Assembly: GCA_016235455.1 (NCBI GenBank)
Contig: JACRKZ010000018.1
Span: forward strand, 1-64,000
Length of the DNA stretch: 64,000 nt
Direction of reading: 5' to 3'
DNA from: Armatimonadota bacterium
GTDB lineage: Bacteria; Armatimonadota; UBA10988
In this document: one piece after another, positions 1-64,000 of the stretch
Numbering within the stretch: the stretch's first letter is position 1
Layout: each line of letters begins with the position of its first letter
Translations under genes and position numbers: made by a program
Notes under the pieces: generated by a model
Seen by the model: the letters and a program-made list of their open reading frames with translations, nothing else
Told to the model about the DNA's origin: nothing
Database searches by the model: none

Positions 1-587
1 ATGCCCAGCCCGTCGGCCTTGAGCTGGCGAATGAGCTCGAACAGCCGCTCCACCTCGCTGGAGTCGAGGCTCGCGGTGGGCTCGTCGAGCACCAGCACCC
101 TGGCCTCCACATCCAGCGCGCGGGCGATGGCCACCATCTGCTGAATGGCCACCGAGAACGAGGAGACCGGCTGCATGACGTCGATGTCGATGCTCAGCCG
201 CGCCATGGCCGCCTCGGCGCCGACGCGCATGGCGCGCCAGTCCAGGCGACCCCAGCGCTTGGGCTGCCGGCCGAGGAAGATGTTCTCCGCCGCCGAGAGG
301 TGCGGAATCAGGTTGACTTCCTGATACACCGTGCTCAGGCCCAGGGCCTGCGCGTCCTGCGGGGAGCCGGGGTCGATGGCTCGGCCGTCGAGCTCGACTT
401 GCCCGGCATCGCGCCGGTAGACGCCGGTCAACACCTTGATGAGCGTGGACTTGCCGGCGCCGTTCTCGCCCATCAGGGCATGGACCTCACCGGCACGCAG
501 GGCGAAATCGACGCCGGACAGGGCCTTGACGCCGGGGAACGCTTTGTCGATGCCGCGCATGGAGAGCAGCGGCGGCGCTTGAGACAC
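1..587 (-). CDS. ytfR: Sugar ABC transporter ATP-binding protein (YtfR/RbsA-like), runs off the window's left edge
   Basis: Own translation: GTG start at 587 with GGAG upstream, MSQAPPLLSMRGIDKAFPGVKAL...GENGAGKST (Walker A)...LVLDEPT (Walker B); lies downstream of the SBP gene. Confidence 0.85.
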   Translation of the reverse strand, partial: MSQAPPLLSMRGIDKAFPGVKALSGVDFALRAGEVHALMGENGAGKSTLIKVLTGVYRRDAGQVELDGRAIDPGSPQDAQALGLSTVYQEVNLIPHLSAAENIFLGRQPKRWGRLDWRAMRVGAEAAMARLSIDIDVMQPVSSFSVAIQQMVAIARALDVEARVLVLDEPTASLDSSEVERLFELIRQLKADGLG

Positions 588-613
588 GAGTGGCTCCGCT
601 CACAAGGGGCAGC

Positions 614-657
614 GCGACCGCCATGGCCCCGGACCGTGCCGGGGCCATGGCGGTCGC
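614..657. other. Perfect 19-bp stem-loop between SBP and ATPase genes
   Basis: gcgaccgccatggccccgg-accgtg-ccggggccatggcggtcgc. Confidence 0.85.
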
Positions 658-671
658 CACAGAGGCAACGC

Positions 672-1691
672 TTAGTACTGGCGCTTGCCGATCTCGTCCT
701 TGGCCTGCGTCTCGTCGAAGACGCCTTCCTTGGACTCGATGCGCTTCTCGACCGGCTTGCCGGCCACGATGGCCTCGACAGCGTCGAAGAGCTGCGGTCC
801 GAGCAGCGGGTTGCACTCCACGGTGCAGTTGAGCTTGCCGGCGACCATGGCCTCGAAGGCGGCCTTCACACCGTCGATGGAGACGATGATGATGTCCTTG
901 CCGGGCTTCTTGCCAGCGGCCTCGATGGCCTGGATGGCGCCGATGGCCATGTCGTCGTTGTGGGCGAAGAGCACGTTGATGTCCTTGCCCTCGGGCGACT
1001 TGAGGAAGGCTTCCATGACGGCCTTGCCCTTGTCGCGCTTGAAGTCGCCGGTCTGCGACTTGATGATGGTCATGCCGGGATTGGCCTTGAGCACTTCCTC
1101 AAAGCCCTTCTTGCGCTCGTTGGCCGGCGCCGAACCCACCGTGCCGGTCAGCTCCGCGATCTTGGCCTTGCCGCCGGTCTTCTTGACCAGCCACTGCGCC
1201 GCGCGCTTGCCTTCCTCGATGAAGTTCGAGCCGATGAACGTCGCGTAGAGCTCGGGGTTGTCGGGGTCGATGGCGCGGTCGGACAGGATCACGGGAATCT
1301 TGGCGTCCTTGGCCTCCTTCAGCACGCTCTCCCAGCCCGTGGCCACCACCGGCGAGAACATGATCACGTCGACCTTGGAGGCGATGTAGGCCTTGATGGC
1401 CTTGATCTGATTCTCCTGCTTCTGCTGCGCATCGTCGAACTTCAGCTCGATGCCGCGCTTGGCGGCCTCGTCCTTGATCGACTTGGTGTTGGCCGTGCGC
1501 CAGCCGCTCTCCGCGCCAACCTGCGCGAAGCCGACCGTAATCTTCTTGCCGGGGTTGGCGCCGCCGGCGTCCTTGCCAGGCTCGGCGGCCTTCTTTTCCG
1601 GCGCGGGCGGCGGCGCGTCGGTCACCTTCGGCGCGCAACCGCCGAGCAGCAACGAGGCCGCCACGCCCAGCGAAAACCATCGACGAATCAT
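672..1691 (-). CDS. ytfQ: Sugar ABC transporter substrate-binding lipoprotein (YtfQ-like)
   Basis: Lipobox LGGC; VGFAQVGAESGWRTANT, QQKQENQIKAI, AHNDDMAIGA motifs. Confidence 0.9.
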   Translation of the reverse strand: MIRRWFSLGVAASLLLGGCAPKVTDAPPPAPEKKAAEPGKDAGGANPGKKITVGFAQVGAESGWRTANTKSIKDEAAKRGIELKFDDAQQKQENQIKAIKAYIASKVDVIMFSPVVATGWESVLKEAKDAKIPVILSDRAIDPDNPELYATFIGSNFIEEGKRAAQWLVKKTGGKAKIAELTGTVGSAPANERKKGFEEVLKANPGMTIIKSQTGDFKRDKGKAVMEAFLKSPEGKDINVLFAHNDDMAIGAIQAIEAAGKKPGKDIIIVSIDGVKAAFEAMVAGKLNCTVECNPLLGPQLFDAVEAIVAGKPVEKRIESKEGVFDETQAKDEIGKRQY

Positions 1692-1861
1692 GCCTGAGTC
1701 TCCTCTCTGTGGATGCTAGCACGCACGTTCCCACGATTCGAGGGCCTTCCTTCCCATCGATAGGATTGCGCAACAAGAGAAGTTCCCACAGCAAGCGGGC
1801 AGCACGTGGACAAGGGCATCGTGGCTCGCACGTTAGCGGTCGCACGCCGTGTCGCCAGTGT

Positions 1862-1890
1862 TTGACCCGCGCAAGGCCACCTGCTATACT
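1862..1890 (+). promoter_or_regulatory. Sigma70-type promoter
   Basis: TTGACC-17 nt-TATACT with extended -10 TG, upstream of the ORF at 1946. Confidence 0.7.
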
Positions 1891-1945
1891 CGGCGGCGTT
1901 GCGCGGGGCGGCCAACAGGGCGGTTCCGGCGGACAGGGAGCGGTC

Positions 1946-2440
1946 ATGGCGGACGAGCGGTGGGAACAGCTCAAACGCCTTCTGCGGCAAGCGGTCGGCG
2001 ATCATGTGGGGCGCGTCGAATACGGCAATCTGCGTCTCGAGGTCTACGACGCGGACGGTGCGGACAGTGAGAACGCGCGTATCGCCATGGCGTTCGAAGT
2101 GCCCGGTGGGTCGACCAACCAGTTCGCCGTGAGCTTCGAGGGTGGCGAGTTCGCCATGCTCGATTCGCTGGCCGATAATGTGCTGCGCATGAGCGATCCC
2201 GTGCAGGTGGTCGATCATCTCCGTGCCCAGATCGAGCAGATCCCCGACTACCGCATCAAGCGCCTCTACCATGACATCGACGAACTGATCGCCACCGGCG
2301 CCACGCGCCAGGCGGTGCTCGAGGAACTCAATCGCCTGCTGCGGCTGGGCACCGAGTTCCGCGGTGGCAGCCTGACCCTGGACGAGTTGACCGACGCCTG
2401 CCGATTCACGGCCAGCCGGTTCACTGGGGTGGAGGCCTGA
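1946..2440 (+). CDS. Hypothetical protein
   Basis: ATG at 1946 with GGGAG SD; GC3-rich codons; first gene of the + strand run. Confidence 0.75.
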   Translation: MADERWEQLKRLLRQAVGDHVGRVEYGNLRLEVYDADGADSENARIAMAFEVPGGSTNQFAVSFEGGEFAMLDSLADNVLRMSDPVQVVDHLRAQIEQIPDYRIKRLYHDIDELIATGATRQAVLEELNRLLRLGTEFRGGSLTLDELTDACRFTASRFTGVEA

Positions 2441-2442
2441 CC

Positions 2443-3192
2443 TTGCGCCGGTCAGATCTGCAGGCCGATGCCCTGGCGTTCATGTATGCCCATGAGTTCT
2501 GCGAGCAGCAGATCGAAGAGAAAGAACTCAACAACCCGCTCGCCCATGACATCCAGTTCCCTACCAAGGCCCCGCTGAGCAACAAGATCATCGACCGCAA
2601 CGAGGTCGCCGAGAAGGTCATCTTCTGCGCGTTGGCCGACCTGCACGCCCAGAAGCGGCTGATCTTCACTCTCCGGCCCGTTGAACGCGTGCTCGGCCAG
2701 CACTGGCTGTGTCGATTGCTACAGTTCTTCGGCTTCCCACGCTACCACCTGCTAGTGCAGCGCGACGGCTCGTTCAACGCTTCTCCGCTCAATACGGCAC
2801 TGGTCAATGTCTTCGACGAACTGCTGCAGCCTGGCAGCGATTTCGTCTCGGAGCCGCGGCTGCCCGTGCGCCGGTTGCTGCATCTGCTGTTCAAGAGCCG
2901 CGACGAAGAGCGTGAGCCGTACCACGACATCCTGCAGTGGGTCGGCAACGAGCTGTGCGACGAGGGTTACTACCGCGAGTCGACCGAAGTCACCGTCGGC
3001 GCCACACCGTTCAAGGAAGCGCACCCCGATCTGGAGAAGATGCGCGAAGCCGCGGACCAGGTGGCGGCGCTCAAGGATCGGCTGGCCCGCTTCGAGCGGC
3101 GCGAGCCCGAACTCTATGCCGCCCTCAAGAAGACCGTGGCCGACACCATGAAGGAGCTGTCGACGCTGTTCCAGCGCCGCTACACGCTGTGA
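2443..3192 (+). CDS. Hypothetical protein (possible GPP34-like helical fold)
   Basis: TTG start with GGAGG SD; stop overlaps the next ATG. Confidence 0.7.
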   Translation: MRRSDLQADALAFMYAHEFCEQQIEEKELNNPLAHDIQFPTKAPLSNKIIDRNEVAEKVIFCALADLHAQKRLIFTLRPVERVLGQHWLCRLLQFFGFPRYHLLVQRDGSFNASPLNTALVNVFDELLQPGSDFVSEPRLPVRRLLHLLFKSRDEEREPYHDILQWVGNELCDEGYYRESTEVTVGATPFKEAHPDLEKMREAADQVAALKDRLARFERREPELYAALKKTVADTMKELSTLFQRRYTL

Positions 3193-4298
3193 TGGTCAAG
3201 CTGGCCCGCCGCTTCTGGGATGAGGAGATCGCGCCTGTCGTGGCAGGCGTCGACCCCACCACGGCCTTCGTCGCCATCCTCGGCACCACCGCGCTTGTCA
3301 ACAAGCGCTACATCGCCGACGGGTTCATCCTGTCCTCGGCCGCCGGCCGCTGGCTGGCCATGGCCGGCTGGCTAGTGGCTCTGACGCTGGCCCTGGCCGT
3401 GCTGCGCCGCCGGCCGGGCAGTGTCGTCGCCGGCGTGGCAGCAGGGGTCGGCGGGCTGGCCGTCCTCGGCGGCGCCCTGGCGCTGGGCCGCGCCGTGCCA
3501 GCCTGGGGCTGCGTGCCCCAGCAGCTGTCCACCATCTTCGTCATGATGCTGCTGGTGTGGATACCGCTGATCCTCGCGCTGTGGTGCCAGGTCCGCGCCG
3601 ACCGGTTGCCGCCCTGGCCCAGACGCGCGCATGGGCTGCTGGCCGTCGGCGTGCTGGCCACCCTCATCGTCGTCAGTCGCCTTGGCCCGATGCGCACGCT
3701 GCTGCTCGACTTCCGGTACGACAAGCTCAACTGGTGTCTGCTGACCTTCGGCTGGCTGTATCTGGGCACGCGGCTGCCATCGCTGGTGCTCCTCGGCCGG
3801 GGCGAGACCAACGACGGGCTCGGCGCCGGACGCTGGCGGTTCTGGCTGCCTTGGACTCTGGCTATGCTGGTGTTCATGGTGGTGCTCATCGTGCTCTACG
3901 CCGGCGGGCAGAGCCAGTTCACCAGCTTCTATCCGATGTTCCGCGGCGAATGGCCCAACTGGTCGCCGGTGCGCGACGGATATGGCTTCCTGGTCGCCTT
4001 CGAGATCGCCCAAGGCTGCTACTTTCTGGCCTGGGAGTACTTCTTCCGTGGCTGGATGCTGTTCCGCCTGGAGCCGCTCTGCGGGCCGAACGCCATCCTG
4101 TGGCAGACCATCCCGTTTGTACTCATGCATCTGGGCAAGCCGGGCCCGGAGCTGCATTCGTCGCTCATCGCCGGGCTGGTGCTGGGCTGGCTGGCGCTGC
4201 GCAGCCGCTCATTCTGGCCGTGCTTCTTGCTCCATTGGAGCGCTGCGTGCACTATGGACCTGGTAGCCGTGTGGCACCTCGCCCAGCGCGTCCACTAA
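3192..4298 (+). CDS. CPBP (CAAX/Abi) family intramembrane glutamic endopeptidase
   Basis: Multi-TM; WEYFFRG, FVLMH and LLHWS motifs. Confidence 0.85.
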   Translation: MVKLARRFWDEEIAPVVAGVDPTTAFVAILGTTALVNKRYIADGFILSSAAGRWLAMAGWLVALTLALAVLRRRPGSVVAGVAAGVGGLAVLGGALALGRAVPAWGCVPQQLSTIFVMMLLVWIPLILALWCQVRADRLPPWPRRAHGLLAVGVLATLIVVSRLGPMRTLLLDFRYDKLNWCLLTFGWLYLGTRLPSLVLLGRGETNDGLGAGRWRFWLPWTLAMLVFMVVLIVLYAGGQSQFTSFYPMFRGEWPNWSPVRDGYGFLVAFEIAQGCYFLAWEYFFRGWMLFRLEPLCGPNAILWQTIPFVLMHLGKPGPELHSSLIAGLVLGWLALRSRSFWPCFLLHWSAACTMDLVAVWHLAQRVH

Positions 4299-4321
4299 CC
4301 GCCGCCAGGGAGGCGGCTCGC

Positions 4322-5974
4322 ATGAGCAGCGACACCCCCTACTGCAACCAGTCGCTGGCGGAGGCCTGGTCGACACAACCGCTGGCCGCCGGCTTTCTGT
4401 TGGGCCTGCCCGAACTGGGCACGTTCTACCCCTACTCGCCGTCGCCCGCGGCATCCGACGCGGCCTGGAGCGCACGTTCGAAGCAGGCCTTCGGTGCCGA
4501 TCGCGTGGCCGTCAGCGCGGCGCTGACCGACTTCATGGCGCCGCTGGGCATCACCGAGCCCCAGCGCCGCAACCTGGCCTTGCTGGCGCGCGAAGGCACC
4601 GGCGTGGTGATCACGGGCCAGCAGCCCGGCCTGTTCGGTGGGCCGCTCTACAGCCTGCACAAGGCGCTGACCGCCGTGGTCGAGGCCGCTCGCCTCAGCG
4701 AGCGCGGCCGGCCCACGGTGCCGGTGTTCTGGATGGCCACCGAGGACGACGACTGGGCCGAGGTCGCCTCGACCACCAGCATCGACCGCTCCGACAACCT
4801 GCGCCGACTGACGCTGGGCGCGTCGCCCTGCTCGTGCCAGTACGTGGGCGCCGTGCCGCTTGACCGCGCCGTGCTCGACGCGCTGCTGGACGAGGTGGCG
4901 GAGGCCCTGCCGAGCGGTGAACACAGCCTGACCCTGGTCGAGACGCTGCGCGGCCAATGCGCCGCGGCGTCGACGTTTGGCGAGTGGTTCGCGCGCTGCT
5001 GGCAGGCGCTGCTCGGCGAGACCGGCTTGCTCCTGCTCGATCCCACGCACCCGGCGATGCGCGCCCAGGTGGCACCGTTCAACGAGCTCCTGCTCGACGA
5101 CCCGCTGGGGCCGACGCGGCTGGCCGCTGAGGCGGGCGCCGCGCTGGAGCTGTTGGGCTATAAGCCGGGCACGCACCGCGCCGCCGACCTGTGCGCCTTC
5201 TACCTGATCGAGGACGGCTGTCGGCGGCGGCTGACCTTCGACGGCACGCATCTGAACACGGCCAGCGGCACCCGCCTGACGCCCGCCGAGCTTCGCAAGC
5301 GACTGGCCAATGACCCCACGATCATCAGCCACGGCGTGCTGACGCGGCCGGTCGCCCAGGACTACTTGCTGCCCACCGCGGGCTTTGTGCTTGGCCCGGG
5401 TGAGATCGCCTACGCCGCCCAGGTCGCTCCCATCTACGATCATCTGGGCATCGCCCGGCCGCACCTGCTGCCGCGCCGCTCGTTGACGCTCGTGCCGCCC
5501 AAGGCGGCCCGTACGCTGGAGCAGTACCACTTGCGGCCATGCGACCTGCTGGTGCCGCGCGAGACGCTCATCAGCCGCGTCGTGCGCGATCAGGAGGGCG
5601 CCGAGACGACGGCGGTGGTCGAGACCGCGCGCGCGGCCATCGCCGCGGCGCTGGCGCCGGTCATCGACCACGCCTCCGCGGTCGATGCCACACTGGCCAA
5701 GCCGGCGGAAGGCTTGGTCAATCGCTTCGGCAGCGAACTGGAGAAGCTGGAGAAGTCAGTCCAGCGTGCACTGCGCCAGCGGGCCGAGGTGCACGTCCGC
5801 CGGCTCAGCGCGGCCCATGCCTGGCTGGCACCTGACGGCCGGTCGCAGGAGCGCGTGCTGGGGATGTTGCCCTTCCTGGCGGTGGTCGGACCGACTCTGG
5901 TCGAGCGTGTTCAGCAGGCCGTGGCGAGCACGCCCTGGGACCAGCATGGCGTGGTACAGTTGGGCCATGAGTGA
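4322..5974 (+). CDS. bshC: Bacillithiol biosynthesis cysteine-adding enzyme BshC
   Basis: VITGQQPGLFGGPLYSLHKA, PVFWMATEDDD, LTRPVAQDYLLPT, GPGEIAY, QERVL motifs. Confidence 0.9.
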   Translation: MSSDTPYCNQSLAEAWSTQPLAAGFLLGLPELGTFYPYSPSPAASDAAWSARSKQAFGADRVAVSAALTDFMAPLGITEPQRRNLALLAREGTGVVITGQQPGLFGGPLYSLHKALTAVVEAARLSERGRPTVPVFWMATEDDDWAEVASTTSIDRSDNLRRLTLGASPCSCQYVGAVPLDRAVLDALLDEVAEALPSGEHSLTLVETLRGQCAAASTFGEWFARCWQALLGETGLLLLDPTHPAMRAQVAPFNELLLDDPLGPTRLAAEAGAALELLGYKPGTHRAADLCAFYLIEDGCRRRLTFDGTHLNTASGTRLTPAELRKRLANDPTIISHGVLTRPVAQDYLLPTAGFVLGPGEIAYAAQVAPIYDHLGIARPHLLPRRSLTLVPPKAARTLEQYHLRPCDLLVPRETLISRVVRDQEGAETTAVVETARAAIAAALAPVIDHASAVDATLAKPAEGLVNRFGSELEKLEKSVQRALRQRAEVHVRRLSAAHAWLAPDGRSQERVLGMLPFLAVVGPTLVERVQQAVASTPWDQHGVVQLGHE

Positions 5975-6980
5975 AGCGCGCGAACGCCCTGTAGCCGTCA
6001 TCGGCGCCGGGTCATGGGGCACGGGACTGGCCTGGCTGCTAGGCCGGCGGGGCCTCACCACACGTCTCTGGTGCCGCCGGGCGGAGTTGGCCGAAGCCAT
6101 CGCCCGCGAGCACTTCAACCCGTCGTATCTGCCCGAAGCCCAGTTGCCCGACACGGTCACTGCCACCGCCGACTTGGCCGAAGCAGTCCGTGACGCTCAG
6201 GCAGTGCTTTTCACGGTGCCGTCGGTCGGACTGCGCGCCGTCGCTGAGCAATTGGCCGCGCATCTCCCCGCTGGCGCGCCGGTCATCTCCGCGGTCAAGG
6301 GCCTGGACCACCAGACGGGCGAGCGTATGACCGTCGTACTGCGCGCGGCCATCGGCGAAGACAACCCGGTGGCGGCGCTGTCGGGCCCCAACCTGGCCCA
6401 CGAGATTGCCGCCGGCCAGCCGGCCGGGGCGGTCATCGCGCACCCGGACCCCGAAGTACGCCAGCCGCTGCAGGCGCTGCTCAGTTCGCCCACGTTCCGC
6501 GTCTACACCAACCCCGACGTGGCTGGCGTGGAGCTGTGCGGCGCTCTCAAGAACCCTCTGGCCATCGCCGCCGGCGTGAGCGACGGTCTGGGCTATGGCG
6601 ACAACACCAAGGCTGCGCTGATGACCCGCGGCATGCACGAGATCACGCGCCTGGGTGTGGCATTGGGTGCCGACCGCCGCACGTTCGCCGGCCTATGCGG
6701 GTTCGGCGACCTGCTGGCCACCTGCCACAGCCCGCACAGCCGCAACCGCACCCTCGGCGAGCGCCTGGGTCGCGGCGAGGGCCTGGACCACATCATCCAT
6801 GCCAGCAGCGAGGTGGCCGAGGGCGTGCCCACCACTCGCACCGCCACTCGCCTGGCGCGTGGCTTGGAAGTGGAGATGCCCATCCTCTACGAGCTGCACG
6901 CCGTGCTATTCGAGGGCAAGCCGCCAAGCGAGGCGGTGGAGACGCTGCTGGGGCGGATCACGGTGGAGGAGTTCCACTAG
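5967..6980 (+). CDS. gpsA: NAD(P)H-dependent glycerol-3-phosphate dehydrogenase
   Basis: GAGSWGT, LSGPNLA, GVELCGALKN, GDLLATC..SRN motifs. Confidence 0.95.
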   Translation: MSEARERPVAVIGAGSWGTGLAWLLGRRGLTTRLWCRRAELAEAIAREHFNPSYLPEAQLPDTVTATADLAEAVRDAQAVLFTVPSVGLRAVAEQLAAHLPAGAPVISAVKGLDHQTGERMTVVLRAAIGEDNPVAALSGPNLAHEIAAGQPAGAVIAHPDPEVRQPLQALLSSPTFRVYTNPDVAGVELCGALKNPLAIAAGVSDGLGYGDNTKAALMTRGMHEITRLGVALGADRRTFAGLCGFGDLLATCHSPHSRNRTLGERLGRGEGLDHIIHASSEVAEGVPTTRTATRLARGLEVEMPILYELHAVLFEGKPPSEAVETLLGRITVEEFH

Positions 6981-7045
6981 GTTCGGCGACCGCCACACGG
7001 CAGGAACGGGCGGCCGCGCAACGAACCACGCGGTCGGAGAGTTCC

Positions 7046-7792
7046 ATGCCGACCGCCGCTGCCAACTACCTGTCCGCTGTCCGCCGCATTCTGGAGCACA
7101 TCGAGACGACGCAACTCGACGTCGTCGACCAGGCCGCTGTGATCGTTGCCGACTGCCTGTCGGCCGGCGGCGCGGTCTGGTGCGGCGATATCGGCCATGG
7201 CAACGAAGGCGACTTCATTAACCGCGCCGGCGGGCTGGCTTGCCTGCACAAGTTCAGCTTCGGCTTCAACCTCCATCAGCCTGTCGCCCGGTGCTTGGAG
7301 GGCCGGCCACGGCCCGAGCCGTTCGACCAGGAGGCCGAGACCGTGCGCGCTTGCCTCAAGCTGAGCAACACGCGGCCTGGCGATGTGCTGCTGATCAGTT
7401 CGGTCTCGGGCAAGAACATCCGCCCCGTGGAGATCGCCCTGGCCGCCCGCGGGATGGGCGTCAAGGTCTTCGCGCTGACGTCACTGCCGTATACGAGTCG
7501 CGTGGAGAGCTTGCACCCGTCGGGCCAGAAGCTGTGCGATGCCGCCGACCTGGTGCTGGACATCGGCGCGCCCTACGGCGACGCCGCCGTCACGATTCCC
7601 GGCTACGAGTGCGACCTTATGCCCGTGTCTGGCGTCTCCATGATCGTGCTCGGCTGGTGCCTGTGGGGTCGCGTGGCCGAGATGCTCGCCGAGCGGGGTA
7701 CGCCGGCCAGCGTCTTCATGAGCTTCAACCGCGATGGCGGCCCCGAGTTCTATGACCAGCAGGCCAAACGCTACCACGAACTGGGATACTGA
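7046..7792 (+). CDS. SIS-domain (sugar isomerase) protein, divergent copy
   Basis: GDVLLISSVSGKN, SLHPSGQKL, DIGAPYGDA motifs. Confidence 0.8.
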   Translation: MPTAAANYLSAVRRILEHIETTQLDVVDQAAVIVADCLSAGGAVWCGDIGHGNEGDFINRAGGLACLHKFSFGFNLHQPVARCLEGRPRPEPFDQEAETVRACLKLSNTRPGDVLLISSVSGKNIRPVEIALAARGMGVKVFALTSLPYTSRVESLHPSGQKLCDAADLVLDIGAPYGDAAVTIPGYECDLMPVSGVSMIVLGWCLWGRVAEMLAERGTPASVFMSFNRDGGPEFYDQQAKRYHELGY

Positions 7793-7793
7793 G

Positions 7794-8900
7794 ATGGGTG
7801 AGGCGCGGCGGGTGATCGAGGGTGTGCGGCAGGTCGGGTTCTACCCGGATCTGGGCTGTCAGGGCTGTCCCGAGGACATGCCGTTCCCGTCAGCCCTGGC
7901 CGCCTGCCTGGAGTACCTGGGCGAGGACCGGCAAGCAGGCCCGTTCCAGAGCGGCCAGGTGTTCGACCACGGCGGACTGACCGCGCATCTGATGGCCGTC
8001 TCTGGCAACAGCTTCCAGCTCTGCTGGCAGCCCGGTTGGCACATGGACAATGTGTCGCTGCCCCACCTCACCGAAGACCCCGATGAGCCCTACCGCCGCG
8101 CGCTGTGGGCCGTGGGCCGGCCAAATATGCTGGTCAAGCGCGCCGCCGACCGCGACAATGCCGCCCTGTTCCGCCGCGCGGTGACCGAGAGCATCGACCA
8201 CGGCGTGCCGCTGCTGGGCTTCGGCGTGGTGGGCCCGCCCGATGCGAGCATCATCACCGGCTACGATGACGGCGGCGAAGTGGTCATCGGCTGGAGCCAC
8301 TTCCAGGCCTGGGCCGATGCCACACCGGGTCTGGCCTTCGAGCCCGACGGCCAGTATCGCCGCCGGGGCTGGCACGACGCCTGCGAGATGCTGCTGCTCC
8401 TCGGCCGCGCGGTGCCCCGGCCGCCACTGGACGAGGTGGTGCGCGAAACGCTCCGGCACGCCGTGGCCATCATGGGCCGCGTCTCGTCCCGGCCCGTGGG
8501 GTTGGCGGCCTACCGGGCCTGGGCCGACCAGTTGCGCGGCGCGACCGACGTCAGTTCCGACGACATGCTCACGCTGCGCGGGCAGTTCGCCGTGCACGAC
8601 GACGCCGTGGGCACCATCGCCGAGACGCGCTGGTATGCCGGCCAGTGGCTGCAGCGCGTGCTGGCCGACGGCATCGGGCCAGCCGCCCCGTTGACCGCGG
8701 CGGCGGCCTGCTTCGACCGCCAGCACGACCTGATGTGGCGCGCCTGGGGCCTGGTCGGCGGCAATGGCCGTGACGATGCCAAGGCGCTGGCCTTCGCCGA
8801 CCCCGCCGTGCGCGACGCGCTGGCCGAAGTCATCGAGCAGGCGCGCGACGAAGAGGCGGCGGCCGGCGGGCATCTGCGCGATGCGCTGGCGACGTGGTGA
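7794..8900 (+). CDS. Hypothetical protein with papain/C39-like motif pattern
   Basis: ATG just after the SIS stop; SIDHGVPLL...IITGYDD pattern. Confidence 0.7.
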   Translation: MGEARRVIEGVRQVGFYPDLGCQGCPEDMPFPSALAACLEYLGEDRQAGPFQSGQVFDHGGLTAHLMAVSGNSFQLCWQPGWHMDNVSLPHLTEDPDEPYRRALWAVGRPNMLVKRAADRDNAALFRRAVTESIDHGVPLLGFGVVGPPDASIITGYDDGGEVVIGWSHFQAWADATPGLAFEPDGQYRRRGWHDACEMLLLLGRAVPRPPLDEVVRETLRHAVAIMGRVSSRPVGLAAYRAWADQLRGATDVSSDDMLTLRGQFAVHDDAVGTIAETRWYAGQWLQRVLADGIGPAAPLTAAAACFDRQHDLMWRAWGLVGGNGRDDAKALAFADPAVRDALAEVIEQARDEEAAAGGHLRDALATW

Positions 8901-8917
8901 GATCGAGGAGACAAGGC

Positions 8918-9670
8918 ATGGCAGAACCCACGGGCGCGGACCGCTTCTTCGCCGAGGCCATCGCGACGCTGGAGCGTGTGCGCGAGCAGCAGGCCGGCAA
9001 CCTGGCCGCGGCGGCGGCGTTGTTGGTGCAGGCGGTGGCCTCGGGCCGGCAGATCTTCAGCTTCGGCGCGAGCCACTCGTTCATGCTCACCGAGGAGTTG
9101 GTCTACCGCACCGGCGGGCTGATGCTGGTCAACCCGATCTACCCGCATGGCATGAACCTGATGGTGCGGCCAATGACCATGACCAGCCAACTCGAGCGCG
9201 TGCTCGGGCTGGGCGCCGAACTGCTCCGGGGCACGGCCATCGCCGCGGGTGACGTGCTGCTCCTGGCCAGCGTGTCGGGTCGCAATGCCGTCGCCATCGA
9301 CATGGCGCAGGCCGCGCGCGACCAGGGCGTGAAGGTCATCGGCATTACCTCGCTGGCCTATACCAACAGCGTGACCAGCCGCCATCCCTCGGGCCACAAG
9401 GTGCTGGACCTGTGTGATGTGGTGCTGGACAACGGCGCGCCGGCCGGTGATGCCGCGGTGGCCTTCGAGGGCTGCCCGCAGCCCGTGGGCCCGCTGTCGA
9501 GCGTGACCGGCCTCGCGCTGGTCAATGCGCTGGTCTGCTCGGTGGTCGACGAACTGCTGCGCCGCGGCATCGAGCCGCCGATCTTCCAGAGCTCAAATCT
9601 GGACGGTGGCGATGCTTGGAACGCGCGTCTCCTGGCAGAGAATCGCGACCGCATCCACTACATGACATGA
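8918..9670 (+). CDS. SIS-domain protein (UPF0309-like)
   Basis: FSFGASHS, YRTGGL, SVSGRN, SRHPSG, DNGAPAGDA, SSNLDGG motifs. Confidence 0.85.
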   Translation: MAEPTGADRFFAEAIATLERVREQQAGNLAAAAALLVQAVASGRQIFSFGASHSFMLTEELVYRTGGLMLVNPIYPHGMNLMVRPMTMTSQLERVLGLGAELLRGTAIAAGDVLLLASVSGRNAVAIDMAQAARDQGVKVIGITSLAYTNSVTSRHPSGHKVLDLCDVVLDNGAPAGDAAVAFEGCPQPVGPLSSVTGLALVNALVCSVVDELLRRGIEPPIFQSSNLDGGDAWNARLLAENRDRIHYMT

Positions 9671-9684
9671 TGGTCCGCGGAGCT

Positions 9685-9720
9685 CCAGAGCCGGCACCGA
9701 GGCCGGCTCTGGCGTCCTTT
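9685..9720 (+). terminator. Probable intrinsic terminator
   Basis: ccagagccggc/gccggctctgg hairpin followed by a weak T run. Confidence 0.55.
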
Positions 9721-9867
9721 CCACGTAACACTATGGCCTGGCACAGCGTAACCGCGTAGGCAAACGCAAGCGCTTTCAGGTTCAGGTGGGGATTGGGTAT
9801 TCACCTGCGCCGCCCACACAGCCACACCCGCGCCAGGCCGGCGCGTCTCGTGGCCGATGGCCTCAGC

Positions 9868-10053
9868 CTACGCGTTGATCATCCACCAATCGCGTGAGAA
9901 GGGCTGGGGCGATCCGTGCCGTCGCACGTAGCGACGACGGAACTCCTTGCGGACACCGGTGTGGAAACCGAACAGAATGAACACCCAGAACGGGAGCGTC
10001 AGGGGACAGCAGATCGTCGCTAACAAGCCGACGAACGCCAACAACGTCATCAT
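9868..10053 (-). CDS. Small membrane protein (about 61 aa)
   Basis: MMTLLAFVGLLATICCPLTLPFWVFILFGF then basic tail; GGAG upstream; fills an otherwise empty gap. Confidence 0.4.
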   Translation of the reverse strand: MMTLLAFVGLLATICCPLTLPFWVFILFGFHTGVRKEFRRRYVRRHGSPQPFSRDWWMINA

Positions 10054-10259
10054 TGGGACCGACTCCTGCAAGCCCGAATACGGCTTGGACCGCAGTTAAC
10101 CGATGGTACGACCTGCGCCGCCAACGACCCGGCGCATGACCCTCTTCCCTGCAAAATACCTGCCACCGAGCGCCGATCTGACGCGCCGTTTAACCCACCT
10201 CGGGGTCGCAAAAACGCGGCCCGCTCAGGCAGCGCGTTTCGAGATATGGAGCCGGCGGG

Positions 10260-11381
10260 CTAGCCGCGACGCAGGTGGATGGCGACTCCCTTTTTGTTCG
10301 ACACCACGATGTCGAGCTTCCCGTCACCGTCGAGATCCACGACGGTGAAGTCCTGGCCGACGCCGCTGTCGTTTTCCAGGTCCAGCCGGGACCAGGTCAC
10401 CGTGCCGCCGTCGCGTGCGAGCTTGTAGCAGGACAGGTAGGCGGGCTCCAGGCTGCCGGGATCGGCGCCCATGTGCACCCAGAAGCGCTTGCCGGTGACC
10501 ACCTCGGGCAGGCCGTCGCCGTCGAGGTCGACCACATGGAGCGCGTGGGTCTGGCTGATCTTGTCGTCGATGACGTGCTCGACGAAGCTGCCGTCGGCCT
10601 GTTGCTCGTACCACCAGACGCCGTAACGGTGCGCGGAGCTGGTGATGACGTCGGCCCGGCCGTCGCCGTTGACGTCGCAAGCCACCATCTGCGCGCAGTC
10701 CTGGCCGAGCCGCGCCCGGTGGAAGTCCCACGCTCCCTTGGTGCGGTCGGCCGGCGCTTCCCACCAGCCTTCTTTGACCATCACGTCGAGTCGCTTGTCG
10801 CCGTTGAGATCGCCCACGCCAAGGCCGTGGCTGTACATGTTGGTACCCAGCGAGCCCGGCCCGCCGACCACGTAGCTGTCCCACGGCTGGTCGAGGTCCG
10901 CCGCCGGCCGGTACCAGCGCATTTCATGCGGCTTCTCGTCGGCGAAGACCATGGCCGGCACGCCGTCGCCAAGCAGGTCGCCGAACCACGGCGTCTCGTT
11001 GCAGACGTGCTCGGCAATGCGGCGCTCTTTCCAGTTGCCCTCGGCGCCCTTGGGATTCTCATACCAGGTGGCCGCGGCGTTGGGCGTGTCGACAATGATC
11101 TCGTCGGTCCAGCCGTCCTTGTTGATGTCCGCGGCGAACACGTAGAAGACCTTGCTGTAGCCGCCCTTCCAGTCGTAGTTGCCCAGCGGCCGGATGGGAT
11201 GTTGCTTCCAGGTGGGCGCCTCGTACCACAGGTCGCCGGCCAGCACATCGAGCTTGCCATCGTGGTTGACGTCGGCGGTGGCCACGCCCTCACCTCGGAA
11301 GGTGGGGTCGATGACGGTCTTCTGGAAAGTCAGCGCGCCAAAGCTCGGCGCGACGGCAAGTAGCAGGCAGATCCAACGCAT
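10260..11381 (-). CDS. Secreted FG-GAP/VCBS repeat beta-propeller protein
   Basis: Signal peptide; repeated DxNxDGxxD motifs (DVNHDGKLD, DLNGDKRLD, DLDGDGKLD). Confidence 0.85.
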   Translation of the reverse strand: MRWICLLLAVAPSFGALTFQKTVIDPTFRGEGVATADVNHDGKLDVLAGDLWYEAPTWKQHPIRPLGNYDWKGGYSKVFYVFAADINKDGWTDEIIVDTPNAAATWYENPKGAEGNWKERRIAEHVCNETPWFGDLLGDGVPAMVFADEKPHEMRWYRPAADLDQPWDSYVVGGPGSLGTNMYSHGLGVGDLNGDKRLDVMVKEGWWEAPADRTKGAWDFHRARLGQDCAQMVACDVNGDGRADVITSSAHRYGVWWYEQQADGSFVEHVIDDKISQTHALHVVDLDGDGLPEVVTGKRFWVHMGADPGSLEPAYLSCYKLARDGGTVTWSRLDLENDSGVGQDFTVVDLDGDGKLDIVVSNKKGVAIHLRRG

Positions 11382-11415
11382 GGTTCGCTCCCAAGACGGC
11401 CGCGGCCGTCCGGCC

Positions 11416-11917
11416 CTATTGGCCGTCCACCGGACCTTGACCTTCACGCGCGCCGAACGTCCGCTGCAAGAGGGCCAGATCCAGCCAGCGGCCAAACTTG
11501 AACAGCACCTCGGGCAGGTGGCCCACCTGCTCGAACCCCAGCGCGCGATGCAACCGCAGACTGGCTTCGTTCTCGGCGGTGATCAGCGCCACCACGGCGT
11601 GCAACCCCATGGTCTGGGCCCGCGCCAGCAGCGGCGAGAGCAAAGCGCGGCCGATGCCGCGACCGCGGAACTCGGGGCTGATGTAGATTGAGTCCTCGGC
11701 GGTGAAGCGATAGGCCACGCGCGGATGGTAGCGTGACAGCGACGACCAGCCGACGAGCTGTTCGTCCATCTCGGCCACGAAGACGGGCATGGACTCACGC
11801 AAATGCACCTGCCACCAGGCCATTCGCTGCGCCAGCGGCTGCGGCTCCTCGTCGGCGGTAGCGGTGGTGGTCAGCACAGGCAGGGATATCGTCTTGTTCG
11901 GCGGGCCGCACAATCAT
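11416..11917 (-). pseudogene. GNAT N-acetyltransferase (Pat/MnaT-like), frameshifted near the 5' end
   Basis: MIVRPAEQDDIPA (11917-11879) is out of frame with VLTTTATADEEP...AYRFTAEDSIY...RGRGIG...NEASLRLH...KFGRWLD. Confidence 0.75.
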
Positions 11918-11966
11918 CGCGCCAGGGCTCCAGGCAGCGACAGGGGACCACAAAGGCGGTTGAGCG

Positions 11967-13253
11967 TCAATGGCCCCGCATGCCCGGCTCGAGGCCCTCC
12001 ATCGGGCGCGGCGCCAAGGGCACGTCACCGCTTAGCGCCGCGGGCACGTCGCTCTTGGGCGTGACGACGCGGCCGGCGAACAGCAGAGCGCCCGTCTCCA
12101 AGTCGTAGATGACGAACACGAAGGGCCGGTCCACGCGGACCACCAGGGGCGGGTCGAGGGGCAAGCCGCAGCCCGGATAGCCCATGATGGCCGTAGCCGC
12201 GGCTGCCTCTGTGCCGCGCTCATCGACCCTGACCATGGCCTGGTGGTAGGCGTCCCTGCTATAGACCGTGCCGAGCGGATCGGTCCCGATGCCGGACAGG
12301 TCCGCCTTCAGCGCGTCGAATGCGTCTCGCACCCCGAGCGACCGCAGCGAGTCGGTGAGGTAAAGCGCGGTGTCAAGCGTGAAGCGGGGCACCGCCAGGT
12401 CAATGTCGCGTACCTCCGCTTTGGCCACGATGTCGGTCCATGTGCGCTGGGTCATGCGCTGCGCGAAGGGCACGAACGTGCCCTCGTCGGGGACAATGAA
12501 CGCTGCGGCGAGACTGCGGCTCAGATACTGCAGCCAGACCGCCTGCCAGCCTGTGCCGTGCGCGTACGAGGTGCGGACAACCTGGTGCATGAACGACAGC
12601 CTGAGCTTCCGACCGTCGAGGGTCTGGAAGTCATCTGGCCGTGAGTCCGACGCCAGGAACGGCTGTGCCCACAGCCCGTTGAAGTAGACCGCGTTGGTGA
12701 CCACCAGCGAGGTCTCGGAGCTAATGGCGTCACGCGCCAGCACTTCGGGTAGCCGCCCCTCCGTGTGGTCGCTGATCCAAGTGTTGATCGTCGCGCGCGC
12801 CGCTTCGCTGTTGGCATAGTCCAGCGTCCGCACCTCGGCGCTCGCCACAGCCTCGGTTGCCGCGCGGATGAAGGCCGCCCTGATCGCAATACGACGCGAC
12901 GGGAACAGCGCGTTGGCGATGCGTACCTGGCACGGCACGAAGGTGTCTTGCGCCACCAGGCGCGCCCGCAGCTCCGCGTTGCGCGACAGCCAGGCATCGT
13001 CCGTTGCATCGACGCCGAGCGCCTTCGCCAACTGCGCCCGCGTCTCGCCCTTGGCGCCGACGTACAGCATGGTCAGCGCCTGGTAGACGCTGTAGGGAGA
13101 CGCAAACGTGTCGCGATCGGCCGGCTGCGCACGGAGCAGATCGAAGGCGAACTGGTTCTGGGACGAGACCAGCTTGACGGTCGCCGCGCTCGGTTCCTGC
13201 GCGCCGGCGCCAACGCACCACGCCACGGCGAACAAAGCCCAGAATGGCCCCAT
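11967..13253 (-). CDS. Secreted serpin (4th in array)
   Basis: SPYS, NAVYFNGLW, hinge DERGTEAAAAT, DRPFVF; signal peptide. Confidence 0.92.
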   Translation of the reverse strand: MGPFWALFAVAWCVGAGAQEPSAATVKLVSSQNQFAFDLLRAQPADRDTFASPYSVYQALTMLYVGAKGETRAQLAKALGVDATDDAWLSRNAELRARLVAQDTFVPCQVRIANALFPSRRIAIRAAFIRAATEAVASAEVRTLDYANSEAARATINTWISDHTEGRLPEVLARDAISSETSLVVTNAVYFNGLWAQPFLASDSRPDDFQTLDGRKLRLSFMHQVVRTSYAHGTGWQAVWLQYLSRSLAAAFIVPDEGTFVPFAQRMTQRTWTDIVAKAEVRDIDLAVPRFTLDTALYLTDSLRSLGVRDAFDALKADLSGIGTDPLGTVYSRDAYHQAMVRVDERGTEAAAATAIMGYPGCGLPLDPPLVVRVDRPFVFVIYDLETGALLFAGRVVTPKSDVPAALSGDVPLAPRPMEGLEPGMRGH

Positions 13254-14520
13254 GACAGCCCCCTTCCGCTACTTGATCACCTCGCCGCCCGGATTGCCGA
13301 TGCGACCTAGGAACAGGATCGCGCCCGTGGCCCGGTCCTCGATCACGAACAGGAACGGGCGGTTCAGCCGAATCGGGTTGGGCAGCGCGCTATCGGCCCG
13401 CATGCCCGAGGCTGCGGCGGCTTCCGTACCCAGTTCATCGACCCTCACGAAGGCCCGGTGCCAGGCGCCATTGATGGTCGTGAAGCCGCCGGCCCGCCCC
13501 GTCGCCACCGGTGCGGGAGCCGCCTCGGCGATGCCGAGCGAGCGGAGATGCGTCAGCAGATCCAGGCTCAGCGCCGCCGAGAACTTGGGCATGGCGAGTT
13601 CCCTCTCGACGGGCGATGCCATGGCCGCTCGGGCCGCGGCCCACCAGGCCGCTGACAGCCGGGACTCCACGGCCGGCAGCTTGCCTTCGTCGGGCAGCAC
13701 CATCAGCGCGCGCAACTGGCCGCCGCGATAGTCCTTGGCCAGCAACAGGCAGTCCGCCGCATGACCCATGGCGATCGGCGCCACCTGGTTCATGAACGGC
13801 ACCAAGGCCCGTGTCCCGTCGAGCCGATGGAACACGGCGGGCTCGGTTTGGCTCGGGTCAAACGGCTTGGCCCACGGCATGCGGAACCACGTAGCGTTGG
13901 CCACGACCACCAAGGTACTCGGGTTGACACCGCCGCGAGGGATCAGGTCCGTGATCCGTTGGTGCGTGTGCTCCGCGACGAACTGGTTCACCGCGGTACG
14001 GGCCTCTTCTGGCCGGCCAAAGTCAAGCGACCGGACCTCCGTCTGCGTGACGGCGGCGCGCGCCTGCGCCGCGTAGCCGGGCCGCGGTTCGCCCGGCGGC
14101 GCGAGAAAGATGCCGTTGGCCAGAGCGAGCGCGCCGCCGTCTCGGTTGCCCGTGCGCAACAGCTCCGCCGCCTGGGAGGCATTGGCGCGAAGCCACCCGT
14201 CATCGGCGGCATCGACGCCCAGCGCCTTCGCCAACTGCGCGCGCAGGCCATCGTCCGCACCGACGTACAGCATGGTCAGCGCCTGGCAGATGCTGTAGGG
14301 CGAACAGAATGTGCCCCTGTCGGCGGGTTGCGCGCGCAGCAGATCGAAGGCGAACTGGTTCTGGCCAGCAACCAGTCTGACCGTCGCCGCGCTTGGTTCC
14401 TGCGCGCCTGCGCCAACGCACCACGCCACGGCCAACAGTGCCCAGAACGGCCTCATGGCGCCCCTCCCCTACTTGATCACCTCGCCGCCCGGATTGCCGA
14501 TGCGACCCAGGAACAGGATC
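13006..14520. repeat. Imperfect direct repeat about 1200 bp apart spanning serpin gene junctions (about 13006-13320 and 14209-14520)
   Basis: ctacttgatcacctcgccgcccggattgccgatgcgacc occurs at 13269 and 14469; signal-peptide coding segments also nearly identical. Confidence 0.85.
13269..14456 (-). CDS. Secreted serpin (3rd in array)
   Basis: SPYS, NATWFRMPW, DELGTEAAAAS, NRPFLF, ILFLGRI. Confidence 0.9.
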   Translation of the reverse strand: MRPFWALLAVAWCVGAGAQEPSAATVRLVAGQNQFAFDLLRAQPADRGTFCSPYSICQALTMLYVGADDGLRAQLAKALGVDAADDGWLRANASQAAELLRTGNRDGGALALANGIFLAPPGEPRPGYAAQARAAVTQTEVRSLDFGRPEEARTAVNQFVAEHTHQRITDLIPRGGVNPSTLVVVANATWFRMPWAKPFDPSQTEPAVFHRLDGTRALVPFMNQVAPIAMGHAADCLLLAKDYRGGQLRALMVLPDEGKLPAVESRLSAAWWAAARAAMASPVERELAMPKFSAALSLDLLTHLRSLGIAEAAPAPVATGRAGGFTTINGAWHRAFVRVDELGTEAAAASGMRADSALPNPIRLNRPFLFVIEDRATGAILFLGRIGNPGGEVIK

Positions 14521-15707
14521 GTTCCCGTCGCTGTGTCTTCGATGAGGAAGAGGAACGGGCGGTCGATGGTCAGCGATGCCTGCCTCGACGGCGCCCTCTC
14601 TCCGCCCTTGAGGGCGCCGACGATGGTAACTGCTGCCGCCTCCGTACCCTCTTCGTCCAACCGCACAAACGCCTCATGCGACGCGACGCCGAGGTAGAGT
14701 TCGTGCGGCTCGCCGCCAATGCCGGACAGGTCGGCCGTCTCGGGGTCGAACGCGTCCGTCACACCCAGCGACTTCAGCGTGTCGACCAGGTCAGTGCCCA
14801 CGCGCGCGCCAAACTTGGGCAGGGCCAGAGTCACCTCGTAGCTGCTCAGGCGCTCGCGGATGTCGGCCCAGGTCTGGCTCGTCAGGCTCCCAGCGAAGGC
14901 CGCGAAGCCGCCCGCGTCCGGGACCACGAACACACCCCGCAGATGGCTGCCGCGATAGTACTTGGCTACGGCCTGCCAACCGGCGCCCCGAGCGTAGGCC
15001 ATGTCTTCGGTCTGGTGCATGACCGGTAGCCGCACGCGCGAGCCGTCCAGCCGCGCGAACGCGCCGGGCTGCGTGCGCCTGGGCACGAACTCCTCGGCCC
15101 AGCGGTCCTTGAAGTACACCGCGTTAGCCAGCACCAGCGCTACCGGGTCCCGCAACGCGTCGGGCGTCAGCACCCGAGGGATGCGCTGCTCGGTGTGGTC
15201 GGCGGCCCAGCGGTTGATGGTGTCGACGGCCTGCCCCACGTTACCGAAGTCCAGAGGACGCACCTCGGCCCCGGCCACGGCCTGCGTCGCCGCGGTCATG
15301 AACTCTGGTCGCACCGGGTACTTGCGCTCGGGGAACAGCGCGTTGGCCACCAGCAGCTTGCCCGAGCTCGTGTTGGCCTCAGCGCGGAGCCGCGCGCAGA
15401 GCGCCGCGTTCTGGCCCAGCCACGCGTCCTCGGCCGGGTCGATGCCCAGCGCCTTCGCCAACTGCGCCCGTGTCTCGCCCTTGGCGCCGACATACAGCAT
15501 CGTGAGCGCCTGATGAATGCTATACGGCGAGAGGAAGGTCCCGCGCTCGGCCGGCTGCGCGCGCAGCAGATCGAAGGCGAAGCGGTTCTGGGCCGCCACG
15601 AGAGCCTGGGCTGGTCGCAACGGCTCATCTTCGTCAAGACCGACTGGCTGGCTCATGGCCGCAATGGGACACAGGCCCAGACACAACGCCACCCACACTC
15701 GCCGCAT
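14469..15707 (-). CDS. Secreted serpin (2nd in array)
   Basis: SPYS, NAVYFKDRW, DEEGTEAAAVT, DRPFLF. Confidence 0.92.
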   Translation of the reverse strand: MRRVWVALCLGLCPIAAMSQPVGLDEDEPLRPAQALVAAQNRFAFDLLRAQPAERGTFLSPYSIHQALTMLYVGAKGETRAQLAKALGIDPAEDAWLGQNAALCARLRAEANTSSGKLLVANALFPERKYPVRPEFMTAATQAVAGAEVRPLDFGNVGQAVDTINRWAADHTEQRIPRVLTPDALRDPVALVLANAVYFKDRWAEEFVPRRTQPGAFARLDGSRVRLPVMHQTEDMAYARGAGWQAVAKYYRGSHLRGVFVVPDAGGFAAFAGSLTSQTWADIRERLSSYEVTLALPKFGARVGTDLVDTLKSLGVTDAFDPETADLSGIGGEPHELYLGVASHEAFVRLDEEGTEAAAVTIVGALKGGERAPSRQASLTIDRPFLFLIEDTATGTILFLGRIGNPGGEVIK

Positions 15708-15734
15708 GGCGACCCTCCTGGCTGCAACACCAGG

Positions 15735-16943
15735 TTAGGCGGCGGGGTTGACAATCCTTCCCATGAACAACAAGGCGCCGCTGGCATTATCGCGCACCAG
15801 GAAGAGGAACGGCCGGTTGACGTTCATCACCACCGGCTGGGCCGGCATGGAGCGCAGACCGACGATCACCGCCGTCGCCGCGGCCGCCTCGGTGCCCTCT
15901 TCGTTGACCTTGACGAACGCCTTGTGCAGCGCGTCGGTGACGTACAGGTCGCGCTGACCGTCCAGCCCCGACAGGTCCGCCTTGACCTGGTCGAAGGCGT
16001 CGGTCATGCCCAGCGAGATGAGATTCTGCTTCAGGGGCAGGCTGGGCCGAACGGTGAACCTGGGCCAGGTCAGCCGCACCTGTCGTGAGCCGGCCGTGGT
16101 CATCAAGGTCGTCAGGTCGGCGGGGTCGAGCTCCTGGCCGACCACAGCGGTGGTCACTTCGGGCGGCAGCAGCACCAGCGCCGACACCTGCCCGCCCACA
16201 TACGGCAGCGCCACCGCCTGCCAACCCTTGCTCTCGGCATAGGGCAGCCGCTCGGACTGGGTCATCATCGGCACGCTCGCCGTGCTCCCGTCGAGCAGGT
16301 GGAAGTCACCGTCCGACGTGTTGCGCGCATTGAACGGCACCGCCCACGACGCCTTGAAGTAGACGGCGTTGGCCAGCACCAGCCGCGTCAGGGCGGTCAG
16401 CACGTTGGGCGGGATCAGGTCGGGAATGGCTTTGGCGGTCTGGTCGGAGACCCAGCCGTTGATGGCCGCCCGCGCGCCCTCGGTGTCGCCCGCGAAGTCG
16501 AGTTCCCGCGCATCGGCCCCGGTGTAGGCGGCCTTGACGCTGCCCAGGTACTCGGGCAGGAAGCGGAAGCCCTTCTGGCCGAACACCGCGTTGGCCGAGG
16601 TCAGCGCGAACGGCGTGCCTTTGTCGGCAGGCTTGGGCACGAGTGCCTGGGCCAAAGCCTGGTTGGCCGCGTGCCAGCGCTCGTCGGGCAGGTCCAGGTG
16701 CAGTACGCGACCCATCTGCGTCTTGGTCTCACCCCGCGCCCCGAGGTACAGCATGCCCAGCGCCTGGTTGATGCTGTATGGCGAGTAGAACACGTTCTTG
16801 TCCGCCGGCTGCTGGCGGTAGAGGTCCCAGCCCAACGCGTTCACCGCCGTCGCGGCGGGCTTGGGGTCGGGCGCCTGGTCCTGCGCCGCGATGGGCGCCG
16901 TCGCCAAGGCCGCCAGCAACAGTCCGCCGATTCCTCGCACCAT
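15735..16943 (-). CDS. Secreted serpin (1st in array)
   Basis: ATG 16943 with AAGGAG SD; NVFYSPYSI, NAVYFKASW, NEEGTEAAAAT, NRPFLF. Confidence 0.93.
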   Translation of the reverse strand: MVRGIGGLLLAALATAPIAAQDQAPDPKPAATAVNALGWDLYRQQPADKNVFYSPYSINQALGMLYLGARGETKTQMGRVLHLDLPDERWHAANQALAQALVPKPADKGTPFALTSANAVFGQKGFRFLPEYLGSVKAAYTGADARELDFAGDTEGARAAINGWVSDQTAKAIPDLIPPNVLTALTRLVLANAVYFKASWAVPFNARNTSDGDFHLLDGSTASVPMMTQSERLPYAESKGWQAVALPYVGGQVSALVLLPPEVTTAVVGQELDPADLTTLMTTAGSRQVRLTWPRFTVRPSLPLKQNLISLGMTDAFDQVKADLSGLDGQRDLYVTDALHKAFVKVNEEGTEAAAATAVIVGLRSMPAQPVVMNVNRPFLFLVRDNASGALLFMGRIVNPAA

Positions 16944-17068
16944 GGTCGTCACTCCTTGCACACTGCACCTACTTGGCCGCTGGCTGTGTTGTTGACGGCC
17001 GTGTACTGGTATCCTGTTACTGTCTTGCAACGGCCCGCTCGGCGAGCCGATGGCGCTGGGAGGCGACG

Positions 17069-17704
17069 ATGGCTAGCAGCATCTCCACCCGCCGGGGCGA
17101 CGGCGGCGCCGGGCAGATCCTCTACGGCCCGCGCGTGTCCAAGGCGTCGCCTCGGCTGGAGGCCAGCGGTGCGGTCGATGAGCTGGGGGCACACCTCGGC
17201 CTGTGCCGCGCCGAGGCCGCCAGCGACGAACTGGCGCCGCGCATCGAGGCGCTACAGCGCGAGCTGTTCGTGGTGGGCGCCGAACTGGGCACCCAGCCCG
17301 ACCAGCGGCACCGTCTCCGAGAGCGGCTGACCACGGCGCATCTGGCCGGACTGGATGCGCAGGTGGCCGAACTGGAGGCCTTGCCGGGCCTGCTGGATGG
17401 CTGGGCGCTGCCCGGAGCCAGCCGGCTCGGCGCGCTGCTGGACGTGGCCCGCACCGTGTGCCGCCGCGCTGAGCGGCGCGTGGTGACGCTGGTGGAGACG
17501 GGGGACGAGGACCAGCCGGACCTGGTGCCCTACCTCAACCGCCTGTCCGACCTGCTGTGGCTCTATGCCCGCTGGTACGAACTGCGCAGCGGGCTCGACT
17601 CGGCCTTGCGACCCGACGCCGGCTGGAGCGCTACAGCTTCCACTTGTAGCACCACAACTCCACCAGCCGCAGCAGGACCAGGACCACGACGAAGTAGAGG
17701 ATGA
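17069..17704 (+). CDS. pduO: ATP:cob(I)alamin adenosyltransferase, PduO type
   Basis: ISTRRGDGG, RVSK, GAVDEL, ARTVCRRAERR, YLNRLSDLL motifs. Confidence 0.9.
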   Translation: MASSISTRRGDGGAGQILYGPRVSKASPRLEASGAVDELGAHLGLCRAEAASDELAPRIEALQRELFVVGAELGTQPDQRHRLRERLTTAHLAGLDAQVAELEALPGLLDGWALPGASRLGALLDVARTVCRRAERRVVTLVETGDEDQPDLVPYLNRLSDLLWLYARWYELRSGLDSALRPDAGWSATASTCSTTTPPAAAGPGPRRSRG

Positions 17705-18743
17705 CGGCGAACAATGTGCTGATGACCTTGTTGCCGAAGACATCCTCCATGCCCTGGTTGACCGTGGTGGTCAGCGCGATCTTGGACCAGATGTCCGCCA
17801 GGAACTTCTGCACCCAGTCCCAGGCCGGCACCACCAGCGGCTTGTAGCCGAAATAGCACACCGCACCAACGACCGGATAGACCAGCGGGGCCATGACCGA
17901 GTACTTCAGTTCCTGGTGCTCCAGGTAGATGAAGCAGCGGCGGCACGGCGGCGCGGCGCCGCGCTGCGCCGCCACGGAGTTGCGCGCGTCGATCTCCGAG
18001 CGCATGTAGGCCTGCTGCGTGGCCGTACTGCCCTTCACGCCGGTGATCAGATTCTCCAGCATGGAGTTGTCGCAGAAGCAGCCGCGCTTGAGCTTCCAGC
18101 AACGGCGGCGCGCCTTGTAGGCCGGGCACACGCTGAGCAGATAGTCACGGCAGTAGGGCAACCGCCAGCACGGGCTGAGGACGTTGGGCTTGCCGCCCGA
18201 CTTGGGCGACTCGCGCTTGAGCTTGGCGGCCGCCTTGTAGGCGCGCGTCTGCTTCATCTCGGCCCGCGCCACCACCTTGCCCCAACCGGCGCGCAGACCC
18301 GGAATAAGCAGCGTCAGCAGCGTCCACTGACCGGCGTGCAGCACGTTGGTCAGCAGGACCTTCACCGCCTCGCTGTTCTGCCATTGGCCTTGGGCGTACT
18401 TGTTGCCCATGATGCGCACCAGATACGAGAAGCCGAACCACATGGCCACACCGTAGATGCCCACGTAGCCGACGCGCTCCTCGCTCTGCTCGGTGCGCCG
18501 AATGCCCCAGATGAACGCCACCATCAGCGCCATGTACAAGTGCCAACTGCTGATCTTGTCCACCACGGCCACGGCATTGGGCACATTGGCCTTGTAGAGC
18601 GAGCCGCCGGCCGTCTGGTAGGCCATGATGCCCAACGTCGCCCCGCCCACGATCAGGCCGATGCGCGCGCCCCACTCGGCGGCGCCCTCCAAAATGGTGC
18701 CCAGGGTCACCTCGGCATCGGACTTCTTGCGCTGGTTGGCCAC
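17631..18743 (-). CDS. Membrane protein with Cys-rich two-CW-like domain
   Basis: Several TM helices around CWRLPYC..CPAY..CW..GCFC..CRRC; GC3-rich codons. Confidence 0.8.
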   Translation of the reverse strand: MANQRKKSDAEVTLGTILEGAAEWGARIGLIVGGATLGIMAYQTAGGSLYKANVPNAVAVVDKISSWHLYMALMVAFIWGIRRTEQSEERVGYVGIYGVAMWFGFSYLVRIMGNKYAQGQWQNSEAVKVLLTNVLHAGQWTLLTLLIPGLRAGWGKVVARAEMKQTRAYKAAAKLKRESPKSGGKPNVLSPCWRLPYCRDYLLSVCPAYKARRRCWKLKRGCFCDNSMLENLITGVKGSTATQQAYMRSEIDARNSVAAQRGAAPPCRRCFIYLEHQELKYSVMAPLVYPVVGAVCYFGYKPLVVPAWDWVQKFLADIWSKIALTTTVNQGMEDVFGNKVISTLFAVILYFVVVLVLLRLVELWCYKWKL

Positions 18744-18768
18744 GGTCGACTCCCTCTAATGCCCCGAT

Positions 18769-18798
18769 AGCATACCAACCCGCAACCCCGCCTGTCAA
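18769..18798 (-). promoter_or_regulatory. Sigma70-type promoter
   Basis: TTGACA-18 nt-TATGCT on the minus strand upstream of 18743. Confidence 0.65.
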
Positions 18799-19050
18799 CG
18801 CGACTTGGCGCCCCCCTACCGGCCCTTCGCAACACGCTCGACGCACTCCGCCACGGCGCTTTCTCGCTCTCGGGTGACCCGAGTGCGACATCTTGGCCAG
18901 TACCGGATGTTTCTAGTCGATCTCCTCGGGACATCCAAGAGTCACGGTCACGCAACATCCACGACATCTTACTATTCTATAGTACGCGCGCGCACGCGTG
19001 TGACCCAGGGCGCGATGGCCGGGCCGCGGCGGACAATGGAGGACCGAACA

Positions 19051-20349
19051 ATGACACGTCGCAACGCCCGAGCAATCGGGTTCCTGGTCGCGCTGTGCGC
19101 GGCTCCGGCGCTGGCCGACAGCGCCACTTCAACGAGCGCCAACGGCGCCGACACAGCCTGGGTACTGGCCTGCGCGGCGCTCGTGCTGTTCATGACGCCG
19201 GGCCTGGCCATGTTCTATGGCGGCATGGTCCGACGCAAGAACGTATTGGGCACGCTGCTGCACAGTTTCATTGCCATTGCCCTGATCAGCGTGCTCTGGG
19301 TGTTAGGAGGTTTCAGCCTGGCCTTCGCAACGGGCAGTCCGCTGATCGGTGGTCTGCAACACGTTGGTCTTTTGGGCATGACCGATGCGGTCTGGCCGAA
19401 CACCACCATTCCGCCGTTGGCCTTCATGATCTACCAGGCCATGTTCGCCGTGATCACTCCGGCGCTCATCGCCGGCGCCGTGGCTGAGCGCATGCGCCTC
19501 GCCGCCTATCTGGGCTTCATCGCCTTGTGGTCGCTGCTGGTCTACTGCCCCGTGGCGCACTGGATGTGGGCCGCCGACGGGTGGCTGCTCAAGAAGGGCG
19601 CGCTCGACTTCGCCGGGGGCAACGTGGTCCATGTCAGTTCCGGCTTCTCGGCGCTGGTGGCCTGCCTCGTGCTGGGTAGCCGCACGCAGGATGTGGAGGA
19701 CATCGCGGCGCCGCACAACCTGACCATGACCGTGCTGGGCGCGGGCATCCTGTGGTTCGGCTGGTTCGGCTTCAATGCCGGCAGCGCGCTGGGGGCCAAC
19801 AACATCGCCGCCACCGCCTTCGTCAATACCAACACCGCCGGCGCCTCGGCGCTACTCGTCTGGGCCATCGTCGAGTACATGCGCCACGGCCATGCCACCG
19901 TGCTCGGCGCCGTGTCGGGTGCAGTGGCCGGCCTGGCCGCCGTGACGCCAGCGGCCGGCTTCGTCTCGCCGCTGGTGGCCATGCTCATCGGCGCCGTGGT
20001 GGCCATCGTCTGCTTCGCCGCCGTGGAGCTCAAGGGTAGATTCGGCTACGACGACAGCCTCGACGCCTTCGGCGTGCATGGCATCGGTGGCGTGTGCGGC
20101 ATGTTGGCCACCGGTGTGTTCGCCCTCAAGGCCATCAACCCCGCCGGCGCCGACGGCCTGCTCGCCGGCCACGCCGACCTGCTGCTGACCCAGATCATGG
20201 CCGTGGCCGTGGTCATCGTCTACTCCTGCGCGATGACCTACCTCCTGCTGCGGGTCATCGGCGCCATGACACCGCTGACGCTCACCGACGAGGAGCAGCG
20301 CGACGGCATGGACCTGGTGCTGCACAACGAGGTCGGCTACCGCATGTAG
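19051..20349 (+). CDS. amt: Ammonium transporter (copy 1)
   Basis: MTPGLAMFYGGMVRRKN, QAMFAVITPAL, DFAGGNVVH, WFGWFGFNAGS, DDSLDAFGVHG. Confidence 0.95.
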   Translation: MTRRNARAIGFLVALCAAPALADSATSTSANGADTAWVLACAALVLFMTPGLAMFYGGMVRRKNVLGTLLHSFIAIALISVLWVLGGFSLAFATGSPLIGGLQHVGLLGMTDAVWPNTTIPPLAFMIYQAMFAVITPALIAGAVAERMRLAAYLGFIALWSLLVYCPVAHWMWAADGWLLKKGALDFAGGNVVHVSSGFSALVACLVLGSRTQDVEDIAAPHNLTMTVLGAGILWFGWFGFNAGSALGANNIAATAFVNTNTAGASALLVWAIVEYMRHGHATVLGAVSGAVAGLAAVTPAAGFVSPLVAMLIGAVVAIVCFAAVELKGRFGYDDSLDAFGVHGIGGVCGMLATGVFALKAINPAGADGLLAGHADLLLTQIMAVAVVIVYSCAMTYLLLRVIGAMTPLTLTDEEQRDGMDLVLHNEVGYRM

Positions 20350-20590
20350 ACGGCCGCACAGCCGGCACCGAAACACTTCGCGGGTCGTTCGCCAGCCGGC
20401 GGACGACCCGCGAAGCCGCTTGTAGAGCGCTCTCGCGGCGATTCGTCGCCGATTTGTGTTCGGTTCATGTTTCGTCCTAAGTTTCACCGTCACGACATCT
20501 CCCCGACATCTCTCCGGGGCACAATACGGTTACGCACAGAGGTGGACCGGGCCAGTGAGCCGGGCCGGTGCGACCGAGGAGGACCGAGAC

Positions 20591-21898
20591 ATGAGACGAG
20601 GAGTGACGAGCGGACTCTGCTGGCTGACAGCGCTTAGCGCTCTCCCAGCGCTGGCTCAGGCACCTGGCGCAGCGGCTCCGGCCCAACCCAACACCGGCGA
20701 CACGGCCTGGGTTCTGGCCAGCGCGGCACTGGTGCTGTTCATGACCCCAGGCCTGGCCCTGTTCTATGCGGGCATGGTTCGTCGCAAGAATGTGCTGGGA
20801 ACGTTACTGCACAGTTTCATCGCCATGGCACTGATGAGCGTGCTATGGGTGGTGATTGGTTTCAGCCTCGCCTTCGCCGAGGGTTCGCCGTTCGTGGGCG
20901 GCCTCAAGTACCTGGGCATGGGCAACATGGCTGACCCGGTTTGGACGGGTACCAGCATTCCGCCCATGGCCTTCATGATCTACCAGGCCATGTTCGCGGT
21001 CATCACACCGGCGCTGATCTCCGGCGCGGTTGCCGAGCGCATGCGCTTTGGAGCCTATGTGCTGTTCATCGGCCTGTGGTCGCTGCTGGTCTACTGTCCG
21101 GTGGCACACTGGGTGTGGGGCGCGGATGGCTTCCTGCTCAAGATGGGCGCGCTGGACTTCGCTGGCGGCAACGTGGTGCACGTGAGTTCGGGTGTTTCGG
21201 CCCTCGTGGCCTGTCTCGTGCTGGGCGCGCGGTCCAAGGACACGGAAGATATCCCCGCGCCGCACAACCTGGGCATGACAGTGCTGGGCGCCGGCATCCT
21301 GTGGTTCGGCTGGTTCGGCTTCAATGCCGGCAGCGCCCTGGGCGCCAACAACCTGGCCGCCACGGCCTTCGTCAACACCAACACCGCCGCGGCCACGGCC
21401 ATGCTGATGTGGTGCCTGGTGGAGTATCTGCGGCACGGTCGCGCCACGGTGCTGGGCGGCGTGTCGGGTGCGGTGGCCGGCCTGGTCGCCATCACGCCGG
21501 CGGCTGGCTTCGTGACGCCCATGGCGGCCATCGCCATCGGCGCGCTGGTCACCCTGGTGTGCTTCACCGCCATCGAGCTCAAGGGCAGGCTGGGCTACGA
21601 CGATAGCCTGGACGCCTTTGGCGTGCACGGCGTGGGCGGCGCGACCGGCGCCATGCTGACCGGCGTGTTCGCCCTCAAGGCGGTCAACGCGGCCGGCCAG
21701 GATGGCCTGCTGGCGGGCAACGCCGGTCTGCTGGTCACGCAGGCGGTCTCGGTGGTAGTGACCGCGGTCTACGCCGCCGTGGTGACCTTCATCCTCCTCA
21801 AGGTCATCGGCGCGCTCACGCCTCTGAAGCTGTCCGCCGAGGAGCAGAGCGACGGCATGGACATGGTGCTGCACAACGAGGTCGGCTACCGTCTGTAG
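20591..21898 (+). CDS. amt: Ammonium transporter (copy 2)
   Basis: Same Amt motifs; GGAGGA SD. Confidence 0.95.
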   Translation: MRRGVTSGLCWLTALSALPALAQAPGAAAPAQPNTGDTAWVLASAALVLFMTPGLALFYAGMVRRKNVLGTLLHSFIAMALMSVLWVVIGFSLAFAEGSPFVGGLKYLGMGNMADPVWTGTSIPPMAFMIYQAMFAVITPALISGAVAERMRFGAYVLFIGLWSLLVYCPVAHWVWGADGFLLKMGALDFAGGNVVHVSSGVSALVACLVLGARSKDTEDIPAPHNLGMTVLGAGILWFGWFGFNAGSALGANNLAATAFVNTNTAAATAMLMWCLVEYLRHGRATVLGGVSGAVAGLVAITPAAGFVTPMAAIAIGALVTLVCFTAIELKGRLGYDDSLDAFGVHGVGGATGAMLTGVFALKAVNAAGQDGLLAGNAGLLVTQAVSVVVTAVYAAVVTFILLKVIGALTPLKLSAEEQSDGMDMVLHNEVGYRL

Positions 21899-21920
21899 TC
21901 CCGGCACTCGACTGAACGCA

Positions 21921-21963
21921 GGCAAAGGGCCGGCCCCCAGGGCCGGCCCTTTGCCGTTGGTTT
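21921..21963 (+). terminator. Terminator hairpin after amt2
   Basis: ggcaaagggccggccc-cca-gggccggccctttgcc followed by gttggttt. Confidence 0.7.
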
Positions 21964-22000
21964 CCACCAGGCCCGCGGGCCGCCAGGCGGCCCAAATAGC

Positions 22001-22031
22001 GAAAGGCCGACCCTGCGCGGATCGGCCTTTC
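22001..22031 (-). terminator. Hairpin downstream of tRNA-Pro
   Basis: gaaaggccga...tcggcctttc. Confidence 0.6.
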
Positions 22032-22040
22032 CCGTGGCAG

Positions 22041-22114
22041 TCGGGGCGACTGGACTTGAACCAGCGACCTCTTGACCCCCAGTCAAGCGCGCTACCAAAC
22101 TGCGCCACGCCCCG
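22041..22114 (-). tRNA. tRNA-Pro(GGG), CCA not encoded
   Basis: Cloverleaf CGGGGCG..GCGCAGTTTGGTAGCGC..CTTGA-CTGGGGG-TCAAG..GGTTCAAGTCC..CGCCCCGA. Confidence 0.95.
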
Positions 22115-22126
22115 AAGACGCCACGC

Positions 22127-22135
22127 AGTATAGCA
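22127..22135 (-). promoter_or_regulatory. Extended -10 element of tRNA-Pro
   Basis: TGCTATACT 13 nt upstream of the tRNA 5' end. Confidence 0.6.
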
Positions 22136-22219
22136 TGGGCCTGACACCGCGACAAGGAGTGATCGAGACGGGGAAGGAGTCGCCACCGGCGCGACGAACC
22201 ATGAGCTATCCGCACGAGG

Positions 22220-23557
22220 GTGGGAAAGGCGACGTCGTTGCTGCTGAGACCGGGAGATCTGCTCGAGGGGCGGCTGGACACCTACGCCGTCAGCTCCACC
22301 ATGAGCCGCGGAGCCTACGGCTGCGCGCATCTCGCGCGCACGTCCGACGGCGCGTGGCGGGTGATCAAGCAGTTCCTGCCTACCGAGGAGCTGTCACGCA
22401 GCGATCTGGAGTACCAACGCCTGTGCTTCGACCGCGAAGCCGATATCCTCACCCGCTTCCACTCCCCGCTGATCGTCTATGGCTATGAGCTGATCCATGC
22501 CGACGACGACCGCTTCCTGGTCATGGAGCATGTCCAGGGGCAGACGCTACGCGCCCTGTTCGACCGCCACCGGCTGGACAACGGCCAGCCCTGGGCCTGG
22601 CCGCGCGTGGTAGCCATCGGCCGGCAGTTGGCCGCCGCGCTGCACTGGCTGCACGGGCTGCCCGGCCGTATCATCTACCGCGATCTCAAGCCCGCCAACA
22701 TCATGTGGGACGCGGTGGCGCAACGACTCAAGCTGATCGACTTCGGCACGGCCCGCTTCAACGCCGACGGCAGCCGCGCCACGCAAGGGCTGGGCACCGC
22801 CGGCTACGCGCCGCCCGAGCTGTATGGTCAGGGCGAGCTCGGCCCGCCGGCCGATGTCTACACGCTCGGCGCCGTGCTCTACGAACTGCTCACCGGCACG
22901 CCGCCGCCTGACCGCACCACACCCACCGACTTCTCCGCGGTTGTCGAGCCGTTGCCGGCCGAACTGTCGGCCGCCCTGACGCGCGCCCTGCAGCAGGATC
23001 CCGCCCGCCGCTTCGCCGACGCGGGCGAGTTCGGCGCTGCGCTGGGGGCGCTGGCGGTCAACGACGACTCGCCGTTGACCGTGCCGCCGCGCAACCTGCA
23101 CCCGCCCATCGCCTGTTTCTGCCCGACATGCGGCCGCGAGCCCGGTAGCGACTCCGCTGTGTTCTGCGGCGTCGATGGCAGCGTGTACCAGGTGGCCATG
23201 CTGCGCATCGTGCCCCGCCACCGGCCAGCCACCACGGTCTACCTCGACCGGCGCGAAGCCGTGCTGGGCCGCAACGATCCCGACCGTGGCTGGTACCCAG
23301 AGGTGGATCTGAGCGCCTGCGACCCGGCCCGCCATGTCTCACGACGCCATGCCCGGCTGCGACGCGACGCCGGCTCGCTGTCGGTGGTGGCCGCACCCAC
23401 CACAAACAGCACGCGCGTGGACGGGCAGCCGTTGGCACCCGACACGCCGGTTGAGCTCAAGGCGGGTAGCCGTCTGGAACTCGGCGACCTGGTCGCGACG
23501 GTGATCATCCGACCGGTGCTCGATCCGACGCCGGTGCTCGAGGAGGGGTATCTGTGA
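22220..23557 (+). CDS. Ser/Thr protein kinase with zinc-ribbon and C-terminal FHA domain
   Basis: RGAYG, VIKQ, YRDLKPAN, DFG, GYAPPE; CPTCG..FCGVDG; LGR..VSRRHA..TNST (FHA). Confidence 0.9.
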   Translation: MGKATSLLLRPGDLLEGRLDTYAVSSTMSRGAYGCAHLARTSDGAWRVIKQFLPTEELSRSDLEYQRLCFDREADILTRFHSPLIVYGYELIHADDDRFLVMEHVQGQTLRALFDRHRLDNGQPWAWPRVVAIGRQLAAALHWLHGLPGRIIYRDLKPANIMWDAVAQRLKLIDFGTARFNADGSRATQGLGTAGYAPPELYGQGELGPPADVYTLGAVLYELLTGTPPPDRTTPTDFSAVVEPLPAELSAALTRALQQDPARRFADAGEFGAALGALAVNDDSPLTVPPRNLHPPIACFCPTCGREPGSDSAVFCGVDGSVYQVAMLRIVPRHRPATTVYLDRREAVLGRNDPDRGWYPEVDLSACDPARHVSRRHARLRRDAGSLSVVAAPTTNSTRVDGQPLAPDTPVELKAGSRLELGDLVATVIIRPVLDPTPVLEEGYL

Positions 23558-24981
23558 TGTCGCCATTGGCTGACTCCCTGCGCGAGGGCGCCATCATTGC
23601 GGGCCGCTACCAGATCCGGCGCACGCTGGCCAGCGACTCCGAAGCACGGCTGCTCGTCGCGGTGGACGACGGCGGGCCGCGGCCGGAGTTGCGCGTCCTC
23701 CTCACCCGACCGGCCAACTCCGCGCCGGATCTGCGGCAGGCCGCGGATCTTGCCAGCGCCGGCTCGCTGTGCGCGCCGCTGGTCGACTCATTGGAGGTCG
23801 ATGGCCAGCAGGTACTCGTGCTGGGGGCCAATGGTGGCCTCACACTGGCCGACCCGTCGCCGTCAGCCAATGACCCGTGGCTGGCCCACGTGCTGCTGGT
23901 ACTGACCCAGTTGCTCAGCGATTTGGCGCGCGCCGGCGCCGACCTCGACCAGGTGACGCTGGCCCGCCTGGTGCTCGTGCCCGGCGAGCCCGGTCTGCGC
24001 TACGTCGGCCCGGTGGTGGCCGGCGCCGCGACCGACCTGCCTGCTGCGTTGGCCCGCCTGCGTGACGACCTGCTGGCTCAGCCGGGCACCTGGAGCAGCG
24101 ACCTGCGCGCCTTCATCGAGCACTGGCGACACGGACGGCTGGGCAGCTTCAGCGATGTGCTCACCCATCTCGCCGCGCTCTGTGAGCCGGGCGAGCTCAC
24201 CGCGCAGGTCGGGCTGGTGTCCGACGCCGGCCGCATCCGCCGACAGAATGAGGATGCTGCCCTGCGCCTCGCGGAGCAGTCACTCACCGGCCTCGGCGCC
24301 GTGGAGTGGTCGTTGGTCGCGTTGGCCGATGGCATGGGCGGTCATCGCGGCGGCCGCCAGGCATCGCAGTTGGCGCTACACACGCTGGCCACCTCGCTGG
24401 CCTGGCAAGGTGCCAACGCCGCCATGGAAGGCCACTCGCCGCGCTGGGACGACAACGGCAGCGTGGTGGCCCTGCTGCTGGCCGCGGTCGATGAAGCGCA
24501 CCGCGCCGTGGCCGGTCTGGCCGACACCGGCGAGGAACGTGCGCCTGGCTGTACCCTGACTGCCGGCCTGTTGGTCGACCGACGGTTCTTCCTGGTGCAT
24601 GTCGGCGACAGCCGTGCTTACCTGGCGCGCGACGGCCGGCTCGAACAGCTGACGCGCGACGACACGCTCGTGCAGGGCCTGGTCGACGGTGGCGACCTGA
24701 CCGCGGCTGAGGCCCGCAGCCATCCGTCGGGCCACGTGCTGACGCAAGCGCTCGGCCAGCCGGTGGCCATCAACCCGATGGTCGGACTGCGGTTGCTGTG
24801 GCCCGGCGATCGCCTGCTCTTCTGTAGTGACGGGATCACGGAGTCGCTCGACGACGCGGCCTTGGCCGCGCTGCTGGCCGACCCGCGGCCCGCCGCTGAT
24901 GTCGCCGAGCGGGTGGTGACCGCGGCGCTCACCGCCGGCAGTCGTGACAACGTGACCGCCATCGTGCAAGACTTGAGCTAG
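23557..24981 (+). CDS. PP2C Ser/Thr phosphatase with degenerate kinase-like N-terminus
   Basis: GRIRRQNED, ADGMGG, HVGDSRAY, CSDGI, GSRDNVT; N-terminal GRYQIRRTL. Confidence 0.88.
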   Translation: MSPLADSLREGAIIAGRYQIRRTLASDSEARLLVAVDDGGPRPELRVLLTRPANSAPDLRQAADLASAGSLCAPLVDSLEVDGQQVLVLGANGGLTLADPSPSANDPWLAHVLLVLTQLLSDLARAGADLDQVTLARLVLVPGEPGLRYVGPVVAGAATDLPAALARLRDDLLAQPGTWSSDLRAFIEHWRHGRLGSFSDVLTHLAALCEPGELTAQVGLVSDAGRIRRQNEDAALRLAEQSLTGLGAVEWSLVALADGMGGHRGGRQASQLALHTLATSLAWQGANAAMEGHSPRWDDNGSVVALLLAAVDEAHRAVAGLADTGEERAPGCTLTAGLLVDRRFFLVHVGDSRAYLARDGRLEQLTRDDTLVQGLVDGGDLTAAEARSHPSGHVLTQALGQPVAINPMVGLRLLWPGDRLLFCSDGITESLDDAALAALLADPRPAADVAERVVTAALTAGSRDNVTAIVQDLS

Positions 24982-24994
24982 GAGAGCATGGTCC

Positions 24995-26257
24995 ATGGCC
25001 GATCCGCTGCGTCTGCGAACCGCCACCGACAAGCCGTGCCGTCCACTGGACGGTGATTTCCTGACCACGGTGTTGGTGGAGGTGGCGCCCGCGCGCCGGC
25101 TGCGGCGGCTGCCACTCAACCTCGGCCTGCTGATCGATACCAGCGAGTCCATGCAAGGCGACAAACTAGACCAGGCACGCGAGGCGGTCATCGGCATGCT
25201 GGCCCGCCTGCAGCCGGATGACCTGGTGACGCTGGTCAGCTTCGCCTCACGGCCCGAGACGCATCTACGGGCCCAGCAGGCCGGGCCGGAGACGCATGAA
25301 CGCGCCCGCGGTGCCCTCATGGGCCTGCGCGCCGAAGGCGTCACCCAGCTCCTCCGCGGGCTGGAGACGGCCAACGCCGAACTACGCCGCAACGCAGGGC
25401 CCGACCGCAGCTCGTTCCTCGTCCTGCTCTCAGATGGCTTCCCTACCACCAACCAGGGCTACATCGATGCCGTGCAGGAGCCGTATCTGGTGCGCGTGGA
25501 CCGGGAGATGCGCGATCGCGGCATCTCCCTCAGCACCATCGGGCTGGGCGATGCCGCCAACTACGACCAGGCCTTCCTGCGCCGCCTGTCCGACAAGGGC
25601 AACGGACAGTTCTACTACTGTCAATCGCCCACCGCGCTAGCCCAGGACTTCTCGCGCGAGATCGGCCGCATCCAGCGCACCGTGCTGGGCGACGTCCAGC
25701 TCTCCGTGCGCCACCTGGATGGCACGTTGCGCCGCCTGTGGCGCGTGTTTCCCGACAAGAAGCTGTTCGATACGCCGCAAGTCGTCGATGGCGCCTTCAG
25801 CGTGCCCATCGGCTCGCTGCAGGACGAGCAGCCGCAGGCCTTCCTGCTGGACATCGTCACCTCGGCGCGGCCAACGTGCCGCGAACGCCTGCTCGAGGTG
25901 GACGCCGAGTGGTTCGGTGAGGGCCGCACCAATCGCGCCACGGCGCCCGTGGTCCTGGAATGGACCGACGACGCGCGAGCCCTGGCCCAACGCAACCAGG
26001 AAGTGGTACGCCTGGCCGCCGAGTGCCTGGATGCCTTGTTGGAGGAGGAACTCGAAGACGCGGTGTCCACAGGCAGCGTCGCCAAACAGACCAGCGTGCT
26101 GGCCCGCAAGAAGCAACTGACCGCCCGCCTGGGCAAGGTGGAAGCCACCCAGGTGCTCGAAGAGATGGAAGATGCACTGGCCGCGGGCCAGCCGATCTCG
26201 CAAGATGCACTGGCTCGTTCGAGCCAGCACACCAAGCCGACCCAACGTCTAGGGTAA
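24995..26257 (+). CDS. VWA domain protein (YfbK-like)
   Basis: MIDAS DTSESM, LLSDG, TIGLG; C-terminal helical tail. Confidence 0.88.
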   Translation: MADPLRLRTATDKPCRPLDGDFLTTVLVEVAPARRLRRLPLNLGLLIDTSESMQGDKLDQAREAVIGMLARLQPDDLVTLVSFASRPETHLRAQQAGPETHERARGALMGLRAEGVTQLLRGLETANAELRRNAGPDRSSFLVLLSDGFPTTNQGYIDAVQEPYLVRVDREMRDRGISLSTIGLGDAANYDQAFLRRLSDKGNGQFYYCQSPTALAQDFSREIGRIQRTVLGDVQLSVRHLDGTLRRLWRVFPDKKLFDTPQVVDGAFSVPIGSLQDEQPQAFLLDIVTSARPTCRERLLEVDAEWFGEGRTNRATAPVVLEWTDDARALAQRNQEVVRLAAECLDALLEEELEDAVSTGSVAKQTSVLARKKQLTARLGKVEATQVLEEMEDALAAGQPISQDALARSSQHTKPTQRLG

Positions 26258-26261
26258 CCCG

Positions 26262-26996
26262 ATGCGCTGTCCTGAATGCCAACATGCCAACGTCGCCGGG
26301 AGCCTCTTCTGCGAGGTCTGCGGCGCCGACCTCGACACGCAGGTAGTCGCCTTGCCGACACCGGCGCCCGCGATCGCCGAGCCCGCCTCGCCGGCAGAGC
26401 CAGCCGCACAGACGACGGGTCTGGGCGGCGGCTCGGAAGCCGCCGACGGCAGCGTCCCGACTGGCGCGCTGGTCTGCGCGCACTGTGGGCACGGCAATGA
26501 CCCGCGGTTCGTCATCTGCGAAGCCTGTGGGCGCGCCTTGACCCGCATTGCCGTGGTGGCCGCGGACGAAGCCCCCGCTCGCCGACTGGAGACTGCCGCC
26601 GCTCAGCCTGCGCCGGCGCCACCGGCCGCACCCAGCTTGGTGTCCGGCCAGTTGGCCACCGGACCCCAGCGCGGCAAGGTCAAGCTGGTGGTTGAACAGG
26701 GCATGGTGTTGGGCAAGCAGTTCCTGCTCAGCGAGGAGCAGAGCCTTGTCGGCCGCGAAGACGCCGCCGACCGCATCTTCCCCGAGATTGACCTCAGCGG
26801 GCTCGACGAAGGCTACGTGCATCGGCGCCATGCCCTGCTGACCTTCGAGGGCACCTTCCTGTTCGTCACCCACCTCGGTGGCCACAACCGGACCTATGTG
26901 AACAACCGGCCTATCGCCGATCACCTGCCGCACCCGGTGAACATCGGCGACACGGTCCGCTTCGGCAAAGTCCTTCTGCGCGTCACAGAGGCATAG
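26262..26996 (+). CDS. Double zinc-ribbon + FHA protein
   Basis: CPECQ..FCEVCG, CAHCG..ICEACG; VGRED..VHRRHA..NRTYVN. Confidence 0.88.
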   Translation: MRCPECQHANVAGSLFCEVCGADLDTQVVALPTPAPAIAEPASPAEPAAQTTGLGGGSEAADGSVPTGALVCAHCGHGNDPRFVICEACGRALTRIAVVAADEAPARRLETAAAQPAPAPPAAPSLVSGQLATGPQRGKVKLVVEQGMVLGKQFLLSEEQSLVGREDAADRIFPEIDLSGLDEGYVHRRHALLTFEGTFLFVTHLGGHNRTYVNNRPIADHLPHPVNIGDTVRFGKVLLRVTEA

Positions 26997-28292
26997 ATGG
27001 CGGTTCGACTCACGCACGCAACGGGTGATCTCATCGGACACCACATGGTCCGCGGCCTGCTCGGCCGCGGTGCCTTCGGCTCGGTCTACCGGTGCGTCGA
27101 CCCGACTTCTGGCGAGCTGCGCGTCATCAAGGAGATGCACGTCGCCGCGCCGGCCGACGAGGCCGCCATGGCGCTTGAGCATTTCCGGGCCGAGGCGGCG
27201 CTGGTGGCCACACTCGACCACCCGCACCTGCCCCACGGCGAGGCGTTGACAGTTGACGGTCCGTTCACCATCGATGCCGCGACCGGCGCCGCCGCCGACG
27301 AGGGGGCGGAAGACACACTGAGTGTGCGAAGCCGCCATTACCTCGTTATGGACGCGCTGGATGGCGTGTCCATGGAGGAGCTGTGCGAGATCGCTGGCAG
27401 CACCGAGCGGCCCCTGGCGCCCGCCACGGTGCTCGCCTGGGCGCAGCAGATCGGCGGCGCGCTGAGCTACCTGCATGCCCGCGGGCTCGTACATCGCGAC
27501 GTCAAGCCCGCCAACATCATCATCAACAGCGCCGGCGACCGAGCCATGCTCATCGATCTGGGACTGACGCGCGAGGCACGCGTGGTGCCCGGCTACGGCA
27601 CGCAGCCGATCAGCACTAGCGGGCGGTTCGGGACACGCGGTTACGCGCCGCCCGATCCCATGGAGCAGGAAGAGCCAACAGCGCTCAGCGACCTGCACGC
27701 GCTCGGCATGACTCTGTTGCGCGCGCTGACCGGGCTTGACCCGACGCGGCCTGACGAGTTGGCCAGACTGCGTGCCCTGAACCTGCTCGACTCCCTCAGC
27801 GATCTCGAGCCCTACCAGGCGGCGCTCCTGCTGCGGGCCACCCGGCCAGACCCGTCCGACCGGCCGTCGTCGGTGGATGCCTTCCTGGACGGTCTGCGCC
27901 ATCCCCCGGCGCTGGCGCTGAACCCGAGTTGGACCTGCTGGCTGGAGCTGCGGCCACCCAGCATCGATGCGGGGCAACTGCGCGCGGGGCAGATCCGCGA
28001 CCTGACGGTGACCATCCATGACAAGCGTGCTGGCCGCCAACCGGAGGGCGAGGCCATCAGCGAAGACCCATGCCTGCGCATCTTGCCGCCAGCCTTGCGT
28101 GGCACCGACATCGTGCTGCCGTTGGTGCTGCGTGTGCCGCCTCGCCAGGAGCCCGGCCACTACCGCACGTCGCTGATGGTGCGCACGGCCGATGAGGAGC
28201 ACGAAGTGCCGGTGACCTATGAGGTGACGCCGCGTCCGGCCGGCGGCACGCCGGGCGGGTGCTTGCTGATGGGGTTCGGCGGGACGAAGTGA
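26997..28292 (+). CDS. Ser/Thr protein kinase with C-terminal beta-rich (Ig-like) domain
   Basis: LGRGAFGSVY, VIKE, HRDVKPAN, DLG, GTRGYAPP. Confidence 0.88.
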   Translation: MAVRLTHATGDLIGHHMVRGLLGRGAFGSVYRCVDPTSGELRVIKEMHVAAPADEAAMALEHFRAEAALVATLDHPHLPHGEALTVDGPFTIDAATGAAADEGAEDTLSVRSRHYLVMDALDGVSMEELCEIAGSTERPLAPATVLAWAQQIGGALSYLHARGLVHRDVKPANIIINSAGDRAMLIDLGLTREARVVPGYGTQPISTSGRFGTRGYAPPDPMEQEEPTALSDLHALGMTLLRALTGLDPTRPDELARLRALNLLDSLSDLEPYQAALLLRATRPDPSDRPSSVDAFLDGLRHPPALALNPSWTCWLELRPPSIDAGQLRAGQIRDLTVTIHDKRAGRQPEGEAISEDPCLRILPPALRGTDIVLPLVLRVPPRQEPGHYRTSLMVRTADEEHEVPVTYEVTPRPAGGTPGGCLLMGFGGTK

Positions 28293-28296
28293 GAGA

Positions 28297-28369
28297 CGCG
28301 CCTGGCAGGAATCGAACCTGCGACATTCGGCTTAGAAGGCCGCTGCTCTATCCCCTGAGCTACAGGCGC
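28297..28369 (-). tRNA. tRNA-Arg(TCT), CCA not encoded
   Basis: GCGCCTG TA GCTC..GAGC A GCGGC-CTTCTAA-GCCGA..GCAGG TTCGATT CCTGC CAGGCGC G. Confidence 0.93.
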
Positions 28370-28383
28370 ATGTGCAGGCCTGA

Positions 28384-28413
28384 ATAATAGGCCTCGCCCC
28401 GGCAGATCGTCAA
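28384..28413 (-). promoter_or_regulatory. Putative promoter of tRNA-Arg
   Basis: TTGACG-18 nt-TATTAT on the minus strand. Confidence 0.5.
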
Positions 28414-29288
28414 GCGTCGGCAGCCGCCACGCCCTCCGACAGCAGTTCGATGTGCTCCCGCCACATCAGGTGCAGCCGCCCAGCCAGCCCATGCTCGATG
28501 GCCAACCGCCGGGCCAACGCCTTGGCGTCGGCACGCTGGTAGCGGCCAGAGACGTGAGTCAACACCAGATCTCGCACACTCGCCTGGGCAGCCACAGCCA
28601 CGGCCTCGGCCATCGTGGCATGCACCAGCGGCCCACGGTCCGCCTCGTCCAGGAACGTTGCCTCCAGCCAGGCCACATCGGCACCAGCCACCATGGCCGG
28701 ATCGGGCGCCAGGCCATCGCCGCCAAATACCGCCAGGGGATGGTCGTAGCCCTCGCTGATTGCCTCGCGCCCGCGCGCCGCCGCCAGGTCGCGGATAGCC
28801 GAGCCGCTAAGGCCATGGAACTCGCCGCGGAGCCGCGTGCGATGCTCGATGAGCCGGTAACCAAGGGTGAGGAAGGCCGCATGGCGAGTGGCGAACGCCT
28901 CGAGGCTGCGCTGGTCATCCAGCGGCACGCGCTCGCCCGGCTCCATCGCCCGCCACGACACCTTGTCTTCCATGGCCGGCTGGCTGGCCGCCAGGTACGA
29001 GCGCATCGGCGCGAGCAGCGGGTCGCCGGCCGGGTACACGATGGTGAGCGGCGCGTCGACATCGCCCATACCGGCGTGGCGCGCGTTGAGCAGCGACGGC
29101 AAACCCGAGATATGGTCGAGATGCCCGTGGGTCAGCGCGACCGTGCGCAGGCCGAACACGCGGTTGCGTAGCGCGGTGGCGCAGCCCTCGCCGCAATCGA
29201 CCATGAAATGGAACGGCCGACACACCAGCCAGGAACTGTACAGTGCCAGCGAGTGGCCCTCGTAACTATCGGTCAACGGACTGCGCAT
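28410..29288 (-). CDS. rnz: Ribonuclease Z-like MBL-fold nuclease
   Basis: DCGEG, THGHLDHISG, EATF, HAT, LTHVSGRY motifs. Confidence 0.8.
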   Translation of the reverse strand: MRSPLTDSYEGHSLALYSSWLVCRPFHFMVDCGEGCATALRNRVFGLRTVALTHGHLDHISGLPSLLNARHAGMGDVDAPLTIVYPAGDPLLAPMRSYLAASQPAMEDKVSWRAMEPGERVPLDDQRSLEAFATRHAAFLTLGYRLIEHRTRLRGEFHGLSGSAIRDLAAARGREAISEGYDHPLAVFGGDGLAPDPAMVAGADVAWLEATFLDEADRGPLVHATMAEAVAVAAQASVRDLVLTHVSGRYQRADAKALARRLAIEHGLAGRLHLMWREHIELLSEGVAAADA

Positions 29289-29357
29289 AGCCGCCCCAAA
29301 CGCAAGACGCGGCACCCGCCTCCCTGGGCCGATGCCGCGTCCTGGACACCACGACGA

Positions 29358-31346
29358 TCAGAACGGTAGCTGTGTGACGCTCCGTTGGATCATGGCGATG
29401 GCCACGCAGGCCATGCCGATCAGACCCATGCCGCAGGAGAAGCCCGCCATGAGCACCGTCGCGTAAAGTTTCCACTGCCGAGCGCCGAAGCGCGGGATGA
29501 GGTAGAACTGCGCCGCACCGGCGCCGATGATTTCCGGCAAGATGCTCATGGGCAGGTAGCCCAGACCCCGGATGAAGCCGAAGATCGCCGTGATGGGCAA
29601 GCGGAACAGCGAGAACAGCCAGTAGGCGACGACCGCGCTGCCGAACGCTGTACCGATGATGCTCGGTTTCAGGGCCTTCAGCAGGTAGCTGTTGCCTTCC
29701 GCCGTGGCGGTGTACCACAGCGACTGGTTCAGCGCCTGCAGCTGCCAGAACTTCTGCGCGTAGGGATACTGCACGCTCGGGATCTCCGCGATCTTCCACA
29801 GGAACTGCCAGTAGAAGAAGCTGGCAAACAGGATGATCGGGAACATGCAGAGCTCGGCCTTGATGATCGAGGTGAACTTGGTACCCGTCAACTCGACCAC
29901 GCGGAACTGCTCTGCGAGGCCGGCGTAGTTGTTCAATGGGATCGGCGCGAACCAGATGTCGACACCCTTGTACCCGGACAGGATGAACGCCGCCTCGCGC
30001 TCGAACGGGATGCCGATGTACTGACCGGCGATACCACGCACCCGGGCCGAGACGTAGCTCTGCATCGGGGTCCAGATGAACCCGAAGAACACGAAGTAGG
30101 CCCACGGGAAGTTCGGGATCAGGATGCGGCACAAGATGATGTAGAAGGTCGCTGCGAAGGCCCACAGGCCCAGCGCCACGGCAATCGGGATGTCTCCGCG
30201 CCCAGGCGGCGGCGGCGGCATCCACACCGTGCTCTTGACCGACGATGTCGACCGGCGCGCGCGGCTCTCGCGAACCGCGTCGATGCCGATGTCCACGAAG
30301 CTGACCAGGGCGACGGCCAGGGCGATGCCCAGGCCCCAGGACAGATAGAAGTCGACACTGTTGGCGAAGTTGGTCTGGATGGCGTCCATACCGTAGCGCC
30401 ACGTGGTCAACATGCCCGCCTTGTAGAGCGTCGGGTTGAGCACGAAGGTGCCGGCCGCGGCCGCGAACGAGCCGACCACCGCCCAGAACGGGATGACCGT
30501 ACCCACGATGACCGAGCCCAGGTTGAGCGTGATGCCCGTGGCCGTTGCCGGCAGGAAGGCCTCGGTCTTCTGGGTCAGGTCAAGGAACGGGATCGGGATG
30601 AGCTGGATCGGTTTGGAGAGGAACACGCCCGATACCGCGGGAATGCCGACATAGACCACGCCGAAGGCCACGCCGACCATGGCGCCGACACTGAACAGCT
30701 TCCAGCGCCAGGTCTCGGACTTGCTGGTGATTTCGGCCAGCGCCGTCACGCCCTGCGCCGCGATCGGCGCCATCGGGAACGGCAGGTTCTCCTTGTCCGA
30801 GGTGACGCGGAACAGCGTGTAGCCGAACCCGTACCACGACAGGCGCTCGACGAAACTCGTGCTGACGGCCAGCAGGATGGGCACCAGCCAGTCCCGATGC
30901 AGGAACGTGCGCTGGATAAGCGCCATGCTGTCCTCGGGCGGGACCACCCAACGAGGGATCTGCCCGGAGATGCCAAAGCCCTTGGCCGCCTGCGAATAGG
31001 CAAAGTACTGGTTGTAGATCATCCAGCCAAAGTAGCCGCCGGCGATGGACAGCGAGCCATTGGCCCGCACCAAGTGGCTCGCGACGTAGTAGAGAATGTA
31101 GATCTCTTGCCGCGAGAGCTTGGTGAACGACCGCCTGGCCAACTCGGCGAACAGGATGATCGTCGTCCATTCGGCCGCCGAACCCAGGTCCGCGCCCATG
31201 ACCAAGCCCAAGTAGATGGAGCCCGGCAGGATGCAGAAGGCCAGGAACAGCATACCGATGATCGTCTTGATGTCGAAGCCGTCCTCGAACTCGGTCGGCC
31301 TCTCCATCAAGTCGCGGTAGATCTGGAGTTCAGGGTCGAGTCTCAC
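29358..31346 (-). CDS. OPT-family-like polytopic membrane transporter
   Basis: 662 aa with many TM helices; YLGLVMG, LPFPMAPIAAQG; no ATPase domain. Confidence 0.75.
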   Translation of the reverse strand: MRLDPELQIYRDLMERPTEFEDGFDIKTIIGMLFLAFCILPGSIYLGLVMGADLGSAAEWTTIILFAELARRSFTKLSRQEIYILYYVASHLVRANGSLSIAGGYFGWMIYNQYFAYSQAAKGFGISGQIPRWVVPPEDSMALIQRTFLHRDWLVPILLAVSTSFVERLSWYGFGYTLFRVTSDKENLPFPMAPIAAQGVTALAEITSKSETWRWKLFSVGAMVGVAFGVVYVGIPAVSGVFLSKPIQLIPIPFLDLTQKTEAFLPATATGITLNLGSVIVGTVIPFWAVVGSFAAAAGTFVLNPTLYKAGMLTTWRYGMDAIQTNFANSVDFYLSWGLGIALAVALVSFVDIGIDAVRESRARRSTSSVKSTVWMPPPPPGRGDIPIAVALGLWAFAATFYIILCRILIPNFPWAYFVFFGFIWTPMQSYVSARVRGIAGQYIGIPFEREAAFILSGYKGVDIWFAPIPLNNYAGLAEQFRVVELTGTKFTSIIKAELCMFPIILFASFFYWQFLWKIAEIPSVQYPYAQKFWQLQALNQSLWYTATAEGNSYLLKALKPSIIGTAFGSAVVAYWLFSLFRLPITAIFGFIRGLGYLPMSILPEIIGAGAAQFYLIPRFGARQWKLYATVLMAGFSCGMGLIGMACVAIAMIQRSVTQLPF

Positions 31347-31391
31347 CCTTGCCTACTCCTCGCCGTAAGTCGGACCTTGGCCCGACGCCGG

Positions 31392-34300
31392 TCACACTTG
31401 GTCATCGCCAGCAGCCTTCTCGGCGTCGTCCGCCTCGGCCTTGGTGGCCTCCGAGGCCTCCAAGGCTTCCTGCGCTGCCGTCCGAATCTGGCTCATCAGC
31501 TTGCGCCGCTCTTCCACGCGCTCTTCCTCGTCGAGCAGGTACAGTTCCTTCTCCTCGGCGGGGATCGTGCGCCAGATGAGGAACTGCTTGCGCAGCGTGT
31601 TCAGGAAGCGGCGGTTGACGCGCATCCAACTGCTTACGTCGCCGCTCTCGCGCACCAGCACGATATCGATCTCGTAGACGTCCTTCATGTCAGTGAGCCG
31701 CGTCCGCAGCGTGACATGCTGGCTCACACCCAGGTCGAATGGTGCCAACCAGGCCATGAGCGAGACCTCGTAGCCCTCGCCGTAGACGCCCTGCACCGCG
31801 TTGAGCCGCGTGCTCTCGGTGACGAAGTCGCCGATCGAGTACTCCTCGTAGGCATTGAACCACTCGGCCAGGAACTTGTTCATCGCCACGGCCTGCTTGC
31901 CCGTGACCGAGAACGGCAGCGGAATGGTCCACTCGTCGCCATCGGGATCCGGCACGCGCCACCGCCGCTCCACGCCCGGCGTGGCCACCTCACCAGCCTT
32001 CTTGGCCGGATACAGCGTGGACAGGAAGACCACACCGATGACCACGAAGGTCGACCAGATGGCGGCCAGCGATGAGTAGTTCAACGACAGGCCCTGCAGG
32101 AGGTTGAACTGGCCTAAGAGGAAGGACAGCACCTGCCCCATCAGGTACCCCAGGATGGCGCCGATGATCGAGTAGACCAGCGCCTCCGCGAGGAACAGGA
32201 TGGCCACGTGCGACGGCGCGAGGCCAATCGACGAGAAGATGCCGATCTCGGAGAACCGTTCGTAGACCGCTCCAAGCATGGTGTTGAGCACGATGAGCGC
32301 GGCGATGGCGATGGGCACCAGCAGGTCCGCCAGACCCGACACCGAGGTCGAGGACACCGAGCTGTAGCGCACAATCTCGTCGCCGCGACCCGCGTAGAGG
32401 TTAAAGCCCAGGCGCGGCATCAGCTCCGCCAGGCGCTTCTTCACACTCTCCACGTTGCTGAAGTCGGTCGTGATGGAGCGCAGCGAGCCACCCATGTTGA
32501 TCAGTGTGTCGAACGGCACGAAGACTGTGGCGTCCGGCGTCAGGTGCAGGTACTCCTGGAAGCCCTGCTCGCCCTCACCGCTGCCACCGCCGCCGCCGGC
32601 GCCCTGCTGGCCCTGCATCTGCTGCATCATGATGAAGTCGACCGGCGTGATCATCTCGCCGTCGAGGTCGTCGATCTGCTTCAGGCGCGCGTTGTCGAAG
32701 ATGCCCACCAACTGGAACTCAACGCCGTTGATGCGGATCTTGGTGGTGCCAATGTCCTTCTCATCGAGGTTGAACGCATCAGCGATGCCTTCGGGCAGCA
32801 CGCACGAGTAGACGTCCGCCTTGGTGAACCAGCGCCCATGCTTGAGTGCCTTGTCGATCTGCGTGACCTTGGACTCCTCGGGGGTCAAACCACACAGCGC
32901 CTTGGCGTCGTAGCCGGCGTTCGACTTGTTGGACGTGATGGACACGAAGCTCTGCTCGCCCAGCTCGGAGGTGTAGAACCACGAGCGGCCGGCGACAGCG
33001 TGGTCCTGGCCAAACTCGTCCTTGAGCAGCGTGTAGCCCTGCTCCTCGAGCGGTCGCCAGGTGGCGCTGCGGACCATGATGCCCTGGTAGCCCGGCTTGC
33101 CGGGCGCCCTGACAGTGTTGAACCGCAACTGCTGCACCACGGAGGTGAACGACAGCACGGTGAAGGTCAGCAGCACCAGCGTGGAGCAGGTCAGCGCGGT
33201 GCGCAGCGGGCGACGCCGCATGTTGCTGATGCCCAGGTTGAAGGCCGCGGTAGTCACGCCCAGCCGGCCGATGTCGGCGCTATGCGTGCCGCCCATCTGC
33301 CGCTGGAGTTCCTTGAGTTGCTCCTCGAACTTGCCCGCAATGATGAAGATCACCAACAGGCTCAGCGCGAGCATGATGAAGGCCAGCAGGATGATCACCG
33401 GGTTCATGGTGATCTTGAAGGCCGGATGGACCCGGCTGAAGACGAGGAACACGAACGCGAAGATGAGCACCATCTCGCGGATCTGCCGGTTGATCTGCGG
33501 CCGCGCAAAGAGCAGACGCTCGGCGAAGAAGGCGAACGGCAGGAGCAGCGCCAGGTAGAAGATGACACCCTTGACCACATCGTCGGCGGTCTTCTGCACG
33601 TCCGGATAGGCGCGCGCCTCAAAGCCGTGCGCGGCGCGCGCCGAGGCCTCGAAGTCCTGGAAACGCCGCTCCGCGAGCGCGGTGCGGGCCACCTTCAGTC
33701 GGTCGGCGGCCTGCTTGTGCAGGTCGTCGATCTGCTGGTTGACGATGCGGAAGCGCCGCAACTGGCTGATGCGGAACTCGTCGAGATTCCACATGTCCGT
33801 CGCGGTCATGTATGGCGTGTAGTAGACGGCGCGCGAGATGCGATCCTCGGTGGTACCGATCTTGTCCTTGGGCAGGAACACGCCCGTGCCCGCGCCGAGC
33901 ACTTCGTAGCCGAAGCCCTCGGCCGCGTCGCGGTCGTTGGCCACCTTGGGGAAGCGGTCGGGCTGGTTGGGCACCTGGCCCTTCTTGGCGTAGCTGTTGA
34001 TCAGGATGAACCGCTTGCTGGCCAGGCCAGAACCCATCACCACTTTGAAGCGGCTGCCCGGCCGGGAGAACACGACGGCGGTCGTCTCCACGTGCGACTG
34101 ACCTGGTTCAGGTTTGACCAGGCAGAATCCGTACTGCTGCGGCTCGCTGTCGGTGCGCCCGTCGTAGACGCTGAGCGTCTTGAGCGCCTCCATGGTCTGG
34201 GGGTCGACGAGTTCGAACAGCGCGGTGGAGACACACTGGAAGACCACCACGGTAGCGTCGCGCCGCGCGATGTCGACGGTCACCTCGGTTGGGTAGGCAG

Positions 34301-36116
34301 CCGCGCCGTTGGTGCCTTTGTCGGGGGCATAGCGGATCTGACCGCTCTGCGGGTCAAGCGCATAGGCCTCGAGCAGGCCGATCTTCTCGCCGCCGGCCGA
34401 TGCGGGCTTGACGCCGACGAACTTGAACAGCGACTCGCTGCCCTCGACCATCTCCACCATGTTGCCGCGCACACCCATATAGGACTTGGACGGTGTGCGC
34501 AGCACGGCCAGCGCGTTGGGCACGGCCTTGTCCGGAATGAAGCTCTCGCGCGGGTCGAACAGCGCCACGCGGCCGCCAATGGTGGCGAAGCCGCCCTGGC
34601 CGTGGATGCGCTGCAGATCGCTGCGGTCGGGCACCGGCACCTGCTCCTCGTTGAGCACGATGTCGTACATGCACTTGAGGAAGCGCGCCTGTTTGAAGAC
34701 GTTGTCGAAGTCGACGCGGTCCACGGTGTCGAAGGGCGTGTCGACCAGCGGCCGCGAGTCGTCGATGGTGCAGAAGGCGACGCCGAGGCCGTTGGCGCTG
34801 GTGAACAGCTCACTGCCGAAGGCCACCTTACCTGGGATGAAGTTGGCCCAGGTCTTGCCCTGCACGGGGTTGATGCCGTCGGCGAACGACTCGTCGGGGT
34901 TCTCGCCGAGCGCCTCGGCCACGTTCTGCGCGCGTTCGCGGCAGACCCGGCCCAGATCGGCGAAGCGCTGGCGCACATCGTCGCGCTGGTCGAAGAAGTG
35001 ACCCTTGTAGAACAGGCCGACGCCCTTGGTCTTCGAGGCGATATCCAGACTCGAGTACAAGGAGATCGGATCGCTACCGTCGGAGATGGACTGGAAGTGC
35101 TGGTCCAGATACTGTCTGGTACCCGCCAGCGCCTGGAAGTGGCCGGCGGTGAGCAGCAGCCTCACGCTCCGCGCGGGCGGCCGGGCCACGAATTCGCGCG
35201 CCAGTTCCAACAGCACCGCGGCGCCGAGCGCCGACTCCGCGCCGGGCGCCAGGCTGGGCACCACGGAGATGGAGTCGTAGAAGGCCTCGATGACCACCGT
35301 CTGCCCGGCGAGCTGGGGGCTCGAGCCGGGGATGTTGGCCACGATGTTGCGCACCGGCCGGCGCATCCACGGCATCTCGGAGCGCAGCCGCACGCGCAGG
35401 CCAGGCTGGTGCTCCAAGCGGGTCTGCAGCAGGTCGGCATCACGCCGGGCAATGTAGAAGCGCGGCATGTCGATGGGGATGGACGAGAACTTGGCCTCGA
35501 CCTCACCACGAATGGTGTCGGCCGGCTCGACGAAGATGATGGCCTGCGCGCCCAGTCGTGGTGCGTTGAGCCAATCGCTGCCGCAGTTGAACTCGATCAG
35601 CGCGATGCCGTTCTCGATGGCCGTGCCGTCGTAGTCGCGCAGCTTGCTCATGCCGCCGTAGACCAACTGCGAGGTCAGTCCGGTAGGCGGCAACTGGCTG
35701 GTGCGCACCAGGTTGGGCCACATCGAGTGCAACGGCAAGGGCTTGCCCACGGGCCGGCCTTGCGCGTCCAGCACGTCCAGGCTGGCGCCGGCGTCGACCG
35801 GCACGGTGACCGAGAAGTCCTCGTAGCGGACGTCCTGCACACCGATCTGCTCAAGCTGCTCGCGCAGATAGATGGCGGCCTGGTCACAGCCGGGGTAGCC
35901 GCTGACCCGCGAGCCAAGCTTGACCAGCTCCTCGACGTAGCCGCGCAGGCGCTGCTCATCGAGCCCGCCGGCCAGGCGCGTGAAACGTGCACGGTCGCCC
36001 GCGGTCACCGCGGCAACCTGCGCGCTCGCCTGCTCGGCGTGCGACAGCGCAACGAGGATTGCACACAACCCGACCAGCACCACCCGGTAGCGGGGCCAAC
36101 GGAGCGTCACCGTCAT
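31392..36116 (-). CDS. Giant M28-peptidase-like / MacB-FtsX permease fusion membrane protein (1574 aa)
   Basis: Signal peptide; LGSRVSGYPG, VIEAFYDS..APGAES (M28-like); NMRRRPLRTALT; LNTMLGAVYERFSEIGIFSSIGLAP (FtsX). Confidence 0.82.
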   Translation of the reverse strand: MTVTLRWPRYRVVLVGLCAILVALSHAEQASAQVAAVTAGDRARFTRLAGGLDEQRLRGYVEELVKLGSRVSGYPGCDQAAIYLREQLEQIGVQDVRYEDFSVTVPVDAGASLDVLDAQGRPVGKPLPLHSMWPNLVRTSQLPPTGLTSQLVYGGMSKLRDYDGTAIENGIALIEFNCGSDWLNAPRLGAQAIIFVEPADTIRGEVEAKFSSIPIDMPRFYIARRDADLLQTRLEHQPGLRVRLRSEMPWMRRPVRNIVANIPGSSPQLAGQTVVIEAFYDSISVVPSLAPGAESALGAAVLLELAREFVARPPARSVRLLLTAGHFQALAGTRQYLDQHFQSISDGSDPISLYSSLDIASKTKGVGLFYKGHFFDQRDDVRQRFADLGRVCRERAQNVAEALGENPDESFADGINPVQGKTWANFIPGKVAFGSELFTSANGLGVAFCTIDDSRPLVDTPFDTVDRVDFDNVFKQARFLKCMYDIVLNEEQVPVPDRSDLQRIHGQGGFATIGGRVALFDPRESFIPDKAVPNALAVLRTPSKSYMGVRGNMVEMVEGSESLFKFVGVKPASAGGEKIGLLEAYALDPQSGQIRYAPDKGTNGAAAYPTEVTVDIARRDATVVVFQCVSTALFELVDPQTMEALKTLSVYDGRTDSEPQQYGFCLVKPEPGQSHVETTAVVFSRPGSRFKVVMGSGLASKRFILINSYAKKGQVPNQPDRFPKVANDRDAAEGFGYEVLGAGTGVFLPKDKIGTTEDRISRAVYYTPYMTATDMWNLDEFRISQLRRFRIVNQQIDDLHKQAADRLKVARTALAERRFQDFEASARAAHGFEARAYPDVQKTADDVVKGVIFYLALLLPFAFFAERLLFARPQINRQIREMVLIFAFVFLVFSRVHPAFKITMNPVIILLAFIMLALSLLVIFIIAGKFEEQLKELQRQMGGTHSADIGRLGVTTAAFNLGISNMRRRPLRTALTCSTLVLLTFTVLSFTSVVQQLRFNTVRAPGKPGYQGIMVRSATWRPLEEQGYTLLKDEFGQDHAVAGRSWFYTSELGEQSFVSITSNKSNAGYDAKALCGLTPEESKVTQIDKALKHGRWFTKADVYSCVLPEGIADAFNLDEKDIGTTKIRINGVEFQLVGIFDNARLKQIDDLDGEMITPVDFIMMQQMQGQQGAGGGGGSGEGEQGFQEYLHLTPDATVFVPFDTLINMGGSLRSITTDFSNVESVKKRLAELMPRLGFNLYAGRGDEIVRYSSVSSTSVSGLADLLVPIAIAALIVLNTMLGAVYERFSEIGIFSSIGLAPSHVAILFLAEALVYSIIGAILGYLMGQVLSFLLGQFNLLQGLSLNYSSLAAIWSTFVVIGVVFLSTLYPAKKAGEVATPGVERRWRVPDPDGDEWTIPLPFSVTGKQAVAMNKFLAEWFNAYEEYSIGDFVTESTRLNAVQGVYGEGYEVSLMAWLAPFDLGVSQHVTLRTRLTDMKDVYEIDIVLVRESGDVSSWMRVNRRFLNTLRKQFLIWRTIPAEEKELYLLDEEERVEERRKLMSQIRTAAQEALEASEATKAEADDAEKAAGDDQV

Positions 36117-36196
36117 GGGGCCATTTCCCTGTTCACAGAGCAAGCTGGAGCCACGCAAGGGTGGCCGCCGAGGAAGGGGCTCTGACGAACGGCGCG

Positions 36197-36225
36197 ACTG
36201 TAGCAGAAATCAAACGCCGCGTCAA
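36197..36225 (-). promoter_or_regulatory. Sigma70-type promoter of the M28-FtsX/OPT/rnz run
   Basis: TTGACG-17 nt-TACAGT with extended TG. Confidence 0.6.
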
Positions 36226-36763
36226 CCACGCTCCAAACCTCCTCGGGCCCGCTTGTCAGGCGGGATTGGCACCCCGCGGGCCATGGCTTTGGGCTCGCGT
36301 CGTTCACCATATTCACCGGTTTGCCCAGGACTCCTTCTGGCGCTTGGGAACCATGGTCGAGTCGCCGCGCGTTTGGGGGTCGCGCCACGGAGTCGTCGGC
36401 ATGGCAGACCCAGGGGAGCACGCCGTAGTCGAGGCCAACGGCCTCGGCGGCGGCTCCGCTGTTTGCTTCGGTCTCTGGATGGGGCGGCCCTTGTGGGCGG
36501 CGGCCGAGGCCACGGGTGCCTGGTTGCGTGGCGGCGCCACAAGGCACAGGCGGCGTTGCTGGGCGGGCTGGTGCCTTTGCCGTCCGCCTGGGGGCTGTCG
36601 CCGTGGCTCGCCGCGGTCAGTCGAAGCGACTGCGTACCGCCCGCGGCATGCGCGCTGGCGCAGGTCGTTGGCGATCTTGGCTGGACACCGCGCAGTCCCG
36701 ATGATGTACACTTAGGATCGGTCGGCAGTGGAGCCCGCCGCCGGCCTGTCTGGGGTGAACGCC

Positions 36764-38035
36764 ATGACTTACCAAGAGCTCTACGATGCCGGTTTGGCCG
36801 CGCTACGCGCGCAGCGCGCGGCGGAAGCCGTTGCGCCGTTGACCGAATGCACGCAATTGGCCCCCGAGCAGCCCGACGCCTGGTTGTTCCTCGGCGTGGC
36901 GCACGGCATGTTGGACAGCGTCGACGAGGCACGCGCCGCACTGGAGCACGCCGGTGAGCTGGCGCCCAACGATGCGCGCGTGCTCTACAACCTGGGCCGG
37001 CTGGCGCAGCGCTCAGGCGACTTCGATGCGGCACGCGATCAGCTGCGGCGCTGTCTGGCACTCGACCCGTCCAACCAGCGGGCCCGCGAGGCGCTGGCCA
37101 GCGTGGAGCCGGCCAACCTGGGCGAGCCGGCCCAGCCCGACCAAGTCATCCGGCCGACGCGGCCCGAGGGGTTGGGCCCGCTGGCTGGCTGGGTGGAGAT
37201 GCCGGCCCTCGATGGCCGCGCGGTGCTGCGCATGATGCCCGTGCTGGCCGTCGCGGTCGGCGTCGTCTCCGCCATCGACTCGTTCGCCGCCGCGGCCGCG
37301 GGCGGCTTCCGCGTGACCAGCCTCCAGCTGGCGCTGGGCACCGCGGCGTTCGTCGTGCTGCTGCAACCGATCTTGGCGGGCCTCCTGGGCGCCGCGTGCG
37401 CCAAGACCTATACGTTCTTCGCCCAACGTTTCACCGCGCCGCGGATGAGGCTGGAGCAGGTCGCCGGCAAGCAGCGCCTGGTCGAGATCGACCCGATGAG
37501 CGCCGGCCGCGCCATGCTCTGGTGGTCGGTGCCGTCGCTGATCCTGATGTGCCTCGTGATGGTGGCCATGGTCCCGTACTTCGCGTCGGCGGCCTCCACG
37601 GCCTCCCGTGCGGCCGTGACCACGACGGGTGTACTGCTGGGTGCCGTGATCGGCGTTGTCTTCGCCCTGCCCATCTCGGCCATCATCCTCTATGTCCTGG
37701 GCCTGATTGGCGGGCTCATCTACAACCTGGTGGCCACCTACACCGGTGGCATCGAGGCTGCTTTCACGCCGCGCGGCGCCGAGATCGAGGCGACCGACGT
37801 GTCCTGGCAGCCCACGGCCAGCACCCTGTTCTGGTGCAATGTCCCACTGATGGGCCTGATGCTGGCCGCGATGGCCATGACGGCAGCCATGCCGGCCACC
37901 GGCTCCGCCGGGGCGGCGGGTCATCTGGCCAACTGCGTGACCCTGGCGCTGTCGCCGTTCGTGCGGGTCGCGGCTTACCGCAAGGCCCAGCCGTCGATCG
38001 GCGGCTTCCGCTTCATCGTCCGTCCGCTCGACTGA
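36764..38035 (+). CDS. TPR protein with repeated DUF3566-like membrane modules
   Basis: N-terminal TPRs (AWLFLGVA, VLYNLGRL); EIDPMSAG...LIYNLVATYTGGIE. Confidence 0.7.
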   Translation: MTYQELYDAGLAALRAQRAAEAVAPLTECTQLAPEQPDAWLFLGVAHGMLDSVDEARAALEHAGELAPNDARVLYNLGRLAQRSGDFDAARDQLRRCLALDPSNQRAREALASVEPANLGEPAQPDQVIRPTRPEGLGPLAGWVEMPALDGRAVLRMMPVLAVAVGVVSAIDSFAAAAAGGFRVTSLQLALGTAAFVVLLQPILAGLLGAACAKTYTFFAQRFTAPRMRLEQVAGKQRLVEIDPMSAGRAMLWWSVPSLILMCLVMVAMVPYFASAASTASRAAVTTTGVLLGAVIGVVFALPISAIILYVLGLIGGLIYNLVATYTGGIEAAFTPRGAEIEATDVSWQPTASTLFWCNVPLMGLMLAAMAMTAAMPATGSAGAAGHLANCVTLALSPFVRVAAYRKAQPSIGGFRFIVRPLD

Positions 38036-38049
38036 CCCGAGGAGTCTCC

Positions 38050-39495
38050 ATGGGCGACCAACTCACCCGCGGGCTCGAAGCCGCGCTGACCTCCGGTGCG
38101 TCGTATGCCGACGCACGCCTGCTCACCGTGGATACCGAATACCTGGCCGCGCGGCGTGGCCAGGTGGCCGCGGTGCATCGCGAAGAGGAGACCGGCCTGT
38201 CGGTGCGCGTGCTGGTCGATGGCGCTTGGGGTTTCGGCTCCACCGCCGACCTGAGCAGCGACGGCGTGGCGCGCGCTGCGGCGTTCGCCGTGGCCAACGC
38301 CCGCGACACCGCGCGGCTGCGACTGGCGCCGGTGGAACTCGCGCCCGAGCCCGCGCTCACGGCCAGCTACGAGACGCCGTACCAACGCGATCCGACCAGC
38401 GTGCCGCTGACGGAGAAGCTCGACCTGCTGGTTGAGGTGGTGCGGCGCATGGAGGAGCATCCTGGCGTGGCCGTGGCCGATGCCTCCATGGAATTCCGCA
38501 CCGAGCGCCAGAGGCAGCTCACCAGCGAGGGCAGCGACCTGACGCAGACCATTCGCTTCGCCGGCGTGGGCATGGGCGCCACCTCGGTCGGGCCAGGCGG
38601 TGTGCAGCGGCGCAGCTACCCCAATTCCTGGGGACAGTACATTTCGGGCGGCTATGAACTGGTCGACGAGAGCGACCTGCCGAGTCACTGCGCTCGACTG
38701 GCCGCCGAGGCCGCCGCGCTGCAAGAGGCCGACGTCTGTCCCAGCGGCCGCTTCGACCTCATTCTGGACCCGCGGCAGCTCACGCTGCAGATCCATGAGA
38801 GCGTGGGCCACCCGCTGGAGCTCGACCGCGTGCTGGGCGGCGAGGCCAACTACGCGGGTACCAGCTTCGCCACACCCGAGAAGTTGGGCCACCTGCAGTA
38901 CGGCAGCCCGCTGGTCAACCTGACCGCCGACGCCACCTTGCCCCGCGGCGTGGCCACGTTCGGCTTCGATGATGAAGGCGTGGCGGCGCAGCGCTGGCCG
39001 CTGGTGGCGGACGGCGTTCTGGCCGGTTATCTGACCTCGCGCGAGTATGCAGGCGCCATCGGCGAGGCGCGCAGCCGCGGCGCCATGCGGGCCGACGGCT
39101 GGCACAACGCGCCGATCGTGCGCATGGTCAACATCAACCTGGAGCCCGGCCGCGAGGACCTGCTGCTCGATGACCTGATCGCCGACACCAAGCACGGCAT
39201 CTACATGAGCACGAACCGCTCGTGGAGCATCGACCAGCGCCGCGTCAACTTCCAGTTCGGCTGCGAGATCGCCTGGGAGATCCGCGACGGCAAGCTGGGC
39301 CGGATGTTGCGCAACCCCGTCTACCACGGGCTGACGACCGAGTTCTGGGGCAGCTGTGACGCCATCGCCGGGCCACGCGCCTGGGAACCTTGGGGCATCA
39401 ACAACTGCGGTAAGGGCCAACCTGGCCAGCGCGCCGAGATGACCCACGGGTCCAGTCCGACGCGCTTCCGGCAGGTGGCTTGCGGTACTGCTTAG
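38050..39495 (+). CDS. tldD: TldD/PmbA family metalloprotease (TldD-like)
   Basis: YADAR, VRVLVDGAWGF, IHESVGHPLELD, FDDEG, RMVN, CGKGQP. Confidence 0.9.
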   Translation: MGDQLTRGLEAALTSGASYADARLLTVDTEYLAARRGQVAAVHREEETGLSVRVLVDGAWGFGSTADLSSDGVARAAAFAVANARDTARLRLAPVELAPEPALTASYETPYQRDPTSVPLTEKLDLLVEVVRRMEEHPGVAVADASMEFRTERQRQLTSEGSDLTQTIRFAGVGMGATSVGPGGVQRRSYPNSWGQYISGGYELVDESDLPSHCARLAAEAAALQEADVCPSGRFDLILDPRQLTLQIHESVGHPLELDRVLGGEANYAGTSFATPEKLGHLQYGSPLVNLTADATLPRGVATFGFDDEGVAAQRWPLVADGVLAGYLTSREYAGAIGEARSRGAMRADGWHNAPIVRMVNINLEPGREDLLLDDLIADTKHGIYMSTNRSWSIDQRRVNFQFGCEIAWEIRDGKLGRMLRNPVYHGLTTEFWGSCDAIAGPRAWEPWGINNCGKGQPGQRAEMTHGSSPTRFRQVACGTA

Positions 39496-39510
39496 GCGAG
39501 GAGACGCTTG

Positions 39511-40497
39511 ATGAAGTGTGCACGGTGGTTGCTCGTAGCGGTCTTGGCGGCGGCGATGGGCTCGGCGCAGGTGGACCAGCGCCCGGGCATCAATGGCGAG
39601 TTCGGCAAGTCGTACCACCTGGGCTCCGCTGACAATGGTATCGAGTTCACGCTCAAGAGCGTCGAGTACTCCGTCAGCCGCGCCAACGTGGGCGACACAT
39701 GCTACGCCTCGGACAAGGCCAGCCGGCTGATGATCATCCACTACTCAGCGCAGAACGCCACCAGGGACGACATGCAAACCGGCTCGCTGGTCACCTTCAC
39801 CGCGGTCACGGCCGAGAAGGAGAACCGCGAGATGCAGGTCTGGCCTGGCGTCGAGGGCACCAACCAGTACCTGCCCGACAACCTGAAGCCGGCCCAGCGT
39901 ATCGAGTGCTTCTCGGTGATCCCGGTGCCCGACAAGGATGTCGTGCCCAAGCTCATCGCCATGCGCACCGAGAACGACAACGTCATCCGCTATAGCCTCG
40001 ACGGCAAGATCAAGCCGCTGCCCGCCAAGTACGCCGATCCCGCCGACAAGACCGGCCTGACGCCACTCGAATCGCTGCCCGCCAAGGCCGGCGAGCTGAC
40101 GCCCATGGGTCCGTTCGACCTGCGCGTGGACAAGTGGGAGACGCTGACCGGCACCATCCCCGACAGCGACCTGGCCGATGGCTACTACTACTTCGCCGTG
40201 ACCGTCACGCTCAAGAACCAATCGAGGATCGATTACGGCGTCGATGCCAGCAACTGGGCGTCGCTCGTGACCGAGGACGACGCCAAGGTTGAGAATCCGC
40301 TGCTCGTCTCGGCAACGCGCCCCAAGATCGTGGAACTCGAAGTCAAGGCTGGTGCCGAGCTGACCGCGCGCCTGGTCTTCCAGGTCGAAAAGGACACCAA
40401 GGTCAAGTCCTTTGTGATGCACGGCCCGGTTGACCATGGCTTCGATTCCGAGAGCCGACCGGTGGTGGTCATGACCACGGAGGCGCCCAAGCCGTGA
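39511..40497 (+). CDS. Secreted protein with two DUF4352-like beta-sandwich domains
   Basis: Signal peptide; two repeats of an FxLxxxxV...xxN...L.PG-type pattern. Confidence 0.6.
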   Translation: MKCARWLLVAVLAAAMGSAQVDQRPGINGEFGKSYHLGSADNGIEFTLKSVEYSVSRANVGDTCYASDKASRLMIIHYSAQNATRDDMQTGSLVTFTAVTAEKENREMQVWPGVEGTNQYLPDNLKPAQRIECFSVIPVPDKDVVPKLIAMRTENDNVIRYSLDGKIKPLPAKYADPADKTGLTPLESLPAKAGELTPMGPFDLRVDKWETLTGTIPDSDLADGYYYFAVTVTLKNQSRIDYGVDASNWASLVTEDDAKVENPLLVSATRPKIVELEVKAGAELTARLVFQVEKDTKVKSFVMHGPVDHGFDSESRPVVVMTTEAPKP

Positions 40498-41738
40498 CCG
40501 AAGAGCAGTTGCTGGACAGCGCCGAGGTGGTCTCGCGCCACCGCGCCGCGCTACAGCCGCACCTCGCGGAGTCACTGGCCTGCTTGCCGGACCTGCCGCG
40601 CTTCCTCGCGCCCGAGTTCGTGCTCTGGGCGCGCGAGTTCGCCGGCCTGCCAGCGGAGCTGGACGCACCGTTGACCGAGACAGCGCGGGCCATTGCCGGC
40701 CATGCCGGTCTGCGCGGGCTGATCTGGCATCAGAGCCGCCTGCTGTATGATCACCTGGACCACCCGACCGACGCCTGCGGTGGCTGGCCGACGTTCGAGC
40801 ATGTGCTGGGCGACCAGGCCGGACTGTACTACCTGATCCTCTGTTTCGAGGTGCTGCCGCGCATGGTCGAGCGGCATCGCGAACGCGGCATCCCCGAGTC
40901 AGTCTCGCGCGCCTGCTGCACCCACTTCCGCGAATCCCTGCGGCTGTACGGCCTGACTCGGGGCGGCGCGCTCGGCGTGTCGCCCCGAGTGCTGTTCTGG
41001 CTGCGCAACCATCTCGCCGGCCGGCTCATCACGCTCGGTCGGTTCGAATACATGGTGCGGCCCTTCACCGATCGCGCGCGTGTCTTCCGACGACGCGCGG
41101 ATGGCGCCGTGGTGGCATTGGACCGCGGCGGACAGTGGTTCAACGCACACGGTTACCTGGACGCTGGGGCCACCTCGGGCTGGCAGAGCGTCTACCAGGA
41201 GACCGAGTCCGCCTGGACCGGCACGCCGCTGCATCCCGCGGGGCATGCGCTGCCGGACCCGGTGTCGCTGGCCAAGGCGGAGTGGGACCTGGCCCTGGCG
41301 CCGGGCGAGCCGATCCTGGAAGTCCACATCCCCGCCGGCGGGCAGATGACCCTCGACCGCGCGCTGGACTCTATGCGTCAGGCGCCGCCGTTCTTCCGGC
41401 GGCACTTCGCCGATCAGCCGTTCCGCGGGTTCGGCACCTTCTCCTGGATCCTCGACCCCGAGATCCCGGTCTGGTACGGCCCCGAGACCAACATGGCACA
41501 GTGGGAACGGGAGTTGTATCTGTTCCCCTACCCCTCGAGCGGCCGCGATGGCCTGTACTTCGTGTTCGGCGAGGCGCCCATCGACCCGCCCAACCTGCCG
41601 CGCGACACCAGTCTGCGCCGCGCCGTACTCGACCGCCTCGCCGCGGGCGGCGGCATCCGCGCAGGGGGCATGTTCGTGCTGCTCGACGAGCTCGACGCGC
41701 TGGGCACGCAGCCCTATCGCCGCATCTGGCCATTCTGA
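40494..41738 (+). CDS. Acyltransferase domain protein (DUF5596/GNAT_C-like)
   Basis: WLRNHLAG..LGRFEY, LEVHIPAGG, SWILDP, PRDTSLRRA motifs. Confidence 0.75.
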   Translation: MTEEQLLDSAEVVSRHRAALQPHLAESLACLPDLPRFLAPEFVLWAREFAGLPAELDAPLTETARAIAGHAGLRGLIWHQSRLLYDHLDHPTDACGGWPTFEHVLGDQAGLYYLILCFEVLPRMVERHRERGIPESVSRACCTHFRESLRLYGLTRGGALGVSPRVLFWLRNHLAGRLITLGRFEYMVRPFTDRARVFRRRADGAVVALDRGGQWFNAHGYLDAGATSGWQSVYQETESAWTGTPLHPAGHALPDPVSLAKAEWDLALAPGEPILEVHIPAGGQMTLDRALDSMRQAPPFFRRHFADQPFRGFGTFSWILDPEIPVWYGPETNMAQWERELYLFPYPSSGRDGLYFVFGEAPIDPPNLPRDTSLRRAVLDRLAAGGGIRAGGMFVLLDELDALGTQPYRRIWPF

Positions 41739-41743
41739 AACCG

Positions 41744-41849
41744 GATGAGGGCCGAAGGCCCGGCGCCATACCAGCCCAGGGCAACGGCCTGGGTACGCGC
41801 GTGAGGCGTCGCCTCACGCTGGTATGACACCGGGCCTTCGGCCCTCATC
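41744..41849. repeat. REP-like long inverted repeat between convergent genes
   Basis: gatgagggccgaaggcccgg..cataccagc / gctggtatg..ccgggccttcggccctcatc with internal hairpins. Confidence 0.8.
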
Positions 41850-41852
41850 GGA

Positions 41853-43013
41853 TTAGGTGGTCGGCGCGTAGTCCGGCGCGGCCGGCACATCCAGCGGCAT
41901 CCCGCCCTGGCGCAGCGATGCGGCGCCCTGGCAGCCGGTGGCCACGCTCATACGGCCGGCCAGCGCGGTGGCGATCGGCGCCTTGCCGTCCAGCACCATG
42001 TCCAGGAAGTCCTCGCAGATGACCGGGTCGGCACCGCCGTGTCCGCCTTCGGCGGGCTTCACCGTGTACTCGCGGTCGGAGAGCGACTTGTAACCGAAGC
42101 GGCGACGCAGCTTCACCCACACCTTGTTCTCCGGCTCTGAGTTCTCCACGCGGCCCTCGGTGCCGATGATGGTGTAGTTGCGGTGGTAGTCGGGCGTGAA
42201 GTGGCACTGCAGGTACGACGCCTTGATGCCGCCTTCAAGCATCATGATCATCGTCTGGTTGTCCTCAACGTCGATCTCTTCGCGGAAGGCGCACAGCTCG
42301 TGGCCCGGCCAGGCGCTCTGGCAGTCGGGGCAGGTGCGCTTCTCGTCACACTCGGGGCATATGAGGTCGTTGGGCTTGTCGCCGCCGTAGTAGTCGAGCC
42401 CGCCGAAGGCCGCCACGCGCTGGGTGTAGCGCCCGGTCAGCCAGTGGATCATGTCGATATCGTGCGCGCCCTTTTGCAGCAGCAGCGATGTGGCGTTGCG
42501 CCGGGTGGCATGCCAATCGTGATAGTAGAAGTGCCCGCCGTAGCCCACGAAGTGGCGCACCCAGGCCGCCTTGACTTCACCGATGACGCCCGAGTCGATG
42601 ACTTCCTTCATGACCCGGAAGATGTTCATGTAGCGCATGTTGAAGCCGCACATGAGGCGCAGACCGGAGTCGGCATAGGCCTTGAGCATGCGGTCGCAGC
42701 CGTCGATGGTGATGGCCAGCGGCTTCTCGCAGAAGACATGCTTGCCCGCCGACAGCGCGGCAATGGCGTGCTCCTCGTGGCAGAAATCGGGCGAGGTGAC
42801 CGCGATGGCATCGATGTCGTCGCGCTCCAGCAGTCGCCGATAGTCGTCCGTGACGAACGCCTGACCGTCGAGCGCCTCCGAGAACGACTTGCGGAAGCCC
42901 TCATTGGGGTCGGCGCCACCCACGACCACCGACCGCTTGTCGGGCTGATGCCAGTGCCGCCACAGTCCACCACGACCGGCCACGCCGATCATGCCAATGC
43001 GCAACTTGTCCAC
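41853..43013 (-). CDS. Gfo/Idh/MocA family oxidoreductase
   Basis: GTG start with AAGGAG SD; IGMIGVAGRG, GKHVFCEKPLA, KGAHDID. Confidence 0.9.
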   Translation of the reverse strand: MDKLRIGMIGVAGRGGLWRHWHQPDKRSVVVGGADPNEGFRKSFSEALDGQAFVTDDYRRLLERDDIDAIAVTSPDFCHEEHAIAALSAGKHVFCEKPLAITIDGCDRMLKAYADSGLRLMCGFNMRYMNIFRVMKEVIDSGVIGEVKAAWVRHFVGYGGHFYYHDWHATRRNATSLLLQKGAHDIDMIHWLTGRYTQRVAAFGGLDYYGGDKPNDLICPECDEKRTCPDCQSAWPGHELCAFREEIDVEDNQTMIMMLEGGIKASYLQCHFTPDYHRNYTIIGTEGRVENSEPENKVWVKLRRRFGYKSLSDREYTVKPAEGGHGGADPVICEDFLDMVLDGKAPIATALAGRMSVATGCQGAASLRQGGMPLDVPAAPDYAPTT

Positions 43014-43106
43014 CGTGCACTCCTTTGTGAGGCCGCTGCGCGCGGTACCGACCGCGGGCATCCAGCCTACCCCAGCCATCGGCGGGAGTTTAGCACGGTT
43101 CGAGCG

Positions 43107-43436
43107 CTACTTGGGCGGCAGGCTGCCAGCAAACGTCCAGCCACGGTCCAGCCAGTCGGCCAGCACCACCTCGTCGGCCAGGACGTCGGCAGCCACCACC
43201 ACCCAGCCCTTCATGGGCCGACCGGTGATGTCGAAGGGTCGCGTGCCGGGCTCCATGAGGGCCAGTTCGCCATCTGCCGGGCCGACGCGCACAATCAGTT
43301 CGGCTCCCAGCAGGCCCGCGGCCATGTTGCCATCGCGCAGCCAGCCGAGCCCGCCGAACATGCGCTTCTCGACGAATCCGGCGCGTCCCGCGTAATGCGC
43401 GTGGCAGCGTTGGTGCAGATCGGCGTCAAAGGCCAT
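43107..43436 (-). CDS. TfoX/Sxy N-terminal domain protein
   Basis: EKRMFGGL, LIVRVG, GRPMKGWV motifs. Confidence 0.85.
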   Translation of the reverse strand: MAFDADLHQRCHAHYAGRAGFVEKRMFGGLGWLRDGNMAAGLLGAELIVRVGPADGELALMEPGTRPFDITGRPMKGWVVVAADVLADEVVLADWLDRGWTFAGSLPPK

Positions 43437-44229
43437 GGGTCGCGGGCTCCGTGGCTCGCTCGGCGAGCTCACGGCGCGCAGTGTACAACAGCAAATCGTC
43501 CTCGACCGCGGCCACCGCGTCCGTGGTTGTCGTCTTGGCGTACTGGGCCGCCGGGTTGCCCTGGCGATAGAAGCAGCCGATCAGCACCCAGCGCGGGTAG
43601 TCGCTCTCGTTGGCATCCGAGCGGTGCAGCGTGTTGCTATGGAAGAACAGCGCGTCGCCCGGCTCCATGGTGGCGTAGGCCAGCGGCAACACGGTCAGCG
43701 CCTGCGCCACCCGCGCGGGGTCGGCGCCGTGCTGTTCACCGATGGGACCATGGTCGAGGCGGCCGAGCAGATGGCTGCCGCGGATGACCTGGAGGCACCC
43801 GTTGTCGATGGTGCATGGATCGACGGCCACCATGCAACTGGCCAAGTCAGGATAGAGAAACTGCTCGCGGTCGTACCAGTAGCCGTAGTCCTGGTGCCAT
43901 TCCCAGGCGCCGCCGCCATGAGCTTCCTTCATCATCATCTTGTGGTGGAAGTAGCCCACCGGCCCGCCGAGCACCTGCTCCATGCCGCTGACCATGCGAC
44001 GGCCGCTGATCAGCGCGCTGTATACGTCGTCGCCGAGCTCGTAGCGCAGCGCCAGGCGCGAGGCGTTGCCGCCGGAATCGAGGCGGTCATTGGCGCCGGC
44101 GGCCAGCGCCCGATCGGCCTTGGCGATGGTGCGCAGCGCTTCGATCTCCTCGCGCGCGTAGAGACCACGCACGATGACATACCCATCTTGGGCAAAGCAC
44201 GCCAGATCCGACGCGGAAAGTGTGGCCAT
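43426..44229 (-). CDS. Phytanoyl-CoA dioxygenase (PhyH) family Fe/2OG enzyme
   Basis: WHQDYGYW, NGCLQVIRGSH, FFHSNTLHRS. Confidence 0.9.
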   Translation of the reverse strand: MATLSASDLACFAQDGYVIVRGLYAREEIEALRTIAKADRALAAGANDRLDSGGNASRLALRYELGDDVYSALISGRRMVSGMEQVLGGPVGYFHHKMMMKEAHGGGAWEWHQDYGYWYDREQFLYPDLASCMVAVDPCTIDNGCLQVIRGSHLLGRLDHGPIGEQHGADPARVAQALTVLPLAYATMEPGDALFFHSNTLHRSDANESDYPRWVLIGCFYRQGNPAAQYAKTTTTDAVAAVEDDLLLYTARRELAERATEPATHGL

Positions 44230-44363
44230 GTCCGCTGAGACTCCCTTTGGCTCAGCCTGCGGCCACGCCCGTGCCTCGTCAGGACCCATTTCCTGACCCC
44301 CAGGTCTGCAAGTGCGTCCTTGTCGCCGGCCTATCCCGGTCGTATGCTGATCCTGGGAGTGCC

Positions 44364-45611
44364 ATGCGAACCAACCGACGTGCCGCGATCATCTACGCCA
44401 TCATCTTCCTCGACCTGCTGGCCTTTGGTATTGTGGTGCCGCAACTGGGCATCTATGCCAAGCACTTCGGCGCCGACGCGCTGACCCAGGGCCTGCTGGT
44501 CGGCTGCTACTCGGCCATGCAGTTCCTGTTCGCGCCGCTGCTCGGTCGTTGGTCGGACCGCATCGGGCGTCGGCCGGTACTGGTGGTCAGTCTGCTCACC
44601 TCGCTGGCCGGCCACGTACTGTTCGCGCTGGCGCACAGCCTGCCGCTGCTCTTCGCCGCGCGGCTTATCGACGGCCTGGGCGGGGCCAACGTCGCCACGG
44701 CGCAGGCCTACCTGAGCGACGTGACGCCACCCGAGCGGCGCTCCAAGGCCATGGCAGCGGTCGGCATGTCCTTCGGCATGGGGTTCATCCTGGGTCCGGT
44801 GGTGGGAGCGGTGCTGGCCCCCTGGGGCACGCACCACTGGGGTGCTTACGGCGGCAACCTGGCCATCGGCTCGGTGGCGGCGGCCTGCTCGCTGGCCACG
44901 ATGGTCATGACCATCGTGTGGTTGCCCGAATCGCTAGCGCCCGAGCAGCGTCACGGCGCGCGAGGCCCGCTGCGCTTCGTCGACCTGGCCAGTCTGCGCA
45001 GCGCCTGGGCGCTGCCGGAGGTGCGCAATCTGCTTCTGGTCAACCTGATCAGCGTGGCCGGTTTCGCCGTGCTGCACGCCATCCTCAGCTACTTCCTCAT
45101 CGACCAGTTGCACATCGTCGTGCGCTCGGCTGAGGGGGTGAAGTCGGCTCAGCGCGCCACGGGCTGGGTCTTTGGCTGGATCGGCATCGTCAGTTTCCTC
45201 GCTCAAGGCGGTGTCCACGCCGTGGCGCACCGGCTGGGCGAAGAGCGGCTTCTGCGGATGGGGCTCATTCTCCAGACGGTGGGTCTGGCGCTGCTGCCCA
45301 TCGGGGGCTCGCTGGGCTGGCTGTTGCTGTGGTGCTTCCCGCTGGCCGTGGGCAGCGCCCTGTGCAACGCGCTGCTGCCGGCGCTGCTCACGCTGCACAG
45401 CCCGCCAGAGCGGCGCGGCGAGATCCTTGGCCTGTCCTCTTCCCTGGGCAGCATCGGCCGCATTGGTGGGCCGCTGTGCGGTGGCTGGCTCTACGATCTG
45501 TCGCCCACCGCGCCGTTCGCCGTGGGTGTGGCGCTCACACTGGTCGCCGTTGCGGTATCATGGAGCGTTCCCGAGAGAGTCGTCGCATGCCAGGACCCAG
45601 CCTCCGCCTAG
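44364..45611 (+). CDS. MFS efflux transporter (TetA/DHA1-like)
   Basis: GRWSDRIGRRP motif A, GFILGPVVG motif C; about 12 TM. Confidence 0.9.
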   Translation: MRTNRRAAIIYAIIFLDLLAFGIVVPQLGIYAKHFGADALTQGLLVGCYSAMQFLFAPLLGRWSDRIGRRPVLVVSLLTSLAGHVLFALAHSLPLLFAARLIDGLGGANVATAQAYLSDVTPPERRSKAMAAVGMSFGMGFILGPVVGAVLAPWGTHHWGAYGGNLAIGSVAAACSLATMVMTIVWLPESLAPEQRHGARGPLRFVDLASLRSAWALPEVRNLLLVNLISVAGFAVLHAILSYFLIDQLHIVVRSAEGVKSAQRATGWVFGWIGIVSFLAQGGVHAVAHRLGEERLLRMGLILQTVGLALLPIGGSLGWLLLWCFPLAVGSALCNALLPALLTLHSPPERRGEILGLSSSLGSIGRIGGPLCGGWLYDLSPTAPFAVGVALTLVAVAVSWSVPERVVACQDPASA

Positions 45612-45946
45612 TTGCCACCGCCGACCGCGTCACGCCCGACGATCCGCTGCCGGTGGCGGTAGCCGTCGTCAATTCCACCGGCCAGCCCCTGCACGGGCTG
45701 AGCGCCGAGCTCACGCTCGAGATCGAGAAGGGCGTGCTGCTGTCGTGGGAACTGATCCTCGCGGATGTGCCGGCCGGCGGCCAACTCGATCAGGCCATGC
45801 TCGACGCGCGGCCGGCATACCGCCTGCCGCACAACGCCGCCGTCGGCCAGGGCATGTTCCGCGCGCGGCTCTACGCCTCGGATGGCGCGCAGTTGGCCGA
45901 GGCCGAGCTCCAGTTACCGGTGACGGGCAGCGCCAGTCCGTCGTAA
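45587..45946 (+). CDS. Small hypothetical beta-rich protein
   Basis: ATG 45587; GC3-rich codons in this frame; fills the MFS-PhnP gap. Confidence 0.55.
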   Translation: MPGPSLRLVATADRVTPDDPLPVAVAVVNSTGQPLHGLSAELTLEIEKGVLLSWELILADVPAGGQLDQAMLDARPAYRLPHNAAVGQGMFRARLYASDGAQLAEAELQLPVTGSASPS

Positions 45947-46686
45947 GCCAGCCGCACGCCGGCCGGCAGCAGCGCGTCGTCACGCTCGTGGTCGTACTCG
46001 TGGGTCAGGTGCGTCAGCCACGCCTGCCTCGGCCTCACTTGTTCAATCACCGCCAGGGCCTCGTCCCGGCCCATGTGCGTGTTGTGCGGCGTGTGGCGCA
46101 GGCCGTCGATGACCAGCGTGTCGAGCCCGGCCATGCGGGCCAGCGTGGCCTCGGGCACGCGCTTGCAGTCCGGCACATAGGCGAAGTCACCCACGCGCAG
46201 GCCCAGCACGGTGAGGTCGCCGTGCTCCACGGGCAGCGGCTCCAGGCGCACGCCGGCCACCTCGACCGCCTGGTCGAAGTCGGGTACCAGCTGCAGATCG
46301 AGGCGCGGCTTGAACGAGCCGTTGTCGACGCCGTCAAAAGCGTAGGCGAAGACCCGGCGGACGCACGCGAGAGTCACCGCATCGCCCAGGATGGGCATGG
46401 GGCGTTTGGCGCGGAGGATGTACAGGCGCAGATCGTCGAGGCCGAAGATGTGGTCGAAATGCTCGTGCGTAAGCACCACGGCATCGACGCGCATGATGCC
46501 CGCGCGGAGCGCCTGTGCACGGAAGTCGGGGCCGCAGTCGAGGATGATGCTACGCTCGTCATCGTGCAGCCAGACCGAGGATCGCAGCCGCCGATTGCGC
46601 GGGTCGGGTGACGTGCACACCGGGCATTCGCAACCCAGGAACGGCACGCCGGCCGAGGTGCCGGTGCCTAGCAGAACGGCTTCGAT
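45871..46686 (-). CDS. PhnP/YycJ-like MBL-fold hydrolase; apparent ATC start
   Basis: (I)EAVLLGTGTSAGVPFLGCECPVC, RNRRLRSS, DCGPDFR, THEHFDH, LAYDGL. Confidence 0.85.
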   Translation of the reverse strand: MEAVLLGTGTSAGVPFLGCECPVCTSPDPRNRRLRSSVWLHDDERSIILDCGPDFRAQALRAGIMRVDAVVLTHEHFDHIFGLDDLRLYILRAKRPMPILGDAVTLACVRRVFAYAFDGVDNGSFKPRLDLQLVPDFDQAVEVAGVRLEPLPVEHGDLTVLGLRVGDFAYVPDCKRVPEATLARMAGLDTLVIDGLRHTPHNTHMGRDEALAVIEQVRPRQAWLTHLTHEYDHERDDALLPAGVRLAYDGLALPVTGNWSSASANCAPSEA

Positions 46687-46702
46687 GGGTCTTCCTCCAC
46701 CG

Positions 46703-46715
46703 TGTTAGAATAGCA
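46703..46715. promoter_or_regulatory. Overlapping divergent extended -10 elements
   Basis: + strand TGTTAGAAT (46703-46711); - strand TGCTATTCT (46715-46707). Confidence 0.6.
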
Positions 46716-46739
46716 CAGGTTGGAGTGGCCTCTTCCCCC

Positions 46740-47711
46740 ATGAGCAGCGAATGGCGACGCTTTGGCTGGCAGCAGATGACCTTCATGGCGCCGGCTGACT
46801 GGTACCTGACCAAGATCTCCACCGAGCGCGCCTCGGGTGAGCTGTGGCTGTCCGACGCCGACTTGCCGCGCCTGCAGGTCAAGTGGAACGACGCCGCCAG
46901 GGAGAAGAAGGTCAACCCCAAGGGCACCCTGACCGCCTATCTGGCCAGCATCGAGCGCGCGGCCAAGAAGCGCAAGCTGTCCTGGCAGGCCGAGCGCGAC
47001 CTGCGCTTCTTCAAGGGCGGCCAGGCCGACGTGTCCAGCCTTGAGGGTTTCCACTGGACCTCGGAGATTGAGGCTTACGGCGCCATCTGGTACAGCCCGA
47101 AGAGCCTGCGCGTCACGCTCAGCCAGGTCAACGGCAAGACCGGCGAGAGCGACCTCAAGGCACTGGCCAAGCGGGTGCTCAACTCGCTGAGCGACGCACC
47201 CCAGGGCGAACTCGACCTGTGGACCGCCTACGACCTGACCTGCTCGGTGCCGCACGACTTCACGCTGGCCGAACAGCACATGGAGACCGGTCGCACCGAA
47301 CTCGACTTCGTGCGCGGCAAACAGGGCGAAAGGCTAGCCTGCGCGCGCTACGGTCTGGCTGCCATCGCGCTCGAGCGCGTCGGCGACCTGGGTGACTGGG
47401 CCTATCAGCAGCGCTTCAAGGCCTGGTACACCTATGACCTCAAGCGCGAGCTGGCCAATTTCGGCAGTTGGTCTTGCGTCCACTTCAGTGGGCTCAAGAA
47501 GAGCTGGCGCGAACGGCTGCGCCAGCGCATCTACGCCTTCCTCGGTCGCAAACTGCCCGTGGCGCTGAGCGCCTGGGTGTGGCACTGCCCCGAAGAGAAC
47601 GTGATCCTCATTGTCGAGCACCAGCACGACCCGCGCGACGACAGCCTCGTACCCCGGCTCGCGGAGCATATGCTCAGCCGACCAGAGCTGGTCGCGCCGC
47701 CCAAGGGCTGA
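46740..47711 (+). CDS. Hypothetical protein, two repeated alpha/beta halves
   Basis: FGWQQMTFMAPADW and LWTAYDLTCSVPHDF open two similar halves. Confidence 0.75.
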   Translation: MSSEWRRFGWQQMTFMAPADWYLTKISTERASGELWLSDADLPRLQVKWNDAAREKKVNPKGTLTAYLASIERAAKKRKLSWQAERDLRFFKGGQADVSSLEGFHWTSEIEAYGAIWYSPKSLRVTLSQVNGKTGESDLKALAKRVLNSLSDAPQGELDLWTAYDLTCSVPHDFTLAEQHMETGRTELDFVRGKQGERLACARYGLAAIALERVGDLGDWAYQQRFKAWYTYDLKRELANFGSWSCVHFSGLKKSWRERLRQRIYAFLGRKLPVALSAWVWHCPEENVILIVEHQHDPRDDSLVPRLAEHMLSRPELVAPPKG

Positions 47712-47714
47712 GCC

Positions 47715-48500
47715 ATGCGGTTGGCAGCGACCACGGCACGCATCGAGCGGTTCGGCCAGCGCCCGGTCGCCGAGCAACTGGCCCTGGAGATGGGCATCCC
47801 CTTCTTGGAGCGCCGCAATCGTGGCGTTGAGCGCATCCTCGCCGAGGAGGGCCTCGACGGCCTCATCGTGGTCAACGATGAGGATGTGCAGTGGGTTGAC
47901 GGCGCGGGCGGCCGGTTCTTCTGGCACCCGAACATGGCTCTGGTGCGTATCCGTTCGGCGGCTCGCTGCGGCCTGCCCGACCCCATCGCCCGAGCCGGCA
48001 GGCTGGAGCCGGGCGATCGCGTCCTGGATGCCACGCTAGGCCTGGGCGCCGACGCCATCGTGGCCAGTGCGCACGTCGGCGAGACGGGGGTGGTCATCGG
48101 CATCGAGGTCTCGCCGGTCATCGCGGGGCTGGTCCGTAACGGCCTGGCCACGTATCAGCACAAACTCAACGCGTGCATGCGAAGGATTCGCGTGGTTTGC
48201 GGGAACTACGAGGCGCTGCTGGACGATCCCGAACTGGTCGGCGACGGCTGGGCCACGATCTTCTTCGACCCGATGTTCGAGCACACCGTCGAGGGCTCGA
48301 ACGGGTTGGACGGCGTGCGGCGGCTGGCCTGCTACGACCGGCTGACGCCCGAGATCATCGAGCGCGCCCGCCGACTGGCGCGCCGGGCAGTGGTGGTCAA
48401 GGGCCGCGGCAACGACCCGTGGCTCGGCGCGCTGGAGCCCGACCACTGGGTGCAAGGCCGGCACCGGCGCGTGGCCTATGCGGTTTTCGAGCCGAAGTAA
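47715..48500 (+). CDS. Class I SAM-dependent methyltransferase (RsmJ-like)
   Basis: VLDATLGLGADA, FFDPMF, RRAVVVK. Confidence 0.85.
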   Translation: MRLAATTARIERFGQRPVAEQLALEMGIPFLERRNRGVERILAEEGLDGLIVVNDEDVQWVDGAGGRFFWHPNMALVRIRSAARCGLPDPIARAGRLEPGDRVLDATLGLGADAIVASAHVGETGVVIGIEVSPVIAGLVRNGLATYQHKLNACMRRIRVVCGNYEALLDDPELVGDGWATIFFDPMFEHTVEGSNGLDGVRRLACYDRLTPEIIERARRLARRAVVVKGRGNDPWLGALEPDHWVQGRHRRVAYAVFEPK

Positions 48501-48515
48501 GAGAGCTGGAGCGAC

Positions 48516-48887
48516 ATGGACCTGTGGGACGAACTCAAGCGCGGCGCGCAGTCGATCGTGGACGAGGGCAGCAAGTTCGGCAAGATGGCCAAGCTGCGCT
48601 CTCAGGTCCGCGGGCTCGAGGCGGAGCTGGGTGACAAGATCTACGACCTGGGCACCCGCTCGCTGGAGTTGCACCGGCGCAACGAGCTGCATCACTTTGA
48701 GCTCGACGAGTTGTTTGCCGAGATCCAGGCCATGCAACGCGAACTGCGCGAGCGTGAAGCCGAGATCGAGGCCATGGCCGGCCGAGAGCCCAACGCGGCC
48801 GCCAGTGGCGCCTGTCCCGACTGTGGGCAGAAGGTCGTCGAGGGCGACCGCTTCTGCCGAGGGTGTGGCTACCGTCTGAAGGGATGA
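48516..48887 (+). CDS. Coiled-coil protein with C-terminal zinc ribbon
   Basis: CPDCG..FCRGCG. Confidence 0.8.
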   Translation: MDLWDELKRGAQSIVDEGSKFGKMAKLRSQVRGLEAELGDKIYDLGTRSLELHRRNELHHFELDELFAEIQAMQRELREREAEIEAMAGREPNAAASGACPDCGQKVVEGDRFCRGCGYRLKG

Positions 48888-48891
48888 CACG

Positions 48892-49290
48892 ATGAGCAAC
48901 TGGTTTGACCGATTCACGGATCTGGACAAGATGAAGGAACAAGCTGAGGGTTTGTGGGACCGCGGGGTGCGCGAGACCAAGCGCCAGGCCGCGCTGGCCA
49001 AGATCCGCATCCGCCTAATCAGCCTCGAACAGCGCATGAAAGCCGCGCTGCTCACCCTCGGCAAGCAGGTCTGGGACCTGCATTGCGCCGACACGTTGAC
49101 CAAGGACAACCTGGGCAACGCCTTCGACGCCCTGGAGTCGCTGGCTGACGAGATCGCCGAGGCCAAGGCCGACCTGGAGCAGGTCCAGAAGGCCACCACC
49201 GAGGCCGAGATCGCCGAAGCCGTGGCCGATGACACGCCCATCGATGAGGCGCCCGCCGGCGACGATGAGCCGGAGCGCAATCTGGAGTAG
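48892..49290 (+). CDS. Coiled-coil hypothetical protein with acidic tail
   Basis: Heptad-rich; similar to the preceding gene's N-terminal part. Confidence 0.75.
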   Translation: MSNWFDRFTDLDKMKEQAEGLWDRGVRETKRQAALAKIRIRLISLEQRMKAALLTLGKQVWDLHCADTLTKDNLGNAFDALESLADEIAEAKADLEQVQKATTEAEIAEAVADDTPIDEAPAGDDEPERNLE

Positions 49291-49308
49291 GCGTCGTCTT
49301 GGTTTGTG

Positions 49309-49367
49309 GTTCTGCCTTCAGGCGGTCGCAGCTCGCCCAGCGCGTCGCGACCGCCTGAAGGCAGAAC
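49309..49367. repeat. REP-like palindrome
   Basis: gttctgccttcaggcggtcgc...gcgaccgcctgaaggcagaac, 21-bp perfect arms. Confidence 0.8.
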
Positions 49368-49409
49368 TTCGTACGCGCGCGTGTATAATGAGCCCCTGGA
49401 GTATGGCGC

Positions 49410-50312
49410 GTGGCGTGTTCGGTGGCCGAGAAGTATCGTCTGGACGAGGATCGGCCGATCGGGCTCGATGAGGCTCGTCGGCTGGCTGAGCAGTTGGCCA
49501 CCAGCCAGTATGAGAACTTCACCGTCGTCTCGTGGATGCTACCCAAACCGCTCCGACAGCACTTCTACAATGTCTACGCCTACTGCCGCGTAAGCGACGA
49601 TCTGGCCGATGAGGTAGGCGACACCGCTACCTCGCTGGACCTCCTCGACCGCTGGCGTACCGGACTGCACGCCATGTATGCCGGCCGACCCGACCACTGG
49701 GTGTTCACGGCTCTGGCCGACACGGTGGCCCAGTTCGACATCCCGGCCGACCCCTTCGACCACCTGCTCGATGCTTTCGTGCAGGACCAGCGTCAGCCGC
49801 GCTATGAGACCTACGACGACCTGCTGGGCTACTGCGTCAACAGCGCCAATCCCGTCGGGCAACTCGTGCTGTATCTCGGCGGCTACCGTGATGCCGAGCG
49901 ATTTGCGCTGAGCGACCACACCTGCACGGCGCTGCAACTGACCAACTTCTGGCAGGACGTGGCCCGTGACTGGGACAAAGGCCGTGTGTATCTGCCGCTC
50001 GAGGACATGCGCCGCTTCGGCGTGACCGAAGAGCAGATCGCGCAACGACGATTCACCGCCGAGTACCGGGACCTGTTGGCCTTCGAGTGCGCGCGGGCCA
50101 AGTCGCTGTTCGACCAGGGCGCCCGGCTGCTGGACATGATCGACGGTCATGTGCGGCGCGACGTGGCGCTGTTCACCGCGGGCGGCGTGGCCATCCTGCG
50201 GCGCATCGAGGCCGCCGGCTACGACACGTTGAGCAGCCGCCCCACGCTGGGCAAGGCCGGCAAGGTGATGCTCATGCTGCGTGTGCTGCTGGGAGGTCAA
50301 CCGTGGCGCTGA
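49410..50312 (+). CDS. hpnC: Squalene synthase HpnC
   Basis: YENFTVVS, YAYCRVSDDLADE, SANPVG, ALQLTNFWQD; TATAAT at 49384. Confidence 0.92.
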   Translation: MACSVAEKYRLDEDRPIGLDEARRLAEQLATSQYENFTVVSWMLPKPLRQHFYNVYAYCRVSDDLADEVGDTATSLDLLDRWRTGLHAMYAGRPDHWVFTALADTVAQFDIPADPFDHLLDAFVQDQRQPRYETYDDLLGYCVNSANPVGQLVLYLGGYRDAERFALSDHTCTALQLTNFWQDVARDWDKGRVYLPLEDMRRFGVTEEQIAQRRFTAEYRDLLAFECARAKSLFDQGARLLDMIDGHVRRDVALFTAGGVAILRRIEAAGYDTLSSRPTLGKAGKVMLMLRVLLGGQPWR

Positions 50313-51169
50313 GCCTGGTCGACAGCTATGACGTGTGCCGCCGCGTGGTGGCTGCCGCCGGCAGCAGCTTCGAGGCCGGCATGAAGCTCTTCCCCGCCGA
50401 CCGCCGCGACGCGGTCTACGCGCTGTACGCCTTCTTCCGCATCAGCGACGACCTCGTTGATGACGGCGAGGAGTCGATGCGCGCGGCCGAATTCGGCGTC
50501 TGGCAGGAGGATGTGCGCGCCGCGCTGGGGGGCGCCGAGCCCAACCACGACTGCCTGCCCGCTGTGCTCGACGCGGTCCGGCGCTTCGAGCTGCCCGCTG
50601 CCATCTTCACCGACTGCCTCGACGCCTGCGCCGAGGACCTGGGCTCCGTGCGGCTGGCCGACTGGGCCGCCGTGGACCGCTACTGCGACGGCGTGGCCGG
50701 CACCGTCGGCGAGGCCTGCCTGCGCATCCTGGGCGACAGCGACGACCAAGTGCTGGGGCTGTCGAAGCTCAATGCGCGCGCCGTGCAGCTGACCAACATC
50801 ATCCGCGACATCGACGAGGATCTGACGCGCGACCGCATCTACCTGCCCACCGACCTGCTCGACCGGCATGGGGTGAGCCACGATGACCTGGCCGCCGAGG
50901 ACCGCCCGGCCAGCCTCGTGGCCGCGCTGACCGAAGCCGCCGAGCGCGCCGAGTCGCTCTACCACGACGCCGAACCGCTCTTCCCGCTCCTGGCGGCGCG
51001 CCACCGGCCGCCGATTGTGGCCATGACGCTGCGCTATCGCGAACTGCTCGGCCAACTGCGTCGTGAGGGCTTCCGCGAGAAGGGCCGCGCCAGCCTCAGC
51101 GGCACCGGCAAGCTGGGCGTGCTGGCCTCGGTGCTGGCCTCACCCTGGATGCCGACGTGGCGGCGCTGA
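50303..51169 (+). CDS. hpnD: Presqualene diphosphate synthase HpnD
   Basis: GSSF, LYAFFRISDDLVD, YCDGVAGTVG, QLTNIIRDIDED, RIYLP. Confidence 0.88.
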   Translation: MALSLVDSYDVCRRVVAAAGSSFEAGMKLFPADRRDAVYALYAFFRISDDLVDDGEESMRAAEFGVWQEDVRAALGGAEPNHDCLPAVLDAVRRFELPAAIFTDCLDACAEDLGSVRLADWAAVDRYCDGVAGTVGEACLRILGDSDDQVLGLSKLNARAVQLTNIIRDIDEDLTRDRIYLPTDLLDRHGVSHDDLAAEDRPASLVAALTEAAERAESLYHDAEPLFPLLAARHRPPIVAMTLRYRELLGQLRREGFREKGRASLSGTGKLGVLASVLASPWMPTWRR

Positions 51170-52506
51170 GTCGACCGCGTTGCCTGGTCGTCGGCGGCGG
51201 CGTGGCGGGTGTCACCGCCGCCGTGGCGCTGGCCCAGGCCGGCCGCCAGGTCACGCTCTGTGAGCAACGCCCGACGCTGGGCGGCAAGGCGTCGTCGTTC
51301 GTGCCTCCGGGCCGCAGCCAGCTGGTCGACAACAGCCAGCATGTACTGCTGCGCTGTTGCACCAGCCTGCTGGCACTCTACGAGACGCTGGGCACGGCCG
51401 ACCTGATCGACTGGCACGACAGCCTGCCGTTGCTGGCCGAGGACGGTACGCGTGGCGCCTTCCGGGCCTGGTCGGCGCTGCCGCCGCCGCTCAATCTGGC
51501 GCCCGCCATGCTGGCGCTGCCGGGCCTGTCGGTGCGCGACCGGCTCATGCTGGGCCTGGCCTTTGGCCGCATGATCCTGGCCGACCGCCACCGGCCCGAC
51601 GACCGCACCTTTGCCCAGTGGCTCGGCCGTTGCACCACGACCCACCTCGACCGCGGCTTCTGGCGGCTGATGCTGACCAGCGTGCTCAACGCCGAGGCCG
51701 ACCAGGTGTCAGCCCGCTACGCGCTGCTCTTCTTCCTGGACGGGCTGATGCGCCACCGCCAGGCCTACCACCTCGGCGTGCCGCGCGTGCCACTGTCGGT
51801 GCTGCACCACGACGCGCCCATCGCCTGGCTGTCCAGCCGCGGCCACCGGGTGTGCACACGCACGCTGGCCACCGTGCGCCCCGACACGGGCGGCTTCGCG
51901 GCGCGACTGGGCGAGGCCACCGAGCGGTTCGATGCCGTGGTGCTGGCGGTACGGCCGGAGCAGGTGGCGCGCGTGGTGGACGCCGAGCTGGCGACGGAGT
52001 TGGTGGGCGACCTGCCCGCGACGATGACCGCGGAGAGCATTGTCGGCGTGCACCTGTGGTTCGACCAGCCGGTGGACTGGCCGCCTGTCCTGGGGCTGAT
52101 GCGGCACGACGTGGACTGGGTGTTCGCGCTCGACGGCGGCCGGCGGCTGAGCGTGGTGACCAGCGCGGCGCGTAGTTGGCAGGGCCTGTCGCCCGCCGCG
52201 GCGGCGCAGCGTGCCGTTGCGGCGTTGCGCGCCGTCGATCCGCGGCTGCCGGAGCCGTCCGCCCATGCCGCCTGCCGCGAGGCACAAGCGACCTTTGTGC
52301 CGGCGCCCGGGCTCGATGCGCGGCGGCCGGGGGCGGCCACGACTGTTCCTGGCCTGGCCCTGGCGGGCGTGTGGACCAACACCGGCTGGCCGGCCACGAT
52401 GGAAGGCGCGGCGCGCAGCGGTTACCGCGCGGCCGAGGCGTTGACGGGGCAGGAACTCGTCCCGACCGACCTGCCCCGCCAGGGGCTTTTCCGGGTTACT
52501 TGTTGA
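51157..52506 (+). CDS. hpnE: Hydroxysqualene dehydroxylase HpnE
   Basis: GGGVAG FAD motif, [21 protein letters not shown]. Confidence 0.9.
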
Positions 52507-52738
52507 ACCAGGAGGCGTTGATCTCGGTGAACTTCGCCCATTCCTCGGGGATGTCGGCGTCCTCGAAGATGGCGTCGACGGGACACTCCGGCTGGCAGGC
52601 GCCGCAGTCAATGCACTCGTCGGGATGAATGACGAGCATGCGCAGGTCCGGCGCCTCGTAGATGCAGTCGACCGGACAGACGTCGACACAGGCCTTGTCC
52701 ATCACGTCAATGCAGGGTTCGGCGATCACATACGGCAT
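52496..52738 (-). CDS. fdxA: Ferredoxin (7Fe FdxA type)
   Basis: [24 protein letters not shown]...[17 protein letters not shown]. Confidence 0.92.
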
Positions 52739-52857
52739 GGCATCCTCCAATGGCCCGCGAGAGACCTCTATCCAAGATGACTCCAAACGGCCAAGCCGTC
52801 TAGACTTGACACCAGAGTCGTCGCTCGCCTAGCATGGCCACAGGAAGCACGCTCGCC

Positions 52858-53403
52858 ATGGCTGACAGCAACCTGCCCCGCCGCGACCACGCCGTCCTGG
52901 CTATCATCGACGTCCAGGCCCGGCTGGTGCCCGCCATGGCCGAGTTTGGCCCGACCTTGGTCAACATCCGCCGGCTGACGCGCGGCGCCAAGGCCTTGGC
53001 TTTGCCCATCCTGGTCACCGAGCAGTATCCACGAGGACTGGGGCCGACGGTGCCCAGCGTGGCGCGGCTCGTGCCGGGCCCGTACCCGGCCAAGACCGCC
53101 TTCTCCTGCTTCGGCTGCGAGCCGTTCGCCCAGGCCGCCGAGGCGCATGACGAGTTGATCCTGTGTGGCATAGAGGCGCATGTCTGCGTGCTGCAGACCG
53201 CGCTCGGCGGCCTCGCGCGCGGCAAGCGGGTGTTCGTGGCCGCGGATGCCGTGACGTCGCGAGCCGTGGCCAACCGTCAGGCGGCACTGGCCGAGTTGGC
53301 GGCGGCCGGCGTGGTGATCGCGCCCACCGAGACGCTGCTGTTCGGGCTGCTGGGTGCCGCCGGCAGCCCGGAGTTCAAGGCCATTAGCCGCTTGGTGAAG
53401 TAG
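52858..53403 (+). CDS. Isochorismatase family hydrolase
   Basis: IIDVQ, TEQYPRGLG, KTAFSC, GIEAHVCVLQT. Confidence 0.9.
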   Translation: MADSNLPRRDHAVLAIIDVQARLVPAMAEFGPTLVNIRRLTRGAKALALPILVTEQYPRGLGPTVPSVARLVPGPYPAKTAFSCFGCEPFAQAAEAHDELILCGIEAHVCVLQTALGGLARGKRVFVAADAVTSRAVANRQAALAELAAAGVVIAPTETLLFGLLGAAGSPEFKAISRLVK

Positions 53404-53455
53404 ACTCGGGAACAGCCCACGACGCGTGGGCGATAGTGATGGGTGGAGGGTCTGC

Positions 53456-54226
53456 ATGAGAGGACTGATAAGCGGGTTCACCGCGGTGCTCCGCGGCGCG
53501 AAGATGCTGGCGGGCAGCCGCCGGCTCAAGCGACTGGCGGTCATGCCCGTGGCGCTGTCGCTGGTGACGCTGGTGCTGCTGAGCTACCTGTTCCTGCATT
53601 ACGGGCAGGCGTACATCACGGCCAAGCTTCCCGCCGACGGCATCTGGGCCACCTTGGGCACCGTGGCCAGCACTGTCGTGCTGCTGCTCGGAGCTGTGGT
53701 GGCGGCGTTCTATGCCTCCATGCTCATCAGCCAGCCGTTCATGGACCCGCTGAGCGCGGCCACCGAGGCTGAACTCGAGAGCTTGCCGGTCACCGCGGGC
53801 GGCGGCGGCGTGCGGGCCGTGGTGCGCGAGGGATGGCTGGTGGTGGTCGACGTCGCGGTCGACATGTTCTGGCTGGTGGTCATCCAGGCGCTCCTCCTGC
53901 TCCTGCACTTCACACCGTTCGGCTGGCTGCAACCCGTGCTGGCCTGGACCGCCGCGGCGTGGTTCACTGGCACCGGCATCGTGTGCAGCCCGCTGGTGCG
54001 CCGCGGCTGGCGCGGCCGCAAGCGCTGGCGTGTCATGCGACGGCATTTCGGCGTGGTGCTGGGCGTGGGCACGGGCGCTGCCCTGCTCGCGATGGTGCCG
54101 CTGGCGCAGTTGCTGACTCTGCCCATCGCCGTTGTTGGCGGCACCATGGCCATGGTCGACGTGGAACGAGCCGGCCGTCTGCCGCACAACCTGCCCGAGG
54201 CCGAACCGGCGCCCGGCGATGCCTGA
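53456..54226 (+). CDS. EI24/CysZ-like membrane protein
   Basis: PFMDPLS motif; TM pattern; C-terminal PIAVVGGT. Confidence 0.7.
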   Translation: MRGLISGFTAVLRGAKMLAGSRRLKRLAVMPVALSLVTLVLLSYLFLHYGQAYITAKLPADGIWATLGTVASTVVLLLGAVVAAFYASMLISQPFMDPLSAATEAELESLPVTAGGGGVRAVVREGWLVVVDVAVDMFWLVVIQALLLLLHFTPFGWLQPVLAWTAAAWFTGTGIVCSPLVRRGWRGRKRWRVMRRHFGVVLGVGTGAALLAMVPLAQLLTLPIAVVGGTMAMVDVERAGRLPHNLPEAEPAPGDA

Positions 54227-55181
54227 GCCAGGCCAGCAGACCATCGTCATCTGGCCCGACGGCACCGTCGTTGTGCCTGACCTGGCCGATGGGCTGCAAG
54301 GTCTGTCCGATATCGGCCCCCTGCCGTGGCAACTCGGCCGCCACCAGCGCGCCGACCTCGCCGCGCGCGCGGTGCAAGCACGGGAACTGCTGGGGCCTAC
54401 CTGCCTGCTCTGCGCACGCCGTTGCGCGGTGGATCGGCGGCGTGGCGAGCGCGGGTTCTGCGGGCTGGGCGCCGAGGTGAGCTGGGCACCCGAGACACTG
54501 CTGTGGGGCGAGGAGCCCGAGTTGGGCCGGCCCGGCCTGGCGCTGGCGCCGCTGGGCTGCGGGCTGCGTTGCGCGTTCTGCTATCGGCCCGAGTGGCTCG
54601 ACTCGACCAACAACCCCCACCCCAGCCCTCGCCGCGAGCAGGGAGGGAGTGAGAAGTCCGTCGCCCCGTGCACGGGGGGACGACAGGGGGGGCTGGATGC
54701 CGCGGTCCACCTGCACCTGCTCGGCGGCAATCCCGACGAGAGCCTGCCGTTTGTCATCGAGATGCTGGCTGCCCGGCAGGATCCCAGGCCGGTGGTCTGG
54801 AATACCCACGCCTACGTGACACCCGAGGGCGCCGCGCTGCTCGAGGGCGTAGCCGACGCCATCGTGGCCGACCTGAAGTTCGGGCCGGGCCGCTGCGCGA
54901 GCGAGTTGGCCGGCGTGAGCGACTACTGGCAGCACGCCACCGCGTCGCTGGCGCTGTGGGCCACGCTGAATGTCGACCTGCTGGTGCGGCATGTGGCGCT
55001 GCCCGGCCACATCGAGTGCTGCGCGCGGCCGGTGGCTGCCTGGATGGCCGAGCACCTGCCGGCGGTCACGTTCAGGATTCTGGAGCAGTATGAGCCGTGG
55101 GGCCGAGCCTGGCAGATCCCGGGCCTGGCGCGCCGGTTGGACGAGGCAGAGCGGGCCGCGCTGGCGACCCTGAAAGGATAG
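54219..55181 (+). CDS. Radical SAM protein, PflX-like
   Basis: CLLCARRCAVDR..GFC, WGEEP, GCGLRCAFC, VVWNT, DLKFG, LLVRH..PGHIECC. Confidence 0.82.
   Translation: MPEPGQQTIVIWPDGTVVVPDLADGLQGLSDIGPLPWQLGRHQRADLAARAVQARELLGPTCLLCARRCAVDRRRGERGFCGLGAEVSWAPETLLWGEEPELGRPGLALAPLGCGLRCAFCYRPEWLDSTNNPHPSPRREQGGSEKSVAPCTGGRQGGLDAAVHLHLLGGNPDESLPFVIEMLAARQDPRPVVWNTHAYVTPEGAALLEGVADAIVADLKFGPGRCASELAGVSDYWQHATASLALWATLNVDLLVRHVALPGHIECCARPVAAWMAEHLPAVTFRILEQYEPWGRAWQIPGLARRLDEAERAALATLKG
54614..54692. repeat. Palindromic REP-like element within the radical SAM ORF
   Basis: cccccaccccagccctc..gggagggag..ccccgtgcacgggg..caggggggg. Confidence 0.6.
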
Positions 55182-55188
55182 TGGCGCG

Positions 55189-56208
55189 ATGAGTCGGAAG
55201 ACGGTACTGATGGCCATGCCGCGAAGTGCGTACTCACGCACGTTTCGGGCCGAGGAGCAGGAGCGCCTGATCCGCGACTTCGACGTGATCTGGCCCGAGA
55301 GCAATCCCTCCGCCGCGGACATGCTGGCCCTGGCCGACGGTCGACAGATCGACGCGGTGATCACCGTGTGGGGCGCACCAGCCTTCCCGACCGCCTTCTG
55401 GCAGGCGCATCCCGAGTGCCGCTTCTTCGGCCACATGGCCGGCAGCGTGAAGCACTTCTTCCCCGACGCCACGCCGCAGTACTTGCTCGACCACGGCATC
55501 ACCGTCGTCTCCGGCCAGTTCGGGCTGGGCATCAACGTGGCCGAGATGACCGTGGCCTGCATGGTCACCCTCGCCCGCCAGTTCCCGCTGCTGTGGCGCA
55601 AGCTGCGCGACGAGGGCGCCTGGCGCGTGCCCGAAGTGCCGTTCGAGCCGCAAGGCCTGCTCGGCGCCACGGTCGGCCTGGTGGCCGCCAGCGTCATCGG
55701 CCGGCTGGTTATTGAGATGATCAAGCCGTTCCGCTGCCGGGTGCTGGTCTTCGACCCCTACCTGCCCGATGACAAGGCGGCCGAACTGGGCGTGGAGAAG
55801 GTCAGCCTGGAGCGTCTGCTGGCCGAGAGCGACATCATCTCCATGCACCATCCGCAGACGCCAGAGACCGACCGCATGATCGGCGCGGCGCAGTTCAAGC
55901 TTATCCGCGACGGCGCGGTGTTCATCAATACCGCGCGACCGCGCGCGCTCGACCCCGAGGCCCTGCTGGCCGCGGCCCAGGAGCAGCGCTTCACCATCGC
56001 GCTCGACGTCACCGAGCCCGAGCCGCTGCCGGCCGATCACGCCCTGCGCGCACTGCCCAACGTGTGGCTCACGCCGCATGTCGCCGGCACCGGCCGCTAT
56101 GGCGCACTGATGGTCGGCGACATCGTCATGGAGAGCCTGGACCAGCACCTGGCGGGCCAGCCGGTCACCTGGCGCTATCCCATTGAGCGGCTCGACCTGA
56201 TGGCCTGA
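55189..56208 (+). CDS. D-2-hydroxyacid dehydrogenase family protein
   Basis: VAE, FDPY, FINTAR, LDVTEPEP, LTPHVAG. Confidence 0.9.
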   Translation: MSRKTVLMAMPRSAYSRTFRAEEQERLIRDFDVIWPESNPSAADMLALADGRQIDAVITVWGAPAFPTAFWQAHPECRFFGHMAGSVKHFFPDATPQYLLDHGITVVSGQFGLGINVAEMTVACMVTLARQFPLLWRKLRDEGAWRVPEVPFEPQGLLGATVGLVAASVIGRLVIEMIKPFRCRVLVFDPYLPDDKAAELGVEKVSLERLLAESDIISMHHPQTPETDRMIGAAQFKLIRDGAVFINTARPRALDPEALLAAAQEQRFTIALDVTEPEPLPADHALRALPNVWLTPHVAGTGRYGALMVGDIVMESLDQHLAGQPVTWRYPIERLDLMA

Positions 56209-56214
56209 TTCCGC

Positions 56215-58581
56215 TCACCGCGCGCCCGGCAACTCGAAGCGCACCGCCGCGGCGAACGGATGGTGCGGGTTGACGACGTACGCCGTCGGCCAGTCGACTT
56301 CGTGCGGTCCATCGGCGCCGGGCCCCGCGAAGTGCGTCAGGTCGAGCACCAACGGCTTCGCGGCCGGCTTCGACAGGCCGGCCGCGAAGCCGAGCATGTA
56401 CGGATTGAGGTCGGAGCAGGCCTGGTAGCCCCGGTCGTCGATGTAGGCTGAGCGCGCGGCCAAGGCCTCGCGCACCCGGTCGAGCCGGCCCGTCCGGCCG
56501 TAGATGGCGGTGGTCAGCGCGCCGACGAAGTCGCCGGCCTCTTGCGGCACGCCCTTCCACACCAGCCGGCCCTCGCGGTAGCCCACCGTGGCCAGGGCGC
56601 GGTCATAGGCCGCGCGGTAGCGCGGCTCGCCGGTGCTGTCGGCCAGCTTGAGCAGTGCCGACATCATGCGCAGCTGCTGATCAAGCCAGGGGTACGAGCC
56701 GTCGGGCTGCTGCATCGCCAGAATGCGCTCGCCCCAGACCGTCAGCCAGGGCAGCCACTCGCGATGCCCCAGTTCGGCCAGGTAGCGCGGCGCCTCGATC
56801 AGGTTGTACAGCTCGGCGCTGTGGGTGCCCGCCAGGTCCTGGTCGGTGGTCGACTTCATGAGCCGCTGCGCCAGGGCCTCGGCCTCGGCTGCCTCGGGCC
56901 GCTGATGCCGACGCATCAGCCAGGCGGCCGCGGCGATGCCTTCGACGCCCAGCCCGCAGCCGTTCGTCGTCTCCACGGGATCGTAGATGCCGCTGCCCAG
57001 CCGGCCCGTGCGGCCGATGTTCTCAGCGATGGCGCGCGCTGTGGCCAGCCGCTCGGTCTGGCCGGCAAAGGGATAGACCACCAGCCCGACCGGCTGCGTG
57101 CCCGTGTAGTCGAGCAGGACCTGGTCGATCAGCCGGCCGTGCCGACCGCCCGGCTTGAGCGTGAAGCGGATGCGTTCGGGCGCCCGGTCCCAAGCCACCA
57201 GCAAGGCGCGACAGAAGGTCTGCTGGCCGGTGTTGCCACCGCGCAGCAGCAGGTACGGCGCTGCCGGATCGGCCTTTGGTTCGGCCTCGTGCGCCCACTG
57301 CACGCTGCCGTCGGGCAGCATGAGCGCCTCCGGTCCCCACGAGCCTGGCTGGAACCACATGCCGTTGGCGGCCAGACGGCCGACGCGCACTGTCGTCGGC
57401 CCGGCGGGCACGAACTCGAAGCGCGGCGGCCGGTCGGAGTCGCCTGGTGGCACCGTGGTGCGGACCGTGGCACCGATCGCGCCCACCGCCGCCACCGTCC
57501 GCGCGGTGTCGAGTTTGTGCACGAGGGTCAGATCGGTCGAATCGGCCAGCGGTCGTATGTCCAGCGGCCGCTCGTCGTGCTTGAAGGCCAGCAGGTCCTC
57601 GCCGCCGGGCAGGATGGCGGCGCGGCAGCCGCGGTACAGGCGGCTGGCCAGCTCGGGCCGGCACACGCCGGTGCGCTCCGCCTCCACGGCCAGCGCCGAC
57701 AGCGCGCGTAGTGTGTCGTGCACGAAGTGGATCGGCTGGCGCTCGGCAGCGGTGAACGCCGACAGGTTGTAGCGGTCGTCGAGCAGGCACTGCAGGTAGT
57801 TGCCGGCCAGGGCGTCCATCGCCTCGGGCCGATAGGGCGCGAAGGCACGGTTGGGCCGGGCTGATGGCGGCACCGCGCAGGCCGGTAGCCGCAGGCCCAC
57901 GCGCGCGGCAACGTTCGCCTCGATCGTTTGGACGCCCGGCGGGAGCAGGTGAGTCACGTCGGCCCACCAGCCGCCGTCGTAGGTGTGCGACAGGTCGAGC
58001 GCCCGGCCGTTGAGACGGGCGCTGCTGGCGGCGCGCGGCAGGTACACCGCGAGCTGCTGGCCAGCCCACGAGGCCGGCACTATCACGCGGCCGCCGATGG
58101 GTACGTCGAGCCACAGCGGACCAGGCTGGTCGTCGTGGTAGTAGAGGATCTCCGAGGTCAGGGCACCCCAGCCGTCGTCCTTGTGTTTGTCCTCGAAGCG
58201 CACCAACACGGCGTCAGCCTCGGCAGCGAACGGCGTCAGGTCGACCAGGACGCGTGTCCCCACATATGAGGCCTGGTCCATGTCGGCCACGCGTTGCCAG
58301 TCGGTCTGGCCTTCGGCGCGCGCGGTGATGAGGAACTGCGAGCCCACGCCGATCAGCAGCCAGGCGCGGCGCCCGCGGCCGGGCTCGAAACGGTAGGTGT
58401 AGGCCATGCTCGTCCCGTCGGCGATGCGGGTGAACGGACAGAGCGGGTCGTAGCCGATCTCGCGCAGGGCTGAGTGGTCGTCGACCAGGTAGGCGTTCTC
58501 CTCGGGCGTGCCGGGGCGGATGACCGTGGGCGTCTCGAGCCCGGCGGCGAGGGATAGCAGCAGCGTGAGGCAGGCGAGCAT
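56215..58581 (-). CDS. Large secreted hypothetical protein, possible (alpha/alpha)-barrel C-terminus
   Basis: Signal peptide; VRFEDKHKDDGWGA; ILAMQQPDGSY, LADSTGEPRY. Confidence 0.7.
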   Translation of the reverse strand: MLACLTLLLSLAAGLETPTVIRPGTPEENAYLVDDHSALREIGYDPLCPFTRIADGTSMAYTYRFEPGRGRRAWLLIGVGSQFLITARAEGQTDWQRVADMDQASYVGTRVLVDLTPFAAEADAVLVRFEDKHKDDGWGALTSEILYYHDDQPGPLWLDVPIGGRVIVPASWAGQQLAVYLPRAASSARLNGRALDLSHTYDGGWWADVTHLLPPGVQTIEANVAARVGLRLPACAVPPSARPNRAFAPYRPEAMDALAGNYLQCLLDDRYNLSAFTAAERQPIHFVHDTLRALSALAVEAERTGVCRPELASRLYRGCRAAILPGGEDLLAFKHDERPLDIRPLADSTDLTLVHKLDTARTVAAVGAIGATVRTTVPPGDSDRPPRFEFVPAGPTTVRVGRLAANGMWFQPGSWGPEALMLPDGSVQWAHEAEPKADPAAPYLLLRGGNTGQQTFCRALLVAWDRAPERIRFTLKPGGRHGRLIDQVLLDYTGTQPVGLVVYPFAGQTERLATARAIAENIGRTGRLGSGIYDPVETTNGCGLGVEGIAAAAWLMRRHQRPEAAEAEALAQRLMKSTTDQDLAGTHSAELYNLIEAPRYLAELGHREWLPWLTVWGERILAMQQPDGSYPWLDQQLRMMSALLKLADSTGEPRYRAAYDRALATVGYREGRLVWKGVPQEAGDFVGALTTAIYGRTGRLDRVREALAARSAYIDDRGYQACSDLNPYMLGFAAGLSKPAAKPLVLDLTHFAGPGADGPHEVDWPTAYVVNPHHPFAAAVRFELPGAR

Positions 58582-58692
58582 GGCGTTCCAGCGGCGCCGT
58601 CCCACGGTACGGCGCTCCACGACGCGGCGCTTTGGCCAGCGCCGACAGGAGTCCTTGCCGGCGTGGCCAACCGGTCGTCAGGAGTTCTGCCC

Positions 58693-60201
58693 ATGGTCTC
58701 GCGACGCGGCTTGCTCGCCGGCGCTGGTGCCGCTTTGGCGGCGTCGGCGCTCAGAGCCCAGCCCAAGCAGCCGCTGAACCTGCTGTTCCTGATGACCGAC
58801 CAGCACCATGCCGGTTGGCTGGGCTGCGCTGGGCATCCGCTGGTCAAGACGCCGAACATGGACCGCCTGGCTCGACAGGGCACGCGCTTTGGCAACGCCT
58901 TCGCGCCCGTACCCTACTGCTCACCCACGCGCCTGGCACTGATGACCGGCCGCTATCCCAGCAGCCTGGGCCTGGGCCGCAACCTGACTGAGAACCAGGA
59001 CGCGCTGCGACTGCGCGAGCCCACGCGCACCTATGCCCACCAACTCGCCGATCGCGGCTACCACTGCCACCAGCTCGGCAAGTGGCATCTGGGCGACCCG
59101 ACCGAGCTGACCTGCTACCCGACGCCGGACGCACAGGCTATCACCAACGCTGGTCGCGACGCCCGCCGCGCGGCCGGCGACAAGGCCTTCGACGATGGTC
59201 CTCGGCCCGGCGAGAGCGAGCTGGCCGGCGATGTGTGGTTGCGCCAGCCGGTGGCCGAGGCCCACCGACGATTCCTCGAACAGCCCACGCATCCCGCCCA
59301 AGACGTGGGCGCCATCGGCCGCTCCCGACTGCGGCCCGAGTACCAGCCCGAGCAGGCCATCACCGACCGCTGCCTGGAGTTGATGAAGGCGCACCGGACC
59401 GAGCCGTTCGCCATCACCTGGTCGGTCAGCCCGCCGCATGCGCTGTGGACCGCGCCATCGCCCTATTACGACCAATACGACCCGGCCGCCTTCGAGCTGC
59501 CAGCCACCTGGCGCCAGCCGCCAGAGGCGTGGCGCAACTCGGCCGCGGCGATCATGGGCCGCACCTATGGCGAGGCCGGCCTGCGCGAGTACCTGCGCTG
59601 CTACGCCGCCCAGATCACCTTCATGGATGCGCTGCTCGGCCGGCTGTTGGACCAACTCGACGCGCTGGGCCTCGCGGAGCGCACGCTTGTGGTCTATACC
59701 AGCGACCATGGCAACCTCATGGGCCAGCACGCGATGATGGACAAGACCGTGGGCACCTTCTACGACGACCTGGTGCGCGTGCCGCTGATCATGCGGTTGC
59801 CGGGCGCCATTCCCGCCGGCGCGGTGCGCGATGGCGCGGTCTCGCTGGTCGATCTGCCGCCCACGCTCCTGGGCTACCTGGGCGCGCCGCCGCTGCCCGG
59901 CTGCCATGGCCATGACCTGCGCGGCGTGGTGGACGGCCGCGAGCCGGGCCAGGACACCATCTTCGCCGAGCGCAACGAGCCGCGATCGCCCAACGCCGCG
60001 CGCATGGTGCGCACGCGCGACTGGAAGCTGTGCCTGCTGGGCCGCGGGCGAGGCGAGCTCTACGACCTCGCGCGCGACCCCGACGAGACAACCAACCTGT
60101 TCGATGACCCCGCCCGTGCACCCGTCGTGTCGGACCTGACCCGGCGGCTGCGCGACCATGCCAAGGCGGTGGGCGATCCAGCCGCCGTGGCCAGCGCGTG
60201 A
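58693..60201 (+). CDS. Tat-exported Cys-type sulfatase
   Basis: SRRGLL Tat motif; MTDQH, CSPTR, GKWHL, SDHG. Confidence 0.9.
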   Translation: MVSRRGLLAGAGAALAASALRAQPKQPLNLLFLMTDQHHAGWLGCAGHPLVKTPNMDRLARQGTRFGNAFAPVPYCSPTRLALMTGRYPSSLGLGRNLTENQDALRLREPTRTYAHQLADRGYHCHQLGKWHLGDPTELTCYPTPDAQAITNAGRDARRAAGDKAFDDGPRPGESELAGDVWLRQPVAEAHRRFLEQPTHPAQDVGAIGRSRLRPEYQPEQAITDRCLELMKAHRTEPFAITWSVSPPHALWTAPSPYYDQYDPAAFELPATWRQPPEAWRNSAAAIMGRTYGEAGLREYLRCYAAQITFMDALLGRLLDQLDALGLAERTLVVYTSDHGNLMGQHAMMDKTVGTFYDDLVRVPLIMRLPGAIPAGAVRDGAVSLVDLPPTLLGYLGAPPLPGCHGHDLRGVVDGREPGQDTIFAERNEPRSPNAARMVRTRDWKLCLLGRGRGELYDLARDPDETTNLFDDPARAPVVSDLTRRLRDHAKAVGDPAAVASA

Positions 60202-60230
60202 CTTACAATGGTGGGAAAGTGAGACTGCCG

Positions 60231-61454
60231 ATGCGTCACTCCGTGCTCTTCCTGGTGTTGGCCGCGGCGACCGCGTGCCTGGGCGCCGACGCCGTGACCG
60301 AGCTCAAGGCCTGGCTGGCCAAGCCCGCCGCCAGCCGCGCGCCGCTTGGCGACCAGGCCTTCGCCGGAGCGCCGTTGACCAAGACCCAGGCCGACGCCGC
60401 TCAGGCACTGCTGTGGGCCGACCATGTGGCCACCTTCCGCCGCGACCGAGCCGCCGAGGTGACCGCGCGCGCACTCCGCGAGGGCGACCTGGTCATGCCC
60501 TTCTTCTACAGCCTGCACGGCAAGAAGCCGGCCGGCGGGCGCAGTCTGTTCGTCTCCATGCACGGCGGCGGCGGCGCGCCCAAGGCGGTCAATGACCAGC
60601 AGTACGAGAACCAGAAGGCGCTCTACGCCCCGGAGGAAGGCGTCTACCTCGCGCCGCGTGCGCCAACCGACACCTGGAACCTGTGGCACGAGGCGCATAT
60701 CGACCGCCTCTTCGACCGGCTCATCCAGAATCTGATCGTCCTGGAGGACGTGAACCCCAACCGCGTCTACCTCATGGGCTACTCGGCCGGTGGTGACGGC
60801 GTCTATCAGCTCGCGCCGCGCATGGCCGACCGCTTCGCGGCGGCGGCCATGATGGCCGGGCATCCCAACGATGCCTCGCCGCTGGGCCTGCGCAACCTGC
60901 CGTTCATTATCCAGGTGGGCGCGCTGGACGACGGCTACAACCGCAACAAGGTGGCTGCCGAGTGGGGCAAGAAGCTCGACGACTTGCAGAAGGCCGACCC
61001 AGCTGGCTACGTGCACGAGACCATCCTGCGCGAAGGCAAGCACCACGGGATGGACCGCGACGACGCCATGGCCGTGCCGTGGATGGCCAAGGCGACCCGC
61101 AGTCCCTTCCCCACGCGCGTCGTCTGGCACCAGTCGGGCACCACGCACCGGCGCTTCTACTGGCTCGCGGTCGATGGTGAACACGCGAAAGCCGGCGCGG
61201 ATGTGGTGGCCAGCTACGACAAGGCCGCCAACACTGTGACCATCGAGTCATCGTCGGTCGACCGCTTGACCGTGCGACTGAGTGACGCCATGGTCAACCT
61301 GAACCGCCCAGTGACGGTGCGGTTCGGCGAGAAGGTGCTCCAGACCGCCTACGCGCCGCGCAGCATCGTGGTCATCGCGCAGACGATGGACGAGTATGGC
61401 GATCCGGCCAGCGTCTGTGCGGCGAGCATCGACCTCACGCTGCCGGGCCGCTAG
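60231..61454 (+). CDS. Secreted alpha/beta hydrolase (PHB-depolymerase-like)
   Basis: Signal peptide; MHGGGG, NRVYLMGYSAGG (GxSxG). Confidence 0.8.
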   Translation: MRHSVLFLVLAAATACLGADAVTELKAWLAKPAASRAPLGDQAFAGAPLTKTQADAAQALLWADHVATFRRDRAAEVTARALREGDLVMPFFYSLHGKKPAGGRSLFVSMHGGGGAPKAVNDQQYENQKALYAPEEGVYLAPRAPTDTWNLWHEAHIDRLFDRLIQNLIVLEDVNPNRVYLMGYSAGGDGVYQLAPRMADRFAAAAMMAGHPNDASPLGLRNLPFIIQVGALDDGYNRNKVAAEWGKKLDDLQKADPAGYVHETILREGKHHGMDRDDAMAVPWMAKATRSPFPTRVVWHQSGTTHRRFYWLAVDGEHAKAGADVVASYDKAANTVTIESSSVDRLTVRLSDAMVNLNRPVTVRFGEKVLQTAYAPRSIVVIAQTMDEYGDPASVCAASIDLTLPGR

Positions 61455-63997
61455 CTGACGGCCAGGTCCAGGGCCTCGTCAGCCGCGAGGCCCCCGCCCT
61501 CGGCCACGTGCGCGACCCAGCGCTCACCCAGCACCGCGCGCGCCGGCGCGAGTGCCTCATCCAGGTCGCGTTGCCAGCGCTCAGGCAGCGGCATGGCCAA
61601 CTCGCGTCGCAGCGCCGTGGCCGCGCCGACCAGCCGTGCCGCGCGCTCAGGCGCACTATCCGCGGCGATCATGGCCAGCCCCTCAAGCACTTCGGGGTAG
61701 CCGGCGCGGTGGCCCAAGGCCACGCGCAGGGCGAGGCTGCGTCGGTACAGTGTCGTCGCCGCCTCGGTGTCGCCACGCCGCAGCGCGAGCAGACCCAAGT
61801 TGGCCAGACCGGCAGCCAGGGTGCCCTGGTCACCTTCCTGCTCGGCGATGGCCACGCTCTCACCCAGCAAGTGCTCGGCGCTGGCCAGGTCGCCGGTGTC
61901 ATAGAGCACGCTGGCCAGGTTGTTGAGCAGCGCGCACTGGACATGCCGGTCGCCCACCTCGGCCGATAGCCGCTGCGTCTCTTCCAGGTATCCGCGGGCC
62001 TCGGCCAGCTCACGCTGGTCGATGGCCAGGATGCCCAGGTTCGCCAGCGCCACCACCTCCCCCCGCCGGTCGCCCAAGTCGCGGTAACAGGCCAACGCTT
62101 CCAGCTGCTGGCCGCGCGCCGCTGGCGCATCGCCCAGCAGACGGCACAGAATGCCCAGCTCGTTGCGGGCACGAGCCCGGTCGAGCGGCGCGCCGCCGTC
62201 ACGCGCCAAGGCCTGCTCCAGTTGCTGCCGGCCCTCGGCCAGCATGCCGCGCGCCGCCCAGTACCAACCCAGCAGGCCGGCCAGCGCCAGGCCCAGCGCG
62301 GCGCCGGCGGAGGCCACGTCGCACCAGGCCAGTGCCGCTCGCAGGTTGTCCTGCTCGTCGTCCAGGCGGCGCAGGCCCTCGTCGCCGCCCATCGGCGGCT
62401 CAGCCCGGCGCGCCAGCTCCAGGCACCAGCCCAGGTGCCGGTCGCGCACTTGCTCGACGCCGCCCTGCTCCAGCAGGCGCTCGGCGGCATACTGCCGCAC
62501 GGTCTCCAGCAAGCGGTCGCGGCCGGTCTCGTCGTCATGCACCACCAACGACTTGTCAACCAGGCCGGCCAGCCGGTCCAGAAGTTCCCAGTCCTCGTCG
62601 CCGTCGCCGCACACCGCCGCCACCGCTTCGAGCGGCCAGCCGCCGGCGAAGACGCTGAGCCGCGCCAGCAGTTGCCGCTCGTCGGCGTCGAGCAGGTCGT
62701 AGCTCCAGTCGATGAGCGCCTGCAGCGTGCGTTGGCGCGGCAAGGCCGTGCGGCTGCCGCCGGTCAGCAGGCGGAAGCGTTGGTCGAGCCGCTGCGCGAG
62801 TTGCGGCAGCGTCATCGAGCGCACGCGCGCCGCGGCGAGCTCCAGCGCCAGCGGGATGCCGTCGAGCCGACGGCAGACCTCCGCCGCCGCCTCACGGTTG
62901 GCCTCGCTCAGCACAAAGCCCGGCGAGACGGCGGCGGCGCGCCGCGCCAGCAGCTCGACCGCCTCATCGAGCCCCAGCGACGGCACCGGATAGGTCACTT
63001 CGCCCGCGATGCCCAATGCCTCGCGACTGGTCACGAGGACCCTGAGCGCCGGGCAGCCGCGCAGCAGCGCCTCGGCCAGCAGGGCCGCCGCATGAATGAC
63101 ATGCTCGCAGTTGTCCAGCACCAGCAGCGCGCTCTGGCCGGCCAGATGCGCGGTCACGGCCGCCAGGGCATCGCGGCCGGGCTCCTCCTTGAGGCCGAGG
63201 CTGGTCGCGACCGCGCCGGCCACCAGGTCGGGATCGGCCACCGCCGCCAGCTCGGTCAGCCAGATGCCATCACCGTCGGCCACCAGTTGCTCGGCGGCCA
63301 CCGCCAGTGCCAGCCGCGTCTTACCCGTGCCGCCGACGCCGGTCAGCGTGACCAGCCGGCCGGCGCGCAGCAGCGACGCCACCTCGTTCAGTTCGCGCTG
63401 GCGGCCCACCAGATCGTCGGCTGGGACAGGCAGGTTGTTGGGCACCTCGTCGAGTGACAGCGGGCGCCGACGATCGTCCGGCAGGTCCGCGTGGACGAGC
63501 TGAAAGATGCGCTCGGGCAGGCGGAAGTCGCGCAGCCGGTGCCGACCCAGATCACGCAAGGTCACACCATCGGGTGGCACGGCGGGCACCGCCAGCTCCG
63601 CCAGCAGCACCTGGTCACCTTGAGCCACGGCCAGCAAGCGAGCGGCCCGGTTGAGCGGGCTGCCGAAGTAGTCGCCGTCGCGCAGTTCCGCCGGGCCGCG
63701 GCTCAGCGCCATGCGCGTGGGTAGTTCCAGGCCGTCGGGCCAGACCACGGCGCGGAGCGCGCGCTGTCCGTCGAGCGCGGCGCGAAGCGCATCGGCCGGC
63801 TCCGTGAACGCGGCGCAGAGCCCGTCGCCCAGCGTCTTGAAGACAATGCCACCAGCCGCCTCCACGGCCTGGCGCAAACGGGCCTCATGCTCGGGCAGGG
63901 CGGCGGCCATGGCCTGAGCGTGCGACTCCCAGAGCCGCGTGGAGCCCTGGATGTCGGTGAACAGAAAGGTCACCTCGCTGTCAGCATGGCCAGCCAT
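61451..63997 (-). CDS. Class III nucleotide cyclase + STAND (NB-ARC-like) ATPase + TPR protein
   Basis: FLFTDIQGST, GDG, DYFGSPLNRAARL; GVGGTGKT; LLVLDNCE; C-terminal TPRs. Confidence 0.9.
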   Translation of the reverse strand: MAGHADSEVTFLFTDIQGSTRLWESHAQAMAAALPEHEARLRQAVEAAGGIVFKTLGDGLCAAFTEPADALRAALDGQRALRAVVWPDGLELPTRMALSRGPAELRDGDYFGSPLNRAARLLAVAQGDQVLLAELAVPAVPPDGVTLRDLGRHRLRDFRLPERIFQLVHADLPDDRRRPLSLDEVPNNLPVPADDLVGRQRELNEVASLLRAGRLVTLTGVGGTGKTRLALAVAAEQLVADGDGIWLTELAAVADPDLVAGAVATSLGLKEEPGRDALAAVTAHLAGQSALLVLDNCEHVIHAAALLAEALLRGCPALRVLVTSREALGIAGEVTYPVPSLGLDEAVELLARRAAAVSPGFVLSEANREAAAEVCRRLDGIPLALELAAARVRSMTLPQLAQRLDQRFRLLTGGSRTALPRQRTLQALIDWSYDLLDADERQLLARLSVFAGGWPLEAVAAVCGDGDEDWELLDRLAGLVDKSLVVHDDETGRDRLLETVRQYAAERLLEQGGVEQVRDRHLGWCLELARRAEPPMGGDEGLRRLDDEQDNLRAALAWCDVASAGAALGLALAGLLGWYWAARGMLAEGRQQLEQALARDGGAPLDRARARNELGILCRLLGDAPAARGQQLEALACYRDLGDRRGEVVALANLGILAIDQRELAEARGYLEETQRLSAEVGDRHVQCALLNNLASVLYDTGDLASAEHLLGESVAIAEQEGDQGTLAAGLANLGLLALRRGDTEAATTLYRRSLALRVALGHRAGYPEVLEGLAMIAADSAPERAARLVGAATALRRELAMPLPERWQRDLDEALAPARAVLGERWVAHVAEGGGLAADEALDLAVS

Positions 63998-64000
63998 GCC

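Follow-up and report, generated by a model that had tools for sequence, protein, structure and literature searches.

The window, the whole 64,000-nucleotide stretch of Armatimonadota DNA analysed here, carries on its reverse strand a gene for a giant membrane protein followed by one for a transporter-like protein. The giant gene lies at 31392..36116 (-) and encodes 1574 aa from an ATG at 36116 preceded by AGGGAA; the longest open reading frame, with a TTG start, is 31392..36158 (-) and 1588 aa. The next gene, at 29358..31346 (-), codes for a 662-aa polytopic membrane protein with the OPT/Yellow-Stripe fold and starts at a GTG. The spacer between them (31347..31391 (-)) is exactly 45 nt long and contains the GAGGAG ahead of that GTG; read directly, with both ORFs present, it agrees with the initial annotation. 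Contigs from an RNA library, whose source is a relative about 90-95% identical, bridge the spacer (X14 at 31293-31940 and X15 at 31047-31652). The sigma-70-like match TTGACG-17-TACAGT (36197..36225 (-)) precedes the ATG of the giant by about 80 nt. The initial annotation took this for one clear promoter; the match is present, but at 9 of 12 consensus positions it is a pattern match only and not clear, in a consensus scan that found four promoter-like sites in the region versus 0.9 +/- 1.1 in shuffles.

The giant consists, in order, of a PA/M28-like head, a middle periplasmic region, a three-helix transmembrane (TM) bundle, a MacB-type FtsX module and a cytoplasmic tail. The signal peptide/M28/TM/MacB/FtsX/tail architecture first annotated is borne out by the ORF, Pfam and hydropathy. 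Three Pfam matches are above their cut-offs: Peptidase_M28 at residues 271-398 (36.6 bits, profile positions 1-117 of 193 only), MacB_PCD at 987-1182 (31.9 bits) and FtsX at 1283-1388 (46.5 bits). By hydropathy, an N-terminal signal or anchor (21-45) is followed by three extra TM segments (861-879, 896-914 and 922-940), TM1 (985-1009) and TM2-4 (1280-1382). The middle region (33579..34538 (-), residues ~541-860) separates the head from the first TM segment, ends in a long helical stretch and has no Pfam or PDB-profile match. The extra bundle ahead of the FtsX module (33339..33578 (-), residues 861-940) is modelled as helices H2-35, H41-62 and H72-108 in the predicted structure.

The head (34539..35981 (-), residues ~60-540) matches the PA-aminopeptidase 2ek8 at E 4e-23 in profile searches, with E-values of 7e-10 to nicalin and ~3e-6 to the transferrin receptor. 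Its metal site is non-canonical. In the alignment to 2ek8 and in a comparison of 48 giants, the first canonical His ligand is F or Y, the bridging Asp is Glu (46 of 48; Asp in two), and a His followed by a hydrophobic residue stands in place of the catalytic EE, so the M28 domain was correctly described as degenerate; the last canonical His is Arg. D281, H326, D358 and R455 are invariant in 27 giants. As the substitutions are themselves conserved, the site has been re-tooled and has not simply decayed. Because an invariant Glu/His/Asp/Arg set is kept, the head may still bind metal or catalyse, and may be more than a mere receptor.

The MacB-type module (32013..33206 (-)) comprises TM1, a periplasmic core domain and TM2-4. 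In Foldseek searches with the model, the C-terminal half of the giant matches MacB (5gko, E 1e-13) and also LolCDE, YtrEF, HrtBA and YbbAP. The module itself gives, in the VIA comparison, Z 15.9 to YtrF, 15.1 to MacB and 14.0 to FtsX 8tzj (rmsd 2.9 over 165 residues). An ER..EIG loop between TM2 and TM3 (E1286, R1287, E1290 and I1291) is invariant in the 27 giants; the coupling helix of YbbP is placed between the same two segments in PMC12646458. The family-specific cytoplasmic C-terminal domain, with its acidic, lysine-rich tail (31395..32012 (-)), contains LAPFDLGVSQ, a nearly invariant block among the 27 giants. This domain has 1444 cluster representatives at E<=1e-3 (1065 at <=1e-10) and is the extreme C-terminus in every one of the best 150 matches. 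Its model is alpha+beta, with middling Z (7-8.7) to KA1 and START/Aha1-like folds.

The OPT-like assignment of the neighbouring protein holds by fold rather than by Pfam. Its model (pLDDT 79, pTM 0.80) matches barley YS1 in Foldseek (7wst_A E 1.8e-9, 7wsr_A E 2.2e-9; TM 0.61-0.70 over about 680 columns, probability 1.00), the next match being at E 0.025 and TM 0.11. The window protein has no Pfam match at E<=0.1, PF03169 included; PF03169 is matched by 4 of 27 members of its family, and in some orthologues the score exceeds the Pfam OPT threshold. Those OPT/YSL proteins that have been characterised act as importers.

The two genes co-occur in other genomes, as the initial annotation supposed. 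Among 401 Armatimonadota genomes, the giant is present in 326, the OPT-like gene in 322 and a short FtsX gene, described below, in 311. Both giant and OPT-like gene are encoded in 319, the giant only in seven (all at most 84% complete), the OPT-like gene only in three and neither in 72; for giant and short FtsX the corresponding counts are 309, 17, 2 and 73, although such counts overstate the support as related genomes are not independent. Six of the 17 genomes without a short FtsX at E<=1e-25 are at least 96% complete. In family f11 the giant, OPT-like and short FtsX genes occur in 14, 14 and 13 of 47 genomes, and all three occur in 2/6, 2/7 and 0/3 genomes of families f6, f7 and f9, respectively. 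At least 20 genomes of 90-100% completeness encode neither giant nor OPT-like gene; therefore the system is accessory. Gene order is conserved as well: in 23 of 25 phylum genomes with best places listed for both, the OPT-like gene comes straight after the giant, and the giant is upstream of it in 44 of 80 GTDB loci, while in one genome (G110) the two are unlinked. In another 25 of the 80 loci, at least the first 5 kb upstream contain no giant; these loci fall into clades of their own, and thus relatives with the OPT fold can function by themselves. Outside the phylum, the pair is found in Latescibacterota, Gemmatimonadota, Abditibacteriota and Planctomycetota, the last, already suspected together with Armatimonadota at first annotation, being represented by one MAG. 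For the archaeal pairs also suspected then there is an Atlas hint.

No ABC ATPase is encoded within about 29 kb of the giant in the window, as first noted; the nearest PF00005 matches on the contig are at window positions 72-521 and at C94:94549. The operon of relatives encodes, in addition to the pair, a ~300-aa protein, a PqqD-like protein, a short ectodomain-less FtsX and a LolD/MacB-type ATPase. In this genome the latter three genes are on contig C66 (24998-27275), with Pfam matches to PqqD, FtsX and ABC_tran, so that the search for an orphan MacB-type ATPase proposed earlier did find one beside a short FtsX. The C66 ATPase is 69-76% identical to operon-linked ATPases (66-77% across phyla for this LolD/MacB-class ATPase), and its best NCBIfam matches are LolD (229 bits), MacB and FtsE, with DevA and DarD also matched; none of the system's proteins tested reaches an NCBIfam equivalog cut-off. 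The short FtsX has four TM segments, only ~15-25 residues between TM1 and TM2, and the same ER..EIG loop. The C66 PqqD-like protein and its operon-linked relatives match PF05402 (48.1 bits versus a 23.4-bit cut-off) and, weakly, the PqqD-family NCBIfam models. In some genomes, as at L011, the short FtsX carries the PqqD domain at its N-terminus, a fusion that is not known in RiPP systems, and in L002 a Peptidase_M16_C domain is fused to the ATPase; these peptide-binding modules face the cytoplasm, a hint of uptake. A probable homologue of the ~300-aa cytoplasmic protein is encoded at 46740..47711 (+), about 10.6 kb from the giant. It is the only match in the genome to operon-linked proteins from eight loci (tblastn, 21-29% identity, E 6e-9 to 4e-23). 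The ~300-aa protein has no Pfam or PDB relative and no TM segment.

In six of 12 hand-picked phylum loci the giant, OPT-like, ~300-aa, (PqqD), short FtsX and ATPase genes follow in that order. An ATPase at least 65% identical to that of C66 is present in 18 of the 80 GTDB loci; 14 have it upstream of the giant and the other four downstream, and therefore two independent layouts exist. Short FtsX and ATPase genes (66-70% identical) were found elsewhere in the genome in 5/5 pair-bearing genomes of other phyla. Two genomes, G054 and G193, have two giant-OPT pairs each and a single PqqD-short FtsX-ATPase module. Upstream genes in L024, L035, L021 and L002 encode family-1 solute-binding proteins, and in five loci the OPT-like gene is followed by DUF1559 pseudopilin-like genes; such genes are abundant in these genomes, so this adjacency is weak evidence for uptake.

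Given the above, we lean towards the explanation that the window genes are one half of a type VII ABC machine (MacB/LolCDE/FtsEX class), conserved and encoded by several genes, which works with an OPT-fold permease. An ATPase-equipped heteromeric system is very probably real, while uptake of a peptide-like substrate specifically is proposed tentatively; the heterodimer, ATPase coupling, transport direction and substrate we infer from synteny and family knowledge. Giant and short FtsX would pair asymmetrically in the membrane, with two copies of the ATPase powering the dimer, and ATP binding and hydrolysis would shift the periplasmic domain and the head by mechanotransmission. As type VII motors do not move substrates across the membrane, according to PMC12646458, the OPT-fold protein would supply the transmembrane path. 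The head would capture a peptide-like oligomer and hand it to the permease for uptake, and the cytoplasmic PqqD-like and ~300-aa proteins may act as peptide-sensing regulators. No description of this system was found in the literature searched; it is widespread across phyla and unstudied.

An export or envelope biogenesis machine is an unlikely alternative. A cell-made peptide, lipopeptide, lipoprotein or glycolipid would be recognised in the cytoplasm by the PqqD/RRE-like protein and moved out by the OPT-fold protein, and the ATP-driven giant would extract it or hand it on, as in LolCDE or darobactin-type FtsX exporters. The NCBIfam matches of the ATPase to LolD, MacB, DevA and DarD are consistent with this, as is the mostly outward action of characterised type VII systems according to PMC12646458. 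By family annotation PqqD-family domains are RiPP leader-binding chaperones, and beside the module lie the M16_C fusion of L002 and, in L005, a radical-SAM gene. However, no conserved precursor-peptide or modifying-enzyme gene is present in the loci examined, and the radical-SAM gene occurs in just one of six extended loci, its homologue in the window's genome being on yet another contig. In that genome no lolCE gene exceeds its cut-off and LolA has no match, but LolCE-like genes are found in 7 of 23 giant-lacking and 19 of 98 giant-bearing genomes with no complementary pattern, and the absence of the system from near-complete genomes is unlike an essential Lol-type function. Characterised OPT/YSL members import, and duplicated giant-OPT pairs with a single motor module are as expected for uptake specificities.

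It is improbable that the system is an ATP-regulated periplasmic hydrolase, comparable to FtsEX-EnvC or YbbAP-TesA, in which a MacB-type motor switches or feeds an M28-like head that keeps a non-canonical catalytic site, the resulting peptides being recycled through the OPT-fold permease. Peptide import would suit the OPT-fold partner, and the Glu (or Asp), His326, Asp358 and Arg455 kept at the former metal site are conserved beyond what a dead site would lead one to expect. Yet other residues occupy the position of the general-base Glu and the positions of three or more of the five canonical zinc ligands, transferrin receptor and nicalin, which are the nearest degenerate relatives, serve as binding modules, and contig C93 of this genome already encodes a canonical FtsEX together with its M23 EnvC-like partner. 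Type VII motors coupled to hydrolases are known precedents according to PMC12646458.

Two further readings are very improbable. That the OPT-like secondary transporter energises a giant without any ABC ATPase, as initially annotated, fits the surroundings in the window, Latescibacterota/Gemmatimonadota-type loci with no ATPase within 10 kb and a giant-OPT linkage tighter than that of giant and ATPase, but is rejected as a conserved cognate ATPase was found, its module being present on C66 here, in all five other-phylum genomes tested and in 309/326 giant-bearing versus 2/75 giant-lacking genomes, and operonic in 18/80 GTDB and 6/12 hand-picked loci, and as the giant has retained the invariant coupling motif between TM2 and TM3. 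That pair and module are independent, co-occurring through shared ancestry in the same lineages, is consistent with the lack of linkage between them in the family to which the window belongs (G000, G056, G015 and G043), in f32 and f47 and in the other phyla tested, and with the 17 giant genomes without a detected short FtsX; against it, they are lost or absent together within families f11, f6, f7, f18, f22 and f14, are joined in one operon in two different gene orders and keep one motor module per genome even with duplicated giants, and an ectodomain-less four-TM FtsX would have no evident function alone.

The favoured machine resembles the type VII ABC mechanotransducers (MacAB-TolC, LolCDE, FtsEX-EnvC, YbbAP-TesA, YtrEF, HrtBA and BceAB) in the four-helix FtsX module of the giant, the Porter/Sabre-type periplasmic domain between TM1 and TM2, the conserved TM2-TM3 coupling loop and an ATPase of the LolD/MacB/FtsE class. 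As in LolCDE there would be two different FtsX subunits, and the periplasmic partner would resemble a hydrolase, as in FtsEX-EnvC and YbbAP-TesA, but in this case it is part of the permease polypeptide. Unlike those systems, one subunit is 1574 aa long and carries three additional TM helices, a cytoplasmic C-terminal domain unique to it and, fused to the rest, a PA/M28-like head, and the other lacks any periplasmic domain; no membrane-fusion protein or LolA was seen, and the OPT-fold neighbour looks obligate and is accompanied by PqqD-like and ~300-aa cytoplasmic proteins. In addition, this genome encodes separate canonical FtsEX and MacAB-like sets. The C66 protein is like PqqD and RiPP recognition elements in passing the PF05402 cut-off, but unlike in RiPP systems no conserved precursor or maturase is encoded near the PqqD-like genes. 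With the PA-domain M28 proteins (2EK8, YwaD, transferrin receptor, nicalin and nicastrin) the head shares a PA domain within the M28 fold and, as in transferrin receptor and nicalin, a di-zinc site that is not conserved; unlike them it is covalently tethered to an ABC-type permease, and the residues that replace the bridging Asp (Glu), the catalytic Glu (His) and the last His (Arg) are all conserved. Finally, the window protein is similar to OPT/Yellow-Stripe transporters (barley YS1, PDB 7WST/7WSR; PF03169) in overall fold and size (about 660 aa), but it is only 12-13% identical to YS1 and, unlike OPT/YSL transporters, belongs to clades stably encoded right after a giant FtsX protein.

Two co-directional ORFs, located by ORF calling, occupy 29358-36158 (-) of the window, which comes from an Armatimonadota MAG. 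The longest form of the upstream ORF begins with a TTG at 36158; an ATG at 36116, preceded by AGGGAA, gives a protein of 1574 aa (hereafter the giant; 31392..36116 (-)) and is the more plausible start judging from the sequence. The downstream ORF starts with a GTG at 31346, encodes the 662-aa OPT-like protein (29358..31346 (-)) and is separated from the giant gene by a 45-nt spacer containing GAGGAG. The initial annotation placed one clear promoter ahead of the pair; a match is found at 36225..36197, but it agrees with the consensus at only 9 of 12 positions. Metatranscriptomic contigs from four bioreactor libraries (four studies), derived from a relative with 90-95% DNA identity, cover both genes and two of them bridge the spacer, which is compatible with co-transcription but no proof of it.

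The combination of M28-like, MacB-like and FtsX parts first proposed for the giant was borne out by an HMM scan, in which all three Pfam models exceeded their cut-offs: Peptidase_M28 (PF04389) at residues 271-398 (36.6 bits versus 21.3; a partial match to profile positions 1-117 of 193), MacB_PCD (PF12704) at 987-1182 (31.9 versus 27 bits) and FtsX (PF02687) at 1283-1388 (46.5 versus 25.5 bits). NCBIfam models for MacB, LolC/E and FtsX also matched, all below threshold. By hydropathy, an N-terminal signal or anchor leads into some 815 periplasmic residues; three TM segments (861-940) and a short linker in the cytoplasm come next, and TM1, a periplasmic core domain, TM2-4 and some 200 cytoplasmic tail residues complete the protein. 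At the FtsX end, the profile built from 27 giants matches MacB (4.7e-16), YtrF, LolF and LolC. With the model of residues 835-1574 (pLDDT 77.2, pTM 0.46), Foldseek returned MacB at E 1e-13 among 53 matches at E<=0.001, including LolCDE, YtrEF, HrtBA, YbbAP and BceAB, while VIA gave YtrF (Z 15.9), MacB (Z 15.1) and Vibrio cholerae FtsX (Z 14.0, rmsd 2.9 over 165 residues). The periplasmic core domain likewise aligned with the MacB periplasmic region 3ftj (Z 13.3, rmsd 3.1 over 177 residues). With both the TM domain and the periplasmic core domain of that class predicted from sequence and model, the giant can be assigned to the type VII ABC permeases (FtsX/MacB superfamily).

The head of the giant is related in fold to the M28 peptidases, as indicated by the PF04389 score and by matches of the 27-giant profile to the PA-domain aminopeptidase 2ek8 (4e-23), YwaD, transferrin receptor, nicalin and GCPII. 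An active M28 enzyme has five zinc ligands (H, D, E, D, H) and a catalytic Glu. When the giant was compared with 2ek8 and with 48 giants from the fetched loci, the position of the first His ligand held Phe or Tyr, with His in only eight of the 48, all of Latescibacterota type. The bridging Asp was Glu in 46 and Asp in two, and the Glu-Glu pair (catalytic and ligand) was His followed by F, H, M, G, C or Y in all 48. The last His ligand appears to be replaced by an invariant Arg455, leaving the fourth ligand, Asp358, as the sole canonical one retained. Since the ligand positions are replaced, the canonical di-zinc aminopeptidase site is gone and the head does not qualify as an active M28 peptidase. 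The description of the domain as a degenerate M28 was therefore right, both for this giant and across the 48; as the replacements are themselves conserved, "re-tooled" may be the more exact word. Two variations in giants were also recorded. In giants of Armatimonadia, WS1 and Zipacnadia (loci L019, L021, L023, L024, L026, L027, L029, L031-L033, L035, L049, L065 and L080), some 200 charged, coiled-coil-like residues are inserted directly after the H-F motif of the M28-like domain. A Latescibacterota giant (locus L078, 2539-7080 (+)) has some 47 internal residues duplicated in tandem around a AGHFQNMAGMRH motif, which may be real or an assembly artefact.

At its other end, the LAPFDLGVSQ sequence noticed earlier lies within a tail domain that is almost invariant in the alignment of 27 giants. 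The tail-domain family comprises 1444 representatives of 50%-identity clusters at E<=1e-3, 1065 at <=1e-10 and 82 at <=1e-30. In all of the best 150 matches the domain forms the very C-terminal end, and most of these proteins are 1450-1900 aa long. VIA comparison of the modelled domain returned KA1 and START/Aha1-like domains, at Z scores (7-8.7) too middling to name the fold. Four very long tail-domain proteins (2451-3053 aa) were searched by BLASTP for a Rosetta-stone fusion; they contained no OPT-like part, their additional length being N-terminal.

The OPT-like protein was named well as regards its fold and less well as regards its family. It failed the PF03169 threshold and had no Pfam match at E<=0.1. 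Among its 27 aligned relatives, four match PF03169 (best 1.5e-9), and the orthologue adjoining the giant in genome G026 passes it (27.9 versus 25.8 bits). Searches for a canonical PF03169 gene gave none in the window's own genome and, across 61 genomes of the phylum, borderline matches only, in six. More than 3075 homologues were retrieved, the closest named ones from Fimbriimonadaceae; several are called "peptide transporter" by NCBI and a few carry a precomputed PF03169. In the Atlas, a homologue with 53% identity likewise neighbours "peptide transporter" clusters, Lentisphaerota and Thermoproteota ones included, with OPT in 15-33% of members. The family's sequence profile matched no PDB chain at E<=10, and matches came from the fold search alone. 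The model (pLDDT 79.0, pTM 0.80) retrieved barley Yellow Stripe 1 with Foldseek (7wst_A, E 1.8e-9; 7wsr_A, E 2.2e-9; TMq 0.61-0.64, TMt 0.66-0.70) and nothing else at E<=0.001, the next match being above 0.02. As modelled, the protein is of the OPT/YSL fold, yet too divergent for the Pfam family test.

The two genes belong together well beyond the window. Based on our survey of 401 Armatimonadota genomes (giant at E<=1e-30, OPT-like protein at E<=1e-10), the giant is present in 326 and the OPT-like protein in 322; both occur in 319, the giant only in seven (each at most 84% complete), the OPT-like protein only in three and neither in 72, at least 20 of which are 90-100% complete. Where the best places of both genes were listed (25 genomes), the OPT-like gene directly follows a giant of the same strand in 23, the exceptions being the fragmentary G069 and G110. 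Both genes were found in eight of the 12 loci fetched at the giants' places (11 genomes). The co-occurrence across phyla that was first suggested also held up, for several bacterial phyla, when neighbourhoods were compared. Among the best 80 loci of GTDB species, found with the OPT-like alignment, the giant is upstream on the same strand in 44, in 26 of these within 300 nt; the upstream sequence is shorter than 5 kb in 11, and in the remaining 25 no giant is seen over at least 5 kb. Phyla with linked pairs are Armatimonadota (WS1 and Zipacnadia records among them), Latescibacterota, Gemmatimonadota and Abditibacteriota, and one Planctomycetota MAG has a linked pair too. A tree built from the 80 OPT-like proteins separates linked from solo copies into well-supported clades, with seven label changes versus a mean of 26.2 after shuffling (none of 500 shuffles reached so few); the clade that contains the window's protein has 24 linked rows and one undetermined row. 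No recurrent partner was found among the neighbours of the solo genes. At one locus (L001, genus g20), DUF4190 and DUF2752 small membrane-protein genes are inserted between giant and OPT-like gene (10159-11048 (+)).

Other genes surround the pair in the window. An MBL-fold gene (28410-29315 (-)) starts 42 nt past the OPT-like stop; among NCBIfam models it scores best on the Thermotoga-type RNase Z, below cut-off (4e-45). It was rejected as a member of the system because, of the relatives, only the closest (L017) has it conserved in the downstream position; it probably serves tRNA processing and is unrelated. Converging on the end of the operon (22205-28292 (+)) is a signalling cluster with genes for a Ser/Thr kinase with FHA, a PP2C phosphatase, a VWA protein, a zinc-ribbon/FHA protein and a second kinase, and two tandem ammonium-transporter genes lie at 18760-21898 (+) (PF00909, E 1e-118 and 3e-123). 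Divergent from the giant (36728-39495 (+)) are a TPR gene and a TldD/PmbA-type metallopeptidase gene, the true start of the latter probably being near 38.0 kb since its long ORF (37396-39495) overlaps the TPR gene. At the other loci examined, giants do not have these two as conserved neighbours.

The initial annotation also suggested that, with no ABC ATPase nearby, the OPT-like protein might energise or partner the giant. None is adjacent to it in the window, as was stated, but a search of its own genome found one on another contig, C66. In this genome an ABC ATPase gene lies no more than about 1 kb from every other FtsX gene: C93 carries an FtsE/FtsX/M23-activator set, C178 a MacAB-like set and C66 a double-FtsX set. 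At six of the 12 fetched loci, the OPT-like gene is followed in the operon by genes for a protein of about 300-350 aa, a PqqD-domain protein, an FtsX protein of about 210 aa and an ABC ATPase. PqqD matched by Pfam in four of these six (L005, L007, L011 and L012) and is fused to the FtsX gene in L011. At L002 (2486-4324 (-)) the system's ATPase is fused in one frame to an inactive M16 domain (Peptidase_M16_C; 612 aa). By tblastn, orthologues of the operon partners sit together on C66 (24998-27275 (-)), with the ATPase 69-76% identical. The C66 ORFs carry PqqD (PF05402, 48.1 bits versus 23.4), FtsX and ABC_tran by Pfam, and on NCBIfam the ATPase scores best on LolD, MacB, DevA and FtsE, reaching no equivalog cut-off. 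Directly upstream of this module (10445-15683 (-) of locus L013, on C66) lie a CobW-like GTPase and, separately, an HlyD adaptor, an ATPase and an 808-aa double-FtsX exporter. The sole homologue of the ~300-aa protein in this genome (tblastn) is encoded in the window at 46740-47711, between a second MBL-fold gene (45871-46704 (-)) and a SAM_MT methyltransferase gene (47712-48500 (+)); its family had no Pfam match and no PDB match (best E 0.95).

The short FtsX has four TM helices and, because only about 15-25 residues separate TM1 from TM2, lacks a periplasmic domain. At E<=1e-25 it is present in 311 of the 401 genomes; both it and the giant occur in 309, the giant only in 17, the short FtsX only in two and neither in 73. 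The counts of giant, OPT-like protein and short FtsX also run together within families: 14, 14 and 13 of 47 genomes in f11, two of six in f6, two of seven in f7 and none of three in f9 for each. Of the best 80 GTDB loci, 18 contain an ATPase at least 65% identical to that of C66, in the order short FtsX, ATPase, giant, OPT-like (14 loci) or giant, OPT-like, ~300-aa protein, PqqD, short FtsX, ATPase (four). Five genomes of other phyla have the pair without an ATPase inside 10 kb; all five encode a short FtsX and an ATPase (66-70% identical) elsewhere, and a PqqD gene was visible in two of the five short flanks. The pair and the module are likewise on different contigs in G056, G015 and G043 of the window's family. 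Genomes G054 and G193 each encode two giant-OPT pairs, one solo OPT-like gene and a single PqqD-short FtsX-ATPase module. On this comparative evidence, the giant appears to have a cognate ATPase of the LolD/MacB/FtsE class, encoded away from it in the window's genome, operonic in relatives and accompanied by a short-FtsX partner across the phylum. In YbbP, the coupling helix to the ATPase lies between TM2 and TM3 (PMC12646458). The giant has an ER..EIG loop between TM2 and TM3 that is invariant in 27 giants and may be its ATPase contact.

We envisage that the giant and the short FtsX would form an asymmetric dimer driven by the ATPase, that the ATP cycle would move the periplasmic core domain and the PA/M28-like head, and that the OPT-fold protein would be the route through the membrane. 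Such a division of labour is suggested by the tight linkage of a non-translocating type VII motor to an OPT-fold permease. Uptake of a peptide-like oligomer is our tentative choice for the role of the system, possible rather than probable. It is favoured because characterised OPT/YSL members are importers, because the cytoplasmic accessories are of peptide-binding types (PqqD, and M16_C in L002) and because the system is accessory, not universal, in the phylum. The sharing of one motor module by multiple giant-OPT pairs in G054 and G193 points the same way, as several specificities on one motor. Family-1 solute-binding and DUF1559 pseudopilin-like genes also recur beside Armatimonadia-type operons, a weak argument as such genes are abundant. 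In one such cluster (L024), an FtsW/RodA/SpoVE-family gene (14231-15388 (+)) lies between the DUF1559 genes and the ~300-aa gene, and a few kb downstream of the operon a DarT-like ADP-ribosyltransferase gene precedes a Macro-domain gene (18146-19922 (+)), a DarTG-type toxin-antitoxin pair. More specifically, and more doubtfully, the system could be a hybrid transporter class, in which a type VII ABC motor is mechanically coupled to an OPT-fold permease, the tethered, re-tooled PA/M28 head is the substrate receptor and one motor module serves several giant-OPT specificity pairs.

The main rival to uptake is export or envelope biogenesis, which we consider unlikely. The window's genome, with no LolA match and no lolCE over cut-off, would leave room for such a role, but LolCE-like genes are not complementary to the system (found in 7 of 23 giant-lacking versus 19 of 98 giant-bearing genomes) and no conserved precursor or maturase gene was seen in the loci. 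A regulated, non-canonical hydrolase in the style of FtsEX-EnvC or YbbAP-TesA seems improbable.

If the giant, short FtsX, ATPase and OPT-fold protein do act together, they would represent an undescribed design of transport machine drawn from two known superfamilies. They would give a function to many "hypothetical" and "peptide transporter" annotations and extend the type VII ABC repertoire beyond efflux, lipoprotein release, cell-wall hydrolase control and lipid extraction. Were the hybrid reading true, it would add a third ATP-powered mode of nutrient uptake beside binding-protein-dependent ABC importers and TRAP/TonB-type systems. The system is common, as the 1065 tail-domain representatives at E<=1e-10 alone indicate, and is found in about 80% of the sampled Armatimonadota genomes and in several poorly studied phyla. 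For annotation practice it is a caution that the ATPase of an "orphan" FtsX permease may be encoded away from it in the same genome.

By its scores the system does not qualify as LolCDE, as the giant reaches 22.3 bits on lolCE (cut-off 362) and the ATPase 229 bits on LolD (cut-off 307.75). Nor does the giant qualify as the FtsX of FtsEX, scoring at most 16 bits on FtsX models; a separate, canonical FtsEX is encoded on C93, with FtsE (277.5 bits; cut-off 264.85), FtsX and an M23 activator. Full-text searches of the published literature found no description of the FtsX/M28-like/OPT/PqqD/ABC combination. The nearest published work is on YbbAP-TesA; according to that paper, type VII ABC systems transmit force, typically without passing substrates across the membrane (PMC12646458).
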